Shown: piece by piece, positions 1 to 64,000 of the stretch
Layout: each line of letters opens with the position of its first letter
How positions within the stretch are numbered: the stretch's first letter is position 1
Source of the DNA: Gammaproteobacteria bacterium
GTDB lineage: Bacteria > Pseudomonadota > Gammaproteobacteria > Francisellales > CACEW01
Length of the DNA stretch: 64,000 nt
NCBI GenBank assembly: GCA_965662575.1
Contig: CBFIHN010000001.1
Coordinates: 26,852 to 90,851, forward strand
Direction: 5' to 3'
Program-made: the position numbers and the translations under genes
Notes under the pieces: generated by a model
The model's database searches: none
Told to the model about the DNA's origin: nothing
Seen by the model: only the letters and a program-made list of their open reading frames with translations

Positions 1-1602
1 TTACTTAGTATCGGCATGCTATTGGCGCTGATCACTATTATTGCGGGCACTGCGTTATTGGCTGTTTCTGGCTGGTTTATTTCCGCAGCAGCCTTTGCAG
101 GCTTAACCCTTAGCGCTTCTCTGGCGTTTAATTTTTATTTACCAGCTGCGGTTGTACGCGCCCTAGCCATCATTCGTATTGTTTCACGTTATGGTGAACG
201 CGTACTAAGCCACGAAGCGACTTTCCATATTTTATCGCAGCTTCGCGTCTGGTTATACCAACACTTATTACCCTTAATGCCAGGTTACTTACTGGTGCGC
301 CGCAGTAGCGATTTACTAGCCCGCATGGTTAATGATGTTGAGGCAATGGACCATGTTTATCTGCGCATTGTATCCCCCTTGGTCGTCGCAGTGATTGTTC
401 TAGCTTTACTCTGTGCCGTACTACATGCCTTCAGCATAAATATAGCCTGGACGGTTTTTGTTCTTATGATCGTGATAGCCATTGTTCTACCAGCACTGTC
501 TTATTGTCTTGCCCGCAAACCCGGTGAACAACAAGCAAAAATGCACAGTGTCCTGCGTGCGCACAGTGTCGAGTTTTTTCAAGGCTTAACTGCCTTGCTG
601 TGTTTTAATGCGGCAAAACAACAAATCAATGCCCTCGCAGCTGATGATCAAGCCTTACATCACGCACAACGACAGATGGCTAGCAATAAAGCCATGACCA
701 CCGGCTTAATCACCCTGCTATCGGGTATAACAGTATGGGTCGCCATGTATCTTGGCATACCGTTAGTCCATCTGCATCAACTCAATGGCGCGAACTTAGC
801 ATTAATTGCATTGCTAATCTTTGGTGCATTTGAAGCAATTATGCCACTCACCTTGGCCTTTCAGGCTTGGCGTAAAACCGCTTATTCAGCAAAACGTTTA
901 ACTGCCATTGCCAAAGAAAAGCCGGCGATAGAATTCGTACCAAGCAGTGTGGCACAACCTCAAAATGCACAACTATGCTTTGATAAGGTCTCGATTGCCT
1001 ATCGCACAGGCCACCCGGTAATCGATGACTTTTCCCTAACGATCAATCCTGGTGAACGCATTGCCATTGTCGGCCCAACTGGCTGTGGTAAAACCTCCAT
1101 TATTAATAGCTTACTGCGTTTTATTCCGTTGACCTCCGGCTCAATTAGCTTGGGCGGTGTATCAATTGACCAATTGACTGAAGCCGACCTGCGCCGGATG
1201 ATTACTTTAGTCGATCAACGCCCACATGTCTTTAATGGCACCATTGCGAATAATTTACGTATTGCCAAAACGGATGCCACGGAGCAAGAAATGCATGCCG
1301 CATTAGCTAGTGCACAATTGGATGAGTTTATTGCAAAACTTGATGCGGGCTTAGATACTTGGGTTGGCGAAGGAGGGAAAAACTTATCAGGTGGCCAGGC
1401 CCGCCGATTAGTTATTGCCCGAGCTTTATTGCATGATGCACCGATTGTGATTCTTGATGAGCCGACCGAAGGCCTGGATAGTATCACGGCACAAAAAGTC
1501 ATGCGCTCTTTAAATAGCTTAATGCAAAATCGTAGTGTCATCTTGATCAGTCACAAGCCACAGGATGTTGCAGCCCTAGTTGAGCGTATTGTCGTGCTAT
1601 AG
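1..1602 (+). CDS. cydC: ABC transporter permease/ATPase, CydC-like thiol-reductant exporter subunit (5' end cut by window edge)
   Basis: The frame is open from nt 1; the ORF track starts at an internal Met at nt 16. A hydrophobic multi-TM N-half is followed by an ABC ATPase with Walker A GPTGCGKT, signature LSGGQARR and Walker B VILDEPTEGLD. EPTEGLD is typical of CydC/CydD. Confidence 0.75.
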   Translation, partial: LLSIGMLLALITIIAGTALLAVSGWFISAAAFAGLTLSASLAFNFYLPAAVVRALAIIRIVSRYGERVLSHEATFHILSQLRVWLYQHLLPLMPGYLLVRRSSDLLARMVNDVEAMDHVYLRIVSPLVVAVIVLALLCAVLHAFSINIAWTVFVLMIVIAIVLPALSYCLARKPGEQQAKMHSVLRAHSVEFFQGLTALLCFNAAKQQINALAADDQALHHAQRQMASNKAMTTGLITLLSGITVWVAMYLGIPLVHLHQLNGANLALIALLIFGAFEAIMPLTLAFQAWRKTAYSAKRLTAIAKEKPAIEFVPSSVAQPQNAQLCFDKVSIAYRTGHPVIDDFSLTINPGERIAIVGPTGCGKTSIINSLLRFIPLTSGSISLGGVSIDQLTEADLRRMITLVDQRPHVFNGTIANNLRIAKTDATEQEMHAALASAQLDEFIAKLDAGLDTWVGEGGKNLSGGQARRLVIARALLHDAPIVILDEPTEGLDSITAQKVMRSLNSLMQNRSVILISHKPQDVAALVERIVVL

Positions 1603-1639
1603 TGACATGTTAAGCCCCTAACCTCTACCCCTACTTTAA

Positions 1640-2977
1640 TCACAACAGTTTTGGCACCGACCAAATTGCCTGTAGGGAATTCAGTGTTATCTCTCCTAAT
1701 CTGGATAAAGTTTCAGCACCAATATTCAAAGGAGGTAGCCAATATATCGTATGACCAAGTGGTCGCAGTAATGCGCCTTGCCGAACTGCCTCTTGGTATA
1801 ATTGATAACCGGCACGACTAGGTAAGTTTTCAGCGGCTAAATCTGCTGCGATTACAGCACCAATACCACGAATATTCGTTAGCATACCGGTTTTGTCTGC
1901 CACACGGTCAAACTCTTGCCTCATCATGGCTTGGAGTTGGGCTGCTCGATTGATAAGCCCCTCCTGTTCTATCACATTGAGCGTTGCTAAAGCCAAACTG
2001 ACACCAAGAGCATTGCCAGAGTAGGTGTGTGAATGTAAAAAAGCCTTCCCAGACTCGTTGTCGTCATAAAATGCTTGGTAAATAGGGTTGGTAGTTAGCA
2101 CAGCGCTAAATGGCATCCAACCAGACGTTAAGCCTTTCGATAAACAAACAAAGTCTGGTTTAATCAATGCGTGCTCACAGGCTAACATTTTCCCAGTTCG
2201 ACCAATGCCTGTCATAATTTCATCAGCGATTAAATGGATATCATGCTGCTTGGCAAAATTTGCTAACCGAGATAAGAAATCTTGGCTATATACTTTCATC
2301 CCACCAGCACCCTGTAAAATAGGCTCGACAATGATGGCTGTGGCGTTATCGCAATATGGCAATAACGTTTTTTCAACTTCACCCCAATGTAATTCAGCAT
2401 TGTGCCAAGCAGGATCATCAGCGCCACTGACAGACAGTGGTTCAACTAAAATAGGGTCAAATAACATGGTGCGATATGGCGTGCGATATAGGCCGAGATC
2501 ACTCACACTTAATGCACCACTTGTTTCACCATGATAGCCATTTTTTAAGGCAATAAATTGAGTTTTGTTCGTGTTACCCTCTAAAACTCGGTAATGTAGG
2601 CTCATTTTCATAGCGACTTCAACTGCACAGGAACCATCACCAGCATAAAAAACCTTCTCTAAATGTGGCATGAATGTGGTTAATTTTTGAGAGAGCCTCG
2701 TTATATTTTCATGCGTGGTATTGGCAAAGATAACATGCTCAAATTGCTCAATCTGATGAAGCAGTGCCTGCTTAAGTACTGGGTGATTATGCCCTAGCGA
2801 CTTGCACCACCAACTCGAAATGGCATCAATAATTTTTTTACCATCAGATAACTCTAGATAACTGCCATAAGCACGCTTTATCACTAATGGCCTGAATTGC
2901 TCATAATCTTTCATTTGTGAGCAAGGATGCCAATTATATTTGAGGTCTAGCTGTTGTAAATCTGCATCAATTATCAT
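1640..2977 (-). CDS. bioA: Adenosylmethionine-8-amino-7-oxononanoate aminotransferase
   Basis: 445-aa class-III PLP aminotransferase. It has a BioA-like N-terminus (DLKYNWHPCSQMKD) and a PLP-lysine context (CLSKGLTSG). It is transcribed divergently from bioB, as in classical bio loci. Confidence 0.9.
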   Translation of the reverse strand: MIIDADLQQLDLKYNWHPCSQMKDYEQFRPLVIKRAYGSYLELSDGKKIIDAISSWWCKSLGHNHPVLKQALLHQIEQFEHVIFANTTHENITRLSQKLTTFMPHLEKVFYAGDGSCAVEVAMKMSLHYRVLEGNTNKTQFIALKNGYHGETSGALSVSDLGLYRTPYRTMLFDPILVEPLSVSGADDPAWHNAELHWGEVEKTLLPYCDNATAIIVEPILQGAGGMKVYSQDFLSRLANFAKQHDIHLIADEIMTGIGRTGKMLACEHALIKPDFVCLSKGLTSGWMPFSAVLTTNPIYQAFYDDNESGKAFLHSHTYSGNALGVSLALATLNVIEQEGLINRAAQLQAMMRQEFDRVADKTGMLTNIRGIGAVIAADLAAENLPSRAGYQLYQEAVRQGALLRPLGHTIYWLPPLNIGAETLSRLGEITLNSLQAIWSVPKLL

Positions 2978-3009
2978 TTGTAAACCTATTTATATTAATG
3001 GTTGACTAA
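2978..3009. promoter_or_regulatory. Candidate BirA operator (bioO-like inverted repeat) in the bioA/bioB divergent promoter region
   Basis: TTGTAAACC (2978-2986), a 13-nt AT-rich spacer, then GGTTGACTA (3000-3008). The right arm matches the reverse complement of the left at 7/9 positions. The left arm is identical to the E. coli bioO half-site TTGTAAACC. A birA with an N-terminal HTH is encoded nearby. Confidence 0.55.
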
Positions 3010-3063
3010 GTGGAGATTAGCACCTACCATGTGCTGAAACAAGCAACGCAATAAAAAAAACTT

Positions 3064-4029
3064 ATGAGCCATTTTTTCGTCACCAAAGAGTTCATCAGTG
3101 AGCTATATCAAAAGCCTTTTTTTGAGTTAATACACCAGGCCTACCAATGCCATAGCGTACACTTTGAAGCTGGCGATATGGAATTCTGTGCCTTATGCAG
3201 TATCAAAACAGGTGCTTGTCCCGAAGACTGCGCTTATTGCCCGCAAAGTGGGCACTATAAAACCGGCCTGCAAAAAGAAAAACTGCTCGATATTAACGAC
3301 GTCTTGGACCAGGCTAAATTAGCAAAGGCTAATGGTGCCAAACGTTTTTGTATGGGCGCAGCTTGGAAAAATCCACCCAAGAAGGATTTCCCTAAAGTAC
3401 TTGAGATGATTGAGTCTGTGAAGGCGCTTGGCTTAGAGACCTGTGCAACACTTGGGATGCTCGATAAAAATCAGGCCGATGAATTGAAGGCGTCAGGATT
3501 AGATTATTATAATCACAATCTCGATACATCACCTGATTATTACCCAACGATTATTCAAACCAGAACCTATCAAGATCGCATTGATACTTTACATACCGTC
3601 GCTGCTGCAGGTATTAACGTCTGCTGTGGTGGCATTATTGGCATGGGAGAGACGCGTGAGGATCGTGTTGGCTTTCTATTAGCGCTAGCAGACCTACCTT
3701 CTGCACCTCAAAGCATTCCCATTAATGAATTGATTCCAATACCGGGCACACCACTAGCAAACCAACAAGCGGTTGATAGCTTTGAATTCATCAGAACAAT
3801 TGCGATCACAAGAATTTTATTTCCTAAATCCAAAGTTAGGCTATCTGCAGGTCGAGAAAACATGTCAGATGAGATGCAAGCTTGGTGTTTTATGGCTGGT
3901 GCTAACTCAATATTTATCGGTGATAAATTACTCACTGCAAAGAACCCAGGACAAAACCAGGATATCCACCTATTAAACCGACTGGGATTAAACGTTCCTA
4001 GGATTGCGAAGCAAAGTCAAAAATGCTGA
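3064..4029 (+). CDS. bioB: Biotin synthase (radical SAM)
   Basis: 321 aa. Radical-SAM cluster motif [11 protein letters not shown]. Full-length BioB-like sequence ([20 protein letters not shown]). Confidence 0.95.
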
Positions 4030-4264
4030 GTGAATCATTAGATCACAGACTATCCGGGCATAGAACTAGACAACCAATCGAGCTAGGAAAATGATTGCAG
4101 CAATCATATCACCGGTGATGGAAACATCCACATCCATTTCTCTAGTGATGATAACTGGGAGCTTAAAATGCACCTCACACTGACATGCTTGACGAGGCGG
4201 CACGACACTCATGGTTGATGATGTTCCTGGCATGGATGTTCTTGGGAAGATGGGCAAATGCTAA
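4023..4264 (+). pseudogene. bioF: Probable relic of bioF (8-amino-7-oxononanoate synthase): start retained, most of the gene deleted, multiple frameshifts
   Basis: The bioB-bioH spacer is only 228 bp, whereas a full bioF would need ~1.15 kb. An ATG at 4023 overlaps the bioB stop (ATGCTGA) and gives [23 protein letters not shown]. Another frame at 4196-4264 reads GGTTLMVDDVPGMDVLGKMGKC*, resembling the conserved BioF block LMVDDAHGxGVLGxxGxG with the His replaced. Confidence 0.5.
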
Positions 4265-4971
4265 GCAAAATAAAGAACGTTTATGCTATCCCAGGCTGGG
4301 GGTTTGCCACAACCATTTTTACAGAACTAAAGACTAACAAGTTCGATATTGTTGGCCTAGATTATATGGGATCTCGGGCATCTTCAATCCATGACATAAC
4401 GGCAATAATCGCCGCGAAAGTTCCAAATCATTCTATCTTACTAGGCTGGTCTTTTGGTGGAATGCTCGCAATCAAATTGGCCGCACAACACCCCAGCAAA
4501 GTAAGACGCTTGATGCTTTTATCTAGTCAACCAAAATTATGTGTCGATGGTCAATGGCTTGGTATCAGTCAAACCAATGCAAATCAGTTTCTAGAACAAT
4601 TTGAGAAATCACCACAGCAGCAAATGAAATATTTTGCTCGGCTGCTTTGCTATCCGTCTCGTTCGCCCACGTTACGTCAAATCATACAAAAGCACATGAT
4701 TGATGAAGCCCAAACAGAGCTAAACTCGCTTTTAAAAATGTTGTTTAGTGAAGATTTAAGGCAAGACTATAGCAAATTGGGTATTGATATCCTTCACCTC
4801 ATTTGTGAACAAGATGTTGTTTTAAAGCAACATGCCAGTCAGTTACAAAACCTCAACCATAGAGTCAAAGTGATTAGCCTCGAGGACGCGGGGCATGCTG
4901 ATTTCCTAGTATCACCCAGCAGATATTCTGCAGCGATAGAACAGTTTATCAACCATGACAAATCAGATTAA
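4258..4971 (+). CDS. bioH: Pimeloyl-ACP methyl ester carboxylesterase (alpha/beta hydrolase)
   Basis: 237 aa. N-terminal IPGWGF, nucleophile elbow GWSFGG and C-terminal EDAGHADF, collinear with BioH. It sits between bioB and bioC, as in bioBFHCD operons. Confidence 0.8.
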   Translation: MLSKIKNVYAIPGWGFATTIFTELKTNKFDIVGLDYMGSRASSIHDITAIIAAKVPNHSILLGWSFGGMLAIKLAAQHPSKVRRLMLLSSQPKLCVDGQWLGISQTNANQFLEQFEKSPQQQMKYFARLLCYPSRSPTLRQIIQKHMIDEAQTELNSLLKMLFSEDLRQDYSKLGIDILHLICEQDVVLKQHASQLQNLNHRVKVISLEDAGHADFLVSPSRYSAAIEQFINHDKSD

Positions 4972-5704
4972 AAAGAAAACCTGCCAGCACTTTAATAAAG
5001 CTGCAGCGACTTATGATGCACATTGCAGCGTGCAAAACCAGATATGTGCCCATTCACTACAGTGCTTACGTAAGTTTGGATCTGACTTTCACTATATTGC
5101 TGATTTTGCCTGTGGCACGGGTGAAAGCACCTTACAACTCATACAGCATCTTACATTTCATCAATGCTATGCACTTGATTTCGCGAAACAACTACTCACC
5201 GTGGCTCATAACAAACTTGTGGAATACGAATATATTGAAATTATTGAAGCGGACTTCGAGCAACCGTTGCTTATGATGAATAACCTTGATCTGATTTTCT
5301 GTAATATGGGACTGCAATGGTCTAATGATATCGCGAAAACACTCAACCTATGGCATTCATATTTAGATGATAACGGCCTATTGTTATTTTCAATGCCAAC
5401 CTCGAATAACTTCAAAGAGCTCGTACCTGAATATAAACCAAAATTCATGACACATCAGAAAATTGTTAGTCTTTTATCCAAACAAAAATGGGGGTTACTG
5501 CTGACAGATATGACTGAAATAGTGCAGCCTTTTGACCACCCCCTTGACGCCTTAAGGTCATTAAAAGCAACAGGGACAAATTCTAATAAAGGCATTTATA
5601 AAAGACTTGGATTATCACCCATGAAGCTTGAACAAGTGTTTATTGACCCAACTGACGCCAAGCTGACTTATCAAATTGGTATTTACCTAGCGAGGAAAAT
5701 TTAG
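4955..5704 (+). CDS. bioC: Malonyl-ACP O-methyltransferase
   Basis: 249 aa class-I SAM methyltransferase. N-terminal FNKAAATYDAHCSVQ and SAM motif I IADFACGTGE. Its start overlaps the bioH 3' end. Confidence 0.85.
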   Translation: MTNQIKKKTCQHFNKAAATYDAHCSVQNQICAHSLQCLRKFGSDFHYIADFACGTGESTLQLIQHLTFHQCYALDFAKQLLTVAHNKLVEYEYIEIIEADFEQPLLMMNNLDLIFCNMGLQWSNDIAKTLNLWHSYLDDNGLLLFSMPTSNNFKELVPEYKPKFMTHQKIVSLLSKQKWGLLLTDMTEIVQPFDHPLDALRSLKATGTNSNKGIYKRLGLSPMKLEQVFIDPTDAKLTYQIGIYLARKI

Positions 5705-6384
5705 TGAAAAACACCATATTTATGACGGGAACTGACACCGACATTGGGAAAACCTACGTGACTTGCTTGATGCTAAAAGCATTCAATGAATCTGGATTAA
5801 ATACACTCGCATTAAAACCAATTGCCTCAGGGTGTCATAAGAATGAACAAGGTGAGCTTAGAAACGACGATGCTTTGCAACTGCAACAACATGCCAACAT
5901 TACAATCCCTTACTCAAGCGTTAACCCCATTACATTTGAACCACCCATTGCACCACATATTGCTGCGCATAATATAGGGGAAAAACTGTCCATACAGCAA
6001 ATCGGAGACACCATAAAAAACTTGACTTGTCATTCAGCTGATATGACGTTGATTGAAGGTGTTGGTGGTTGGTCCGTTCCTATTAATCATAGCGAACTAC
6101 TCTCTGATGTCATCGCACAACTAGAGATCCCCATCATTCTAGTTGTTGGCATCAAATTAGGTTGCCTTAACCATGCGCTATTAACCTATCAGAATATTCA
6201 AGCAAAAAATGTGCCTATACTGGGGTGGATGGCAAATTGTATAGACCCTAATACGCTATCAATACCGGAAAATATCGATACATTGGCACAGTGGATAAAT
6301 GAGCCATGCCTTGGGATTGTACCTTATGGTGATAAATCGACAACGTGTATTGATACAAAGCTAATCCGCGACCGACTTCTTTAA
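5704..6384 (+). CDS. bioD: ATP-dependent dethiobiotin synthetase
   Basis: 226 aa. The GTG start overlaps the bioC stop (TAGTG). P-loop FMTGTDTDIGKT and IEGVGGW motif. Confidence 0.9.
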   Translation: MKNTIFMTGTDTDIGKTYVTCLMLKAFNESGLNTLALKPIASGCHKNEQGELRNDDALQLQQHANITIPYSSVNPITFEPPIAPHIAAHNIGEKLSIQQIGDTIKNLTCHSADMTLIEGVGGWSVPINHSELLSDVIAQLEIPIILVVGIKLGCLNHALLTYQNIQAKNVPILGWMANCIDPNTLSIPENIDTLAQWINEPCLGIVPYGDKSTTCIDTKLIRDRLL

Positions 6385-7356
6385 AATCGAGGCATCTCCA
6401 GAAGAAAAAGCTAGCATTTGACCAGCCTCATTCTTTACCTGTAAATGTCCGTACTTGTTGATGCCTAAATACAAACCCGTGATTATTTTCTTGCCAGATA
6501 CCAGTGATATGTGAGAGTTAGTCAGACAATCTCGCTGTTGCCATTCAGATTGAAAAACCTCTAACCCTTGTGATGAGAACTTTTCTAAATAATCGATGAC
6601 TGTATCGATAATATCTGGAACAAGCTGGTTACGATCAATATAGGCATTCACCGTGTTAGCCAGGGATGTCCAGTTTTGATCAATATCAGTCTGACCTGCT
6701 TTCTTCATGTTAACATTGAGACCAACACCAATGATAACCTGGCAAAAACCATTAGATTCTGCTTGAATCTCAATTAATGTCCCTGCCAGTTTTTTGCCCT
6801 CGAGTACAATATCATTTGGCCATTTGATCTTTAAAAGTTCACTGGGAATCTCTATCACTGAATTAATAGCACGGCATACAGCAAGACCGACGACTAAACT
6901 CAAACCGCTTAATTCACTAATATCCTTGTCAAAAGGGCAGAGCAAGGAAAGATAAACATTATCTGCAAATGGGGAATACCATTGCCGTTGCAGCCTAGCT
7001 TTTCCAGCAGTTTGAGTTTCAGCTAGGCAAGCGATAATATCCTGGTTGCCTTCGGATAGCGCTTTCAAGTAATCATTAGTAGAGGCGATTTTTTCCAACA
7101 CCACTACATTAACTGAGCGATGCCTAAGCCTAGACTGTAGTTGGTTTTTATCTAGAAGTAACAGCCGAGTATTTAGCTGATAACCTTTGCCTTTAGTCGA
7201 TGTTAATGGCACGTGATATTGTTTTAGCTTCTTAATTGCCTTACAAATCGCTGCGCGCGAAGTCTCTAACTCATGACCGATAGATGTCCCATCATGATAT
7301 TGCCCATCGTTAAGTAATTTAACCAATTCAACTAAATTCTGATTAAGTTCTCTCAT
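6361..7356 (-). CDS. birA: Bifunctional biotin-[acetyl-CoA-carboxylase] ligase / bio operon repressor
   Basis: 331 aa. N-terminal winged-HTH region (ETSRAAICKAIKKLKQYHV), ligase motif QTAGKARLQRQWYSP (compare GRGRRGRxW) and KWPNDI. Convergent with bioD, with the 3' ends overlapping. Confidence 0.9.
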   Translation of the reverse strand: MRELNQNLVELVKLLNDGQYHDGTSIGHELETSRAAICKAIKKLKQYHVPLTSTKGKGYQLNTRLLLLDKNQLQSRLRHRSVNVVVLEKIASTNDYLKALSEGNQDIIACLAETQTAGKARLQRQWYSPFADNVYLSLLCPFDKDISELSGLSLVVGLAVCRAINSVIEIPSELLKIKWPNDIVLEGKKLAGTLIEIQAESNGFCQVIIGVGLNVNMKKAGQTDIDQNWTSLANTVNAYIDRNQLVPDIIDTVIDYLEKFSSQGLEVFQSEWQQRDCLTNSHISLVSGKKIITGLYLGINKYGHLQVKNEAGQMLAFSSGDASILKKSVAD

Positions 7357-7531
7357 CAGCCCACCTTGAACGTATTTGCTTCTAAGTTGGTGTATCGATA
7401 AAAACCCGTCCTGAACACTGTTAAGATCTTGTCAATATCATGCATACCCACACCCTGGTTATACCCATTTTAGCCATTAGAACTTACTCATAGGTAAGCA
7501 AGGTATGACAATAATGCAAAATCTAAAACCC

Positions 7532-8824
<1,293 letters not shown>

Positions 8825-8916
8825 TCATCAATTGCATGTGGGGACTATAGCTAACAAACTGTGATGTGATCAAGGGTCAGGGTAATTTTTTCAGTGCTTT
8901 TGCCATCATGTTTTTT

Positions 8917-10659
8917 TCAGCCGACAGCCAAATAGCCACCTAACTGCATCTGATATTTTCCATTAGGCACAGCAATTGATTGACACTGCGCACTATCTAT
9001 TGTGCCATTGCTTGAATTTAGCGGACAGGCTTGCAACGTGATTTGATTTTTTTTCGTGAGGTAAATATAAGCCTGCTCAGCATTAATCCGATAAATCGCT
9101 GCCCCACGACCTAAATCAGCAAAATGTTGAAATGAACAATGCTCAAATGTTGGCTGATCCGCCGAGTCAATAAACTCAGTATCTGGGCAACTATATATAC
9201 CGGTATAACCGGTACTTTTCTCAGCCGCAAAATAGGTATATTTTTTACCGTTAATCGACACTGACTTAACAAACAAAAACCGTCTGATCCCTTTAGGATG
9301 GGCGGATTGATAACAAGACTTACCCGAGCTTGCGCAATATTCTGGGGGAATTTTTTTTATTGGATGGTCGATCAAACGTGCATAGGTTAATTGATTGGTA
9401 TCAGTACTCGCAGAGATCAACCAATCACTATTGTTTTCAGAAATGACGGTCAGCGGGTAATTAGATAGGTTAAACATATCCCCCAGCTGAGCAACTGATT
9501 CAAGCTTACCACTTGCTATATTAAACCGCCTTTCAACGAGTGCAGGGTGTCTAGAGCCATTGCCATTGGCATTGAATAGATAATATTCCCCATTCAGATT
9601 TGCACTATAAATCATTGGCTGGACATATAAAAAGGAAACGCCCATCTGCTTGCAGGGGCTCTCAATAAAGGCCTTATTACTCACCGGACAATAGCTTAGG
9701 TAACCCAAATTATGTTGACTATTATGAGAGGAAATATAAAGATATTTTTGACCTGAGATATTAGCGATTTGCAATACACCATAAGACTGGATGTATTTAA
9801 AGTGAGGCTGACGCATTACAAAACCTTGATGACAAGAGCCCAGACTAGCTTGATTATTGATTTCACAGCGTGTTATCTGGTTGTCCGTTGAAATATAATA
9901 TAAATAAGAATTGGGTAAAATAATCAACGGCAGTAGGCCCTGGCCTGGCAGTAAATTGCTAGCATCAACCGCCAAATAATAGTGTGTCGGATAAGTGCTA
10001 CCTTTAATAGTTAAAGTCATTGTGCAAGACTGGCCAGGGTTGAGTATTATTGGACTTTGTTGCGTTCCGCACTGATCACTGCCGATGGTCACCCCTTGAG
10101 GTACCACTGGAAAAACATCAAACAACGGATTATGACTCGTATTCTTGATGCTGACGGGATAACTTTTCCCTTGCTTTAGCAAAAATTTAGTCATCGGCTT
10201 ACCATCAGAGAAAAAATTAACCGATGCTCTAGGGACTAGAGTATGAGGTGAAACAACTGTGACTGACTTTGATTTGCCAATCGTGCGATTTGCGACAACA
10301 GCTGACAGTAAATGTGCGCATGCTTGATTAGACGCCAACAACTGAAAACTTGCAATGGCGCCCACCCTGATGGTTTGCTGTTTCGGAGTAATGCTGAGTT
10401 TAGACTGACAATTGGATGAATCAATCAGTGCAACGTGGTATGACTGCTGACTCACGTTTTTTCCCGAACCGACAACCAAACCACTATCAGCATAACTCAA
10501 ACTAACAGAAGCCGTTGCACTGCCCAGCTGGGCGATACCTGCAGGAATGGCAATATGAGCAACCACCTGTTTGTCTGGGTTCACAGGAGCGACTGAATTC
10601 GTATGACTACCTGAACAGCCGGACAACAAAACAGTCAGTAAAATTAACCACCAAAACAT
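8917..10659 (-). CDS. Hypothetical lipoprotein with Cys-pair repeat modules
   Basis: 580 aa. Signal peptide plus lipobox (LLTVLLSGC|SG). The N-half has an Ig-like-looking segment (ILNPGQSCTMTLTIKG). The C-half has four or more repeat units, each with a Tyr-rich strand followed by a Cys...Cys pair: YLYYISTDNQITRCEIN..GSC, YLSYCPVSN..SPC, GIYSCPDTE..EHC, ITLQACPLNSS..AQC. I recognise no known family. Confidence 0.6.
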   Translation of the reverse strand: MFWWLILLTVLLSGCSGSHTNSVAPVNPDKQVVAHIAIPAGIAQLGSATASVSLSYADSGLVVGSGKNVSQQSYHVALIDSSNCQSKLSITPKQQTIRVGAIASFQLLASNQACAHLLSAVVANRTIGKSKSVTVVSPHTLVPRASVNFFSDGKPMTKFLLKQGKSYPVSIKNTSHNPLFDVFPVVPQGVTIGSDQCGTQQSPIILNPGQSCTMTLTIKGSTYPTHYYLAVDASNLLPGQGLLPLIILPNSYLYYISTDNQITRCEINNQASLGSCHQGFVMRQPHFKYIQSYGVLQIANISGQKYLYISSHNSQHNLGYLSYCPVSNKAFIESPCKQMGVSFLYVQPMIYSANLNGEYYLFNANGNGSRHPALVERRFNIASGKLESVAQLGDMFNLSNYPLTVISENNSDWLISASTDTNQLTYARLIDHPIKKIPPEYCASSGKSCYQSAHPKGIRRFLFVKSVSINGKKYTYFAAEKSTGYTGIYSCPDTEFIDSADQPTFEHCSFQHFADLGRGAAIYRINAEQAYIYLTKKNQITLQACPLNSSNGTIDSAQCQSIAVPNGKYQMQLGGYLAVG

Positions 10660-10681
10660 GCTAAGTTACCTCACCAATAAT

Positions 10682-11554
10682 CTATGCTTTAAAATACTTC
10701 AAAAACGGATTGTTTGCCTGGATCACCAAGGTATTCCCTGTGTGGCTAAATACCTGCTGATAAGCCAATAGGCTACGATAAAATTCATAGAATTGTGGAT
10801 CTTGACGATAAGACTTGGCATAAATTGCTGCCGCTTGCGCTTGGCCCTGGGCTTGAATTTTTAATGCTTGGCTTTTTGCATCAGCTAACAATACCGTGAC
10901 ATCAGCATCGGCTTTTGCGCGGATTTGCTCAGAGGCCTCACGCCCTTCTGAACGCAATAAGGACGCTTCTTTTTCACGCTCTGAGCGCATGCGTTTATAA
11001 ATCGACGCACTGACACTATCAGGCAGGTCAATCCGGTTAATCCGCACATCGATCACTCTAATGCCCAGTGATTTAGCAACTTCTGACGTTTTTTCGCTAA
11101 TCAAATTCATGACTTGGTCACGCTTACCAGCAATCAATTCTAAGATTGTCTGTTGTCCAATCTCAGCACGAATCGCATCACTGACCTTTTGTTGCAATAG
11201 ACGATCAACACGCATTGGGTCGGCGCTGGTTGCCTTATAGTATTCAACAATATCGCTAATACGCCATTTGACAAAGGCATCGACAATCACCGATTTTTGC
11301 TCTTTGGTAATAATCTGTGATGATTCCATATCCAAGTTACGCAAACGCATATCAAATCGACTCACCGATGTAATAAATGGAATTTTAAAGTGCAAACCAG
11401 GCTGGTAAATTGCTGGTTTTCCTTCTGCATTGGTTTGAATTTTACCCAACCGCAGGACGATCGCATTTTGTGTTTCTTTGACGGTAAATGCACTGAAATA
11501 AAAAATAATCAGCACAATGAGAACAAGTGCTGAGATAGGCGTAGTCAGCTTCAT
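10682..11554 (-). CDS. hflC: Protease modulator HflC (SPFH/band-7)
   Basis: SPFH-domain protein downstream of hflK. The preferred start is ATG 11554 (MKLTTP...), which overlaps the hflK stop as ATGA and is preceded by GGAGG. The ORF track's longer start (11572) lies inside hflK. Confidence 0.9.
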   Translation of the reverse strand: MKLTTPISALVLIVLIIFYFSAFTVKETQNAIVLRLGKIQTNAEGKPAIYQPGLHFKIPFITSVSRFDMRLRNLDMESSQIITKEQKSVIVDAFVKWRISDIVEYYKATSADPMRVDRLLQQKVSDAIRAEIGQQTILELIAGKRDQVMNLISEKTSEVAKSLGIRVIDVRINRIDLPDSVSASIYKRMRSEREKEASLLRSEGREASEQIRAKADADVTVLLADAKSQALKIQAQGQAQAAAIYAKSYRQDPQFYEFYRSLLAYQQVFSHTGNTLVIQANNPFLKYFKA

Positions 11555-12741
11555 GATTGTGCCTCCTGCCAACGTAAGTAGTTAGCGATTTTATTGACTG
11601 TTTGATTTGCTTGAGCCTTTGCCGATTCCGCCAGAGGTGCTTCAACATCTGCCTTTGTTTGATTTTGCGTATGGGTTACCACTGGCTTCACTGGCTGTGT
11701 TGCCATGGTATTGCCCTGCGAGGCCAATGGCAGATAAAAAATATTATTTTTATTGTTGCCATCCATAAACACCAAATGGCTGTGTGAGTAGACATCACTC
11801 ATCGCATCTAAATACATCCGTGTTTTCATAATCTGTGGATCTTTTTGATATTTCTCTAGCAGTGCATCAAACTCAGCGACTTGCCCCTTTGCCTGCAATA
11901 CCACTTGTTCTGCCTTGGCTTTCGCTTGCTGCAAAATACGAGAGGCTTTACCTTTCGCAACCGGCACCACTTGGTTTGCATAACTCACTGCTTGGTTTTT
12001 ATAGCGGTTTTGGTCATTTCGCGCATCGATAACATCATCAAATGCACTTTTCACTTGTTGCGGCGGTGTCGCTGATTGCATCGTGACATCGTTAATCACC
12101 AAACCTGTCTTATACCGCCCTAATAATTTAACCACTTCTTGGCGCACTTGTTCAGTGACTTCCGTACGCTTGTCGGTAATCACCTCATCAATCGTTGAGC
12201 GACCAATCACCTGGCGCACGGCACTGTCCATCACCTTTTGTAATGTCCCTTCGGGGTTGACCACATTAAACAAGTAATCTTTTAAATCACCGATCTTATA
12301 TTGCACCACAAACGACAAATCAACCACATTCTCTTTGCTAGTTAGCATCAGAGCATTCAGCGGTAATGACATAATACGATCAACATTTTGCACATCGACG
12401 CTATCCACAAAACGGGGATACCAGTGCATCCCCGCTAATGTCGTTTGATGATAAGCACCAAAACGCAACACCACGCCACGCTCAGCAGGCTTGACGATAT
12501 AAATACCGGACAACGCCCAAATGATGGCCAGAATCACAAGCACACCCACAATCAAACCTAGGCCAACACCCTTACCTGGCACATCAGATTGACCGCCTGT
12601 TGGTGGTGTTTGTTGATTACCCTGATGACCAAATAGACCACCGAACCATTTTTTAAATAATTGATCTAAATCGGGTGGCCCATCGGGGTCTTTACGTTGA
12701 TTTTGATTACGCCATGCTTTGGCACGTAAGGCTGATCGCAT
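11551..12741 (-). CDS. hflK: Protease modulator HflK (SPFH/band-7)
   Basis: 396 aa. Gly/Pro-rich N-terminus, one TM segment, an SPFH domain and a Q/A-rich coiled tail. It lies in hflX-hflK-hflC order. Confidence 0.9.
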   Translation of the reverse strand: MRSALRAKAWRNQNQRKDPDGPPDLDQLFKKWFGGLFGHQGNQQTPPTGGQSDVPGKGVGLGLIVGVLVILAIIWALSGIYIVKPAERGVVLRFGAYHQTTLAGMHWYPRFVDSVDVQNVDRIMSLPLNALMLTSKENVVDLSFVVQYKIGDLKDYLFNVVNPEGTLQKVMDSAVRQVIGRSTIDEVITDKRTEVTEQVRQEVVKLLGRYKTGLVINDVTMQSATPPQQVKSAFDDVIDARNDQNRYKNQAVSYANQVVPVAKGKASRILQQAKAKAEQVVLQAKGQVAEFDALLEKYQKDPQIMKTRMYLDAMSDVYSHSHLVFMDGNNKNNIFYLPLASQGNTMATQPVKPVVTHTQNQTKADVEAPLAESAKAQANQTVNKIANYLRWQEAQS

Positions 12742-12788
12742 TGTATTTCCTTTTCAGTATCCTCGGGTATTAAGATGCCCGTGGCAAG

Positions 12789-14102
12789 CTACGGGGTATA
12801 ACCGGTAATAAAAACTTGGTTAATATCTAAATGTGCCTCACGACACAGTGACTCTAATTCTTGATAGGCCAGTCGAACCTCTAACTGCCATTGACCATCA
12901 TCAGTTACCACTTCTGACTCAACACACTTGTCTGCAAATAGTTGCGCGCGCAACTTAGCGTGAGTCATCGGTAAAATCAAGGTCCCAACAGCAATGGAGT
13001 CACTTAAGTATTCTGCTAAAGTTTGCTCAAGCAAGTCAAGCCCAGCACCGGTTTTTGCAGACAGATAGACTCGAGAAATTTGATTATTATCCCGTCGTTG
13101 CAAACGTGGCTCTCGCTCTGGAAGCACATCAATTTTATTAAATACTTCGACTAAAGGACTTTGATCAACGTCAAGCTCTTGCAAGACCTCATTCACTGCC
13201 ACAACCAACTGATGACGCTCTGGATCACTGGCATCGACGACATGAAGCAATAAGTCTGCCTCAACGGTTTCTTCCAAGGTCGCGCGAAACGCGGCAACTA
13301 AATCATGGGGCAAATCACGAATAAAACCCACTGTATCAACTAGAACGACGGAGCCAAATTGCGGCACATGGTGCTGACGCAACGTCGGATCTAATGTCGC
13401 AAAAAGACGATCATCAGAATAAATATTCTCCCCAGTTAACTGATTGAATAAATGTGATTTCCCCGCATTGGTGTAGCCAACTAAAGCGACGGTTGGCGTT
13501 TGTGAGCGCTGACGCGCCTGGCGGCTCAATTGCCGATGCGTACGAACTTTTTCTAAGCGCTTTTGAATTTGTTTAATACGCTCACGCAACATCCGCTTAT
13601 CCAACTCAAGCTGTGTTTCACCAGGGCCAGTCAAACCAATGCCGCCTCCACGTTGGCGCTCTAGATGTGTCCACCCCCGCACCAAACGCGTTGACATATA
13701 TTTCAGCTGTGCGAGCTCAACTTGCAATTTACCTTCATGGGTTTGCGCCCGTTTGGCAAAAATATCTAGAATTAAACCAGAACGGTCGAGCACCCGAGAC
13801 TTCACTGCTCGTTCGACGTTACGTTCTTGCGCAGGAGTCAGGCTATGGTTAAAAATCACCAAATCAATTTGGTGTAACTGAACTAAATCAGCCAATGCTG
13901 CTGTTTTGCCCGAACCAATATAAAATTTCGCATGTGGACGATCTAAGCGCGCTGTCAAAATATCAACAACCTCAGCACCCGCACTCAGAGCCAACTCTTG
14001 TAGTTCGGGCAAGGATGTCTGCCATTCGGGATTAGTGAAATTGACATGAACAAGTAATGCGCGTTCTTTTTTATCAGTTCGTGTTTCAATTAAATTCGAC
14101 AA
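12789..14102 (-). CDS. hflX: GTPase HflX
   Basis: 437 aa. HflX N-domain followed by a G-domain (G1 GYTNAGKS, DTVGF, NKID). The only in-frame start near the N-terminus is TTG at 14102. Confidence 0.9.
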   Translation of the reverse strand: MSNLIETRTDKKERALLVHVNFTNPEWQTSLPELQELALSAGAEVVDILTARLDRPHAKFYIGSGKTAALADLVQLHQIDLVIFNHSLTPAQERNVERAVKSRVLDRSGLILDIFAKRAQTHEGKLQVELAQLKYMSTRLVRGWTHLERQRGGGIGLTGPGETQLELDKRMLRERIKQIQKRLEKVRTHRQLSRQARQRSQTPTVALVGYTNAGKSHLFNQLTGENIYSDDRLFATLDPTLRQHHVPQFGSVVLVDTVGFIRDLPHDLVAAFRATLEETVEADLLLHVVDASDPERHQLVVAVNEVLQELDVDQSPLVEVFNKIDVLPEREPRLQRRDNNQISRVYLSAKTGAGLDLLEQTLAEYLSDSIAVGTLILPMTHAKLRAQLFADKCVESEVVTDDGQWQLEVRLAYQELESLCREAHLDINQVFITGYTP

Positions 14103-14118
14103 GGATAGAACAGCTAAA

Positions 14119-15054
14119 TTATAAAGATCTCAGTGTATCAGGGCACCATGTTTTTACCAAGCTTTTACCTGTCATTTCACTAACCTCTAAACACACAACC
14201 CCTGGCCAAGAGCGAATCCAGGTCAATTGCCGTTTCGCCAGTTGTCGGGTCGCAACAATTGCTTTTTCAATTGCCTGCTCTAAAGTGAACTCTCCCTCAA
14301 GGTGTTGCCATAACTGACGATAACCGACACTGCGAATGGCTGGCAAGGATAAATCTAAATCACCACGATGATATAGCGCTCTCACCTCATCCAAAAATCC
14401 TGCTTGCAGCATTAACTCGAAGCGCTTAGCAATCTGCTGATGCAGCCATGTGCGGTCCTGAGGTACCAAGGCAAAAACCTTCACGTCATAGGGGCAGCGT
14501 TGCTGCGTTTGCCGCCACAACTCACTGCGTGTTTTGCCTGTCAGCTGATAAATTTCTAACGCGCGCTGAATACGCTGACTATCAGTCGGCTTAATCTGAC
14601 TGGCAGCCTGTGAATCAACCATTGCTAACTGCCGATGCATCACCGGCCAACCAAGCACTTCAGCTTGCTGACTAATTTTTGCACGCAATGTGTCATCGGC
14701 TTCTGGCAGCTTAGATAAACCAAATTGCAGCGCACGAAAATAAAGCATGGTACCACCAACTAACAACGGCATTTTGCCACGCTGATCAATGTCATCAATG
14801 ATTGGTTTGACATCAAGACAGAACTGCGCAGCGGAATAAGGTTCCGTCGGATCACATAGATCGATTAAATGCTGTGGTGTTTTTGCTAATTCTTCTGCTG
14901 AGGGTTTTGCTGTCCCAATGTTCAAACCACGATAGACCATTGCCGAATCGACACTAATAATTTCATAAGGGTATCGCTCAGCTAATTGTATCGCCAAGTT
15001 GGTTTTGCCAATCGCCGTTGGTCCAAGCAAAAAAGCAATCTGAGTTTTGTTCAC
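14119..15054 (-). CDS. miaA: tRNA dimethylallyltransferase
   Basis: 311 aa. P-loop GPTAIGKT and a MiaA-collinear sequence (SVDSAMVYRGLNIGTAKP). Lies 16 nt upstream of hflX. Confidence 0.95.
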   Translation of the reverse strand: MNKTQIAFLLGPTAIGKTNLAIQLAERYPYEIISVDSAMVYRGLNIGTAKPSAEELAKTPQHLIDLCDPTEPYSAAQFCLDVKPIIDDIDQRGKMPLLVGGTMLYFRALQFGLSKLPEADDTLRAKISQQAEVLGWPVMHRQLAMVDSQAASQIKPTDSQRIQRALEIYQLTGKTRSELWRQTQQRCPYDVKVFALVPQDRTWLHQQIAKRFELMLQAGFLDEVRALYHRGDLDLSLPAIRSVGYRQLWQHLEGEFTLEQAIEKAIVATRQLAKRQLTWIRSWPGVVCLEVSEMTGKSLVKTWCPDTLRSL

Positions 15055-15057
15055 GTT

Positions 15058-15876
15058 TTAATAGCTGCAACTATAATGTAATGTGCCATTGTAAACACCG
15101 CCATCATGACCACTAGATAAAGTTGCACTACTGACACCAACATAAACATCACACTGGCCACTGCTATTAAGCAGGCAACTATTATTTGCATCTAATGTTG
15201 CATTGATAGTCCCTGACTCAGGAGCATTATTGAGAATAACTGCACCAGGGAACGTCAATGAAATGGTCCTACCTGGCTCACCAGTCACCTGAATTTCTCC
15301 ACGTTGCGCGTTACTTAAGGTGGACACGTTAGCGAGGGGAGTGACCAAACTTGTACTCTTATTCAAACTGAATATTGCTGGACTCGTTGAATCATCTGCA
15401 GCTAAGGTCCCAAAATCTAGTGTAGCAATTGTCGTACAACTCAATTCTGCTGGCAGGTATTGCTTGCGCTTATTGTTTTTATCTCCAGCTTTTGAGGTCG
15501 ATTTAACACCTATCTCCACCTCGGCATTTACTGGTATATCTGGGGCACTATTTGGCCAAGTAATGGTGATAGATCGCGAGCTACTATTTTTTGTATAACT
15601 AGAGGCATAAACTGGACCAACACCATTAACTGAGATTTTCAAATCAGCCTGCGTGCTCACTGTCAGTTTATTCCAATTTTTCTTGGAATAGTTTAAATAG
15701 GTTTGCCCACCACTATAGCTTCGCGCAACACCACACTCATTCTGAAACTTATAAATTGTAAACCCCTGTTTATAACGCTTGTTTTGGAGTTGCAAACAGC
15801 TAACATCTTCTAACGCATACGCAGGCAGACTGAAAAAAGCCAGGAATGCCAAAATGACTAAGACTTGTTTTTGCAT
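15058..15876 (-). CDS. Secreted two-domain hypothetical protein (C-terminal DUF4402/fimbrial-like beta-sandwich suspected)
   Basis: Best start is MQKQVLVILAFLAFFSLPAYA|LE, a clear Sec signal peptide. The C-terminal ~125 aa (LDFGTL...GEIQVTGEPGRTISLTF...GVYNGTLHYSCSY) resembles small pilin-like DUF4402 proteins, judged from memory. The stop lies 3 nt before the miaA start. Confidence 0.5.
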   Translation of the reverse strand: MQKQVLVILAFLAFFSLPAYALEDVSCLQLQNKRYKQGFTIYKFQNECGVARSYSGGQTYLNYSKKNWNKLTVSTQADLKISVNGVGPVYASSYTKNSSSRSITITWPNSAPDIPVNAEVEIGVKSTSKAGDKNNKRKQYLPAELSCTTIATLDFGTLAADDSTSPAIFSLNKSTSLVTPLANVSTLSNAQRGEIQVTGEPGRTISLTFPGAVILNNAPESGTINATLDANNSCLLNSSGQCDVYVGVSSATLSSGHDGGVYNGTLHYSCSY

Positions 15877-15945
15877 AATAAACTCATGGCATGATATCCC
15901 AAAGTATAGACAAACAAACAAACCTGTCGCAAGCCGCGGGGTATT

Positions 15946-17763
15946 TCATCCGATAAACTCCGGAACCAGCTGCTTAATTTTCTGCCGAAGTGCTGCATCA
16001 CCGACGACTGAAAACAGCATTTGTAACTCTTGATCAAATGCTACAAAATCAACCTGCTTTTTATTGGCAATAAGAATTTTTGCTTGCTCAGTTTTGGTTA
16101 ATGGCTCTTTGGCATAAAATAATTCTTCATATAATTTTTCACCTGGACGCAACCCAACATACTGAATATCAACTTCTTCATACGGTTTTTTGCCTGATAA
16201 GGTAATGAGCTGCTCAGCAAGATATTTAATCTTAACTGGCTCACCCATATCTAACACAAAAATTTCTCCCCCTTGACCCATGGAACCAGCCTGTAAAATC
16301 AATTGGCAAGCTTCAGGAATAGTCATAAAGAAACGTTCAATATCAGGGTGCGTCAAGGTGAGCGGACCACCCTTTTTCAACTGCTGTTTAAATAAGGGAA
16401 CAACACTACCCGCCGAGCCCAACACGTTACCAAAACGCACGGTAACATATTGGGTTGTTGACTGTTCATTGAGATTCTGACAGTAAACCTCAGCAATACG
16501 CTTTGATGCGCCCATAATATTGGCTGGATTTACAGCTTTGTCGGTAGATACTAAAACAAACTTCTCGACGCTAAACTGATCAGCAAGTTTGGCTATAACT
16601 TGCGTACCATGCACATTATTAAGCACTGCCTGTTCAGGTTGATACTCCAATAACGGCACATGCTTATACGCTGCGGCATGGAAAATCACTTGTGGTTGAT
16701 AGCGCTGCATCAGTTCAACCATTATCTTTTCATTCGCAATTGAAGCTAAACGAAAGTCTAATGAACGATGTGAACCCTGTAATTGTTGCTCAATTTGATA
16801 GAGGTTAAACTCACTATGATCCACCACAATCAATTGCTGCGGCATCGATAAATTTAAAATCTGTCGGCATAACTCTGAGCCAATTGAACCGCCACCACCG
16901 GTTACCATAACGACTTTATGATCTAGAAAGGATTTCATGAGTTGATGATCTAACTGCACCGGATCACGACCTAACAAATCCGCTAATGAAACTTCTTTGA
17001 TTTCTGATGCAGAAACTCGCCCAGAATTTAAATCACTTAAGCTCGGCAAAACTTTAAGTTCTACTGATAAATCTTTGCACTCAGTAACGAGCTCTTGCAT
17101 TTTTTTGGCTGACAGCGAGGGAATTGCGATCACGATCAGCTCGATATGAAAACGATTGATAGTGGACTTAAGCTCCTTCAGCAAACCGACAATTTTGACG
17201 CCACGAATCTTACGCCCTTTCAATGATTTGCTATCATCTAAAATACCAACACACTGATAAGGCTTAGTGCGCAGATGATCAATATCACGCAAGAATAAAT
17301 CCGCACCGCGACCACCGCCAATAATTAAAGTTCTCTTTTGCTCACTCTGCCCTCGCAGTATTCGCCCACGAATTCGCCAATAACGCACAAATGCTCGTGA
17401 TCCCACCATCAAAATTAATAAAAAAATGGGGTATAAGACAAAAATGGATCGTGGGACATGATTCAGCTTTTGTAATAAAAACAATAATGCCGCTAGTACC
17501 AAGGTTGCAATAATAATACTTTTGACCATCGAAAAAACTTCTAAGATCGAGGTAAAACGCCACACCTGACGGTCAATGCCATAAAATTTAAATACCACAG
17601 CATTGACTAGTAGCACCCAAGGGATTAAATCAAACGCACCATGCCACGCGGTATGTTCAAAGTTAAAACGCACATAATAGGCCAGCAGCCAGCTGGCTAG
17701 CACTAAAACTAGGTCATAAAAAAATACAGCCCAACTGGAAAGGTTTGATAAATTTTTGCGCAT
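15946..17763 (-). CDS. Membrane-anchored nucleotide-sugar 4,6-dehydratase (CapD/PglF/WbpM family)
   Basis: 605 aa. Four N-terminal TM helices, then two Rossmann-type regions (IIGGGRGA and VTGGGGSIGSEL) and the C-terminal dehydratase core. Confidence 0.85.
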   Translation of the reverse strand: MRKNLSNLSSWAVFFYDLVLVLASWLLAYYVRFNFEHTAWHGAFDLIPWVLLVNAVVFKFYGIDRQVWRFTSILEVFSMVKSIIIATLVLAALLFLLQKLNHVPRSIFVLYPIFLLILMVGSRAFVRYWRIRGRILRGQSEQKRTLIIGGGRGADLFLRDIDHLRTKPYQCVGILDDSKSLKGRKIRGVKIVGLLKELKSTINRFHIELIVIAIPSLSAKKMQELVTECKDLSVELKVLPSLSDLNSGRVSASEIKEVSLADLLGRDPVQLDHQLMKSFLDHKVVMVTGGGGSIGSELCRQILNLSMPQQLIVVDHSEFNLYQIEQQLQGSHRSLDFRLASIANEKIMVELMQRYQPQVIFHAAAYKHVPLLEYQPEQAVLNNVHGTQVIAKLADQFSVEKFVLVSTDKAVNPANIMGASKRIAEVYCQNLNEQSTTQYVTVRFGNVLGSAGSVVPLFKQQLKKGGPLTLTHPDIERFFMTIPEACQLILQAGSMGQGGEIFVLDMGEPVKIKYLAEQLITLSGKKPYEEVDIQYVGLRPGEKLYEELFYAKEPLTKTEQAKILIANKKQVDFVAFDQELQMLFSVVGDAALRQKIKQLVPEFIG

Positions 17764-17868
17764 GCCGTGCTTTAAGCTATTTTTTTAATTGGGGTGATTT
17801 TACCTTGATATGCTCATTCTAGAAACTAGCTGCATGAGCTAACTCCGAAAAATCAGCGGCAAGCTTAT

Positions 17869-19191
17869 CTATAACAAGTCCACCAACCGCTCCAACTCTC
17901 CGATAAGATACAGCGGCAAACTTAATAGGCCATCCTCATACTTGAAAACATCTGAGGAAATTTTAACACCTAGCGACTGCTTTTTTTCAGCAAGAAAAAC
18001 CTGCAATGATTTCAAACGACCACCGGCGCCAGACTTAACCTCTATGGGCACAATTTGATTGCCAATATGAATAACATAGTCAACTTCAGCACTGGCATTT
18101 TTTTTATCACGAGCCCAAAAACACAACCCTGAGGAGCTATACCAATCTTGATAAGCCAGCAATTCTTGACCAACTAACTGCTCCGCCAATGCACCTTTAT
18201 TGACTAATAATATATCTTGGCTAAGTAATAACTCAGCATCTAAATACGACGCTCGCTTTACTAAACCGACATCCAGGAAAAGCAGCTTAAATTTTTTCTC
18301 ATTGATCAATGCATTAAGTGGCAAGCCGCTGGCTTGCGAGGCATAAGCTGTATGAATAACGCCCGCCTTAACCAATTTTTGCAGCGGAACCTTTAGTTCT
18401 CGAGATTGCACATCACGGCTAATATGCGCGTATTTAAACTGCTGACTCACCAAGCCAGGAACCTTTTGATATATCATTTGTAAATACCTAAGCTCTGAAC
18501 CATTAGCATATTTTGCAAAATCATTTTGATAAGTCGTTAACAGAACGGCTTGAATTTCTTGCGCTTTTTTAAAAGATCGGCTCTGTATGTATTCATCAAT
18601 AACTGCAGGCATACCGCCCAGCACAGCATATTCATGCAATAAGCCCAGCAACTTTTGATGAATCTCAGCATCAAATTTGGTATCCAAATCAACCTTGCTT
18701 AAAAACTCATATAGTTTTTTTGAGTTATTCCAGAGATACTCTTTAAATGACAACGGCTTAACATATAGAAACTGCACGCGTCCAACAGGCATACGAAAGT
18801 TTTCTTGCTCTAGTGCAAACTCTAATAAAGACCCAGCAGCAATCACAAAACTACCAGGCAATTGCTCTTTAAAATAGCGCAAAGCCATAATAGCCTGAGG
18901 GCACTCTTGAATTTCATCCAAAAACAATAGTGTCGAATTGCTATCAATTGATTGATCAGCAAGCAACTCCAGCTTAGTTATAATTTTCCTAGGATCCAGC
19001 GTGTCAAAACAGCTTTTGAACTCCGGCTGCTGTTCAAAATTAATCACCAAATAATTGTCTAGAAATTCTGATTTGGCAAAAGCCTCTACAACATAAGACT
19101 TTCCAACCTGTCTAGCCCCTCGCAACATGAGAGGCAAACGTCGGCCATTCTCTTTCCATTGCTTTAAAGCCTTAAATATAAAACGTTTCAT
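17869..19191 (-). CDS. AAA+ ATPase with C-terminal PD-(D/E)xK-like module (COG1373 / AAA_14+DUF4143 type), copy A
   Basis: 440 aa. Walker A GARQVGKS, Walker B LLFLDEIQ and C-terminal AEVDYVIHIGNQIVPIEVKSG. Confidence 0.7.
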   Translation of the reverse strand: MKRFIFKALKQWKENGRRLPLMLRGARQVGKSYVVEAFAKSEFLDNYLVINFEQQPEFKSCFDTLDPRKIITKLELLADQSIDSNSTLLFLDEIQECPQAIMALRYFKEQLPGSFVIAAGSLLEFALEQENFRMPVGRVQFLYVKPLSFKEYLWNNSKKLYEFLSKVDLDTKFDAEIHQKLLGLLHEYAVLGGMPAVIDEYIQSRSFKKAQEIQAVLLTTYQNDFAKYANGSELRYLQMIYQKVPGLVSQQFKYAHISRDVQSRELKVPLQKLVKAGVIHTAYASQASGLPLNALINEKKFKLLFLDVGLVKRASYLDAELLLSQDILLVNKGALAEQLVGQELLAYQDWYSSSGLCFWARDKKNASAEVDYVIHIGNQIVPIEVKSGAGGRLKSLQVFLAEKKQSLGVKISSDVFKYEDGLLSLPLYLIGELERLVDLL

Positions 19192-19374
19192 GGCATACTA
19201 TTGGCTTATATTTTTACTATATCCTAGCAGTTAACGCAGAAAAAACAAGGATTAAATGAGCAAATCACGCATAAAACACCAGGGGTATTTTGTGCAAAAT
19301 TCACAGAAAAACACTGGCATATGAGCCATATAATCACGTACAATAACCAAGATAGCCATGATAAACTCGCAACT

Positions 19375-20380
19375 ATGAAAAAAAACCATTATCATCACCG
19401 GCGCTAGTGGTTTTGTTGGCCAGGCGCTATGCAAACAACTTGCTCAATCTGGATACCAGATTAAAGCCGTTGCGCGTAGTGAGGATAAGATAAAAAATCT
19501 CACCGATTAATATCCCAATCAGATTTCAGCTGTTATCTGTGAGGACATAGCCAACCCAGAACGACTTGCCGAATATATCGAAAAAAATGATGTTATGATT
19601 CACCTTGCTGCTCGTGTGCATATCCTAAATGATCAAGCCAAAAATCCTAAGGCTGAGTTTGAGCGCATTAATGCTGAAGGCACAAAGAAATTAGCGAAAT
19701 TAGCGAAATTAGCAAAGCAAAAACACGCTAGTCAGTTTGTTTTTATCAGCTCTATTCATGTTAGCGGCCAACAGACTAATGGCATGGCATTTACAGAAGA
19801 ACAGCAAGCGGATCCGCATGGCGCTTACGCCATTAGCAAACACAATGCTGAGCAAGAATTGGCTGATATTTTTAAAGAGAGCGAAACACAGTGGTGTATT
19901 ATTCGTCCACCGTTAGTGTATGGCCCCGGGGTTAAAGGTAATCTTGAAGCCCTCGAAAATATCTTAAAAAAACAAATCCCACTACCTTTTGCCAGCCTTA
20001 ATGCAAAACGCCATTTTGTTTATGTTGGCAACCTCATCTCCGCAATTGAGGCTGTTGTGGAAAAACCCGAGCAAAGCCATCAACAGTTATTTTTAGTGGC
20101 TGATAATGAAAGCTTTGCCACAGATGAACTAATGAAAATAATGGCTACAATTTTGGGTTTAAAAACCAAGATACTGCCGTGCCCAGTGTGGCTATTATCA
20201 TTATTATTTACCTGTCTTGGAAAAAAAGAGCAACTTGATAAGCTCAATGCAGAGCTTTTAGTCAGCAATGAAAAAATTAAACAGATGCTTGATTGGCAGC
20301 CACCTTATACTTTGGAGCAAGGTTTACAAAAAATGTTTAGCCCATTATTTTACTCGCCTGCTGCCAAGGGAGCACCGTAA
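19375..20380 (+). pseudogene. NAD-dependent sugar epimerase/dehydratase (SDR, WbpV/GalE-like), inactivated
   Basis: ATG 19375 is followed by an A8 run (19378-19385) that puts the Rossmann motif TIIITGASGFVGQ out of frame; A7 would restore it. That frame then hits an in-frame TAA at 19508-19510 before continuing into ORF 19595-20380 (catalytic YAISK). This is the only plus-strand gene inside the glycan locus. Its 3' end overlaps ATPase B convergently by 44 nt. Confidence 0.75.
19687..19713. repeat. Perfect 3 x 9-bp tandem repeat (GAAATTAGC) inside the epimerase pseudogene
   Basis: GAAATTAGC GAAATTAGC GAAATTAGC read directly from the sequence. It encodes (LAK)3 in the epimerase frame. Confidence 0.9.
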
Positions 20381-21521
20381 TTTTATCATTGAATTGATAA
20401 GGTTCTGGCGTGCGGCAAATAAGATACCCTTGCTCAGCCTCGCTATATTCATTAATAAAAGTTAGGAGGTGACGCACATCTTTAGTTTTAGGTGCAGTGG
20501 TATATTTAACCTCTACAGGAATGTACTGCTGGTTGATTTCAAGCACAAAATCAACTTCCGGACCATTACTATCTCGCCAGTAATAAATCTTTGCTGACGG
20601 CGCACGTATCTGACTTAAATAGACCAGCTCATTGCCAATCAATTGCTCAAATAATTGTCCCAATATAGCGGATGGCAGCCGTGTTCCTTCATTAGCACAA
20701 CTGCGACGGATACCCAAATCAAAAAAATGATACTTAGGCGACTTAATCAAACGACGTTTTGTGCTTGACTTAATTAGCGGGTCAATTCTAAGCGCAATGA
20801 GGCAATCTTCGAGAATTTGATAATAATTAGCAATTGTTGTGTCCGAGATACCAATATCTTGAGCTAAGGATAAAAAATTAAGTTGCTTTCCAGACTCTCC
20901 TGCCGCTAATTGTAAAAAACGACTAAAATGACCCACATTACGGACCAATGCTTCTGCTCTAATCTCTTCCTCCAAATAAGTAGAAACATAGCTCATTAAA
21001 TCTTGCTCTTGGTGATCTAGATTAGTTTGCTGAATAATATTGGGTAAAGAACCATAGAGCAGCATATTCTCAAGTTCTGGCAGAGCTTTTGCCACAGTTA
21101 GCTCACTAATCAGCATCGGCGGCATGGTAAATTGCACAACGCGACCTGGTAATAAGTTTAGCTCCGAGCCAGCCTTAAGCTTTCGTGCCGAAGAGCCTGT
21201 AAGAATAAATTGAGCACGCTTTTGGTCAATCAATACCTGAACAATATCCATCACTCTAGGCACTTTTTGCACTTCATCAATAAAAACTAAAGGGGGTTGT
21301 GAATACTGAGCAATGGCATAAGTTAGCACCTTCTCAAACCTAACCAGGTCAGACTCAGCCTGTTGGCGATGTTGCTGTTTAGCAAAATTATAATGCAGAT
21401 CAGGCTTAATGACATTTTCAATGAGCGTGGTCTTACCCGTCTGCCTTGGCCCAAGCAACAAAACATTCTTTCCACGATCAAGTGTTTCTTGAATAGACTG
21501 AGCAATCAATCTCGAAAGCAT
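20337..21521 (-). CDS. AAA+ ATPase with C-terminal PD-(D/E)xK-like module (COG1373 type), copy B
   Basis: 394 aa. Walker A GPRQTGKT, Walker B LVFIDEVQ and C-terminal GPEVDFVLEINQQYIPVEVKYT. Confidence 0.7.
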   Translation of the reverse strand: MLSRLIAQSIQETLDRGKNVLLLGPRQTGKTTLIENVIKPDLHYNFAKQQHRQQAESDLVRFEKVLTYAIAQYSQPPLVFIDEVQKVPRVMDIVQVLIDQKRAQFILTGSSARKLKAGSELNLLPGRVVQFTMPPMLISELTVAKALPELENMLLYGSLPNIIQQTNLDHQEQDLMSYVSTYLEEEIRAEALVRNVGHFSRFLQLAAGESGKQLNFLSLAQDIGISDTTIANYYQILEDCLIALRIDPLIKSSTKRRLIKSPKYHFFDLGIRRSCANEGTRLPSAILGQLFEQLIGNELVYLSQIRAPSAKIYYWRDSNGPEVDFVLEINQQYIPVEVKYTTAPKTKDVRHLLTFINEYSEAEQGYLICRTPEPYQFNDKITVLPWQQASKIMG

Positions 21522-21583
21522 TTACAAGAACCTCAGAGCATTTCTTATATGGCATTATAGCAGCACCCCAGAGAAAAAAAAGA

Positions 21584-21634
21584 AAAAACTCAGTATGTTC
21601 TTTCTATGAGCTGTAAAAACTCAGTATATTCTGT
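21584..21634. repeat. Two ~19-bp direct repeats upstream of ATPase B
   Basis: AAAAACTCAGTATGTTCTT (21584-21602) and AAAAACTCAGTATATTCTG (21615-21633), spaced 31 bp apart. They lie 63-113 nt upstream of the ATPase B start. Confidence 0.7.
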
Positions 21635-21678
21635 TTTATAGACGATCTGCATGAAATTGACTCAATATAATCAATCCG

Positions 21679-21894
21679 CTATAACTCCCAAGGATTAAGC
21701 AACTCTAACCCAGGAATATCAAAATTTTTTAAATTTCGGGTGACCAAAACCATATCATGGTGTAAGGCAGTGGCCGCCAATAAGCTATCAATGTGAAACA
21801 GCGAGCAAAAATGAACCTCAACTGCAAAATTGCAAAATTTTTCTGTAAATTTTAAGTTGAAGATTAAAAAACCGTCTAAAGCCGAAGGCATCAT
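21679..21894 (-). pseudogene. vapC: Truncated PIN-domain toxin (vapC) remnant, no antitoxin gene
   Basis: The translation ...ALDGFLIFNLKFTEKFCNFAVEVH...IDSLLAATALHHDMVLVTRNLKNFDIPGLELLNPWEL matches the C-terminal half of VapC toxins (D-hh-IAAtAl...LvTrN..dF..vpgl.l.nPw). The N-terminal ~60 aa with the first catalytic Asp are absent. Only 41 bp separate it from the upstream gene, leaving no room for vapB. Confidence 0.5.
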
Positions 21895-21935
21895 ACGAAT
21901 ATGAATAGTATGACTTAATTAGCAAACCAAGCAGC

Positions 21936-23048
21936 TCACACCAACCGCTGCAAAAACTTAACCGCAGGACACACTGCAATACCATGGTGCAAAAAATCTT
22001 TATCTCCCATTGATAACTGCCAAGCTTCACAATCGGGAAATCGCTGTTTAAAATATAACAGAGATTTACTGGTATCAGCATCACTCAGCTTACATTCAAT
22101 CGCATGAATTGGCTGACCATTTTCTGTAATAATAAAATCGACTTCACGGCCATCGACATCTCGGAAGTAGTTGAGCTCTATATCTCTAGCCTGGGTATCT
22201 TGCTCATAATGCACCCATTTTAACAAATGCATCGCGATCATATTTTCAAAGCGAGCACCTTGATCTTCTAGCAAAGTCCAATCAAAGTGATAATGCTTTT
22301 GCTCTTTTTTAACCGCACGCAATATCGGCGAGCCAAAAGGTGCAACACGATGGATAGCATACAGGCGCTCAAAAATATCTAACCAATGGCTCACCGCCTT
22401 ATGACTCACCTGAAGATCTTCACGCAAATTATTAATCGACAAGGGAGAACCGACTAATTCTGGCAACCTTAGCATCAATAACTCAAGCTGGTAAATATCC
22501 TTAACTTGCTCTAATGAACCTACATCTTCTTGCAACAAGCGCTGGCGATAGGCTCGAGACCAACGTTTTGCATCCACTTTCGATGAAGAAAAAAAAGGCT
22601 CCGGAAAACCACCTAAAGTAAAAAGCTCGTGCAACTGATCAGTCGTTGTCATATCAAGCTCAGCAGCTGATAATTGATGAAGCCGCAAATAATAATAACG
22701 CCCCTGCAAAGAATCACCGCCGCGCCGATAATAATCCAAGCGCGCGCTGCCAGTAACTAGAATTTGCTTTTGATCGCGATACTCGTCAAATACACCTTTG
22801 ATATAATCTCGCCACTGTAGATACTTATGAATTTCATCAAACACCCATAAAGGTGCATTAGGAAGCTGATGCTTGAGCAATTGCTCTCGGTCTTTTGCAA
22901 TATCCCAATTGAGATAACCGTGCTTATCAGACAGCAAGGCTTGAGACATGGTGGTCTTGCCAACCTGACGCGCACCACCAATAAAGACCATTTTCTTTCC
23001 GAGATCTTTTTTGATTTGCTTTGAGATATAACGATTGTGAGTACTCAT
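21936..23048 (-). CDS. AAA+ ATPase with C-terminal PD-(D/E)xK-like module (COG1373 type), copy C
   Basis: 370 aa. Walker A GARQVGKT, Walker B LWVFDEIH and C-terminal GREVDFIITENGQPIHAIECKLS. Confidence 0.7.
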   Translation of the reverse strand: MSTHNRYISKQIKKDLGKKMVFIGGARQVGKTTMSQALLSDKHGYLNWDIAKDREQLLKHQLPNAPLWVFDEIHKYLQWRDYIKGVFDEYRDQKQILVTGSARLDYYRRGGDSLQGRYYYLRLHQLSAAELDMTTTDQLHELFTLGGFPEPFFSSSKVDAKRWSRAYRQRLLQEDVGSLEQVKDIYQLELLMLRLPELVGSPLSINNLREDLQVSHKAVSHWLDIFERLYAIHRVAPFGSPILRAVKKEQKHYHFDWTLLEDQGARFENMIAMHLLKWVHYEQDTQARDIELNYFRDVDGREVDFIITENGQPIHAIECKLSDADTSKSLLYFKQRFPDCEAWQLSMGDKDFLHHGIAVCPAVKFLQRLV

Positions 23049-23060
23049 AATTTAAGTATA

Positions 23061-23124
23061 CGAGCATTTTAACCTATAGTCAAAAATACTCGCGAGTTTT
23101 TTAGCCTATAGCCTAAAATGCTCG
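23061..23124. repeat. Nested inverted repeat between the PglE-like stop and the ATPase C start
   Basis: The arms CGAGCATTTTAACCTATAG (23061-23079) and CTATAGCCTAAAATGCTCG (23106-23124) are complementary at 17/19 positions. They enclose a second near-palindrome, AAAAATACTCGCGAGTTTTT. It could act as a terminator and/or an operator; its function is unknown. Confidence 0.6.
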
Positions 23125-23130
23125 AAAAAA

Positions 23131-24300
23131 TTACATGGCACCCAAACAAACTTCCGCAATAATTTTTAATTGCGCAGCAACTTGCTCCTCGCACAAAGTT
23201 GGATGAATTAAAAACACCAATGACGTTGCAGTTAACTCCGCTGCATTTTTTAATCTTGCCTCTGGTTCCAACCCCAAATCAGTAAAGACTTTTTCTTGGT
23301 AAATTTCAGAACAGCTACCCGAGAAGCATGGGATACCACGATTAACTAGCTCAGCCATTAATCGATCTCGGCTCCAGCCTTGCTTTAGCTTAGATAGGTC
23401 AACCTGCGTATAGTATTTATAATTTGCATGCTTGATATCAGATTGCTTTAGATCCATAACTTTGAAACAGTCAATTTTAGCTAGACCTTCTGAAAACATC
23501 TGCGCTAATTTGGCTCGCTGTACTAACCAATCAGGCAATTTCTTGAGCTGGCAACGCCCAATCGCAGCTTGCATTTCCGTCATCCGCCAATTAGTTCCTA
23601 CCGCTTCATGCAGCCAACGAAAGCCTAAGGGGTGTTGCTTATGATAAACGGTATCATAGTTTTTACCATGATCTTTGACTGCCCATAGTTTTTGCCATAA
23701 AGCAGTATCATTGGTGGTTACCATGCCACCCTCACCACCCGTGGTCATAATCTTATCTTGGCAAAAGGAGAACGAGGCAATATGCCCCCAAGAACCAATT
23801 TTTCTACCTTGATATTCCGCACCATGGGCCTGCGCACAATCTTCAATAACAAATAGATTATGACTTTTCGCCAGATCCATAATTTTATCCATTTCACATG
23901 GCCAACCGTTGAAGTGCACTGGAATAACTGCTTTAGTTTTTTTTGTTAATTTCTCTTTAATCGTATCAACTGTGATATTTTGTGAATCTAGGTCCACATC
24001 AGCGAATATTGGCGTAGCGCCACACATCAATACGGCACTAGCTGTGGCAACAAACGTTTTGCAAGGCACAATCACTTCATCACCAGGACTAATGCCCAAA
24101 ACTCGTAAGGCAGCTTCAATGGTGACTGTGCCATTAGACATTGCAACCGCATGTTTGGCGCCAACACACTCAGCAAACTCGTTTTCAAATAAGCGGCCTT
24201 GCTCGCCGGTCCAATAATTGACTTTGCCGGATTTTAATACTTGCTCAACGGCTGAAATTTCATCTTCTGCAAAGTGGGGCCATGGGGATGTTAAATTCAT
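23131..24300 (-). CDS. DegT/DnrJ/EryC1-family sugar aminotransferase (PglE-like, C4 amination of a 4-keto-6-deoxy-HexNAc)
   Basis: 389 aa. Fold-type I sugar aminotransferase with PLP-lysine context FSFCQDKIMTTGEGG. It lies in a PglF/E/D/C-like set. Confidence 0.8.
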   Translation of the reverse strand: MNLTSPWPHFAEDEISAVEQVLKSGKVNYWTGEQGRLFENEFAECVGAKHAVAMSNGTVTIEAALRVLGISPGDEVIVPCKTFVATASAVLMCGATPIFADVDLDSQNITVDTIKEKLTKKTKAVIPVHFNGWPCEMDKIMDLAKSHNLFVIEDCAQAHGAEYQGRKIGSWGHIASFSFCQDKIMTTGGEGGMVTTNDTALWQKLWAVKDHGKNYDTVYHKQHPLGFRWLHEAVGTNWRMTEMQAAIGRCQLKKLPDWLVQRAKLAQMFSEGLAKIDCFKVMDLKQSDIKHANYKYYTQVDLSKLKQGWSRDRLMAELVNRGIPCFSGSCSEIYQEKVFTDLGLEPEARLKNAAELTATSLVFLIHPTLCEEQVAAQLKIIAEVCLGAM

Positions 24301-24309
24301 AAGTTAGCC

Positions 24310-24924
24310 TTAAATTCTCCTAGCAGGATTACCAACTACAGTAACCCCTGCATCAATATCTTTTGTGACAACTGCGCCTGAGCCGACTGTCGCCCAAGCA
24401 CCAATAGAAACTCCAGGCAATACCACAACACCAGCACCAACCAATGCACCCTCACCAACTTTTACACCACCACAAAGTGTCGTGTTTGGTGCAATATGGG
24501 CATGGTTACCAATGACACAATCGTGCTCAATAATTGCTGCAGTATTAATAATGACATTTTCACCTATTACAGAGTCTGCATTAATAATAGCGCCAGGAAA
24601 AATCACACTACCTGGCCATACCGTTGCATATTTAGATACTAAAGAAGAGCTTGACATAGTAACCGCGGCCGAACATTGTGGCTGTAACTGGCCAAACTTA
24701 GCTTTTCTAGTTTTATTGTCGCCAATTGCAATAATAATGCTCTCACATGACTTCACAGAAAATTCACCAAAAGGTTGAATCTCTGAGCCTAATACCAATT
24801 GCCCTTGCTTACTGACGTCATCATCAAAAACAGTAACCGAATACTTGTGTGCCTTTAAAATATCAAGCACAACCTTGGCATGACCTCCTGCACCGATAAC
24901 AGCAATATTTTTATTATCAGGCAT
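24310..24924 (-). CDS. NeuD/PglD-family sugar N-acetyltransferase (left-handed beta-helix)
   Basis: The preferred start, [19 protein letters not shown] (24924), overlaps the upstream gene's end. It has the N-terminal Rossmann-like NeuD domain and C-terminal hexapeptide repeats ([24 protein letters not shown]). Confidence 0.8.
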
Positions 24925-25540
24925 TTTCTTGGTTTTCCTTAGAAGATTGGTGATTCCCTCGAAACTTTTCCATCGTCGCTTCACCTTGCTGGTTGATATC
25001 CGAACGTTTTAGCACCTTCAAAAAAGTCATCCACAAAATTTTTATATCTAACCAGAAAGACTGGTGCTCAACATACCATACATCTAGCTTGAATTTCTCT
25101 TGCCAACTGATGGCGTTGCGACCGTTCACTTGAGCCCAACCAGTAATTCCCGGTCTAACTTGATGTCGTTTTTTTTGCTCTACATTATACAAAGGTAGAT
25201 ACTCAACTAATAGCGCACGCGGCCCAACAAAACTCATATCACCTTTCAATACATTCAATAACTGTGGCAGCTCATCTAAGCTAGCACTACGCAAAAAACG
25301 ACCAAAAGAGATTAACCGCTGCTTATCGGGTAATAATTCGCCTTGCTGATCACGCTGATCGGTCATTGTACGTAGTTTATAGATAGTAAAAATCTCTTCG
25401 TTTTTACCTGGGCGTTGTTGTTTAAATAAAACCGGTGAGCCCAATTTGGTGCGCACCAAAATTAGCAATAATAATATTAAAGGCGAAAATACAATTAGCA
25501 AGAGCGAAGATAATAATAGGTCGAATAGGCGCTTGATCAT
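24917..25540 (-). CDS. Initiating phosphoglycosyl transferase, small monotopic type (PglC/WbaP C-domain family)
   Basis: 207 aa. An N-terminal re-entrant helix, then [25 protein letters not shown] and PGITGWAQV, the motifs of bacterial sugar transferases. Confidence 0.85.
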
Positions 25541-26766
25541 GAAACACCTTTAAGCAGTCTATCTAGCCTATTTAAATATTGATTAGCCAAAGCTTCATAG
25601 GAGCGGTGTTGCAAAATCCATTGTCGGCCCTTTTCGCCAACTGCCTTTCGTTGCTCAGCGGTTAACGCAGCGAACTTGAGCAACTCTTTTTTAATCACCT
25701 CTGGCTCTGAACTATCAATAAATTCACCACACACAGCCTCATTAATCATTGAAGGATACCCGGCATAGCTGGCAATAATGGGTTTTGCCGTCAGCATATA
25801 CTCAACCACTTTATTCATGGACTGACCATAATCCCAAACTTTTGAATGATGCACAGATAGATAGACCAAATCGCAATGATCTAAAAAACAAGCAACTTGC
25901 TCCTGGGGCACTCGTCCCAAAAAAATGACATTAGAACACTCTGCAAGTTCAGCTTCAAATTGGTTTTCCAAAGCACCACCACCTAATAGCGCAAAGTGAA
26001 TACCCTGGTCATCTTTAAGCAATTTAATTGTTTGAACAAACGGCTCTAAGGCGTTAGTAATACCCATACTACCGGTATAGCCAACAATCAGCTTACCTTT
26101 TGGTAAAACATTTGCAAAGGCATCGTCATTTACAGTAAAGGCATTACCAGCTCGACTTTCTCGATCAAACCCTAGTGGCGAACAAAAAAAAGGGCGCTCA
26201 TAGCCTAACATATTGCGCACATGCTGATCGAGTTTTGGCATAGTGCCAACAATTAAATCCGCTTTCTTATAAGCAAATTTTTCTATCCAACCTATCAACA
26301 AAACCAATGGGTGCCATTTTGAGAACCCACCCTCTTCAGTCATGGTTAACGGCCAGATATCACGAACCTCAAACACCAACTTGGCCTTATATTTACGCTT
26401 TAAATAATGACCATAGAAGACAGTAAAAATAGACAGCGATGAAACAATAACCACATCAGGTTTCTCAAGCTTTTTCCTAGAAAACCTAAATAGTTTCCAC
26501 TCAAAATCAAGCCAGCTCAGAATTCTTGATATAGAAGCCGTTTTTTGATATTTCTTAGTTTTCAGCCAATAAACGGGAACATTGTCTACCTGCTCAAAAT
26601 TGTAGGTTTTATCAGTGCTTGGAAACTGGCAAAAGTGATTGGCATCAGAAGTAATTAAAGTTGCATTATGGCCCTGCTTAACAAACTCTTTGGTTAGATA
26701 AAACAGTCGCGCCATCGTGCCATACTTTGGCAAACTGGCATATTTTGAAATGCACAAAATATTCAA
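25537..26766 (-). CDS. Glycosyltransferase family 4 (WbuB-like)
   Basis: 409 aa GT-B protein. The N-terminus ([16 protein letters not shown]) and the C-terminal E-x7-E-type region are typical of GT4. Its stop overlaps the PglC-like start. Confidence 0.75.
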
Positions 26767-28590
26767 TTACGACTCCTGATACAAGCGTGGAATACGATTG
26801 ACCACATCGATCACCTGCTTAAAGTCCATGCCTAATGCATCTAAGTACCAACGAATATTGGCATATCGCGGTTGATTTTCATCAGCCACCAATTTCAAAG
26901 CTTCCTCACGCGTCATTTGCCCTTCGCGGATTTGGTTACTTCTAAAGGTGTCATGCTCTGTAAACCCAGCGACAGTGTAATAAACATAATTATAAAACGC
27001 AGCGGTACCATCGCCAATGCGCCAAGTGGTGCTAGTATCTACCGCTTTTTCCCAATCATATTCACCGAGTAACGTGTCGTCAATAACTTTCTCATCCCAA
27101 CGCCAATAATCAAAAATATGGAAGTAGTCTTTTTTCTCGGTAAAACTGCGGTAGTACTCTCCAGATAAGGTATCCCACAAAGAGCGATTAAAATAACCAG
27201 GGCTTTGCAACATCGCTTTGAAGCGCTTACTTTGATAGCGCAATTGTTTAGCAATACCATGACTGTAAACTTTCTCTTCCTCAAAGTAAGGCTTAATACC
27301 TAAAAAACCCGCTTTAAAGTGAGTTACTTCCAGCGGATTAACACCCCACAAATTGATGTCAATACCCGTTTGTTTTTTCACTTCTTCAACATAACGAAAA
27401 AAGTGTTTATCGCCTGCGGTTAAAATACTAATCATCCCAAGGTGAGGCGACTTCAACCATGCCTTAAGATTCATCGCAATATTGCGACGTTTTTTGCCAA
27501 TATCGGCAGCAACAATAATATTTTCAACGCCCAACTGTGCGCACATCCGACTGATATTGCGTCGACCTAAATCTGTCACCATACCCCAATCATAGGTATA
27601 GGTTACCGGCTTCATTTTGAGCTCGTTGACAATTAAATGTAAGCCATAGCAACTATCACGCCCACCTGAAAACGGCACAATACAATCATTGCTATTTGCT
27701 CGTCGATAAGGTTCTACCAACTCAAACAATTCTTCTTTGGGTTTAGGGTTATTACGCGGAGTGTAATGATGGCAATAATTACAAACGCCTTCTTCATCAA
27801 AATGAATATAAGGCATGGTCTCTGGCAAGATGCAACGCGTACAGCGTTTTAGCTCTGGCTGAGGATAAACCAATATTGCCTCTTCTTCCTTATTAAATAG
27901 AAGTTCGGGAATTAAGTCTTGCTGACGAGATTTATAGTCGACAATATCAAAGTCTTTATTGGCCTTTGGAATATCCAATATTTTTACAGTCTTAACTTGC
28001 TCAATAGCTTGGCAATTAATTTGAGTTAAAGGATAACTTTCTGAAGAAAAATACCAGTCACCCTCACTCTGCCCCAAATATAAGCTACCATTATTGGAAA
28101 ACAATAGTAGTTTACCCAGGTTAGGTAATAATAGTGCACAGGCAACAACACCTTTGCATAAACCTAAAATTTTCTCTGCTAGATCAGCTTCAGAACCACC
28201 ATCAACTAAATGCTGCTCAGCAATACCAACAATGACTTCCGAATCAATTTTCTGCTGGCGCTTAACGTCTAGCTGCTGCCAAATGTCATCAGCATTCACA
28301 ATAATGCCATTATGTACAGCCGCAATTTGCCCATGAACAACTGGCTGATTATCTGCCAGCCCATTGGTAATTAGCCTGCTATGCCCAAATACGACTTTCG
28401 CATTGCCAAGCTTGGTTTTTTTTAGCAGCTTCTCAATAGAGTAGTCTGCACGTGCAATTTTATAGCTGCCAGCATGATCAAAAATCAAACCACTAGAGTC
28501 CATACCACGCTGCTCAGCATGAACAACTAGTGTTTTTAATTTATCTTGATTGATGCCAGAAGTTGAAATTTGACCGAATATGCCGCACAT
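26767..28590 (-). CDS. Fusion protein: class-II (Ntn) glutamine amidotransferase domain + N-acetyl-sugar amidotransferase (WbpG/WbuX/PseA-type PP-loop)
   Basis: 607 aa. N-terminal MCGIFG (catalytic Cys2), GHSRLITNG and AVHNGIIVN indicate a class-II (Ntn) GATase. These are followed by a zinc ribbon (CTRCILPETMPYIHFDEEGVCNYC) and PP-loop VPFSGGRDS, matching the stand-alone paralog at 34926-36083. Confidence 0.75.
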   Translation of the reverse strand: MCGIFGQISTSGINQDKLKTLVVHAEQRGMDSSGLIFDHAGSYKIARADYSIEKLLKKTKLGNAKVVFGHSRLITNGLADNQPVVHGQIAAVHNGIIVNADDIWQQLDVKRQQKIDSEVIVGIAEQHLVDGGSEADLAEKILGLCKGVVACALLLPNLGKLLLFSNNGSLYLGQSEGDWYFSSESYPLTQINCQAIEQVKTVKILDIPKANKDFDIVDYKSRQQDLIPELLFNKEEEAILVYPQPELKRCTRCILPETMPYIHFDEEGVCNYCHHYTPRNNPKPKEELFELVEPYRRANSNDCIVPFSGGRDSCYGLHLIVNELKMKPVTYTYDWGMVTDLGRRNISRMCAQLGVENIIVAADIGKKRRNIAMNLKAWLKSPHLGMISILTAGDKHFFRYVEEVKKQTGIDINLWGVNPLEVTHFKAGFLGIKPYFEEEKVYSHGIAKQLRYQSKRFKAMLQSPGYFNRSLWDTLSGEYYRSFTEKKDYFHIFDYWRWDEKVIDDTLLGEYDWEKAVDTSTTWRIGDGTAAFYNYVYYTVAGFTEHDTFRSNQIREGQMTREEALKLVADENQPRYANIRWYLDALGMDFKQVIDVVNRIPRLYQES

Positions 28591-28598
28591 AAGATTCC

Positions 28599-29738
28599 TT
28601 AAACACAGCGTATTTGATGAGAATATCGCTTATCTAATGTCTCATCAACGCCTTTAGATTGGATAAAAGTGATATAATAAAAACTAAAAATCATAAAATC
28701 ATAAAATCCTGGAAAAGACAGTGTATCAAAAGCTAGCCTTGCCATTACAATCAAAAATAATATTAGCTCAACCAATTTCAACCGAGAAGACACACGAATA
28801 AACAACAGCAAACACAACAAAATGAAAGGCAGCCCCATGTAATGGAAACCTCTAATAAAAGAATTGTGAGGATTATGATGGAAGGAATTAATCAATGCTG
28901 TATATGGATGTCCAAAAATAAAGTCTGATATATGCCACTGACTCATATCGAAATAACCAGACCAGATGTGGTAGCGAGGGGTCTGTAGACCTTCATGGAA
29001 GTTGCTATGACTGATTGCATCTAGGATATATGAGAAAAAAACAGGCATGCCGACACCAAGCCCAACAATTACAACAACAGCCAAAATGACCTTAACACGG
29101 AAAGTCTGTCGTTTGTATAACAATAATACTGCCAACAAAAACAATACAAAAGCCAAGCCTAAACTACTCCGACCATATGCCAAAAAACACAGGAGCAAAG
29201 TAATAATAATTGAATAAACAGGTAATTTTTTATATACACGGTAATGCAATAAAGCATAAAAGCTCTGAGTTAAAATTAAAATTCCTCCCACCTCATTCCT
29301 ACTACCGTCAACAAAATGTGACAGCAAAAAAGGATTTAACCAAATTTTTTGACTGGATATAAAAAAAATATAGATTAAAGTCATTATGATAAAAGTAGTG
29401 CAAATGGCAAAAGCTAACTGCTTTAGCGCAGGGAGAGAAAAGCCTCGAAATAGCTGTTGGGCAATTAAAAGATTCGCAAAAAATAAAACAGGAAAAACTG
29501 GCTGAGTATAATCATCATATCGCCAGACATTTAAAACAGCGATTAAAACACCTAAGATTGCACATATAAACAGGCTGTCAACGTAGACTTTTTTAGAAAA
29601 ACCAACCAAAAAGGACAACAAAGCAATAACTTCTAAAATCAAAAACAAATTATTGCCTGTAATAGCATACAAAGTAATGCACATAAAATAGCCATAAACA
29701 AAGGCAAGATTCAAATTTAATGCATTAACCCTCAGCAT
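28599..29738 (-). CDS. wzy: O-antigen polymerase/ligase-family membrane protein (Wzy_C-like)
   Basis: 379 aa with ~10 predicted TM segments in an AT-rich gene. A periplasmic-loop motif (HHNPHNSFIRGFHYMGLPF) resembles the Wzy_C signature (H-N-x-[FY]-[IL]...G). Confidence 0.6.
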   Translation of the reverse strand: MLRVNALNLNLAFVYGYFMCITLYAITGNNLFLILEVIALLSFLVGFSKKVYVDSLFICAILGVLIAVLNVWRYDDYTQPVFPVLFFANLLIAQQLFRGFSLPALKQLAFAICTTFIIMTLIYIFFISSQKIWLNPFLLSHFVDGSRNEVGGILILTQSFYALLHYRVYKKLPVYSIIITLLLCFLAYGRSSLGLAFVLFLLAVLLLYKRQTFRVKVILAVVVIVGLGVGMPVFFSYILDAISHSNFHEGLQTPRYHIWSGYFDMSQWHISDFIFGHPYTALINSFHHNPHNSFIRGFHYMGLPFILLCLLLFIRVSSRLKLVELILFLIVMARLAFDTLSFPGFYDFMIFSFYYITFIQSKGVDETLDKRYSHQIRCV

Positions 29739-31084
29739 GACTCTATGCCTTCTAGAAAAGCATCCAATGCATACTCCCAGTTCTTAGCATAAAAATTACC
29801 GCCGGCACTATATGGCTGACTTTGAAAGCTTGCAGAAAGCTCACTACTGCTAAGACCACTTGAAATATCAATTACCTTAACTTTAATACCTTCTCCCGAC
29901 ACCCTAGCAATATCATTGAGGTTACTTGCTAGTACAAAAACTTGCTTGCCAAAACCTAGTGCTTCATAGGCTACTGTAGAAATATAATTGCCACAAATAA
30001 TGATTTTTCTACTTTTTGCAATTGAATGGTAAATATTTCGATCCAAGTCTATCGAAACTGCCGATAGTTCAAAAGCCTGTAGATACAGGTTTTTAACTAT
30101 ATGCATCTCTGAAGGGTGTGGTCTAAATAAAACCTTACTCCGTGGAAAAAGGGTGACCAGCTCATTAAGTAACTGCATAGTTAGCTCTGGCTGAGACGAA
30201 TCAGTAATAAATAAAAAATCATAGCACAACCTTTGCATTTCTGCAGATTCTAATGCTTTTGAAAAGGCTGGGCTACCAATCACACTCAAACTAACGCCAG
30301 TCAAATTCAAATCCCGAGTCCAGAATTCACCGTACAACCAAAAATAATCAGGCAAGGAATGATTACGCGGACTGTGAACATATGCAATATGATCGCTACC
30401 AACATAACCATGCTGGTTCTCTATAAGCTTAATACCCTTATTTCTCGCTACATTAACAAGAGCAAGATTAGTTGCCATTCCATAAGCAATGCAATGAGCA
30501 ACGACAAACTTTGGCTGAAAGTATTTAAAAAGGCTATCATAAAACGCCATTGCCAAAGGTAAACGCTTAATCTCTCTTAGGAGCAATGATTTCAAATCTT
30601 CATAGCAAAGGTCAACTAACCCTTGTTCAACGATATACTGATGCAAATTAACTAAAAAAGATTCCACCTGTCTAATATCATATGACGCTTTTTTAAATAT
30701 CGTCTTTAATACCGACGTAATAGCAATATAATCTGAGCAAAATGCTGGTAGTGAACTTGCATAAAGCTGATAAGATGAGTCTGATGTCGGCATTTCACAC
30801 AGCCCAACACTATACCCTTTGCTAGCTATATGGTGTGCAAAGTCACTATGAAAAATATTTTTTACCCCACCATCTGTATGGATATTACCTGAACGGACGG
30901 GCAAAAATAAAAAATCCAGGTCCATTTTCTTTTTAGGTCTCGATCTATAGGCAGAAATAAACCAACCTAATTTCAAAGGCGACTTTCTGCGCTTTAATCT
31001 CCGCTCAGAAATAACACAGCCCTGCCTCCCTTCTAGAAAAACAAATAGTGTCTCACGCAGCAATGCCCAAAAAGGAAAAAACAT
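29732..31084 (-). CDS. Hypothetical protein; possible GT-B-type glycosyl/nonulosonate transferase
   Basis: 450-aa ORF, with an alternative start at MDLDFLF (30925). It has no TM segments. The C-terminal half has a GT-B-like pattern (LFITDSSQPE, VLFRPHPSE, IICGNYISTVAYEALGFGKQVFVL). I cannot assign a family with confidence. Confidence 0.35.
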   Translation of the reverse strand: MFFPFWALLRETLFVFLEGRQGCVISERRLKRRKSPLKLGWFISAYRSRPKKKMDLDFLFLPVRSGNIHTDGGVKNIFHSDFAHHIASKGYSVGLCEMPTSDSSYQLYASSLPAFCSDYIAITSVLKTIFKKASYDIRQVESFLVNLHQYIVEQGLVDLCYEDLKSLLLREIKRLPLAMAFYDSLFKYFQPKFVVAHCIAYGMATNLALVNVARNKGIKLIENQHGYVGSDHIAYVHSPRNHSLPDYFWLYGEFWTRDLNLTGVSLSVIGSPAFSKALESAEMQRLCYDFLFITDSSQPELTMQLLNELVTLFPRSKVLFRPHPSEMHIVKNLYLQAFELSAVSIDLDRNIYHSIAKSRKIIICGNYISTVAYEALGFGKQVFVLASNLNDIARVSGEGIKVKVIDISSGLSSSELSASFQSQPYSAGGNFYAKNWEYALDAFLEGIESC

Positions 31085-31308
31085 TCCATTATAGTGTAAG
31101 CCCTGAGTATAGATATCTGGCAGCTGATCTAATTGAAAAATTAAGTTCGTTGTCTTTTTGATATCAAACCCGCCCGCAATAAAAAAACACCATACCCCTA
31201 CACTAACCCTAGACTATTACTGTGCAATGAATATATTTGAAGTGAATTGTACTCAGAAACTATATCAAAATCTATCTGGACTTATTCATCATCTTGCTAG
31301 TAAATACT

Positions 31309-32097
31309 TTACGACAAAACAAAACCATCATCGACTATCATATTCTGACCATTTACAAACTGGCTCGCACCGCTTAGCAAATACAATAAAGTTCCGGTTA
31401 AATCATCAGCCTGCAGCATGCCTTTGCTTAAACACTCCTTATTATAAGCCTCAATAAATTCAGCTGGTTGTCCATTCTCCACCCCGCCTGGACTAATGGC
31501 ATTAACGCGAATATTCAAGCTCTTAAAGTACTTAGCCATATACTTAGTCAAATGAATAACGCCGGCTTTAATCGCCGCATATTCAACGGGCATCGTCATT
31601 GGAGTGCCTTGATAAATTTCAAACTTTGGCGCAATAACACCATAAATTGAGGCAACATTAACAATATTACCGTAACCTTGGTGTTTGAAATATTGCGCAA
31701 AGCTTTGGGAAGTTAAAAAATATCCACCTAAGTTCATACTCAAATTTTCAGTAAAGCTATGGTAATCGACACTGAAAAAATCTTTGCCGTAATCTTTATT
31801 ACGCGGGTAGGCATTATTAACCAAAGCATCGATGCGACCATATTTACCATCCAAATAAACTATAGCATTATTTAAAGTCTCTTGGCTGGTAATATCCAAA
31901 ACAACATCGTCGACCTGCAATTCAGCATTTTGCTCTAACAATTCTTTACAAACTTGCTTGTTTCTGTGCGCGTCGATATCAGCAATTACGGCAACTGCAC
32001 CTTGCTCAGAAACTGCTTTAATAAAGGCCTGACCAATTAATCCAGCCCCACCAGTTACAACAATCACTTTATTTTCTAACATTGTCATAAAAATCAC
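31309..32097 (-). CDS. Short-chain dehydrogenase/reductase (PtmA-like)
   Basis: 262 aa. Cofactor motif VTGGAGLIGQA and catalytic YAAIKAG. Candidate starts are GTG 32097 (GTGA overlap with the upstream stop), ATG 32088 and ATG 32082. Last gene of the operon. Confidence 0.75.
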   Translation of the reverse strand: MIFMTMLENKVIVVTGGAGLIGQAFIKAVSEQGAVAVIADIDAHRNKQVCKELLEQNAELQVDDVVLDITSQETLNNAIVYLDGKYGRIDALVNNAYPRNKDYGKDFFSVDYHSFTENLSMNLGGYFLTSQSFAQYFKHQGYGNIVNVASIYGVIAPKFEIYQGTPMTMPVEYAAIKAGVIHLTKYMAKYFKSLNIRVNAISPGGVENGQPAEFIEAYNKECLSKGMLQADDLTGTLLYLLSGASQFVNGQNMIVDDGFVLS

Positions 32098-32879
32098 TCA
32101 AAAAATTGTTGGTACAATTGCTCACGCCGATCAACAAAGGTATTAAATTTTTCTTGATAATCACTTGTCCATGATTGATCAATGTCAAACAACTTCAAGT
32201 CTTCCCTCTGTTCGCAGGGCAACAAATCGCCATTGGCATTAAATGCCACACTGCTTTCTTGGTAACTCAAGCCATTACCATCAGTGCCAGTACGATTGAC
32301 GCCAATAATGTACTTTTGGTTTTCAATTGCACGAGCTTTTAAAAGGCTTAACCAATGGTCAACTCGTTTTTCTGGCCAATTAGCAATATTAATAATTGCA
32401 TCACAACGCTTAGCTAATGCCGAATATAATTCAGGAAATCTGAGATCATAACAAATGGTCAAACCAATATGAAAACCATCAAGCTCAATAACAACTAGTC
32501 GATCTCCTGCTGTATAAACTTTGTCTTCACCCAACAATGAAAATGGGTGGATTTTAGAATATATTTCCTGCAACTGACCAAACTTATTAATAATGCAAAA
32601 ACTATTAAATATGCCTTGGGGATCTTTCAATATCACACCAAAAGCGATAGCAACCTTATGCTGCAAGGCGAGTTTGGTAAAAGCCTGAATGGTCTCACTG
32701 GTAGCTTTAGGCTCAGCAAGAGCTTCTGCATTCATTGAAAAACCTGTTAAGGTCATTTCAGGAAAAATCACCATATCAGCGCCCAACTCAGCGGCATCAG
32801 CTATATAGTGTCGACATTGCTTAAGATTTTGAGTTTTATCTTCCCAGAGCTGATCAAGTGAAATCAGTGCGATTTTCAT
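32094..32879 (-). CDS. Carbon-nitrogen hydrolase family protein (nitrilase/amidase superfamily)
   Basis: 261 aa. The E-K-C triad contexts are recognisable: FPEMTLTG (Glu), YSKIHPF (Lys) and LTICYDLRFPE (Cys). Confidence 0.75.
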   Translation of the reverse strand: MKIALISLDQLWEDKTQNLKQCRHYIADAAELGADMVIFPEMTLTGFSMNAEALAEPKATSETIQAFTKLALQHKVAIAFGVILKDPQGIFNSFCIINKFGQLQEIYSKIHPFSLLGEDKVYTAGDRLVVIELDGFHIGLTICYDLRFPELYSALAKRCDAIINIANWPEKRVDHWLSLLKARAIENQKYIIGVNRTGTDGNGLSYQESSVAFNANGDLLPCEQREDLKLFDIDQSWTSDYQEKFNTFVDRREQLYQQFFE

Positions 32880-33541
32880 TTATCAGCACCAAAAATATCT
32901 TTAGCAACATTATAACGACTTGGCTTAACAAGCTCTGAAGGCGTACTGCCAAGAACAACTCGATTGCACTCAATATTTTTTGAAACGATAGCACTACCTG
33001 CACCAAAAATAACATTATCACCAATAGTGCAGTCACCGATGATCGATGACTTACTGTATAGCATAACACCCGAGCCAAAGGTTGGATATTTGCCATCTAG
33101 CTTCGAACCAATAGTGCAGTTCTGGTATACCACAAAATAATCACCATATTGCGCATTACCTAGCACGGTGCCAAGCGGATGAACAAATAGAAAAATATCT
33201 GGCAACTTCACTTTATAAAAAGCGTCAATACCATGCAAATATTTATTAAGCAAAAATACTTTTGCCGCTAAACCTTCATTACTTGTTTCTAACCAGATGC
33301 AATGGCTTAGCAGATACAAAAGCATTGCATAATGGTCGCCATTTAAGTGATTAAATAGAAAGTCTTTACCATCATAAAAGTAAGGTCGTTTAATATGCCG
33401 AAAACAAAACTCTAGTCGCTCTAGAGCTAGCTTAAAACCTAAGTCAAAGTCAGAGTTGTTCAATAGATTGTCGGGGAAAAAAATACTTATTTGTTTTCTC
33501 ACATAAAGCTTCAATTGCTCGGTGCTTAAACTAAAAATCAT
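32876..33541 (-). CDS. Left-handed beta-helix acyltransferase (serine-acetyltransferase-like)
   Basis: 221 aa. A helical N-domain, then IHPLGTVLG-type and hexapeptide repeats (GSGVMLYSKSSIIGDCTIGDNVIFGAGS). Confidence 0.7.
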   Translation of the reverse strand: MIFSLSTEQLKLYVRKQISIFFPDNLLNNSDFDLGFKLALERLEFCFRHIKRPYFYDGKDFLFNHLNGDHYAMLLYLLSHCIWLETSNEGLAAKVFLLNKYLHGIDAFYKVKLPDIFLFVHPLGTVLGNAQYGDYFVVYQNCTIGSKLDGKYPTFGSGVMLYSKSSIIGDCTIGDNVIFGAGSAIVSKNIECNRVVLGSTPSELVKPSRYNVAKDIFGADK

Positions 33542-34314
33542 TAGACTAACTTAGTTTTTTTTAAACTTTTGACCGGCACGCCTCGGCTCGCCAGATAAGC
33601 CGCTGCGCGAGTGGGATTATTATCACCAAAATGATACAAGCTACCAATAGCTACCGCATGAGCGCCTGCTTGAAAAGCAGCATACAAATGGTCAAAATTC
33701 CCTGCGCCGCCAGAAATAATCACCGGTATCCTCACCTGAGCAGCCATTTCTGTTAGCAATGCAATATCATAGCCTTGCTTAGTGCCGTCATGATCTATTG
33801 AAGTCAATAAAATTTCACCTGCACCATGAGCTTCGAGTTGTCGCACATGGACATCCAAATTTACTGACTCACAAACATGTCCTGATGCTGAATAAACTTT
33901 ATAGCTGCCATTTTCTTGCCTCACATCAACACCACAAACTATACATTGTTTGCCAAACTTCTTTGATGCTTGCTGAATAAAATCATAATTATTGGTTGCG
34001 GCTGAAGTAATCACTACTTTGTCAGCACCTGACTGAAGTAGTTTTCTAATCTGCTCCAGAGTTTTTATACCGCCACCAACAGTTAAAGGAATAAAACATT
34101 CTTTTGCGACTTTCTCTATTAGATGATGATCAAACTCACTGTTTTTAGCTGTCGCTTCTATATCTAAAAAAACCAATTCATCGACATTATGCGAATTGTA
34201 GATTCTTGCTTGCGAAACCGGGTCACCTGTATCTCGATACTGACTAAATAATTTGCCTTTAACCATTCGCCCCTGCTTTAATAGCAAAATTGGAATAATT
34301 CGCTTCTTCAACAT
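33541..34314 (-). CDS. HisF-like cyclase/ammonia-channel subunit of a glycan amidotransferase (WbuZ-like)
   Basis: 257 aa (beta/alpha)8 protein. RIIPILLLKQGRMVKG at the N-terminus and GADKV/SGGAG phosphate-binding motifs. Paired with a HisH-like gene inside a glycan operon rather than a his operon. Confidence 0.8.
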   Translation of the reverse strand: MLKKRIIPILLLKQGRMVKGKLFSQYRDTGDPVSQARIYNSHNVDELVFLDIEATAKNSEFDHHLIEKVAKECFIPLTVGGGIKTLEQIRKLLQSGADKVVITSAATNNYDFIQQASKKFGKQCIVCGVDVRQENGSYKVYSASGHVCESVNLDVHVRQLEAHGAGEILLTSIDHDGTKQGYDIALLTEMAAQVRIPVIISGGAGNFDHLYAAFQAGAHAVAIGSLYHFGDNNPTRAAAYLASRGVPVKSLKKTKLV

Positions 34315-34320
34315 AGACCC

Positions 34321-34929
34321 TTACTCACCCTCACAAAAATTCTCTATAATGGATAAGCCCGCCTCATGGCTTTTCTCAGGGTGGAACTGCACACCCAATA
34401 CATTGCCTTTAGCTACCGTTGAAATGAATTCATTACCATAACCGGTAACGGTAACTACCGAGGAATTGTCTTGCGGTACAAAATGGTAAGAATGAACAAA
34501 ATAAACGTCTGATCCATCTAAATTTTTGCCAACCACAGGATGGTCACATATTAAGCGCATATCATTCCAGCCAACATGTGGAACAGCAAGTGGCACAACC
34601 TCCAGTGGCTTAACCTCACCAGATATAATATCAAGCCCATCATGTTCTCCGTGCTCATAGCCTTTTGTTGCCAAAAGCTGCATGCCCAAGCAAATACCTA
34701 AATAATCACGCCCTTGCTCAACATGCCTCAGAATAGCCTGGTCTAAGCCTTTTTCTTTTAGGTTATTCATCGCAACACCAAACGCACCGACACCTGGTAC
34801 AATCAATTTTTCTATACCATCTAATTGTGCCGCCTGGTCGACCACCTCATAATCGAACCCAAGATATTCTAAGACGTTAACGACAGATGCAATATTACCC
34901 ATGCCATAGTCTAGCAAACCTATAGTCAT
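34321..34929 (-). CDS. HisH-like class-I glutamine amidotransferase subunit (WbuY-like)
   Basis: 202 aa. GMGNIASV, the catalytic Cys in GICLGMQLL and a C-terminal HPE. Confidence 0.8.
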   Translation of the reverse strand: MTIGLLDYGMGNIASVVNVLEYLGFDYEVVDQAAQLDGIEKLIVPGVGAFGVAMNNLKEKGLDQAILRHVEQGRDYLGICLGMQLLATKGYEHGEHDGLDIISGEVKPLEVVPLAVPHVGWNDMRLICDHPVVGKNLDGSDVYFVHSYHFVPQDNSSVVTVTGYGNEFISTVAKGNVLGVQFHPEKSHEAGLSIIENFCEGE

Positions 34930-36083
34930 TTATTTTGCTCTCGATACCACTGTGCAAAGTCCCATAATTTTTCGGCATCTTCTGTTTTACTGAAGTCATG
35001 TTCATAAGGTGCAATCTGATGTTCTTTTAGAATTTTATTAAACTCTTCCTCGGTCATCTCTAAATACTCTAGCAGAATATCTAAAGATGGCGGGCGCTTG
35101 CCTTCTTTTTTAACGAGCTCTTTTGCTGTTTCTGTTGTCATCCGGTCATTCCGAATATCAAATGCCGCAATCTGCGAAACTCGAGAGTAACCACGCTTAG
35201 TAAACTTAATATAATCTCTTGGGCCTTGCATAAAACATTCTATTTTTTCACAACTACTGTTACAACCTGTTGGCACACCTTCTAATTCGTCAGATTTCCA
35301 ACCCAACTCACGCATAATAACTTTGGTTTGTTCCACGTGGTCCCAGGGAATAAAACTGCCCAATGTTAACGGCAATAATTTAACACGACGAATATCCTTA
35401 CGACTTGGGTAGGTGTAGGGCATCAAGTCACGACGGTCAATAGGATGTTCTTCACTATTAATCATGCCATACATGTCATCGGCGGATATACCCAAGTTTC
35501 TCACTAAGTTAAATTTACGCTCATCTTCATAATCCATCGCATCATTGAGATAGTCATAATAGGCAGAAAATTCAGCCAACGGCTCGCCATAAAAAATCAG
35601 TGGCACATTAAATTTAATCCCTAACTGCAGTGGGTAGGAATAAATCCCCGTATGGCAATGCCAACAAAAGTCCGTTTTGCGGATAAATGCCTCTTTCATC
35701 AAGCGCTTAACCACATGCCAGTTAGGCGTAAACTCAATAACATCAACCCCAAGCCTTTTAAATGTCCGCTCATTATTTTTCTCAATTGTCGGACGCATAA
35801 AACCGTGATTAAAACGCACAACCAAGGGCTTTAACTTATATTCTTTCATCAGGTAATAGAGCTGAAAAGTGCTATCCTTACCACCACTAAATGGCACAAT
35901 ACAATCATAATCATATTGGCCCCTATGCTTTTCAATTAAGTCGTCGAGTAATTTTTTGCGCGCATCCCAGTCAATATTTTTCTTATGCTCAGCAGAGCGA
36001 CATATATTGCAAACACCATTACTATCAAACTCAATGGTTTCATAGGTTTCTGGCAGCAAACACTTTTCACATCGACGCAACAT
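34926..36083 (-). CDS. N-acetyl-sugar amidotransferase (WbuX/WbpG/PseA family, PP-loop ATP pyrophosphatase)
   Basis: The preferred start is MLRRCEKCLLPETYETIEFDSNGVCNIC (36083). It has a zinc ribbon plus PP-loop VPFSGGKDS. The longer ORF-track start (36137) would overlap the upstream gene by 41 nt. Confidence 0.8.
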   Translation of the reverse strand: MLRRCEKCLLPETYETIEFDSNGVCNICRSAEHKKNIDWDARKKLLDDLIEKHRGQYDYDCIVPFSGGKDSTFQLYYLMKEYKLKPLVVRFNHGFMRPTIEKNNERTFKRLGVDVIEFTPNWHVVKRLMKEAFIRKTDFCWHCHTGIYSYPLQLGIKFNVPLIFYGEPLAEFSAYYDYLNDAMDYEDERKFNLVRNLGISADDMYGMINSEEHPIDRRDLMPYTYPSRKDIRRVKLLPLTLGSFIPWDHVEQTKVIMRELGWKSDELEGVPTGCNSSCEKIECFMQGPRDYIKFTKRGYSRVSQIAAFDIRNDRMTTETAKELVKKEGKRPPSLDILLEYLEMTEEEFNKILKEHQIAPYEHDFSKTEDAEKLWDFAQWYREQNK

Positions 36084-36096
36084 AATTACTTTTACC

Positions 36097-37389
36097 TCAA
36101 TTAAACTTTCTAAAGACCGGACGAATAGTATCGCCAATCAAATACGATTCATAGCCCTCTGTTAAAGCTTTTTTATAGATGGGGAACACTTTGTGCAAAG
36201 CCGCCTTAGTCAGCTCCAACTCTCGCTCACCATGACTGAAAGAAAGCGCAATCCATGGCATCAAGACATTGGCTTTAATCATTTCTTGTGAAAACAATGT
36301 GCGCAAACCCAAACAGTTATCACCGGCTTCATTTCGCGTTATATAATAAGGACTACAAGCAATACCACCCGCATGGAAACTTTGCCCTAAGCCATGCTCC
36401 CTCGCACAAGCATTCATTAACTCGATTAACTGTCCTCCATATTTCCACAAATGCGGAATAACTTTACCCTCTTGTAAAATTTCCATGGTTTTAATAAAAG
36501 CACCTAAACCACACATTTCTGCGCCATGAGTAGTTGAAAGCAAAAACACTCGTTCACGCCCTTCAAACTCAATACTACCTAGCTCCATAATTTCACGCTT
36601 TCCAGCAACAGCAGCAACAGAAAAACCATTAGCCATTGCCTTACCAAAAGTACACAGGTCAGACTCTATATCATAATAATGTTGCGCGCCTTTTAGGTGC
36701 CAACGAAAACCTGTAATCATTTCATCCAAAATAAAAACAGCACCATTTTTATGGCATAGTTCTTTAACCTTATGCAAAAATTGGTCTTTTGGATGCTCAG
36801 TAACTGACGGCTCTAAAATAACGGCTGCGATTTTGTTGGGGCATTGATCAAATAATGCCTCTAGACTCTGCAAATCGTTATACGAGAATACTTTTGTCGT
36901 TGTGATATCTTTTTCCAGCACTCCTTTTTGGATTGGCGTCGAGCCAATAAACCAGTCGTCATAACTAAAAAATGGGTGATCATGGCAACGGACAACCATT
37001 TCTCGACCTGTATATGCACGCGCCAACTTAATTGCTGCAGTTGTTGCAGTTGAGCCATTTTTAGTAAATTTCACCATATCGACAGAATCTATTAAGTCCA
37101 CTAGCAACTCAGCTGCTTCAAGCTCTACCATACTGGGGCGAGTTAGGTTATTACCTTTCTCTATCTGTGCAATAGCTGCTTGATTCACCTGCTCATTTGC
37201 ATAACCTAAGTTTACTGCGCGCAGTGCCATACCATAATCCAAAAATTCTCGACCTTTTGGATCATATACATAGGCACCATTGCCTTTATCCAAAATTTGC
37301 GGCGCATTCTCAGGGTATTGGTCAAAACCACGAGAATAAGTATGCGCACCGCCAGGAATTACATTTAAAAGACGACCTTGATAATTCAT
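36097..37389 (-). CDS. Class-III PLP aminotransferase (glutamate-1-semialdehyde aminomutase-like)
   Basis: 430 aa. GGAHTYSRG at the N-terminus, DEMITGFR and Lys context TFGKAMANGF. Confidence 0.75.
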   Translation of the reverse strand: MNYQGRLLNVIPGGAHTYSRGFDQYPENAPQILDKGNGAYVYDPKGREFLDYGMALRAVNLGYANEQVNQAAIAQIEKGNNLTRPSMVELEAAELLVDLIDSVDMVKFTKNGSTATTAAIKLARAYTGREMVVRCHDHPFFSYDDWFIGSTPIQKGVLEKDITTTKVFSYNDLQSLEALFDQCPNKIAAVILEPSVTEHPKDQFLHKVKELCHKNGAVFILDEMITGFRWHLKGAQHYYDIESDLCTFGKAMANGFSVAAVAGKREIMELGSIEFEGRERVFLLSTTHGAEMCGLGAFIKTMEILQEGKVIPHLWKYGGQLIELMNACAREHGLGQSFHAGGIACSPYYITRNEAGDNCLGLRTLFSQEMIKANVLMPWIALSFSHGERELELTKAALHKVFPIYKKALTEGYESYLIGDTIRPVFRKFN

Positions 37390-38105
37390 TAGACAAACCC
37401 CTTATGCTTCATCATCGCTTCAACCATTACAAAATCATCCATATCATCAATCTCTAAAGACTGCCACTTTTCAACTTCATAACCCATCGTTTGGTTATGG
37501 TAAAAGCCCCGCCGCTTTAAAAACAAATCTATTTCAGAGATATAAACACTACCCTCAAAAAAATAAAGTGGTTTAACATCTTGGCGACGCAGCACCTTGA
37601 ATGCATTGTCAGTATACGGAACTAGGCAGCCTGTTCCTGCGTTTTTTTCTACCATAAAATCTGGGTGAATGGCCTCTGCCTGACAAACACCTACCAATGC
37701 CTTATGCTCTTGCGATACCATCAACTCAAAAGCCTGATCGATGTCAGTTGATCGACGCAAAGGCGAAGTTGGCTCTAACAGCACCACATAATCAAAATAC
37801 TGATTCAATTCTGTTTGATAAAATTCAATCGCATGTTTTACCACATCAAAGGTGGTTGCAGTATCTGTAGCTAAGTATTCAGGGCGGATAAATGGAACAT
37901 GTGCACCATAGCCTTTTGCCACATCAACAATATTCTCACTATCTGTAGTAACCATCACCTCATCGATATATTCTGAGTTAAGACCCGCCTCAATGCTCCA
38001 CGCAATTAAGGGCTTGCCACATAATGGTTTGATATTTTTTCCAGGCAGCCCTTTACTGCCACCTCGAGCAGGAATAACTGCGAGGATTTTTTTATTCTGA
38101 TGCAC
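37389..38105 (-). CDS. Acylneuraminate/nonulosonate cytidylyltransferase (CMP-sugar synthetase, NeuA/LegF/PseF family)
   Basis: 238 aa. N-terminal signature ILAVIPARGGSKGLPGKNI. Confidence 0.85.
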   Translation of the reverse strand: MHQNKKILAVIPARGGSKGLPGKNIKPLCGKPLIAWSIEAGLNSEYIDEVMVTTDSENIVDVAKGYGAHVPFIRPEYLATDTATTFDVVKHAIEFYQTELNQYFDYVVLLEPTSPLRRSTDIDQAFELMVSQEHKALVGVCQAEAIHPDFMVEKNAGTGCLVPYTDNAFKVLRRQDVKPLYFFEGSVYISEIDLFLKRRGFYHNQTMGYEVEKWQSLEIDDMDDFVMVEAMMKHKGFV

Positions 38106-39513
38106 GATAAAATTCCTTTAAGTTTTGCTCTAAGCTTTTAACATCTTGCAGACACTCATAAGCGGGTAGATTCAGTCCACGCGCTGAAATATCATGTGTT
38201 ACTGGGGTTTCATTGTGACAATACGATTGGTAAATTGGCATATCACTCAGTGGATAGAAAAAAGGCCGTGCTTCTATGCCTACTGCCTTAAACTGATCAA
38301 GATATCTTTTCTTCTCTTCAGCGGTTGTAGCTAGGGCTGCAATAAGCCATGTAATTTTAGACCTTGCTGGCAATGAGCGAGATTGAAAGCTCAGCTTCCC
38401 TAGTAAGGCGCTGCGATAACGTTCTTCATAAGTAGAACGGTTTTGGTGAATATTATCAATACGCTCTAGCTGAGCAAGGCCAATAGCTGCCTGTAAGTTG
38501 GTCATTCGATAATTATAACCAACAACTTCATGCCAGTAGCGCTTTTCTTTGCTCATGCCATGATCACGGTACAGGCGCATCTTCTCTAATAATTTTGGAC
38601 AGGAAGTGACACACATTCCCCCCTCACCTGTTGTAATCACCTTATTCCCATAAAACGAAAAGCACCCAATATCACCAAAGCTACCTACTTTTTTACCATC
38701 ATATTGTGCACCATGGGCCTCAGCACAATCCTCGATTACCTTCAATTGATGCTGCTGTGCAATATGCATGATCGAACCCATATCGCATGGCTGACCATAA
38801 AGATGTACTGGAATAATTGCCTTAGTCTTGCTGGTAATAGCTACTTTAATAGCTTGGGGACAAATACACCAGCTATCTTGCTCAACATCAACAATAACTG
38901 GAGTTGCCCCAGCATGCAGCACTGCGTTGATTGTCGCAGCAAAGGTTAAATCAGGAATAATCACCTCATCACCAGGACCCAGACCTAGAGCCACCAAAGC
39001 CAAGTGTAAAGCCACTGTTCCATTGGACACTGCAACTCCAAACTCACAATCAGAATATGCCGCAAAGTTTTGCTCAAAACGCTTAATATAGCTGCCGCTA
39101 CTGGAAATCCATGTGCTTAAAAATGCATCCGTTAAATATTTAAACTCGTTTCCGTTCAGGTTAGGTGATGCAATAGGAAGATGAATGGATTTTTTATATT
39201 CAAAAAAATCGACAACTTGTTTTTCATCTGAAACGACTGGCATTACATCAATGCCATCTACCATTTTCTCTACCATCTGCTCATAACTCTCACATTGGTA
39301 GGAAAACACGTAATTTGGATTTAATACATCAACAACCGTACTACCTAGTTGTTTACCATCTAAAAGTGCCCGGCGAATATCGCCATCAGTTAATACACCC
39401 AACAAAGCACGCTCATGATCAACAACAAAAACCATTCCCTTGCCATTTTCATTGATCAGTTGCATAGCAGACAGCAAGCTTTGAGCACTCTCACACAGTA
39501 AAATATCTAACAT
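38092..39513 (-). CDS. Fusion of an N-terminal CBS pair with a DegT/DnrJ-family sugar aminotransferase
   Basis: 473 aa. The first ~110 aa have CBS-pair features (GMVFVVDHERALLGVLTDGDIRRALL ... VMPVVSDEKQVVDFF). The rest is a full DegT aminotransferase (LTDAFLSTWISSSG, FSFYGNKVITTGEGG). Confidence 0.75.
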   Translation of the reverse strand: MLDILLCESAQSLLSAMQLINENGKGMVFVVDHERALLGVLTDGDIRRALLDGKQLGSTVVDVLNPNYVFSYQCESYEQMVEKMVDGIDVMPVVSDEKQVVDFFEYKKSIHLPIASPNLNGNEFKYLTDAFLSTWISSSGSYIKRFEQNFAAYSDCEFGVAVSNGTVALHLALVALGLGPGDEVIIPDLTFAATINAVLHAGATPVIVDVEQDSWCICPQAIKVAITSKTKAIIPVHLYGQPCDMGSIMHIAQQHQLKVIEDCAEAHGAQYDGKKVGSFGDIGCFSFYGNKVITTGEGGMCVTSCPKLLEKMRLYRDHGMSKEKRYWHEVVGYNYRMTNLQAAIGLAQLERIDNIHQNRSTYEERYRSALLGKLSFQSRSLPARSKITWLIAALATTAEEKKRYLDQFKAVGIEARPFFYPLSDMPIYQSYCHNETPVTHDISARGLNLPAYECLQDVKSLEQNLKEFYRASE

Positions 39514-40361
39514 TGGACAATAGCCTCCGTTAAAGCTGCATAAGATTCCTGCAATGCTTCCAATCCAGAGTAAACCTCTAAGGTGAAATCCTTATTTTCA
39601 AGATTAGCTTCTGATAATAAATTAAATAACTCTGAGCCTTTCTGCAAGGCATGATTTAAGTCATGCAAACCATCGTTATCGCTAATATGAATATAATCAC
39701 TATGCGCTAGCATACCCTGAAGTTCTGAGGAAAACTCTAGCCCCAAACTGTTTGTACTTACCTTCAAATGCGCCACATCAACCAGCAAATTAAAGTCTAA
39801 GCGCTTTTTAAGCATCTGATACTCGTCGTAGCAAGTTAACATAAAAACATTACGACCATAATTTCTGGCATTGGTATGCGAAAAAACATTATTTTCTACA
39901 TACAGCTCCACACCATCAGCGTAATCTTGTAGGCCAGCAAAGCCTCGGCAGAATTGATCGACCGCTAAGTTAGCATCAAAAATGGTTTTACTGGTAATTG
40001 CTTTGCCAATTTCTCGCACTTGGATATCAAGAAAAAACCCAGCATGTAACCCATACTTTTTTGCGCCTAACTGCTTTGATAAATCAATCGCTGACTTACA
40101 ATGCTCGAAACTCAGATTAAAGATATGCTCATCCAACGACGCTAAATTTAATACAAAAGGCTCGGGAGGTGGCGGAAAATAATTATGACATAAATAGTTT
40201 AAATCATACTTTTCTTTCAGCTGTAAAAGATCATCAGCAAAGCCATCATATAATTTTGTTCCTCCAGAGAGCTCTATATTTCTAAAACCAGCATCAACTA
40301 ATTGCTGCACGCTATCTTTTATTTTGTCCGCTTTAACACAACCTGTTGACACACAAATCAT
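39507..40361 (-). CDS. Xylose-isomerase-like TIM-barrel protein (sugar phosphate isomerase/epimerase family)
   Basis: 284 aa. The alternating beta/alpha pattern with conserved H/D/E positions (GLHAGFF, YVENN, DVAH, HISDND) is typical of the AP-endonuclease-2/xylose-isomerase-like fold. Confidence 0.6.
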   Translation of the reverse strand: MICVSTGCVKADKIKDSVQQLVDAGFRNIELSGGTKLYDGFADDLLQLKEKYDLNYLCHNYFPPPPEPFVLNLASLDEHIFNLSFEHCKSAIDLSKQLGAKKYGLHAGFFLDIQVREIGKAITSKTIFDANLAVDQFCRGFAGLQDYADGVELYVENNVFSHTNARNYGRNVFMLTCYDEYQMLKKRLDFNLLVDVAHLKVSTNSLGLEFSSELQGMLAHSDYIHISDNDGLHDLNHALQKGSELFNLLSEANLENKDFTLEVYSGLEALQESYAALTEAIVQC

Positions 40362-40966
40362 TTTAATTTCCTCGCTGGCATGCCAACATACGTACCTGGT
40401 TCCACTATATCAGCAACAATGACTGCCCCAGCCCCGACCACCACATGATTGGCGATTTTCATTCGATCTTTAATCACCGCTCCGGCACCGATAAAGCAGT
40501 TATTACCAACAGTAACTCGACCGCATAGCTTAGCGCCTACAGAAATGTGGTTGTGATTACCTATCGTTGTCTCGTGTTCAACAATCGCTCCACTATTAAT
40601 AATATTATTATCGCCAATATGACAACCAGAGTTAATATAAGAAAATGCAAATAACTGGTTCGCCACCCCCAAACTTACCCCAATTTCACAGAAACTTTTG
40701 GGGTGTTGAAGGCTTTTTTCCAATAGCTGTGCAGAAAACCGCTTAAAATAATGCTCTCGCTTATTATTATCACCGATGGAGAGGAAAACTTGGCAACTAC
40801 TATCTACTAAATCCGTACCACCTGAAACCTCAAAATCATCTTGATACTGTTCGCATTGCAAACCATCATCGAAAAAATACAACTTTGACGATGGCAGACA
40901 AGCATTTAATAAATTAACAGAGGACCTAGTATGTCCACCTACTCCAATAACAGCAAGTTTATTCAC
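40358..40966 (-). CDS. NeuD/PglD/PerB-family sugar N-acetyltransferase
   Basis: 202 aa. N-terminal LAVIGVGGHTRS followed by hexapeptide repeats (GAGAVIKDRMKIANHVVVGAGAVIV). Confidence 0.75.
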   Translation of the reverse strand: MNKLAVIGVGGHTRSSVNLLNACLPSSKLYFFDDGLQCEQYQDDFEVSGGTDLVDSSCQVFLSIGDNNKREHYFKRFSAQLLEKSLQHPKSFCEIGVSLGVANQLFAFSYINSGCHIGDNNIINSGAIVEHETTIGNHNHISVGAKLCGRVTVGNNCFIGAGAVIKDRMKIANHVVVGAGAVIVADIVEPGTYVGMPARKLK

Positions 40967-42009
40967 AAGCTAATAATCTCATGTTGATTAAAATCTTTTG
41001 ATGCAATTTGACCAACAACCTCATCAAAATATATTGGAGATAAACCCTCACCACCTGTGCGCATGGCAATCAAGTTTTGCGTAGAGAAAGCCTCACCTTT
41101 AGCAATAGGCTCCCTGGCAACCAAACATTTCTGCAAAGATTGACGTGTCTTAAGCTCTGATAAAGTTGGCATTTTAATGGAAGACCCCATAAAGCGATCA
41201 ACTTTCCTAACCAATGCAACGTAATCTTTCAACTCATGCGGCAATAATGATGCACTATGATCAGGGCCTTCAAGTGAGCCATCCAGAGTAAAGTGTTTTT
41301 CTACAACTTTAGCCCCCATGGGAATTGCAAAAGGTGAAGCACCTAAACCTCGAGTATGATCTGAATAACCAAGCAACATATCAAAATGCTGCTGATAGGT
41401 GTTTAATACTGACAAGTTTGCTTCATCATCCTCTATAGGATAATTTGCCGTGCATTGCAACAAAACAACTTGATCATTAATAGGGGCAATAGCAGCTAGT
41501 GCTTTTTCCACTTCCGAAAAATAACTCATCCCAGTAGATAGAAAAATTGGTTTCTTTTTCTGAGCAATTTTTTGTAGAAACGGAAGGTTTGTTATATCTG
41601 TTGATGCCACTTTATACGCAGGAAGGTCTAAATCATCAAGGCTGTCCAAACTTGGCTCATCGAATGGCGTAGTTAAAAACAAAATCTTTTTCTGTTCGCA
41701 ATAGTTTTTTAATTCCAGCGTCTGTTCTTGGCTAATTTCCAACTTCTTCAACATATTAAATTGAGATTCGCTAGCATTAGTTGTTGCCCGTTGATACGGT
41801 GCTTTTTCAACATCACTTAGAATCAAAGACTCCGTTTTGAATGCCTGAAACTTAACCGCATCAGCACCAGCCTCAGCAGCAACATTGACTAATTTCTTTG
41901 CAAGATTAATGTCTCCGCCGTGGTTAACACCTGCCTCAGCAATAATGAATGTAGGAGAAGCTGCTGAAATCAACTTATCTCCTACGGTAACACTACAACT
42001 AAATTTCAT
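40963..42009 (-). CDS. neuB: NeuB-family nonulosonic acid synthase (PEP-condensing, with C-terminal SAF domain)
   Basis: 348 aa. FIIAEAGVNHGGD, KFQAFK, SDHT and a C-terminal SAF-like domain. The sugar specificity (Neu, Leg, Pse or other) cannot be read from the sequence. Confidence 0.85.
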   Translation of the reverse strand: MKFSCSVTVGDKLISAASPTFIIAEAGVNHGGDINLAKKLVNVAAEAGADAVKFQAFKTESLILSDVEKAPYQRATTNASESQFNMLKKLEISQEQTLELKNYCEQKKILFLTTPFDEPSLDSLDDLDLPAYKVASTDITNLPFLQKIAQKKKPIFLSTGMSYFSEVEKALAAIAPINDQVVLLQCTANYPIEDDEANLSVLNTYQQHFDMLLGYSDHTRGLGASPFAIPMGAKVVEKHFTLDGSLEGPDHSASLLPHELKDYVALVRKVDRFMGSSIKMPTLSELKTRQSLQKCLVAREPIAKGEAFSTQNLIAMRTGGEGLSPIYFDEVVGQIASKDFNQHEIISL

Positions 42010-42012
42010 GGT

Positions 42013-43125
42013 TTAACTCTCTAATTCTTTACTGACTGGGTAGCCATTATCTATTAAAAACTTGTCGCGCTGCATTAACTTGATATCTGCCGCCATCATA
42101 CTACTCACTAAGCCTTGCAAATCATATCGGGGCCTCCAGTTTAGTTTTTGATGAGCCTTACTGGGGTCACCAATCAGCAGATCTACTTCTGTTGGCCGGA
42201 AGTAGCGCGAATCTACAGCAACAACTTCCTGACCATAAGGCAATTGATAATCTGCATTATGACATTGTTTCACAACTGCTATTTCATCGACACCTTGCCC
42301 CTTAAACTCTAGCTCTATACCTAACTCCATAAAAGCCATGCGAACAAACTCTCTGACTTCGGTTGTGACACCAGTTGCCATTACCCAGTCTTCCGCTTGA
42401 TCAGTTTGTAAAATTAACCACATCATTTCAACATAGTCTTTAGCATGTCCCCAGTCACGCTTGGAGTTGAGATTGCCTAAATATAATTTATCTTGAAGCC
42501 CCAGTGCTATTTTTGCTGCTGCCCGAGTAATTTTTCGTGTAACAAATGTTTCACCGCGCACGGGAGATTCATGGTTAAACAAAATGCCATTGCATGCAAA
42601 AATATCGTAAGCTTCGCGATAATTAACTGTTATCCAGTAAGCATACATTTTGGCAACTGCATAAGGAGAACGAGGATAAAATGGTGTTGTTTCTGTTTGT
42701 GGAATCTCTCGAACTTTGCCATATAGCTCTGAAGTAGAAGCTTGATAAACTTTAGTTTTCTGCTCTAACCCCAAAATACGAATCGCCTCAAGAATCCGCA
42801 AGGTCCCTATACCATCGGCATTAGCGACATACTCAGGCGTTTCAAAACTCACATGAACATGACTCATTGCTGCTAAATTATATACTTCATCAGGCTGTAT
42901 ATCTTTTATCAAGCGCGTAAGATTCAATGAATCCGTCATATCGCCATAATGAAGCTGGAGCTGTGCATTACCTTGATGACCTTGATATAAATGATCAATA
43001 CGACTCGTATTGATTAAACTACTGCGCCTTACTAAGCCATGAACCTCGTATCCTTTATCTAGCAAAAGCTCTGCCAAATAAGAGCCATCCTGACCCGTAA
43101 TACCTGTAATAAATGCTTTTTTCAC
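42013..43125 (-). CDS. gmd: GDP-mannose 4,6-dehydratase
   Basis: Canonical Gmd N-terminus [33 protein letters not shown] and YAVAK catalytic motif. The preferred start is GTG 43125 (VKKAFITG), 7 nt after the manC stop. The ORF-track start (43173) lies inside manC. Confidence 0.9.
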
Positions 43126-43132
43126 TGAATAC

Positions 43133-44542
43133 CTACTTGTCTGCAAATCTAATAACATCTTCTTCTGACACAATATTACCAGAATGAATCTCTATCAACC
43201 TAACAGGCTCACTCTTACTGGCAGAGCCAATTCGATGTTTGCTATTGGATGGAATATTTAAGGATTCGCCAGCCTCCAACTGCTGTAAAACACCACCAAG
43301 CAAAACTTCTGCACAACCACTTAACACGGTTAACGTTTTGTTTTTCAATTTGTGTAGATGCAAGGAGGTGTGCATCCCTGGATTGATATAAACTTTTTTC
43401 ACGGCAAAAGTACTTCCCTTCACCAAGACATTGCTATACCCCCAAGGTGAGAAAAGCTTTCGATGCTGAATAGCTTCCTCACGCCCCCGCTCTTTTAGCG
43501 ATAATGCTATTTTTTTAACATCCTGAGTATGTCGCCGATCCGCAACCAACACTGCATCCGCGGTTTCAACCACAACCAAATCACTAACACCGGCAACCGC
43601 CAACAAGCGGTCATGCGACTTTAAAAAGCAGTCCTTCGCGCCAATCTCAATAACATCACCATCGACCACATTGGCTTGATTATCCTTATACTGAATATCA
43701 AACAACGCATCCCATGAACCAATATCTGACCATTTTGTATTGCTCAAAGGCAATAGCGCAATATCTTCTGACTGCTCCATCACCGCATAATCAATAGACT
43801 TAGATTCAGTTTGGGCAAACACTTCGATATCTTTAATACGAATAAAATCTAAATCAGGGTATGAAGATGCATAAGCTTGCTGGCATGAAGTATAGATATT
43901 CGGACAATATTTCTTGAGCTCCTCAAGATATTTTTCTACCGAAAATAAAAACATGCCTGAATTCCAATAATACTGTTCAGACTGGCTGTACTCTTTAGCT
44001 TTTTCCTCCTGCGGCTTTTCAATAAAAGAGCTGACAGAGAATGCACCACACTCTAATTCTTCTCCGCATTGAATATAACCATAGCCCGTATGGGGACTTT
44101 CAGGCCTTATGCCAAAAGTAAACAGGTAGTTTGTAAACCTAGGGCTCTCTCGTAAGCAATTCAACTTACTCAATACTTCACCAAAATCATCGATATAGTG
44201 ATCGGCAGGAAGCACCAACATCATTGCACCTGGGTCATCTTTTGCTATTGCAAAGGCTGCCAAAGCAACGGCTGGCGCTGTATCTTTAGCAAAAGGCTCA
44301 AGAACAATTCTTCCAGGCGAAACATCGATTTCCCGCAAAGACTCTGCCACCTGAAACCTTTGAGTCTCGTTACAGACAACTAAAGGATTAGAAAATCCTT
44401 TCAGCCCCTTAAAACGCAGGCAAGTGTTTTGCACAAGATTCCTTTCATTGACCAGTGGAATAAACTGCTTAGGAGAATTTTGACGAGACAGAGGCCACAA
44501 CCTCAACCCCGAGCCTCCTGACAATACTACAGGATAAAACAA
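43133..44542 (-). CDS. manC: Mannose-1-phosphate guanylyltransferase / mannose-6-phosphate isomerase (bifunctional type)
   Basis: 469 aa. [16 protein letters not shown] at the N-terminus and a C-terminal cupin (PMI type II) domain. First gene of the operon. Confidence 0.9.
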
Positions 44543-44738
44543 AGATTACGAGCTCCTCAGACTAATACCACTAAAAAACACAAAACTAACTGCAAGCGTT
44601 CTCACCAAAAGCTAAAAATGACAAATCACATTCAACACTACTAAAAGAGGAAATATTATACCATAAAGCGCCCCTGATGTAGTAGTGAAACCTAGGTGAA
44701 GACTTACTGATGAACTCCCAAGGACTTCACGCTTATTA

Positions 44739-45648
44739 TAGATAATTCACTATAAAACGGTTATAATTAAATGGCTTTAACATCTTTGCCATCGTCATAA
44801 ATGACTTACTCTCTAGACTTCAGGAAACATGTTCTATCCATCAAAAAACAAGAGGGCCTGACCTACTTGCAGACATCCAAACGCTTTAAAATAGGAACAA
44901 CTACGCTGACTAGGTGGAACAACAAGCTTGCTCCTCAAACTAGTCGCAATAAGCCTGCAACAAAGGTCAATATGGACAGTCTAAGAGAGGATGTTCAACT
45001 GCATCCAGATGCATATATTTACGAACGTGCCAAACGCTTTAATGTTAGCGTTGGCGCAATATTTAATACTCTAAAACGACTTGGTGTCACGTATAAAAAA
45101 AACACTGCAACACCCAAAAGCAGACGAAGAACAGCGCAGCTTATTTCAAGAAAAAATAAGGCGCTATAAGCTCCTCGGTAAGCCAATAGTGTATCTTGAT
45201 GAAAGCGGGTTTGCCTTGGATTCGCCAAGGTTGCATGGCTATTCAAAAAAAGGAAAACGATGCTTTGGCAAAATAAATTGGCACGCCAAAGGTCGAGTTA
45301 ATGCAATTGGTGCACTGTTAGGCTCAACACTTATAGCGGTATCCTTATATGCATGCAACGTAGACAGTGACGTATTTTTACATTGGGTTGAGAATGATTT
45401 GTTAATTCACGCCCCACCAGGCTCAGTTATTGTGCTCAACAATGCTACATTTCATAAGCGCAATGATATTAAGACTTGTATTGTTAGAGCTGGCCATACT
45501 TTGGAATATCTGCCTCCGTATTCCCCAGATCTGAATAACATTGAAAAAAAATGGGCTCAGGCTAAGTCAATAAGAAGGAAAACTCAGTGCAGTATTGATG
45601 AGTTATTTTCTATGTATTTATCATGACCGTCTTATTATGAATTAGCTA
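44739..45648 (+). mobile_element. IS630/Tc1-mariner-family insertion sequence (~910 bp)
   Basis: Terminal inverted repeats TAGATAATTCACTATAAAACGGT (left) and ACCGTCTTATTATGAATTAGCTA (right) match at 19/23. The element is flanked by a TA/TA target-site duplication (44737-38 and 45649-50), as expected for this family. Confidence 0.8.
44801..45626 (+). CDS. IS630-family DDE transposase, split into two frames at an A8 run
   Basis: orfA (44801-45169) has HTH-like N-domains. orfB (45081-45626, +1 frame) has the catalytic IVYLDESGF ... NNATFHK ... YSPDLNNIEKKW motifs. The frames join at A8 (45095-45102) to give ...LGVTYKKKTLQHPKADEEQR... Confidence 0.8.
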
Positions 45649-46094
45649 TATCTTGGACGAAGCGCACTACAAAAAGCGTCTGTCATAGAACTACAGAAAA
45701 CCCCAACTTGCAAAGATTACTCAATTTACCGCATCACCTTTCACGGCATTTACCCAATTACGTATGAAGACTACCCTTATGTATTTACTCAAGCTTATGG
45801 CTCCAACATCAGATTTGGCTATGCTGATACGGCCAGCCCTGCATCCGTAAAAAGCTTCTTTACCCCTCAAATAACAAAGATAAGAATGGGCACTAATCTA
45901 GTGGATATAGACAGCAAAAATGCCAACATGAGTATTTACCCATCACAACTTGCTGAGCATTATCACAAAAACCCAATTTATATCGGCCTCAAGTATCTCA
46001 GTTTAAGATTACTTGGCAACAACCAACAGCTGCAAGCATTTTTAAATGGATTATTAACAACAACCTGCTCTCCAAGCTCAAATAAAATCAAGCT

Positions 46095-47525
46095 TTAAGC
46101 CAAACGAATTTTGCTTAGGACAAATGAAAAATCGACCTGCAACATCTTACACGCCGCAAAAACAAGTACTAAGCAACCAACCACCCAGGCAATAAAATCA
46201 AATAGCACTTGCATAAAAACACCATCACTAAGCAAGGGCAATAGGTAAGCAGTCGAGGAAAACAGCACCAGCACTACAATAAAGCCGTTAATCTTACCGT
46301 AGTGCAAACCTATAGATAGCAAGCGCTTTGAAAAGAAATAAGCAAAAAGAGAGCTTACAAATAAAGATAATAAGAAGCTTACGGCGGCTCCCATCAGTCC
46401 AAAATAGCGAACCAAGAAATAGTTTAAAGCCAAGCTAACAATGGCTGCGCTTAGCGTTACCCACAAAACTCTAGAACTTTTAAAATAGAAAACCACATTA
46501 ATATAAAACACATAGATTAAGTTAAATAGGTAGGCAATAGCAAAAGCTGGCAACAACTTCCAACCTTGATAATACTGAGCCCCAAAAAACAATTTGAAAA
46601 TCAGCGGCGATGCAATACTGACTGAAAAAGCAAGCAACGCAAAAACAAATAACACTTTATAACAAAATGGCGCCAATGCTGATGTGTCTTTTTTTGCTAT
46701 TTTTTCAAAGCATAAGGGTGAATACGCACTATTAAACCCTGTAATAACGATACCAAATAATAGCGCAAACTGACTGGCAACACCGTAAATACCCAAATCA
46801 GATGCTCCCAAGTATAAATTCACGAATACGCGATCAAGATATACCATTAACAAGCTAAATACGGCATGTGGCACTAACGGCAGCGCATAGGCAAAGCATT
46901 GCTTTGCCAGTTTGATAGTCACTCGGAATAGATAATTTCTTAGCGCATGCACCAAACCCAAAACATATAAAACAACATTAGCAGCTAAAAGACCATAGAA
47001 ATACCCTTGATAACCCAAATGAAAAATAATCACTAATCCCAAAATAAATACAACACTTAACGTGGTATATAAAATCCCTAGCAAACTATAAAGCTTTGCT
47101 TTCTTATGCGTTTGAAAATACGTTAGAAATAAGGTGTAAAAGCTACTTAAAAAGCAAATTGCCAACAACAATAAGAAGTCTGACCAACTCAAGCCTTTAA
47201 ACAGCACTTGAGAAAACAATAGATAAACAATCGTGGTTAACCCAGCGACTAATAAGCAAGCGAAATGGTTTAAAACAAATAAATTACCCCACAACTGTTT
47301 AACCTTAAGCGGACGTGCAAAGCGGTAAGTAAACACAGGACCAGCACCATATAAACCGAGTCCAAAAAGCGCAGTCAACACTGACATCAGTGTTAAGAAA
47401 AAAGTAATTTTACCCAATGCATAAGGAGATAATACATGCGTTAAGGCTGGCAATAGTAAAAAACCTATTGCCTTTTGTAGAAAATTAAAAGCTATGTATA
47501 TGGTTGCTTGTTTGCCTGAGGACAC
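46095..47525 (-). CDS. wzx: Wzx-type polysaccharide flippase (MOP superfamily)
   Basis: 476 aa with ~12-14 TM segments. The N-terminus (IYIAFNFLQKAIGFLLLPALTHVLSPYALGK) is typical of O-unit flippases. Confidence 0.75.
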   Translation of the reverse strand: MSSGKQATIYIAFNFLQKAIGFLLLPALTHVLSPYALGKITFFLTLMSVLTALFGLGLYGAGPVFTYRFARPLKVKQLWGNLFVLNHFACLLVAGLTTIVYLLFSQVLFKGLSWSDFLLLLAICFLSSFYTLFLTYFQTHKKAKLYSLLGILYTTLSVVFILGLVIIFHLGYQGYFYGLLAANVVLYVLGLVHALRNYLFRVTIKLAKQCFAYALPLVPHAVFSLLMVYLDRVFVNLYLGASDLGIYGVASQFALLFGIVITGFNSAYSPLCFEKIAKKDTSALAPFCYKVLFVFALLAFSVSIASPLIFKLFFGAQYYQGWKLLPAFAIAYLFNLIYVFYINVVFYFKSSRVLWVTLSAAIVSLALNYFLVRYFGLMGAAVSFLLSLFVSSLFAYFFSKRLLSIGLHYGKINGFIVVLVLFSSTAYLLPLLSDGVFMQVLFDFIAWVVGCLVLVFAACKMLQVDFSFVLSKIRLA

Positions 47526-47541
47526 AGAAAAACCAATTCAC

Positions 47542-48597
47542 TCAAGAATACAAACACATCGGTAAGCTAGCTACCTGCTCAGATAGGCGCTCAGATATTG
47601 GGCAATTAGCCGACTCATCTAAAAACGCTGGCTGTTTATGCAATGGCACGGGGTAATGAACCGTTGTTGGAATACCTTGTGCCTTAAGCTCTTCTTGGAA
47701 CTGAGCACGATTTGGCACACGCACCGTATATTGTCCATAAACATGCTCACGATTGGGCATCACTTTGGGTGTAATGACTTCTGTGCCAGCATATTGTTCC
47801 TGGTATTGCTGCGCATTTTTTTGTCGTGCTTTTAATTCTTGATCAAAGTATTTAAGCTTTACCTTTAAAATCGCTGCTTGCAGGGTATCTAAACGCGAGT
47901 TAATACCGATGCGGCTATGATAATAGCGTTTGCTTTGGCCATGCACTCGAATTTCACGCATCGCTTGTGCAACTTGATCATCAGAGGTAAATATTGCCCC
48001 CCCATCACCATAACAGCCTAAAGGCTTGGTGGGGAAAAAGCTGGTCGTGGCAATATCAGAAACATTACACGACTTACGGCCTTTATATTTTGCACCAAAG
48101 CTTTGTGCGGCATCTTCTATGACATAAATTTTATGGCCGAGCCTTTGTGAATATTGTTCTGCAACACGGTTGATTTTATCCATATCAGGGATTTGACCAT
48201 AGAGCGAAACCGGAATAATGGCTTTGGTTTTATCCGTGATTTTATCAGCAATTAAACGATGGTCGATTAAATAACTGTCTTCTTCAATATCAACAAATAC
48301 CGGCTTTGCCCCTAGCAAAGCAATAGTTTCGGCAGTTGCAATAAATGTGAACGGCGTCGTGATCACCTCATCTCCAAGACCAACACCAATTGCCATCAAG
48401 GCAATTTGCAATGCATCGGTACCATTAGCACAGCTAACACAGTGTTTTGCACCCGTATAGCTTTCCAGTTGTTCTTCAAGCTCGCGTACTTGTGGGCCCA
48501 TGATGAACTTACCTGATGCCATAACATCTAGAACAGCCTGATCAATCTCTTGTTTATGCGCTTGGTACTGCGCCTGAATATCAAAAAATGGTTTCAC
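47542..48597 (-). CDS. wbpE: UDP-2-acetamido-2-deoxy-3-oxo-glucuronate aminotransferase (DegT family, WbpE/WlbC-like)
   Basis: The N-terminus KPFFDIQAQYQAHKQEIDQAVLDVMASGKFIMGPQV is WbpE-like, and the PLP-Lys context is FFPTKPLGCYGDGG. The preferred start is GTG 48597, after the wbpD stop. The longer ORF-track start overlaps wbpD by 95 nt. Confidence 0.8.
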   Translation of the reverse strand: MKPFFDIQAQYQAHKQEIDQAVLDVMASGKFIMGPQVRELEEQLESYTGAKHCVSCANGTDALQIALMAIGVGLGDEVITTPFTFIATAETIALLGAKPVFVDIEEDSYLIDHRLIADKITDKTKAIIPVSLYGQIPDMDKINRVAEQYSQRLGHKIYVIEDAAQSFGAKYKGRKSCNVSDIATTSFFPTKPLGCYGDGGAIFTSDDQVAQAMREIRVHGQSKRYYHSRIGINSRLDTLQAAILKVKLKYFDQELKARQKNAQQYQEQYAGTEVITPKVMPNREHVYGQYTVRVPNRAQFQEELKAQGIPTTVHYPVPLHKQPAFLDESANCPISERLSEQVASLPMCLYS

Positions 48598-48613
48598 CTT
48601 TACTAGTACCTTA

Positions 48614-49186
48614 TTAATCTCTGAGAAAAACTCTATCACCTTCCAACCGATATTGACAGCCATCTTGATCAACTGCAACATCTTGCGTATCAAACTGCAG
48701 CTTCTCACCTAATCGATCAACCCAGCCTATCTGCCGTGCTGGAACGCCTGCCATTAAGCCAAAAGGCTTCACGTCTTTGGTCACTACCGACCCCGCACCA
48801 ATTAATGCATACTCACCGACCGTAACACCACAGACAATCGTTGCATTCGCACCCACTGAACAGCCTTTTTTAAGCAGGGTTTTCTTAAACTCTTCTTTAC
48901 GATTGACATGGCTGCGTGGATTAATCACATTGGTAAACACCATCGACGGCCCGAGGAACACATCATCTTCACACTCAACACCATCATAGATCGAAACATT
49001 GTTTTGAACTTTGATATTATTGCCAAGGGAAACATTCGGCCCAACGACACAGTTTTGCCCAAAGGAACAACGTTCACCAATTTTGCTGCCAGAAAGAATA
49101 TGACAGAAATGCCAAATTTTAGTATCCATGCCGATTTCAACTTGGTCGTCGATATAACTACTTTCGTGGACGAAATAGTTACTCAC
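48614..49186 (-). CDS. wbpD: UDP-2-acetamido-3-amino-2,3-dideoxy-glucuronate N-acetyltransferase (WbpD/WlbB-like)
   Basis: 190 aa LbH protein. It has the WbpD-like N-terminus [26 protein letters not shown]. The GTG start overlaps the HEPN gene's last codons by 8 nt. Confidence 0.8.
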
Positions 49187-49655
49187 TATAGAATCCTTTT
49201 TTTATAGAAACATTTTTGAGGTTTGAATAAATATCTAATAATTCGGAATGTGAACCGTAAATTTTATTGATTGCATCAGCCACTTCAGCATCATTTGTAC
49301 CATACTCATGCGCCAATTCATTACGCGCATTTCTAAAGTCTACCCAAGTATCTTTATCTAGAATCTCCATTTTCTCTAATCGATTCAAAAGGTCTAAAAA
49401 ACTTTGATTATCGGTATATTCTTTTTCCAAATGCAAATAAAGCTTAAAAAGCTTTTTCCCCATAGTGTCCTGAAGCTTTGAAAAGCGAAATAAAAACTGA
49501 TCTATACAACGCCCCTGGTTTTCATCTAAATGCTCGTATGCATCTCCAGTTAATGGCATAAATTTACCCATTAACTCAACAACCGAGGCAATGCGCTCCA
49601 CATGTCGGTCACACCCATAAAAAATTTGGATTAATTTTTGCTGTTCTACATTCAT
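49179..49655 (-). CDS. HEPN-domain protein (HI0074/HepT-like putative toxin)
   Basis: 158 aa predicted all-helical protein with the R-x4-H HEPN motif in [12 protein letters not shown]. Its start overlaps the upstream MNT gene's stop (ATGA). Confidence 0.7.
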
Positions 49656-49939
49656 AACAAAATCCCTGTACGCATGGCTTCTTGCTCAATCAACCTTTCT
49701 TGATCTTTCGCAATCACAATGTCAATTTTTTGCTCACCTATACGATCCTGTAATCGCATTGAAAATTGCGATTTCTGTTTAAACTCATCCACCAATTTTT
49801 GCGGACAAAGATATAAATCAATATCGCCACCACGACGGCTATCGTCAACTCGGCTACCAAACAAATAAACTTTGCCTTCACCAAAAACTTCAGCAAAGGT
49901 TTGTTTGATTGCCTGATGATCATAGTCACTGATACGCAT
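49652..49939 (-). CDS. Minimal nucleotidyltransferase (MNT/MntA-like putative antitoxin, Pol-beta superfamily)
   Basis: 95 aa. Motif LFGSRVDDSRRGGDIDLYL (G-S ... D-x-D) plus a third acidic residue in KIDIVI. Confidence 0.75.
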   Translation of the reverse strand: MRISDYDHQAIKQTFAEVFGEGKVYLFGSRVDDSRRGGDIDLYLCPQKLVDEFKQKSQFSMRLQDRIGEQKIDIVIAKDQERLIEQEAMRTGILL

Positions 49940-49947
49940 AATAAGGC

Positions 49948-50901
49948 TCAGCGACTAGCCGCTTCTTTTAACAAAGGATGATAATCACCTTGCAAACCCA
50001 ATGGTTTTAATTGGCGCACTTGGTAGACCGTTTCAATCGCCTGACGCGCTTTATCAATACCAAAGCCATTGCCTTTTAAAATTTCTTGATAACTTAACGT
50101 ATGCAAATCAGTAAACCCACCCGAAAACTCAATCTCTTCACCACCAATGGTAATCGAGCGATAAGTACGCTGAGATTTTTCTTTGATTTCATCAGGCAAA
50201 TTATTGGCATCAACACTTAAAAACCAACGCACGCGCGCTTGTTTAAACTCGAGATACCCTGCCATCGTCGCATCTTCAGCTAAATGCACTTGATTTTTAG
50301 TGACTTCACCAAACAACCAACCCAACATATCAAAAAAGTGCACACCGATATTGGTAACGACTCCACCAGATTTCTGCTCATCACCTTTCCACGAACGATG
50401 ATACCAGGCACCTCGACTGGTGATATAAGCCAAATCAACCTCATAAACTTTATCCGCATCGTCTTGCTCAATTTTTTTCTTGAGCTCAACCAAAGCTGGA
50501 TGCATGCGAAGCTGAAGAATATTATTAATTTTATGACTGCTTTGTTTCTCGGCAAGCTCTAAAGCTTCCAAATCATCTGGCGTTAGGGTTAATGGCTTTT
50601 CACAAATCGCATCGCAATCATGGTTTAAGGCAAAACGCACATGGGCATTATGCAAGTAGTTAGGCGAGCAAATACTGATATAATCAATCTGGTTACCTTG
50701 TGCCTGCCAGCGATTTAAATACGTATCCAACTGCTCAAGCTCAGTGAAAAAAGCAGCATCCGGAAAATAACTATCTAAAATCCCGACCGAATCAAAAGGA
50801 TCAAAACCTGCTCGCAAATTATTGCCTGTTTCTTTAATTGCCTTCATATGGCGTGGCGCGATATATCCTGCAGCACCAATTAATGCGAATTCTTTGTTCA
50901 T
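49948..50901 (-). CDS. wbpB: UDP-N-acetyl-2-amino-2-deoxyglucuronate 3-dehydrogenase (Gfo/Idh/MocA family, WbpB/WlbA-like)
   Basis: 317 aa. The N-terminus FALIGAAGYIAPRHMKAIKETGNNL is characteristic of WbpB. Confidence 0.8.
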   Translation of the reverse strand: MNKEFALIGAAGYIAPRHMKAIKETGNNLRAGFDPFDSVGILDSYFPDAAFFTELEQLDTYLNRWQAQGNQIDYISICSPNYLHNAHVRFALNHDCDAICEKPLTLTPDDLEALELAEKQSSHKINNILQLRMHPALVELKKKIEQDDADKVYEVDLAYITSRGAWYHRSWKGDEQKSGGVVTNIGVHFFDMLGWLFGEVTKNQVHLAEDATMAGYLEFKQARVRWFLSVDANNLPDEIKEKSQRTYRSITIGGEEIEFSGGFTDLHTLSYQEILKGNGFGIDKARQAIETVYQVRQLKPLGLQGDYHPLLKEAASR

Positions 50902-50907
50902 AAAGCT

Positions 50908-52155
50908 CTACAACCTAAATATACTTTTTTCTTTTGGAAAAATACCTTTCAAATCGACCAGCAAAGCATGTTTTGGCAGCTGTTGATTACGGTACTGCTT
51001 ATGAGGCACTGCCACAATCGCTAGGTCGTACGTTGTGCTAATGTCAAATTCGCTCAAGATGGAAAAGCCATACTCATGCATCACTTCCTCAGCATCCGCA
51101 TGCGGATCAAAAACTTCCAGATCAACCTGATATTCTTGCAGCTCTTTAATTAAATCAAAGACCTTAGAATTACGAATATCCGGGCAATCTTCTTTGAAGG
51201 TAACACCTAAAACAGCCACTTTCGCACCTGAAATGGATTTGCCATTTTGAATCATACGCTTCACGACTTCTGATGCAACATATTTCGCCATGCCATCATT
51301 AATTCTACGCCCCGCCAACAAGACTTGCGGATGGTAGCCTAATTTTTCTGCTTTATGCGTTAAATAATATGGATCAACACCGATACAATGACCACCGACA
51401 AGCCCTGGGTTATATTTATGAAAATTCCATTTAGACGCCGCCGCATCAAGCACCTCATGAGTATCAATGCCCATTAATGCAAAGATTTTGGACAACTCAT
51501 TAACAAACGCAATATTTAAATCCCGCTGGGAATTTTCAATCACTTTCGCAGCCTCAGCAGCCTTGATTGAACTGGCACGACATACACCAGCAGTGACCAC
51601 AGACTCATAAACTTCAGCAATAATATCAAGGATCTCAGGGTTTTGACCTGAAACAATTTTTAAAATCGTGGTAAAGGTGTGCTCTTTATCACCAGGGTTA
51701 ATGCGCTCAGGAGAATAGCCCACAAAAAAATCGACGCCACACTTAAGCCCAGAATATTCTTCTAAAACTGGTACACAGTCCTCTTCAGTCGCCCCTGGAT
51801 AGACTGTTGACTCATAGACAACAATATCACCTTTTTTCAACTGCTCACCGATTATTTTTGAAGCACCTAAAAGCGAGGACAAATCAGGCTGATTGGCCTC
51901 ATTGATTGGTGTTGGCACAGCAACAATATGAAAATCAGCTTTTTGCAAATCTTGGGCATTGGCCGTTAACAGCAAGTCAGCTTGCACCAAATCCTGATCA
52001 GAAACCTCTAAGGTATCATCATGACCTGATTTAAGAGCATCTATACGCTTCTGATTAATATCAAAAGCAACCACCTGGTGCTTCTTACCAAAAGCTACCG
52101 CAACTGGCAGCCCAACATAGCCTAAGCCAACCACTGATATTTTTCGTTTTGTCAC
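50908..52155 (-). CDS. wbpA: UDP-N-acetyl-D-glucosamine 6-dehydrogenase (WbpA/TviB/WbpO family)
   Basis: 415 aa nucleotide-sugar dehydrogenase. ISVVGLGYVGLPVAVAF and catalytic GGHCIGVDP. It lies immediately upstream of wbpB. Confidence 0.8.
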   Translation of the reverse strand: MTKRKISVVGLGYVGLPVAVAFGKKHQVVAFDINQKRIDALKSGHDDTLEVSDQDLVQADLLLTANAQDLQKADFHIVAVPTPINEANQPDLSSLLGASKIIGEQLKKGDIVVYESTVYPGATEEDCVPVLEEYSGLKCGVDFFVGYSPERINPGDKEHTFTTILKIVSGQNPEILDIIAEVYESVVTAGVCRASSIKAAEAAKVIENSQRDLNIAFVNELSKIFALMGIDTHEVLDAAASKWNFHKYNPGLVGGHCIGVDPYYLTHKAEKLGYHPQVLLAGRRINDGMAKYVASEVVKRMIQNGKSISGAKVAVLGVTFKEDCPDIRNSKVFDLIKELQEYQVDLEVFDPHADAEEVMHEYGFSILSEFDISTTYDLAIVAVPHKQYRNQQLPKHALLVDLKGIFPKEKSIFRL

Positions 52156-52249
52156 CTTTATTTTCTCACTTTTTCACAAACACGTTTAATTTCGATTAGA
52201 ACACTGACCCGAGAGCGTCGACTGCTCAACCTTTGGAATAGACATAACA

Positions 52250-52360
52250 ACGATTGCCACACTCACAACTTCATCACCTAGGTCAAGATATTTTTTACAC
52301 AAAATGGAAGCCAACAAAACCCGCAACACCTATTATCAAAAGCTTCGCGGGGAGCCTCAT
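52250..52360 (-). pseudogene. N-terminal relic of an NAD-dependent epimerase (UDP-glucuronate 4-epimerase-like)
   Basis: In the 219-bp spacer, ATG 52360 gives MRLPAKLLIIGVAGFVGFHFV*. A 1-nt shift at ~52297-52300 continues CKKYLDLGDEVVSV. Together these match the start of such epimerases (..[30 protein letters not shown]..). The rest of the gene is absent. Confidence 0.55.
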
Positions 52361-52374
52361 CAACCACTATAAAA

Positions 52375-53547
52375 TCAGGCGCCAAGTATACACGTCAAAC
52401 AATTTATAACATAACTTTGATCTTCTTCACTCATTGTTGGATACATCGGCAAGCTCAATGCATGACGATAATAATTTTCTGCCATTGGAAAATCACCCCT
52501 TGAAAAACCAAACTTTTCTCGATAGTAATACTGCAAATGTACTAGTGGGTAATGCACATGCACACCAACATTCTGTGCGCGCAATTGATCGAACACCACC
52601 TGGCGATCAACATGCGTTTGGTTATGATCTAACTGAATAACATACAAATGAAAAGCACTATAGTTATCTTTAGCAACTGTAGGTGTGATCACGGGCAAGC
52701 CTTGTAACAACGAATGATACCGCTTAACCAGCTGATGACGTTTAGCAACAAACTCATCAAGTCGTTTAAATTGAGATATCCCCAATGCACACTGAAAATC
52801 AGTAATACGATAATTAAAGCCCAGCATTTGTTGCTGATAGTACCAACCACCATCAAATGCACCGATGACTTTACTGGGGTCACGTGCCATACCATGAGTT
52901 CGCAACTGCATCATTTTATCGGCCAACTCAGGATCATTGGTTAACGCCATGCCACCTTCACCCGTGGTCACAATTTTCACCGGATGGAAACTAAATATCG
53001 TGATATCTGAATACGCACAGCTCCCTATTTTGCTATCTTTATAACGACCACCCACCGCATGGCTGGCATCTTCAATAATTTTAAATCCATACTCATCAGC
53101 CAGTGCTTTAATATGAGCCATATCACAAGACTGTCCTGCAAAATGCACAGGAATAACCACTTTAGGCAACTGACCCACGGCCCTTGCTTGCTGCAACTTC
53201 TGCTCTAGCGCAATGACAGACAGATTAAAAGTTTCTGGGCAAATATCAACAAAATCTATTGCTGCACCACAATACAACGCACAGTTTGCAGAAGCTAAAA
53301 AGGTGTTCGGCGACGTCCACACGATATCGCCGTCGCCAACCCCCAAAGCCAAGCAGGCTAAGTGTAAAGCCGCCGTTGCATTACACGTCGCGACGGCATA
53401 ACGTGCAAGACAGTAATCCGAAACCGTCTGCTCAAACCTTGCCACGTTAGGCCCGGTGGTTAACCAATCAGTTTTAAGCACTTTAACGACTTCCGCTATA
53501 TCCTCATCACTAATCGCAGCACGGCCATAAGGAATAAATTGATGCAT
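52375..53547 (-). CDS. DegT-family aminotransferase, PseC-like (UDP-4-amino-4,6-dideoxy-HexNAc transaminase type)
   Basis: ATG 53547 ([17 protein letters not shown]) overlaps the ugd stop. Motifs: WLTTGPNVARFE, FSFHPVKIVTTGEGG and VHYPLVHLQYYYREKFGF...SLPMYP, which are typical of PseC-type enzymes. Confidence 0.7.
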   Translation of the reverse strand: MHQFIPYGRAAISDEDIAEVVKVLKTDWLTTGPNVARFEQTVSDYCLARYAVATCNATAALHLACLALGVGDGDIVWTSPNTFLASANCALYCGAAIDFVDICPETFNLSVIALEQKLQQARAVGQLPKVVIPVHFAGQSCDMAHIKALADEYGFKIIEDASHAVGGRYKDSKIGSCAYSDITIFSFHPVKIVTTGEGGMALTNDPELADKMMQLRTHGMARDPSKVIGAFDGGWYYQQQMLGFNYRITDFQCALGISQFKRLDEFVAKRHQLVKRYHSLLQGLPVITPTVAKDNYSAFHLYVIQLDHNQTHVDRQVVFDQLRAQNVGVHVHYPLVHLQYYYREKFGFSRGDFPMAENYYRHALSLPMYPTMSEEDQSYVINCLTCILGA

Positions 53548-54869
53548 TAACAACCCCCTCGCCCAATACCGTAATACTCAAACCCAAGCTTTTTGAGATA
53601 GTTTAGATCGTAAAGGTTACGCCCATCAAAAATAACGGCCTCCTTGAGCTTCTGTTTAATCAACTGAAAATCTGGACTACGAAACTCCATCCACTCGGTG
53701 ACAACAACCAACGCATCCGCATTGTCAAGCGCTTGTTCGGGGTGCGACACCAACTGTAGATCAGCGCGTTCACCATAAAGATCAATAAAAGCTGGCATCG
53801 CTTCAGGGTCATAGGCCTGAACTTTTCCCCCCGCCTGCCATAAAGCCTCAATCAACACACGGCTTGATGCTTCACGCAAATCATCGGTATTGGGTTTAAA
53901 TGCCAGCCCCCAAACCGCAATCACTCGACCTCGTAGATTTCCCGCAAAGTGTTGTTGAATTTTCTCAAACAACACCTGTTTTTGCTGAGCATTAACCGCC
54001 TCTACTGACCTTAATAATTGCGCATCATAATTAGCCTGTGCCGCAGTATGTTCCAACGCTGAGACATCTTTAGGAAAACAAGAGCCACCATAACCACAGC
54101 CTGGATTAATAAATGAAAACCCAATCCGTGAATCTGAACCAATCCCAATACGAACTTTTTCAATATCCGCACCCACACGCTCAGCAATTTGCGACATTTC
54201 ATTCATAAAAGAAATTTTCGTCGCCAACATGGCATTGGCCGCATATTTTGTCATTTCTGCCGACTCAAGATCCATGGCAATTAATTTTTCTTGATTACGA
54301 TTCACTGGCACATACAAATTATGCATAACCGCTAATGCGCGCTCTGACTCACTACCAATAATAACTCGATCCGCTTGCATAAAGTCCTCAATTGCCGCGC
54401 CTTCTTTGAGAAACTCGGGATTAGACACCACATCAAACTCAAGATGCTTGTTGCTGAGTGCCTGTGCAATAATGGCCGCGACTTTTTTCGCCGTACCAAC
54501 GGGCACCGTTGATTTATTGACAATTACTTTATAAGCATTCATCGACTGGCCAATCGATTTAGCAACGGATTCAACATATTGCAAATCCGCTGAACCATCG
54601 GCCTTTGGCGGTGTACCGACCGCAATAAAAATAACCTCGCCGAACTCAACAGCACAACGAGCATCATCGGTGAATTCAATGCGCTCGGCGTCAATATTAT
54701 GACGCAACATATCGCTTAACCCCGGCTCATAAATCGGGCTCTCACCACGTCGCAACATAGCCAATCGGGCAGGATCAATATCAACACAACACACATGGTT
54801 ACCCATCTCTGCAAAACAGGCGGCCGTCACCAAGCCAACATAACCCGCACCGAAAATACTCAACTTCAT
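53547..54869 (-). CDS. ugd: UDP-glucose 6-dehydrogenase
   Basis: The preferred start is [23 protein letters not shown] (54869). Catalytic GGSCFPKD, with full-length Ugd collinearity. Confidence 0.9.
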
Positions 54870-54977
54870 ATAAGAGCCCTTAGGATAGATCATATGCATT
54901 ATACGCAAAACATTGCCAATATTTCATGTATACTCATCAGCTAAATTAACCTTGATCATGGCAACATCCTCGCCACA

Positions 54978-55673
54978 ATGACCACGCAAAACATCAAATC
55001 CCGCTATCAAAACACTCTCCGAGCCATTGAAGAATACAGTGATCTATATCATCGCAACGGCAAAGACATCCATCTATTAGCCGTCAGTAAAAAACAACCC
55101 ATAAAACACATTGAACAACTGTACCATTGCAACCATAAAGATTTTGGTGAGAACCAATTGCAAGAGGCGCTAGAAAAAATTGAGGCACTTAAACATTTAA
55201 GCGATATTTGTTGGCACTTTATCGGCAATATCCAAAGCAACAAAACTAACGATATTGCCCAGCACTTTTCTTGGGTACACAGCCTTGATCGTCTCAAAAT
55301 TGCACAGCGCTTAAGTGCTCAACGCCCCAAAGAACTGCCACCACTCAATGCCTTCATACAAGTTAATATTGATGGTGAAACACAAAAGTCTGGCATTGCA
55401 CCAGAGCAGGCGCTCGAACTAGCAGACGCTATGATTAAACTACCTAAACTTAGGCTATGCGGCCTAATGGTGCTACCCAAATCCTGCTCTGAATTTGGAC
55501 AGCAACGCAGTGCATTTGCCAAAGTTCGGCAGCTACAGGAACAGCTAGCTAAACAGGGCATTCCACTACATCAACTCTCTATGGGCATGAGTAATGACTT
55601 TGAAGCGGCGATCGCCGAGGGTAGCCATTGGGTACGCATTGGCACCCAACTATTTGGCAAAAGAGTGACTTAG
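54978..55673 (+). CDS. yggS: YggS-family pyridoxal-phosphate homeostasis protein
   Basis: 231 aa. LLAVSKKQP (PLP-Lys), FGENQLQE, HFIGNIQSNK and LSMGMSNDFEAAI. Confidence 0.9.
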   Translation: MTTQNIKSRYQNTLRAIEEYSDLYHRNGKDIHLLAVSKKQPIKHIEQLYHCNHKDFGENQLQEALEKIEALKHLSDICWHFIGNIQSNKTNDIAQHFSWVHSLDRLKIAQRLSAQRPKELPPLNAFIQVNIDGETQKSGIAPEQALELADAMIKLPKLRLCGLMVLPKSCSEFGQQRSAFAKVRQLQEQLAKQGIPLHQLSMGMSNDFEAAIAEGSHWVRIGTQLFGKRVT

Positions 55674-56022
55674 TACTACTTGATCCGTGCAACTTGACTA
55701 TCAGACAATCTTGCACCATATTGGCTTACCACCATCGATGATGCTCGACTGGCCAAATCACCGGCTTGAGCCCATGACATACCGTGACTCAACCCATATA
55801 AGATACCACCGGCATACATATCCCCTGCACCCGTTGCATCAACCATCGTTGTGGGATAGGGCGGCACCTCAATACAACGCTGCCCATCGAACAAAATTGA
55901 GCCCTGCGCTCCTCGTGTCAGCGCAAAAGTTGCTGTCCGTTTTTTTAAAGCTGCAACAACCGAATCAAGCTCGGCTTCACCAGTAAATTCTTTCGCTTCT
56001 TCTTCGTTACAAAAGAGTAGGT

Positions 56023-57114
56023 TAGGACTTACGCATTGACCAACTTAGATTTTTGTGCATGAGTATCAATAAAGCTTCTAATGGCGCTTGTAAAAAGATC
56101 CCGCTGTACTTCATACCAGTGGTTAATAATTTCATTAACCCTCATTAACTCTAGACACACAAATCCTTTCAGGGCGCAAAAAATGTGATTTTTAATTTGA
56201 TGTAGTCCACGCACCTGGAAGTGTTCAATGTGACACACTTGTTTGATAGCTCTGTGGTAGCGCTCAATAGACCAATGAGTGGCATGTACTCGTTCAAAAT
56301 CACCTTGATTAATGATTGGTAATTTGGCCAAATCTGGGACGCTTATAATGTAGTAGCGATATGATTTTTTGTATATCTGTCTAAACACCTTTACCATTCC
56401 ATAATCCTTTAAATACACTGTTTTCTGATCATTGTCCCAGTCCTCTAATTTTTGTATTTGAATGTACTGACCACGATCAATAGAGACGGTGCGATTGGTC
56501 TCTATACCAAACATAAAGGGAAGATTTTTTGCACGGATAAACTTCAAATTTGACAAGCTTGCATACCAGCTGTCACCAGTGACCCAGGATGGAGAAACTC
56601 CCCATGCAATAATCTCCTCTAACATTTCCAAAAAATAGTCATTTTTCGTCTTATTTTCAGATGAGTTATAAAGGCGATAATTAATAGGCACCGAAACACC
56701 AAAAGGGTCTGTATAGAACAAAGTAATAATATTCACGCCCTTGACTGTTCGCTTGTGTTTGCCGGACCAAAAATAACCTATTAGACTTGCTGTCCCCTTT
56801 TTCATGTATGGCTTATCTAGAACAGAATCATCAACACTGAGTATGCCATTACATATTTCTATATCATTCTTTACTTCGTTAAAAAGATCAATAGGATCAA
56901 AGCGCTCACGCTCTAAAAATCGATTGATACTATCATGAGATACATCTTCCATGATTGAGGAAAGACGCGTACAGCTTGTGTATTTTGGGTCGCTCATAAG
57001 ATACAAACTATATAAATTTTCATCACATTTGGCTGTCGAGGGTCTGCTTTTAGCTTTCATGCCAGTAAAAAAATAGATGCATTTTACAACACTCTTGTCA
57101 ATGCGTAAGTCCTA
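56023..57114 (-). mobile_element. 1092-bp insertion sequence with 18-bp perfect terminal inverted repeats and a 5-bp target duplication
   Basis: The IRs are TAGGACTTACGCATTGAC (56023-56040) and its exact reverse complement (57097-57114). The direct repeats TAGGT lie at 56018-56022 and 57115-57119. One 343-aa transposase ORF fills the element. Confidence 0.85.
56029..57060 (-). CDS. DDE transposase (IS4/IS701-like; family assignment tentative)
   Basis: 343 aa. The N-terminal YSLYLMSDPKYTSCTRLSSIMEDVSHDSINRFLERERFDPIDLF pattern recalls IS701-type transposases, from memory. Candidate DDE contexts are SVDDSVLDK, VTGDSWY and HWSIERYHRAIK. The stop codon lies inside the IR. Confidence 0.7.
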   Translation of the reverse strand: MKAKSRPSTAKCDENLYSLYLMSDPKYTSCTRLSSIMEDVSHDSINRFLERERFDPIDLFNEVKNDIEICNGILSVDDSVLDKPYMKKGTASLIGYFWSGKHKRTVKGVNIITLFYTDPFGVSVPINYRLYNSSENKTKNDYFLEMLEEIIAWGVSPSWVTGDSWYASLSNLKFIRAKNLPFMFGIETNRTVSIDRGQYIQIQKLEDWDNDQKTVYLKDYGMVKVFRQIYKKSYRYYIISVPDLAKLPIINQGDFERVHATHWSIERYHRAIKQVCHIEHFQVRGLHQIKNHIFCALKGFVCLELMRVNEIINHWYEVQRDLFTSAIRSFIDTHAQKSKLVNA

Positions 57115-57781
57115 TAGGTCAATGCCATCACCAATGATGGCCTCAAACTGTGACTTAAAGTATTTAACAATCCCCGGATCCGATAGGCTCAGCGCCATCT
57201 TGGCGCCATACTCTTTTGCTAGCGCTTTTCCTTCAAGCACTGCGGCCATCGCTGAGGTCGAGGTTGTTAAATAGCCTTCAATATAAAAAATATCAGCCTT
57301 TTCTAATCCCTGGTGATGTAATTGATTAGGCGATAGTGACTCACTGATACCCAAATAGCTATTCATCGTTCGTTCGCCATCCGGCGTTATCATTGAAATA
57401 CATTTCCCTGTTGTTTCATTCGAACGGCTTTGATGCAAAAAATTAGAGTGTAGACCAGTTGCATGTAAATCTTCCAAATAATGATCACCGGCAATATCAT
57501 CAGCCACCAAACAAGAATAAAACCCCTGACCGCCAAATTGCTGGAATGCCACCATGGTATTGGCTGCGGAACCCCCACTACTTTTCTGACGGATATTGTC
57601 ATAACCCAACGCATCCATTAAGGCATGATGACGCGTATCATTGACTAAAGTCATTAGACCTTTTTCAATGCCTGCTTGGATTAAAAAATCCTCGCTGACA
57701 TCAAACTCAATATCAAGCAATGCATTACCAATGCCGTATACATCAAATTTCATTTAGAATCCCAAACCCTCAAATAATCAC

Positions 57782-57868
57782 TGGTGCCGAGAAGAGGACT
57801 CGAACCTCCACGGAGTTGCCTCCACTAGCACCTGAAGCTAGCGTGTCTACCAATTCCACCACCTCGGC
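57782..57868 (-). tRNA. tRNA-Leu (anticodon CAG), class II with long variable arm, CCA encoded
   Basis: The reverse complement is GCCGAGGTGGTGGAATTGGTAGACACGCTAGCTTCAGGTGCTAGTGGAGGCAACTCCGTGGAGGTTCGAGTCCTCTTCTCGGCACCA. It has a 7-bp acceptor stem, anticodon stem CTAGC/GCTAG with loop TTCAGGT, a T-arm GGTTCGAGTCC, and is near-collinear with E. coli tRNA-Leu(CAG). Confidence 0.9.
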
Positions 57869-58003
57869 AAAAGGTTGGCCAATTTACTTGGACGGACAAC
57901 GAAAGTCAATTTCGATCTATAGGGGTAGCGCCCCTCGTGCATGAGCATCTGAAACCTGCTAAAATCGTTTTGGAGTTTTTACGTATTTTTAAGGAGCTAA
58001 CCC

Positions 58004-59011
58004 ATGCCAATTCGTGTTGCAATCAATGGTTATGGCCGTATCGGTCGCAATGTGCTACGCGCACTCTACGAGAGCAAAAAAGATGACATTAAAATCGTTG
58101 CAATTAATGACCTTGGCGCGCCGGATGTTAGCTTATTCCTAACCAAGCATGATACAACGCACGGATTATTCAACGCCGAGGTCGCTCTAGATGGTGACAG
58201 TATGGTTGTCAATGGCGATCGTATCCGGATGTTATCTGACCGCAATCCGGAAAACTTACCCTGGAAAGAGCTGGATGTCGATGTTGTTTACGAATGCACT
58301 GGCTTTTTTGCCAGCAAAGAAAAAGCTTCTGCACACTTAGTCGCAGGTGCAAAAAAAGTCATCATCTCAGCACCGGGCGGCAAAGACGTTGATGCAACCG
58401 TCGTTTATGGCGTGAACCACTCCGTATTGAAAGCATCTGACACGGTGATCTCTAACGCCTCTTGCACAACCAACTGTTTGGCACCAATTGCCAAAGTGCT
58501 CAACCAACATATCGGCATTGAACAGGGTTTAATGACGACTATTCACGCAGTCACCAACGACCAAAAACTCGTTGATGTTTACCATGCCGATGTCCGTCGC
58601 GCACGTGCTGCAACCCAATCAATGATCCCAACAAAAACTGGCGCCGCTGCCGCCGTTGGTCTCGTGCTTCCAGAACTCAACGGCAAATTAGATGGTTTTG
58701 CGATGCGCGTCCCAACAATTAATGTCTCTGTTGTTGACTTAACCTTCACCGCATCACGTGATACGAGCACTGAAGAAGTCAATCACTTGTTAAAAACAGC
58801 AGCAGACGCTGAGCTCAAAGGCGTATTAGGCTATAACAGTGACCCCTTAGTCTCTGTTGATTTTAACCACAACGCACACTCTTCTGTTTTTGATGCCACC
58901 CAAACAAAAGTGATTGGCCACTTAGTGAAAGTGTTATCTTGGTACGATAATGAATGGGGTTTTTCTAATCGGATGCTCGACACGACCCGCGCCCTGATGG
59001 CAGCATCATAG
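58004..59011 (+). CDS. gap: Glyceraldehyde-3-phosphate dehydrogenase (type I)
   Basis: 335 aa. INGYGRIGR and active site [12 protein letters not shown]. Confidence 0.95.
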
Positions 59012-59064
59012 TGGCGCGTTTCATTAGCTAACGCCCCCATTATTATTATGAATCAAGGATCATC

Positions 59065-60243
59065 ATGACTTGCAAAAAACTCATCGACATCGATTGCAAA
59101 AACAAACGTGTTTTAGTGCGAGTTGATTTCAATGTGCCAATCAAGAATGGTCTGGTGACATCAGATGCTCGCATTCGCGCAGCATTACCGACTATCGAAA
59201 TGCTCTTAAAGCAAGACGCGAAAGTGATACTGATGTCACACCTAGGGCGCCCCACAGAAGGGGAGCTTTCAGCGGCCGTCTCTTTGCAGCCGGTGGCAGA
59301 ACATTTATCACAACTGATCAATAAAACCGTTCGCTTAACGCCACCAAATTGGATTGAGGGGGTTGAGGTAGCACCAGGGGAGATTGTCCTTTGCGAGAAT
59401 GTTCGCTGCCAACTGGGTGAAAAAGCTAACGATGATGCCTTGGCAAAGAAAATGGCCGCACTATGCGATATTTTTGTTATGGATGCCTTTGGGACTGCGC
59501 ACCGAGCACAAGCATCGACTCATGGTGTTGCCAAATTTGCACCCATTGCCTGTGCGGGCCCACTACTGACGGCTGAATTGGAGGCTTTAGGTAGCACGCT
59601 AGACAATCCAAAACGTCCGCTTGTTGCTATTGTAGGTGGATCAAAAGTCTCAACCAAACTGATGGTATTAAATGCATTGAGCGAACAAGTTGACCAACTC
59701 ATTGTCGGCGGCGGCATTGCCAATACTTTCTTAGCAGCAACGGGAAAGCCCATCGGCAAGTCACTATATGAACCCGAGTTAGTAGATGAATCACGGAAAC
59801 TCATGCGACACATTAGCGACCAGGGCGGCTTTATCCCATTACCATCGGATGTTGTGGTTGGTAAAGCATTTGCCGAAGACACGCTGGCAATGACTAAGCA
59901 AAGTGATGATGTTAGTGATGATGACTTAATTTTTGATATCGGCCCTGACTCTGCTCATCAACTGGCAGAAATCTTGCATAAAGCCGGCACCATTGTTTGG
60001 AATGGCCCTGTGGGTGTCTTTGAATTCTGCCAATTTAGCGCTGGCACCAAAGCCATTGCAAACGCAATTGCCCATAGCAACGCGTTTTCCATCGCCGGTG
60101 GTGGCGATACCTTAGCCGCCATCGATCAGTTTGGCATTCGTGACAAAATATCCTATATTTCAACTGGTGGCGGCGCCTTCCTGGAATTCCTAGAAGGCAA
60201 AAAATTACCGGCTGTCGACATTCTAGAAAGTCGCGGATCATAA
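59065..60243 (+). CDS. pgk: Phosphoglycerate kinase
   Basis: 392 aa. RVDFNVP, MSHLGRP and GGGDT motifs. Confidence 0.95.
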
Positions 60244-60302
60244 AACACCGGACTGTTTTCGATAGGGTGATTTATTTTGATTTCAAGTAAAGGAAAAATG
60301 AC

Positions 60303-61733
60303 GTGAGACGTACAAAAATTTTAGCAACTTTAGGCCCCGCTTCTGAATCAGAAGAGGTTTTGACCCAAATGATTCAGGCGGGATTGAATGCCGTGCGTTG
60401 TAATTTTTCTCATGGCACAGCACAAGATCACCAAGATCGAATCAAAAAAATTCGCGATGTATCGGCCAAAGCAGGAAAAACGATTGGCATCTTGGCTGAC
60501 TTACAAGGCCCAAAGATTCGGGTTGCTAAATTTAAACAATCAAAAGTCAAACTCACGGTAGGCCAAGAGTTTATTCTCGACGCCAAATTGGCTGATGATG
60601 CCGGCGATGAACACCAAGTTGGTATCGACTATAAAGAACTCCCTAATGATGTGAGCCAAGGTGACACTTTATTGCTTGATGACGGCAGAGTTGTCTTTGA
60701 AGTGCTAAGGGTTGAGACAAGCAAAGTGGTTTGCAAAGTATTAGTCGGTGATTATCTCTCTAACAATAAAGGCATTAATAAGAAAGGGGGCGGCCTGTCA
60801 ACTGCTGCACTAACCGATAAAGACAGACAAGACATTAAGACTGCCGCGAAAGCAAATGTTGATTACGTTGCCGTCTCTTTCGTACGCAATGCTGCAGACA
60901 TGTCAGAAGCTCGCCAATTGCTCGTTGACGCAGGATCAAATGCCGGCTTGATTGCAAAAATTGAACGCACCGAAGCGATGGATCATATCGATGAAATTCT
61001 TGAAGCTTCTGACGGAGTGATGGTCGCGCGCGGTGATTTAGCAGTTGAAATCGGTGATGAACATGTCCCTGCAGCACAAAAGCATATGATTAAACGTGCA
61101 CGCGAACTTGATCGCATTGCAATCACAGCAACCCAAATGCTCGAATCGATGATTGAATCACCGGCACCAACCCGCGCAGAGGTCTCAGATGTAGCGAATG
61201 CCGTGTTTGATGGCACAGACACCGTTATGCTATCAGCAGAAACCGCCATAGGGAAACACCCTGTCACCGTCATTGAAACGATGAACCGCGTGTGTTTAGC
61301 CGCAGAAAAAAGCGAGCGCACTCGCGTCTCCAAACATCGTGTTGAAATGCGCTTTAATCGTGTTGATGAAGCGATTGCCATGGCAACCATGTACACCGCC
61401 AATCACCTTGATGTCAAAGCGATTATTGCCTTAACAGAATCGGGATCCTCTGTGCTGTGGATGTCACGGATCAATTCACATTTACCAATCTTTGCCTTAA
61501 CCCGCAATCATGACACCATGGGCTTGGTGACTTTATACCGCGGCGTTGAACCCATTGCCTTTGACCCAACGCGGATGCCAAAGGACTATGTCAACCGCTC
61601 GGCTGTCGATGAATTGGTCAAACGCGGTATACTAAAAGATAATGACCTGGCGATGTTAACCTCAGGAGACCATATGGGCGATCATGGCGGCACCAACAAA
61701 ATGAAAATAATCTGTACTGGCAAGGTCATTTGA
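60303..61733 (+). CDS. pyk: Pyruvate kinase
   Basis: 476 aa with a GTG start. RRTKILATLGPA, MVARGDLAVEI and SAETA motifs. Confidence 0.95.
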   Translation: MRRTKILATLGPASESEEVLTQMIQAGLNAVRCNFSHGTAQDHQDRIKKIRDVSAKAGKTIGILADLQGPKIRVAKFKQSKVKLTVGQEFILDAKLADDAGDEHQVGIDYKELPNDVSQGDTLLLDDGRVVFEVLRVETSKVVCKVLVGDYLSNNKGINKKGGGLSTAALTDKDRQDIKTAAKANVDYVAVSFVRNAADMSEARQLLVDAGSNAGLIAKIERTEAMDHIDEILEASDGVMVARGDLAVEIGDEHVPAAQKHMIKRARELDRIAITATQMLESMIESPAPTRAEVSDVANAVFDGTDTVMLSAETAIGKHPVTVIETMNRVCLAAEKSERTRVSKHRVEMRFNRVDEAIAMATMYTANHLDVKAIIALTESGSSVLWMSRINSHLPIFALTRNHDTMGLVTLYRGVEPIAFDPTRMPKDYVNRSAVDELVKRGILKDNDLAMLTSGDHMGDHGGTNKMKIICTGKVI

Positions 61734-61738
61734 TTCCA

Positions 61739-62530
61739 ATGAAAAATTCAGATTTGCAAAGCAAAAAAATACGCAAACGTAGTATTTATTTTCTACCCAA
61801 CCTATTGACCACTGGCAGCTTATTCTTTGGGTTTTATGCCATTATTTCGGCGATGAACCATGAATTTACTCATGGCGCCATTGCTATTTTCATTGCCATG
61901 TTACTCGATGGACTCGATGGTCGCGTCGCCAGACTCATTAATGCACAAAGTGCTTTTGGCGCAGAGTATGACAGCCTGTCTGACCTCGTCTCCTTTGGTA
62001 TGGCGCCAGCATTGTTGATTTACAACTGGAGCCTTAACACCCTAGACCATCAATTACTGCACAAAGTCGGCTGGTTATGCGCTTTTCTTTATGTTGCATG
62101 TGTTGCATTACGACTTGCCAAGTTTAATATCCAAATTGATGAAGATGATATCCGGCCCAAAAAATATTTCTATGGTTTACCCTGCCCTTCTGCTGCCGCT
62201 TTAGTGGCGAGTTTGGTGTGGACCGGCAGCCTTTATCATCTGCATAACCTCACTATATCGATTATGTCAGCAATCATAGTCATTGCGGTTGCTGTCTTGA
62301 TGGTCAGTAATATTCGCTACCAGAGCTTTAAGCATATTGACCTCAAAGATCGCATCGGATTTGCTGTACTGGTTGTTATTGTCATGTTATTGATTTGTAT
62401 CGCCTTTCTACCTGCACATATGCTGCTACTAATTTTTGCCACGTATATTATTTCCGGGCCAACGGTAGCACTCAATCGCTTTCTTAAAAAACGTCGCCAT
62501 TTGAGCCAACGCAGAAAAACGCATGGATAA
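61739..62530 (+). CDS. pssA: CDP-diacylglycerol--serine O-phosphatidyltransferase (CDP-alcohol phosphatidyltransferase type)
   Basis: Multi-TM protein with DGLDGRVARLINAQSAFGAEYDSLSD (D-G-x2-A-R...G-x3-D-x3-D). The preferred start is ATG 61739. The ORF track begins at a TTG (61730) that overlaps the pyk stop. Confidence 0.85.
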   Translation: MKNSDLQSKKIRKRSIYFLPNLLTTGSLFFGFYAIISAMNHEFTHGAIAIFIAMLLDGLDGRVARLINAQSAFGAEYDSLSDLVSFGMAPALLIYNWSLNTLDHQLLHKVGWLCAFLYVACVALRLAKFNIQIDEDDIRPKKYFYGLPCPSAAALVASLVWTGSLYHLHNLTISIMSAIIVIAVAVLMVSNIRYQSFKHIDLKDRIGFAVLVVIVMLLICIAFLPAHMLLLIFATYIISGPTVALNRFLKKRRHLSQRRKTHG

Positions 62531-62903
62531 TCACCAATGTTTAGCTTTAATGGGCATTGATGTTTGGATTGAACGCAAAACAATACAACAACCTAAAAAC
62601 TCAAAGCCTCATCGATTGACGATTGTGCTTGACAACCAAGATACGCACAACCCCAAATGTCAGGCTTTACTTAGCAATATCTTGCATTACCTGAAAATTC
62701 AGATGACTGACTGCCAACTGATTGATAGCAAGCAATACAAATTGTTGACAGCACACAACGCAAACTCGATAATTCAATTTGGTAACGACAATTTAGACCA
62801 CGTTGACAGCAAAATAACTCAAACCATTGGCCTGAGCACCTTGCTTGAAATGCCACATAAAAAACAACAGGTACTGCATGACATTGCCAAACTGCCACTA
62901 TAA
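62523..62903 (+). CDS. holD: Probable DNA polymerase III psi subunit (HolD-like)
   Basis: 126 aa. The N-terminal LALMGIDVWIERK parallels E. coli psi LQQLGITQWSLRR, and the C-terminal LSTLLEMPHKKQQVLHDI parallels LTDLRANPTARAALWQQI. It lies directly upstream of rimI and overlaps it, as holD-rimI does in E. coli. Confidence 0.55.
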   Translation: MDNHQCLALMGIDVWIERKTIQQPKNSKPHRLTIVLDNQDTHNPKCQALLSNILHYLKIQMTDCQLIDSKQYKLLTAHNANSIIQFGNDNLDHVDSKITQTIGLSTLLEMPHKKQQVLHDIAKLPL

Positions 62904-63366
62904 AACACTTGGGTTAAAACACCTGCCAGAATTAATGGCCTTGGAACGCGCCACTTTCCTAGTTCCTTGGTCAGCATCACTCATGCGTGAAAGCTTACAA
63001 ACAGCACACCACAAGTCACTCGGCATGTACCTAAACACCCATGACCAGCCGATTGGTTATGCCACCTATTCACTGGTCTTGGATGAAGCAGAAATTCTCT
63101 CGATTTGCATTGCGCCGGACTATCATCGTAAGGGCTATGGCAAGCAACTACTTGACCGTGTTATTGCAAACATTATCCAGGCCAAAGCGCACATTTTATT
63201 TCTCGAGGTACGCGCATCAAATACGTCTGCCATTGAACTCTACCGCCAATTTGGATTTGAACAAATTGATTTACGACGAAACTATTATCGCATTCCTGAT
63301 AGCATTGAACATGAAGATGCTTTAGTCTTTCGCTTAAACTTAACTACCCACAAGGATCAAACATGA
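62878..63366 (+). CDS. rimI: Ribosomal-protein-alanine N-acetyltransferase (GNAT)
   Basis: The start MTLPNCHYKTLG is preferred. It is collinear with E. coli RimI (ICIAPDYHRKGYGKQLL, FLEVRASNTSAIELYRQFGF, RRNYY). Confidence 0.85.
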   Translation: MTLPNCHYKTLGLKHLPELMALERATFLVPWSASLMRESLQTAHHKSLGMYLNTHDQPIGYATYSLVLDEAEILSICIAPDYHRKGYGKQLLDRVIANIIQAKAHILFLEVRASNTSAIELYRQFGFEQIDLRRNYYRIPDSIEHEDALVFRLNLTTHKDQT

Positions 63367-64000
63367 CAGGTTCAGAATTATCAATCTGGCACCTCATCGG
63401 CAACGCCAGTGTCATTGTCAAATTCGTGATGCTAGTGCTGCTAACTGCCTCAATTTGGTCATGGACCTTGATCTTCCAGCGTATTGCATGCATCAAAAAA
63501 TCACGTCATGCGATGCGACAATTTGAGCGTGACTTTTGGTCAGGCACCGATCTTGCCGACTTCTATCGAAAACTCAGTCGTCATACGAATGGATCCCTAG
63601 CTGCTGGGCATATTTTTTGTGCTGGCTTCAAAGATTTTTTACGCATGCAAAAAAGTGGCCATCCCACGACGGAAGCAATCATTGAGGCTGTTCAACGCGC
63701 TATGCGAGTTGCCTTTATGCGCGAATCAGACCGCCTTGATAATGGCCTGCCCTGGTTAGCAACGATCGGATCTGTTAGCCCTTATGTCGGCTTGTTTGGC
63801 ACAGTTTGGGGCATTATGACTTCATTTCAGGCATTAGCAGGCGTCCAACAAGCGACACTAGCAATGGTTGCACCAGGGATTTCTGAAGCTCTCATTGCCA
63901 CTGCTTTAGGATTATTAGTCGCTATTCCTGCGGTCGTTGCCTACAACCGCTTTAATGCACATGTTGAACGCCTACTCAATGATTACGAAAACTTCCAAGA
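63363..64000 (+). CDS. tolQ: Tol-Pal system proton-channel protein TolQ (3' end beyond window)
   Basis: Not in the ORF track because there is no stop inside the window. ATG 63363 overlaps the rimI stop (ATGA). Manual translation gives MTGSELSIWHLIGNASVIVKFVMLVLLTASIWSWTLIFQR...GSVSPYVGLFGTVWGIM...ATLAMVAPGISEALIATALGLLVAIPAVVAYNRF, collinear with TolQ. Confidence 0.85.
   Translation, partial: MTGSELSIWHLIGNASVIVKFVMLVLLTASIWSWTLIFQRIACIKKSRHAMRQFERDFWSGTDLADFYRKLSRHTNGSLAAGHIFCAGFKDFLRMQKSGHPTTEAIIEAVQRAMRVAFMRESDRLDNGLPWLATIGSVSPYVGLFGTVWGIMTSFQALAGVQQATLAMVAPGISEALIATALGLLVAIPAVVAYNRFNAHVERLLNDYENFQ

Follow-up and report, generated by a model that had tools for sequence, protein, structure and literature searches.

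The interval between bioB and bioH in the window, by which we mean the whole 64 kb stretch of DNA that was analysed, is very probably (rough probability 0.9) a pseudogene remnant of bioF, the gene for 8-amino-7-oxononanoate (KAPA) synthase, and this remnant extends over 4023-4264. The decay is of the ordinary pseudogene kind and adds one more example to a known class of events; it documents cleanly how a single gene has decayed within an operon that is otherwise maintained. The remaining genes bioA, bioB, bioH, bioC and bioD are intact and under purifying selection. Because the remnant has evolved nearly neutrally while bioC and bioH have stayed free of frameshifts and under purifying selection, we lean towards a biotin synthesis that is still running, with KAPA synthase encoded outside the window. 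In annotations the spacer is best labelled a bioF pseudogene and kept apart from the members of the enzyme family, and no bioF should be counted at this locus when the metabolism is reconstructed.

The biotin locus and its ancestral gene order

A search with BioH identified the closest relatives, L081 (Logan assembly of SRR33375165) and L082 (GCA_030148065.1). The window shows 90% identity to L081 and 82% to L082 in BioB, 85% and 83% in BioA, and 73% and 61% in BioH. These two were the only close relatives in the searched collections, so that the deletions described below are undatable on a tree and no second strain is at hand; JGI metagenome contigs scanned with BioH gave nothing above 42% identity, and that over short segments only. 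The locus contains the following features:

16-1602, + strand: cydC (ORF listing and NCBIfam scan)
1640-2977, - strand: bioA, intact, transcribed divergently; TIGR00508, 480 bits (cut-off 405)
2978-3008: imperfect palindrome resembling a BirA operator, in the bioA-bioB intergenic region; TTGTAAACC-N13-GGTTGACTA
3064-4029, + strand: bioB, intact, first gene of the operon; TIGR00433, 400.7 bits (cut-off 225); CPEDCAYC motif; dN/dS 0.08 against L081
4030-4257: gap between bioB and bioH, 228 bp
4258-4971, + strand: bioH, intact; best match TIGR01738, 106 bits; GWSFG motif; dN/dS 0.18
4955-5704, + strand: bioC, intact; TIGR02072, 147 bits; dN/dS 0.15
5704-6384, + strand: bioD, intact; TIGR00347, 163 bits (cut-off 83.3); GTDTDIGKT motif
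6361-7356, - strand: birA, convergent with bioD; N-terminal repressor (HTH) domain; NF008847, 284.6 bits; TIGR00121, 172 bits; TIGR00122, E 1e-8
7532-8812, - strand: purA (ORF listing and NCBIfam scan)

The NCBIfam cut-offs were passed by bioA, bioB and bioD, and bioH, bioC and birA gave their best matches to their own families. With the same models, L081 and L082 scored 105.6 and 110.4 bits for BioH, and the two relatives 159.8 and 148.1 bits for BioC. The proteins of the intact biotin genes and birA differ from those of the relatives by at most three residues in length, those of bioC, bioD and birA being identical in length; the bioH start codon is unchanged in comparison with L081 and L082, and at the N-terminus the three BioH proteins align residue for residue. 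A preliminary description of this DNA had listed bioA, bioB, bioH, bioC, bioD and birA as apparently intact, and this is borne out by the family matches, the motifs and the dN/dS ratios of the six genes against L081, which range from 0.08 to 0.18 and are no higher than those between L081 and L082.

Operons of the bioBFHCD type use the BioC-BioH route to pimeloyl-ACP, as in Pseudomonas, and for their regulation the model is the bioA/bioBFCD divergon of E. coli, which has a BirA operator. The window resembles such operons in its gene order, overlapping gene boundaries, divergent bioA, bifunctional BirA with an HTH domain and TTGTAAACC...GGTTGACTA palindrome, and differs in that the F gene is a remnant and birA adjoins the operon. 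The two half-sites of the palindrome do not vary among the window, L081 and L082, and the palindrome overlaps a promoter-like site at 3002-3030; it resembles bioO of E. coli. A repeat-finding tool reported no inverted repeat in 2950-3090 at its settings. The HTH-bearing birA and the conserved palindrome would be a candidate repressor and a candidate operator.

In both L081 and L082 the genes are arranged as bioA | bioB-bioF-bioH-bioC-bioD | birA. Their bioF has 386 codons in L081 and 385 in L082, its start overlapping the bioB stop and its stop the bioH start. The best NCBIfam match of these BioF proteins is TIGR00858, with 413 and 407 bits; these scores fall slightly short of the curated cut-off (426) and exceed those for Kbl by about 100 bits. 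Among loci with a similar BioB, bioF lies directly downstream of bioB in 82 of 83. Synteny and this survey of loci, together with the colinear homology and the controls given below, place the ancestral bioF in the present gap within a bioBFHCD order and identify the spacer as its probable remnant. The aligned interval between bioB and bioH, which the preliminary description had measured correctly at 228 bp, thus carries bioF in both relatives; a direct bioB-bioH junction with an unrelated spacer, named there as a possible ancestral arrangement, is not what the relatives have.

Homology and anatomy of the bioF remnant

We used the BioF proteins of L081 and L082 as queries and the entire 64 kb window as the target. 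With L081 BioF, the top three tblastn matches in the window all fell in the spacer and were colinear with the protein:

4023-4073, frame 3: BioF aa 1-17, 59% identity
4090-4173, frame 1: BioF aa 27-54, 50% identity
4193-4258, frame 2: BioF aa 193-214, 59% identity

The E-values were 1e-4 (two matches jointly) and 0.006, and the translated search thus found in the spacer the similarity to BioF that had been proposed. A short frame-2 piece, NRARKMIAA, matches BioF aa 19-27 and bridges the matches to aa 1-17 and aa 27-54. At the DNA level, blastn aligned 4023-4177 with bioF nt 1-166 (67% identity over 166 columns, E 2.5e-11) and 4208-4261 with bioF nt 592-645 (83% identity, ungapped, E 2e-12). 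The best local DNA score between the spacer and bioF was 60, while 1000 dinucleotide-preserving shuffles gave a mean of 19.9 and a maximum of 36, and 112 other 228-nt pieces of the window reached at most 27. When an HMM of BioF, built from 120 homologues, was run on the 3547 six-frame fragments of the window, the two from the spacer took the first and second ranks. When a close relative is the query, the similarity of the spacer to BioF is far beyond chance. With the distant BioFs L001-L003, from genomes whose BioB is 63-65% identical, tblastn gave a marginal match to the DDAHG block (E 0.48), and hmmscan of five short spacer peptides against NCBIfam, which are too short for HMMER's filters, gave no match at E-values up to 10.

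The alignments divide the remnant as follows:

4023-4264, + strand: full extent of the bioF remnant (pseudogene); begins with the original start on the bioB stop and ends with the original stop on the bioH start
4023-4177, + strand: 5' block, bioF nt 1-166 (aa 1-56), with deletions of 1 nt and 10 nt; frame 3 to 2 to 1
4178-4207, + strand: unplaceable 30 nt, the sole residue of bioF nt 167-591; about 395 nt deleted and the frame shifted
4208-4261, + strand: internal block, bioF nt 592-645 (aa 198-215), followed at once by the bioF stop and bioH start

The functional bioF of L081 and L082 (TIGR00858, PF00155) occupies the same position between bioB and bioH, has the same overlapping start and stop and is 67-83% identical in DNA; unlike it, the remnant retains about 210 of the 1161 nt, changes frame three times and lacks the C-terminal 171 codons. 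Some 950 nt of the gene have gone, and no in-frame piece is longer than 30 codons. Along the remnant the frames follow each other in the order 3, 2, 1, 2, with several stop codons, and the former 1161-nt gene has suffered at least four indels.

At the 5' end, the ATG within ATGCTGA (4023-4029) overlaps the bioB stop and opens a 23-codon ORF at 4023-4094. The preliminary description had noted this ORF correctly and had missed its identity: it is the true BioF N-terminus. A third block, NDCSNHITGDGNIHIHFSSDDNWELKMH in frame 1 at 4090-4173, had also escaped notice; it matches aa 27-54, with the NDYLGL motif decayed to DDNWEL. The 3' part had been read correctly as a conserved BioF block just before bioH in which the histidine of the PLP site is replaced by proline: frame 2 at 4193-4261 reads RGGTTLMVDDVPGMDVLGKMGKC, and its TAA stop at 4262-4264 overlaps the bioH start (ATG at 4258). 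Within it, 4208-4261 translates as LMVDDVPGMDVLGKMGKC and its counterpart in L081 as LIIDDAHGIGVLGKMGKG, the DDAHG of BioF having become DDVPG. In the numbering of E. coli BioF, the histidine of DDAHG is His207 and the Schiff-base lysine Lys236.

The second large deletion removed 513 nt (171 codons, in frame) from nt 646 to near the 3' end of bioF. The loss of bioF by an internal deletion with frameshifts, as first proposed, is upheld by the colinear alignment and the frame changes, with the correction that there were two large deletions, of about 395 nt and 513 nt, and not one. In L081, the strings ATGGGC and GGCA match at both edges of the 3' deletion, which suggests, by inference only, slippage between short repeats. 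The 30 nt at 4178-4207 were split by global alignments into pieces of 3-14 nt that differed between L081 and L082, and alignments with a low gap cost overfit this stretch; two tempting matches, to aa 115-126 in frame 1 and to aa 180-195 in frame 3, were at chance level and were rejected.

Two thirds of bioF is missing, including aa 215-386 of the relatives' BioF, and this deleted C-terminal part contains the PLGKAFG segment, which we take to carry the Schiff-base (PLP-binding) lysine. Of the properties of a functional BioF, homology at the syntenic position is present, while an uninterrupted ORF of about 380-390 codons and the DDAHG histidine and lysine region are absent. The locus also bears marks of a pseudogene: an intact homologue at the same site in close relatives, frameshifts, stop codons and truncation, and relaxed selection, the last in a small sample. 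With two thirds of the gene and the catalytic-lysine region deleted, the remnant locus would be unable to yield an active enzyme.

Searches of the spacer for other functions returned no terminator-like site, a sole promoter-like site at chance level and no match in Rfam. Its predicted RNA fold was no more stable than that of shuffled sequences (z-score 0.21), and neither a 63-aa antisense ORF at 4066-4257 nor the short sense ORFs had a match in Pfam. By these searches, the remnant would now serve only as a transcribed spacer between bioB and bioH.

Age of the loss and selection on the other genes

We counted changes specific to the window at sites where L081 and L082 agree, with L082 as the outgroup, and obtained the following percentages by codon position:

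bioF remnant: position 1, 13.6%; position 2, 21.0%; position 3, 30.8%
Six intact genes (bioA, bioB, bioH, bioC, bioD and birA): position 1, 5.1-11.9%; position 2, 2.3-6.7%; position 3, 22-27%

The figure for second positions in the remnant represents 13 of 62 sites within about 200 aligned nt, the alignment of the 5' block being gapped. The excess over the intact genes was significant in comparison with every one of them (Fisher P values from 0.003 to 1e-6), and the second positions of the remnant appear to have drifted nearly as far as silent sites. With 21% of the second positions changed in the remnant and 2-7% in the intact genes, the loss of bioF would not be very recent, and selection on the gene would have been absent over much of this lineage's own branch, perhaps half of it or more. 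In the other approximately 4.4 kb of biotin genes we found no frameshift, and the reading frames, that of birA included, have been kept. The mismatch between an apparently old loss of bioF and the selection that still acts on bioC and bioH leads us to predict that the genome encodes a KAPA synthase at another locus. A recent change to auxotrophy, one of the outcomes that the preliminary description had considered, becomes the less likely outcome given a nearly neutral remnant next to bioC and bioH under purifying selection.

The proposed source of KAPA and alternative explanations

The observations are best explained by an ancestor with bioA | bioB-bioF-bioH-bioC-bioD | birA, the order that the two nearest relatives still have. 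In this lineage bioF very probably went through two large deletions, one of about 395 nt within nt 167-591 and one of 513 nt from nt 646 to near the 3' end, and took further hits, namely the 1-nt and 10-nt deletions and substitutions including that of the DDAHG histidine. Left over are the first 166 nt in three frames, the 30 unplaceable nt, the 54 nt of the DDAHG block and the original stop. KAPA synthase activity would, somewhat more likely than not, come from a gene outside the window, which may be a second bioF or may encode a different alpha-oxoamine synthase. We know of no established use of pimeloyl-ACP, the product of BioC and BioH, other than as the substrate of BioF.

Within the 64 kb window, neither the BioF HMM nor a check of all BioF-sized ORFs found a second BioF or alpha-oxoamine synthase. 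A weak BioF-like match at 47548-48207 (- strand) was rejected as a sugar aminotransferase of the DegT/PseC type, one of three DegT-type enzymes in a polysaccharide cluster. In a collection of 5.8 billion proteins, which includes the BioH of the source genome (P0001), nothing lay between the 77% identity of L082 and the 100% identity of L081 itself to L081 BioF. As no protein at 77-100% identity was found there, a relocated orthologous copy of bioF is unlikely, and the search leaves room for a xenologous BioF copy at 60% identity or less. Two BioF matches present only in NCBI, P0044 and P0111, were rejected as relocated copies, both being located in bio operons of other genomes.

It is improbable that KAPA comes from a non-orthodox BioF, that is, from a recruited or promiscuous paralogue among the alpha-oxoamine synthases or from a non-homologous enzyme. 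Family-model matches mark Kbl-like, serine-palmitoyltransferase-like and LqsA/CqsA-like autoinducer synthases as homologues of BioF; these are candidate sources of KAPA. Replacements are known at other steps of biotin synthesis: BioH is replaced by BioJ or BioV, BioC/BioH by BioZ and BioA by BioU. If the KAPA enzyme elsewhere in the genome were not a standard BioF, it would be a new alternative enzyme of the biotin pathway and a new non-orthologous replacement at the BioF step.

The alternative that survives best accepts the remnant and takes the pathway as dead, the organism being a biotin (or KAPA) auxotroph that is fed by its host or neighbours and in which bioA, bioB, bioH, bioC and bioD have not yet been disabled. 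We consider it possible and on the doubtful side. It agrees with the finding of no replacement gene in the window or among the close BioF homologues of the protein collection. It also agrees with the ankyrin-repeat and RCC1-repeat proteins encoded by L081 and L082, as such proteins are a usual feature of Legionellales that live with hosts, a group in which the loss of vitamin pathways is common. Bacteria associated with hosts are well known for decay of the biotin pathway. A precedent is given by the Francisella-like endosymbiont of the tick Hyalomma marginatum, in which five of the six biotin genes (bioA, D, C, F and B) have become pseudogenes, biotin being supplied by a co-symbiont (PMC8709577). 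In that host-associated gammaproteobacterium, too, bioF was inactivated by indels and premature stops (PMC8709577). However, in that endosymbiont five of six genes decayed together, whereas in the window the loss is confined to bioF, with purifying selection still acting on the other five. A dead pathway would also have to account for a remnant with at least four indels per 1161 nt and 21% of its second positions changed next to some 4.4 kb without a frameshift, with 3-7% of second positions changed and dN/dS of 0.08-0.18; by rough extrapolation, about ten or more indels would be expected in the other genes had they been neutral for equally long.

Compatible with a running pathway and a KAPA synthase encoded elsewhere, though unlikely in itself, is the idea that the remnant has been kept because a chain of short ORFs couples the translation of bioH to that of bioB. 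The proposed chain consists of four ORFs:

4023-4094, + strand: short ORF opened on the bioB stop
4091-4183, + strand: short ORF
4185-4337, + strand: short ORF
4211-4264, + strand: short ORF ending on the bioH start

Successive stops and starts overlap or lie at most 2 nt apart (bioB stop and first ORF start, first ORF stop and second ORF start, last ORF stop and bioH start), the original start and stop of bioF both survive, the 3' deletion is in frame, and the ungapped 3' block is 83% identical to the relatives in comparison with 67% for the 5' block. Yet chance alone would produce ORFs of 17-50 codons in a stretch of 228 nt, the overlaps at either end of the chain are inside bioB and bioH and constrained anyway, and the difference in identity between the 3' and 5' blocks rests on few sites.

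Scavenging of KAPA or a later intermediate, with bioA, bioD and bioB finishing the pathway and bioC and bioH kept for another use of pimeloyl-ACP or by linkage, is very unlikely. It would account for the retention of the genes acting after the BioF step and has no direct support in the data. The products of BioC and BioH are not known to have another established role, and purifying selection on bioC and bioH is the same as that on bioA, bioB and bioD.

The source is a 92.5 kb NCBI contig, which might belong to a metagenome bin. It is nevertheless highly improbable that the deletion arose in assembly or marks a minority variant within such a bin, the real population having an intact bioF, as a collapse would not yield deletions of 1 nt and 10 nt, nor scattered changes at every codon position and stop codons in what has been retained. 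Chance similarity of an unrelated spacer within an ancestral bioB-bioH order, with which the weak match of the distant BioFs and the empty hmmscan of short peptides would agree, is refuted by the bioF in the gap of the relatives, the tblastn and blastn matches, the HMM ranks, the shuffles and the position of bioF in 82 of the 83 loci.

Short ORFs and deletion edge in the bioF remnant

The decayed bioF between bioB and bioH (4023-4264) is tiled by short ORFs at 4023-4094, 4091-4183, 4185-4337 and 4211-4264. The start of the first overlaps the bioB stop (ATGCTGA), that of the second overlaps the stop of the first (ATGA), and the third begins 2 nt past the stop of the second, while the bioH start overlaps the stop of the last (ATGCTAA). 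The tiling may reflect chance or the upkeep of translational coupling across the spacer.

In L081 (Logan SRR33375165), one of the two nearest relatives, bioF is intact, and two of its segments correspond to the borders of the 513-nt 3' deletion:

nt 631-640 (L081:7015-7024), first deletion-edge string
nt 1141-1152 (L081:7525-7536), second deletion-edge string

As the short strings ATGGGC and GGCA match at both edges, the pattern hints that the deletion arose via slippage between short direct repeats.

Conservation and divergence of the bio genes

The bioA-bioB intergenic region contains the following element:

2978-3008, imperfect palindrome TTGTAAACC-N13-GGTTGACTA

The palindrome directly adjoins the bioA start codon and shares bases with a promoter-like site, TTGACT-17-TACCAT (3002-3030), and its half-sites are invariant among the window, L081 and L082 (GCA_030148065.1, the other near relative). 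Judged by sequence, it looks like a candidate BirA operator.

At third codon positions, the window branch measured 22-27% against 13-20% for that of L081. The window branch was the longer one in all six intact genes (bioA, bioB, bioH, bioC, bioD and birA), which indicates a generally faster-evolving lineage.

Several proteins of the clade scored below the curated NCBIfam equivalog cut-offs: BioH (about 106 bits; cut-off 207), BioC (about 147; 185), BirA (285; 293) and the BioF of L081 and L082 (about 410; 426). As a result, these proteins may go unnamed in automatic annotation. The window genes concerned are:

4258-4971, bioH
4955-5704, bioC
6361-7356, birA

Surroundings of the cluster and other genes

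Comparison of the flanks (window 1-1602 and 7532-8812, L081:146-3751, L082:1439-3610) showed that synteny among the three ends at the borders of the bio/birA cluster. In the window, cydC adjoins bioA and purA adjoins birA; the neighbor of bioA is a 1201-aa ankyrin-repeat protein in L081 and a 723-aa RCC1/WD40-like repeat protein in L082. We take such eukaryote-like repeat proteins to suggest a host-associated, Legionellales-like lineage.

Neither NCBIfam nor Pfam gave a match above the applied thresholds for a 580-aa ORF (8917-10659, minus strand), and a 379-aa ORF (28599-29738, minus strand) had none in Pfam. A long minus-strand series of genes in one orientation, at about 23000-54000, resembles a polysaccharide or O-antigen cluster and includes:

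23131-24300, 47542-48708 and 52375-53553, minus, three DegT/DnrJ/EryC1 aminotransferases
42013-43173, minus, GDP-mannose 4,6-dehydratase
46095-47525, minus, Polysacc_synt flippase
48614-49186, minus, NeuD-type acetyltransferase

Two adjacent paralogous genes for AAA_14 + DUF4143 ATPases lie on the minus strand at 20337-21521 and 21936-23048.

Follow-up and report, generated by a model that had tools for sequence, protein, structure and literature searches.

The fusion gene lies at 26767-28590 on the minus strand of the window (the whole 64,000-nt stretch of DNA that we analyzed) and encodes a protein of 607 residues, in which a class-II glutaminase domain is joined to a PP-loop synthetase domain like that of the NASATs (TIGR03573). 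The open reading frame starts with ATG, has no internal stop codon, and is preceded just 5' of the start codon by a Shine-Dalgarno-like motif (AAGGAA). An earlier reading of the sequence alone (the sequence-only reading) had given the same ORF, with exactly these ends and this length, and all of the motifs that it quoted were present in the translation: M1-CGIFG, G69-HSRLITNG, N94-GIIVN, C250-TRC ... C270-NYC, and S308-GGRDS. The architecture it proposed, a class-II glutaminase followed by a zinc ribbon and a PP-loop, was confirmed by Pfam and NCBIfam profiles together with these motifs. Our best reading is that the gene serves surface-polysaccharide synthesis as a self-contained amidotransferase.

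We compared the neighborhood of the gene with 80 loci from 80 species. Counts are given over the 54 loci that were fully flanked or over 62 loci, using flanks of 10 kb for Wbp genes and 6 kb downstream for the glycosyltransferase GT4d and for PglC. The stop codon of the fusion gene abuts the start of the GT4d gene (25537-26766, minus strand; Pfam GT4/GT1 domains), a homologue of which was found in 55 of 62 loci. Along its whole length, GT4d of the window shares 44% identity with the GT4 partner in E. coli. Beyond it, also on the minus strand, are genes for a PglC-like small polyprenyl-phosphate sugar-phosphate transferase (24917-25540; 52 of 62 loci), a PglD/NeuD-like N-acetyltransferase (24310-24984; TIGR03570, 198.7 bits; 43 of 62 loci), a DegT/PglE-like sugar aminotransferase (23131-24300; 42 of 62 loci), and a PglF/WbpM-like membrane UDP-GlcNAc 4,6-dehydratase (15946-17763; Polysacc_synt_2, 390 bits). 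Directly upstream of the fusion gene is a candidate Wzy-like polymerase gene (28599-29738, minus strand), with a weak match to Wzy_C that is below the cut-off. Genes of the UDP-GlcNAc3NAcA pathway (WbpE-like, WbpD-like, a 158-aa ORF, WbpB-like, and WbpA/TviB-like; 47542-52155, minus strand) are 19-25 kb from the fusion gene and are the likely source of its substrate. No WbpI 2-epimerase gene was found in the window.

The window also contains a canonical three-component amidotransferase set (33541-36137, minus strand). It consists of WbuX (34926-36137, with a likely ATG start at 36083; 322 bits, above the TIGR03573 cut-off), HisH (34321-34929; 213.6 bits), and a WbuZ/HisF-like protein (33541-34314; 293.5 bits, compared to a cut-off of 299.7). 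The profile scores thus bore out the claim that a fusion and a separate HisH/HisF/WbuX set are present together. The two routes of ammonia delivery are, as had been proposed, evolutionarily unrelated: one relies on an Ntn class-II domain, the other on class-I HisH together with a HisF barrel. The canonical set sits inside a nonulosonic-acid sub-cluster, whereas the fusion goes with Wbp-type diacetamido-uronic acid genes.

Domains of the fusion protein

The N-terminal domain is predicted to be an active glutaminase. It spans residues 1 to approximately 210 (27961-28590, minus strand), and its nucleophile, Cys2 (codon at 28585-28587), is the first residue after Met1. Failure of this region to match class-II glutaminases would have spoken against the sequence-only reading, and it did match: GATase_6 (39.5 bits, cut-off 27) and GATase_7 (36.4 bits, cut-off 25) both scored above their cut-offs over residues 63-188, and the matches to the NCBIfam models for GlmS, PurF, and AsnB were confined to residues 1 to approximately 210. 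In an alignment of 64 sequences (A2), C2, R28, H70, R72, T75, G77, H93, G95, N99, D116, and E118 were invariant and N94 was kept in at least 90%. These include residues for glutamine binding and the oxyanion in class-II enzymes (R72, N94, G95, and D116). Judged by these residues, the catalytic apparatus is intact. In the AlphaFold2 (AF2) model, the domain has the four-layer alpha-beta-beta-alpha Ntn fold (pLDDT >90 over most of residues 1-210), and Foldseek matched it to the glutaminase domain of GlmS (1xff, TM 0.65) and to EgtC (TM 0.64).

The linker between the domains (residues 211-247; 27850-27960, minus strand) is poorly conserved and coincides with a dip in pLDDT. Within clade A, the clade of the window protein, it averages 42% identity, and to clade B 7%. 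The model of the whole protein (pLDDT 89, pTM 0.90) gives a confident prediction of a two-domain fold. As a whole chain it matched AsnB, ASNS, GlmS, and PurF, with ASNS and AsnB the best.

The C-terminal domain (residues 248-607; 26770-27849, minus strand) matched both the TIGR03573 profile and the structure of the Legionella pneumophila NASAT, LpNASAT (PDB 8wex). NASATs have a tetracysteine motif, CXXCXn[GN]XCXXC, whose binding of Zn has been demonstrated for LpNASAT (PMC10607449). The conserved Cys4 ribbon of the fusion, C250-TR-C253 ... G268-V-C270-NY-C273 (27772-27843, minus strand), fits this motif. It is followed by the PP-loop, S308-G-G-R-D-S313 (27652-27669, minus strand), which was invariant in the 64 sequences from both clades. 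The TIGR03573 match was nearly end to end (residues 248-584, model positions 2-330 of 344, E = 1.9e-41), but it scored 142.7 bits, short of the curated cut-off (203.2 bits). LpNASAT was found by phmmer (E = 7.7e-13) and by Foldseek (E ~1e-14 [1.4e-14], target TM 0.59-0.61, ~20% identity).

Based on these sequence comparisons, the PP-loop domain of the fusion is a diverged, NASAT-related lineage. By BLAST, only its first ~115 residues aligned with WbuX of the window (39% identity), and no alignment was found past them. The claim that the two PP-loop enzymes are paralogous is therefore too strong: "paralogous WbuX" overstates the kinship given the score below the cut-off and the ~115 alignable residues. 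For the same reasons, the enzyme may differ from canonical NASATs in its substrate pocket and possibly also in its chemistry.

Distribution and annotation of the family

The family to which the fusion belongs is very widespread and highly conserved, and the protein of the window is an unremarkable member of it. Full-length homologues with 67-74% identity were found in at least 364 species-level genomes from many phyla, so that the fusion is common rather than confined to this locus. Over 100 full-length sequences (604-630 aa, 70-74% identity) came from independent assemblies, the top match among the GTDB species was 74% identical, and 422 clusters (50% identity) had E <= 1e-30. The mean identity of the synthetase domain across phyla (Gammaproteobacteria to Bacteroidota, Campylobacterota, and Actinomycetota) was ~82%, and this domain was fused in 139 of the 150 nearest cluster representatives. 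Clade B comprises proteins of ~650 aa with 40-45% identity, including those of Bordetella avium and an archaeon. The sequence-only reading had allowed that the fusion might be the common, already-characterized form of its enzyme family. Common it is, but a literature search found no published description or test of it.

Databases label the family incorrectly, as GlmS, AsnB, QueC, or TilS, and PGAP and JGI name homologues "glucosamine 6-phosphate synthetase" or "GlmS". These labels speak for a genuine GlmS, and a frameshift might in principle have fused two genes artificially, but we consider either explanation extremely improbable. The GlmS models scored 67.8 bits (NF001484, cut-off 381) and 62.1 bits (TIGR01135, cut-off 418), matched residues 1 to ~209 alone, and there are no SIS isomerase domains, which excludes GlmS. 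A sequencing frameshift or assembly artefact is excluded by the same full-length architecture in hundreds of independent genomes. Given a family that is large, exceptionally conserved, and systematically mis-annotated, a correct assignment would repair thousands of annotations and would improve the prediction of glycan structures from gene clusters.

The presence of both amidotransferase systems in one locus is real but is not special to the window. A complete HisH/HisF/NASAT set was found beside the fusion in 10 of the 54 fully flanked loci, commonly in the order HisH-HisF-NASAT-GT4-[WbpI]-fusion-GT4. HisH/HisF partners were present in only ~20% of fusion loci, and there they were accompanied by their own NASAT. 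In two loci (L038 and L047), HisH-HisF was directly upstream of the fusion, and a NASAT was not found in the neighboring ORFs that were scanned. No HisH/HisF partner was found near the fusion in the loci of E. coli, V. cholerae, and B. avium. The coexistence in 10 of 54 loci suggests that the fusion does something that a NASAT does not.

Substrate and reaction

We lean toward the fusion being a glutamine- and ATP-dependent amidotransferase that acts on a 2,3-diacetamido-hexuronic acid and probably forms an acetamidino group. We infer the substrate, the amidine chemistry, and the channeling of ammonia as follows. Met1 would be removed, and the Cys then at the N-terminus of the Ntn domain would hydrolyze glutamine. 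The ammonia would move to the NASAT-like PP-loop domain, which would adenylate a carbonyl oxygen of the sugar (ATP to AMP + PPi), and ammonia would then displace AMP. The substrate would most likely be the UDP-2,3-diacetamido-2,3-dideoxy-hexuronic acid of the Wbp pathway, probably of the GlcNAc3NAcA type in the window because the WbpI 2-epimerase is absent, and the most likely product would have an N-acetyl group turned into an acetamidino group. The adjacent GT4 would put the modified sugar onto a PglC-initiated, bacillosamine-type first sugar, and the separate WbuX/HisH/HisF set of the window would serve a nonulosonic acid. Two distinct acetamidino substituents in one glycan, as predicted by the sequence-only reading, are plausible.

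A cluster from E. coli and E. albertii supports a Wbp-type substrate. This delimited O-antigen cluster consists of WbpB, WbpA, WbpD, WbpE, Wzx, Wzy, GT4, WbpI-like, fusion, and GT4 genes. It has no PglCDEF module and no HisH/HisF/NASAT set, the fusion is its only amidotransferase, and WbpABDE and WbpI are its only special sugar genes. We take it to be the wbp gene set of P. aeruginosa O5 with the fusion replacing hisH-hisF-wbpG. The O5 pathway itself has been described (PMC10622841). The cluster is probably that of E. albertii O1, whose O-antigen, according to the title of its published description, "resembles P. aeruginosa O5". As a control for Wbp genes without the fusion we used the E. coli O180 cluster, which has WbpABDE and an epimerase and in which neither the fusion nor another amidotransferase was found. 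Because O180 does without it, the fusion would be an accessory modifier outside the core synthesis of ManNAc3NAcA. On account of a supposed ManNAc3NAmA structure, O180 had also been considered as a carrier of an amidotransferase; this idea was discarded because its cluster encodes none.

It seems improbable that the target is instead the first sugar made by PglCDEF (a 2,4-diacetamido-2,4,6-trideoxyhexose of the bacillosamine type) or another N-acetyl sugar. The tightest synteny of the fusion is indeed with GT4d-PglC-PglD-PglE-PglF (see the PglC count above), and just 32 of 54 loci had two or more of WbpA/B/D/E inside the 10-kb flanks, with no WbpABDE genes seen there in the other 22. However, in the E. 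coli/E. albertii cluster both the fusion and GT4d are retained in the absence of the PglCDEF genes. Furthermore, the count of 32 is a lower bound, since Wbp genes can be more than 10 kb away, as they are in the window. In several loci, a WbpI-like epimerase gene is directly upstream of the fusion.

The main rival to formation of an acetamidino group is formation of a uronamide at C6. The fusion would then adenylate the C6 carboxylate of a (2,3-diacetamido-)hexuronic acid and form a carboxamide (GlcNAc3NAcAN type), on the UDP-sugar or on a lipid-linked unit, by a mechanism like that of AsnB or WbpS. We think this possible but rather unlikely. PP-loop enzymes also amidate carboxylates, as in AsnB, NadE, and QueC, and uronamides of 2,3-diacetamido-uronic acids are found in Vibrio. 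Such uronamides also occur in Bordetella, where the enzymes are unassigned (PMC2615507, PMC12041961). The order of the fusion, Ntn glutaminase then PP-loop synthetase, is that of AsnB, and ASNS and AsnB were the best whole-chain matches; the C-terminal domain is diverged and below the NASAT cut-off; and a complete HisH/HisF/NASAT set, which could make the amidine, is often present alongside the fusion. On the other hand, the domain lacks the Asn_synthase match (PF00733) and has instead the NASAT-specific Cys4 ribbon and the near end-to-end match to TIGR03573.

The gene content of other loci also bears on the uronamide. Formation of uronamides has been assigned to AsnB-type amidotransferases (PMC6025236). 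Of 54 clade-A loci with the fusion, 15 also had genes for these, and AsnB-like genes adjoin clade-B fusions as well (L087, L090, and L091). If the fusion made the uronamide, these genes would be redundant, and their co-occurrence argues that the chemistry of the fusion differs from uronamide formation. The O-antigen locus of B. avium carries a clade-B fusion, and HisH/HisF/NASAT and AsnB were absent within 10 kb of it. The B. avium O-chain reportedly (in work by Larocque in 2003) has a 2-acetamidino group on 2,3-diamino-glucuronic acid, with a free carboxylate and no uronamide. Among the 120 best relatives, B. avium was the only named Bordetella.

A more doubtful possibility is that the fused lineage is a distinct family whose chemistry corresponds neither to the WbpG-type formation of amidines nor to AsnB-type amidation as these are now assigned, and that it moves with its own GT4. 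Equally speculative examples are the amidation or amidination of a lipid-linked unit, reaction at the second position of a diamino-uronic acid, and formation of a cyclic amidine. Such a horizontally mobile two-gene cassette might, in many phyla, add a positively charged or neutralized uronic acid beside the reducing-end sugar. Acetamidino and uronamide groups neutralize or reverse the charge of acidic sugars and shape the serology of O-antigens and capsules, the receptors for phages and tailocins, and immune recognition.

Comparison with known systems

The fusion shares its glutaminase with GlmS and its domain order with the AsnB-type sugar amidotransferases. The N-terminal domain is homologous to that of GlmS (24% identity to 1xff) and closer to it than to that of AsnB (67.8 versus 39.5 bits), but the fusion has a PP-loop domain where GlmS would have its SIS isomerase domains. 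AsnB-type enzymes (WbpS of P. aeruginosa O6, its H. pullorum orthologue, and the AsnB/ASNS structures 1ct9 and 8sue) likewise combine an N-terminal Ntn glutaminase (Cys1) with a C-terminal PP-loop ATP pyrophosphatase, and are found in glycan loci, and an intramolecular ammonia tunnel is presumably common to them and the fusion. In contrast to them, the fusion has a Zn ribbon, TIGR01536 matched it over residues 2-201 alone, and the predicted packing of the domains differs (whole-chain rmsd >20 A).

The closest likeness of the C-terminal domain is to the NASATs (WbpG, WbuX, PseA, PtmG, and AglX, with the partners WbuY/WbuZ and AglY/AglZ). Common to both are a Cys4 Zn ribbon followed by an SGGxDS PP-loop, location in O-antigen or capsule loci, and a fold resembling that of LpNASAT, the only solved relative of this domain. 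LpNASAT is a stand-alone protein, and its sequence likeness to the fusion covers ~100 residues around the Zn-binding tetracysteine motif and the PP-loop. The C-terminal two thirds of the domain are strongly diverged from canonical NASATs. NASATs work with HisH- and HisF-like partners, a feature that the fusion does not share, since its ammonia would come from a covalently fused Ntn class-II glutaminase rather than from a separate class-I HisH and HisF barrel. Little is known about the structure and function of the three-component WbpG/HisH/HisF system (PMC10607449), and biochemical work would be far easier with a glutamine-dependent NASAT-type enzyme made of a single polypeptide. Like WbpG, the fusion tends to occur with genes of the WbpABDE(I) diacetamido-uronic acid pathway, and it would be a single-polypeptide functional analogue of HisH, HisF, and WbpG together.

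The fusion gene and its two domains

The fusion is encoded on the minus strand at 26767..28590 by a single uninterrupted ORF of 607 codons (ORF listing and translation). It starts with an ATG preceded by AAGGAA and ends directly against the start of the gene that follows. The sequence-only reading, which did not give the strand, had described a self-contained amidotransferase, and translation placed every motif it quoted: MCGIFG at the N terminus, GHSRLITNG at residues 69-77, NGIIVN at 94-99, CTRC...CNYC at 250-273 and SGGRDS at 308-313. Its pairing of a class-II GATase with a WbpG/WbuX-type domain was also borne out. GATase_6 and GATase_7 matched residues 63-188 above their gathering cut-offs (Pfam search), and matches to the NCBIfam models for GlmS, PurF and AsnB were confined to residues 1 to ~210. 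TIGR03573 (WbuX, N-acetyl sugar amidotransferase, NASAT) aligned with residues 248-584 over 329 of 344 model positions (E = 1.9e-41), yet the score of 142.7 bits is under the curated cut-off of 203.2. In these profile searches, no Pfam model covered the C-terminal domain and no NCBIfam model matched it above cut-off.

In an alignment of 64 sequences from clade A (close homologues of the window protein) and the diverged clade B, the glutaminase residues C2, R28, H70, R72, T75, G77, H93, G95, N99, D116 and E118 and the PP-loop S308-S313 were invariant, and N94 was kept in at least 90% of sequences. As judged from sequence, an Ntn glutaminase with intact motifs is fused to a Zn-ribbon and PP-loop NASAT-like domain with intact motifs. 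The AlphaFold2 model made from this alignment (mean pLDDT 89, pTM 0.90) implies a confident two-domain fold with a defined inter-domain arrangement. In Foldseek searches of the PDB, the modelled C-domain resembled 8wex, the L. pneumophila enzyme that is the only solved NASAT (E = 1e-14, TM about 0.6), and the N-domain resembled the GlmS glutaminase domain 1xff (TM 0.65). Whole-chain matches were to AsnB/ASNS, GlmS and PurF, all with rmsd >20 Å, which would mean the same domain classes packed differently.

Distribution and annotation of the family

The first protein search with the fusion gave >7,700 matches. The best 120 were 604-630 aa long, with query coverage of 99-100% and identity of 70-74%, and included proteins from Vibrio cholerae, Chryseobacterium, Aliarcobacter, Neisseria, Pelistega, Cellvibrio, Marinobacter and Fastidiosibacter; because they were full-length in many taxa, we rejected a frameshift or assembly artefact. 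When one genome was scanned for each GTDB species, at least 364 relatives were found, a lower bound because the scan relied on exact patterns. The best 80 of these were 67-74% identical to the window protein and came from Gamma- and Betaproteobacteria, Bacteroidota, Campylobacterota, Verrucomicrobia, Planctomycetes, Actinomycetota, Patescibacteria, Spirochaetes and Desulfuromonadaceae. The best homologues were from an uncultured Coxiella MAG and Fastidiosibacter.

Conservation within clade A was uneven, with mean identities of 58% in the glutaminase domain, 42% in the linker and 82% in the synthetase domain, the last of which is, on these comparisons, under strong purifying selection. Clade B, traced via a Solidesulfovibrio plasmid homologue labelled 'QueC', is more diverse (lengths of ~640-700 aa and 40-45% identity with the window protein). 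Its members include a Bordetella avium 'LPS biosynthesis protein' and proteins from Planctomycetes, Chlamydiota, Bacillota, Anaerolineae, Parcubacteria and Ca. Methanoperedens.

The synthetase lineage is essentially always fused. We searched 1.84 billion representatives at 50% identity with the synthetase domain only, and 422 clusters matched at E <= 1e-30, 1,477 at E <= 1e-10 and 3,725 at E <= 1e-3. At least 220 residues preceded the match in 139 of the best 150 cluster representatives, and those extended proteins that were inspected began with MCGIFG or MCAILG. The rare exceptions were a stand-alone synthetase lacking the glutaminase (P0386, 398 aa) and a protein with a C-terminal polytopic membrane domain in place of the N-terminal glutaminase (P0291, 756 aa).

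The family is systematically mis-annotated. Database labels include GlmS, AsnB, QueC, TilS/MesJ, 'LPS biosynthesis protein' and 'hypothetical', and PGAP/JGI name it 'glucosamine 6-phosphate synthetase' or GlmS (for example, WP_059274954.1 of E. coli NZ_CP148493.1, L006 11257-13086). The sequence-only reading had allowed that the fusion might be a common, already-characterised form; it is common, but our full-text literature search found neither a description nor a test of it. The family is thus visible in databases and apparently unstudied, and the window gene is a typical member.

The window locus and its relatives

The window contains one long polysaccharide locus on the minus strand. In transcription order it comprises Ugd and PseC-like genes (52375-54908), WbpA/B/D/E-like genes (47542-52155), a Wzx-like gene (46095-47525), ManC, GMD, NeuB and a nonulosonic-acid module that includes WbuX/HisH/HisF (31309-44542), a gene for a 450-aa protein (29732-31084), a Wzy-like gene (28599-29738), the fusion, a GT4 (25537-26766), PglC/D/E-like genes (23131-25540), three DUF4143 ATPases (17869-23048) and a PglF-like gene (15946-17763). 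The split set noted from sequence is real: WbuX (34926-36137, 322 bits) is followed by HisH (34321-34929) and a WbuZ/HisF-like gene (33541-34314), both from profile searches. The listed TTG start of WbuX at 36137 probably lies upstream of the true start, an ATG at 36083.

The nonulosonic-acid sub-cluster has an unusual composition: ManC, a bona fide GDP-mannose 4,6-dehydratase (580 bits), NeuB, a NeuD-like acetyltransferase, a xylose-isomerase-like TIM barrel, a CBS+LegC-like aminotransferase, a CMP-transferase, a GSA-aminomutase-like PLP enzyme, WbuX/HisH/HisF, an acetyltransferase, a nitrilase-family CN hydrolase and a PtmA-like SDR. Its product may be a GDP-mannose-derived, amidino-modified NulO. 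The PglE-like/PglF-like module, contiguous in most related loci, is split by the three AAA_14+DUF4143 paralogues (17869-19191, 20337-21521 and 21936-23048, minus strand) and an N-terminally truncated NAD-epimerase/thioester-reductase-like fragment (19595-20380, plus strand). The PglD-like ORF (24310-24984) overlaps the PglC-like gene by 68 nt with its listed GTG start; since its HMM match begins at residue 27, the true start is probably an internal ATG. An IS701-family transposase (56029-57060, 363.8 bits) lies downstream of the polysaccharide locus, and the GC content of the contig is about 41.5%.

The fusion is linked to a dedicated GT4 and associated with Wbp sugar genes. To classify the ORFs in 86 related loci, we compared them with the window proteins by BLASTP. 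A homologue of the downstream GT4 lay within 6 kb of the fusion in 55/62 loci, usually as the very next gene, and PglC, PglD, PglE and PglF were found in 52, 43, 42 and 30 of the 62. Among 54 loci with at least 9 kb on both sides, 32 had two or more of WbpA/B/D/E, 12 a WbpI-like epimerase, 15 an AsnB-like amidotransferase and 10 a complete HisH, HisF and stand-alone NASAT set, the typical order being HisH-HisF-NASAT-GT4-[WbpI]-fusion-GT4-PglC. These 10 loci make two ammonia-delivery systems per locus a recurrent design. The 'natural experiment on ammonia channelling' of the sequence-only reading is a fair description, although this locus is not alone in providing one. Two Bacteroidota MAGs have HisH and HisF directly upstream of the fusion (L038 8457-11827, L047 3220-6589), and no stand-alone NASAT was detected in the 10 kb flanking the fusion on either side in L038 or on the 8-kb contig of L047. 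One or two AsnB-type amidotransferases adjoin clade-B fusions in the GT2-rich glycan loci L087, L090 and L091, the last with a second fusion paralogue. Some glycans apparently use at least three different glutamine amidotransferases.

Proposed function and comparison with known systems

Two chicken E. coli genomes carry the fusion gene. In strain Z1323CEC0003 it is inside the O-antigen cluster upstream of gnd, together with Gfo/Idh/MocA (WbpB), TviB (WbpA), an acyltransferase (WbpD) and DegT (WbpE); the only other genes are Wzx, Wzy, two GT4s and a WecB-like 2-epimerase (WbpI). Apart from the fusion, which replaces hisH-hisF-wbpG, these are the genes of the P. aeruginosa O5 wbp cluster. The cluster contained no PglCDEF module and no HisH/HisF/NASAT. 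The absence of PglCDEF points to a substrate from the Wbp pathway (PMC10622841), which would be UDP-GlcNAc3NAcA or UDP-ManNAc3NAcA, and makes it quite improbable that the fusion acts on a bacillosamine-type sugar.

The fusion, Wzx and Wzy of this strain share 90% clusters with E. albertii proteins, including entries from the two O-genotyping studies of E. albertii. The pattern of accessions is consistent with the EAOg1 strains described by Ooka et al. EAOg1 is E. albertii O1, whose published O-antigen is, by the title of that report, one 'resembling the O-antigen of P. aeruginosa O5', and O5 contains ManNAc3NAcA and ManNAc3NAmA. As a control, the E. coli O180 cluster (L093, strain 14EC007) has rmlBDAC, WbpA/B/D/E and a WecB-like epimerase, and contained neither the fusion nor any other type of amidotransferase. 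Antiserum against O180 nevertheless cross-reacts with EAOg1 (Ooka 2019), and the common epitope is probably unmodified ManNAc3NAcA. The B. avium locus has a clade-B fusion without another amidotransferase nearby. The B. avium O-chain is reported to carry a 2-acetamidino group.

Based on these comparisons, we lean towards amidine formation, the conversion of an N-acetyl to an acetamidino group. This is favoured by the NASAT-specific ribbon and end-to-end TIGR03573 alignment, by the one-for-one replacement of hisH-hisF-wbpG in Escherichia, by the frequent co-residence of AsnB-type amidotransferases, the class assigned to uronamides, and by the B. avium locus together with the O-chain of that species. 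A C6 uronamide is the main rival, possible though rather unlikely: in its favour are an architecture like that of AsnB, a sequence diverged from canonical NASATs and the complete NASAT system that is often co-resident. In the proposed mechanism, glutamine would be hydrolysed at Cys2 to give ammonia, the PP-loop domain would adenylate a carbonyl oxygen of a UDP-2,3-diacetamido-hexuronic acid, and ammonia would displace AMP. The adjacent GT4 would then move the modified sugar onto the first sugar, which would be GlcNAc in Escherichia and, in the window, a sugar of bacillosamine type initiated by PglC. The observation made from sequence was confirmed and its interpretation supported in part; the claim of two acetamidino groups in one glycan we treat as a hypothesis.

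The domain logic is not very surprising to a specialist. Because of its size, conservation and mis-annotation, and because a published glycan structure can assign the product, the family is an inexpensive target that is worth pursuing. By analogy, the fusion would act like a NASAT in which a fused class-II glutaminase has taken the place of the HisH/HisF module, and its architecture parallels that of AsnB. It departs from NASATs in two respects, its score below the curated cut-off and its lack of a HisH/HisF partnership, and it is without the defining domains of AsnB and GlmS.
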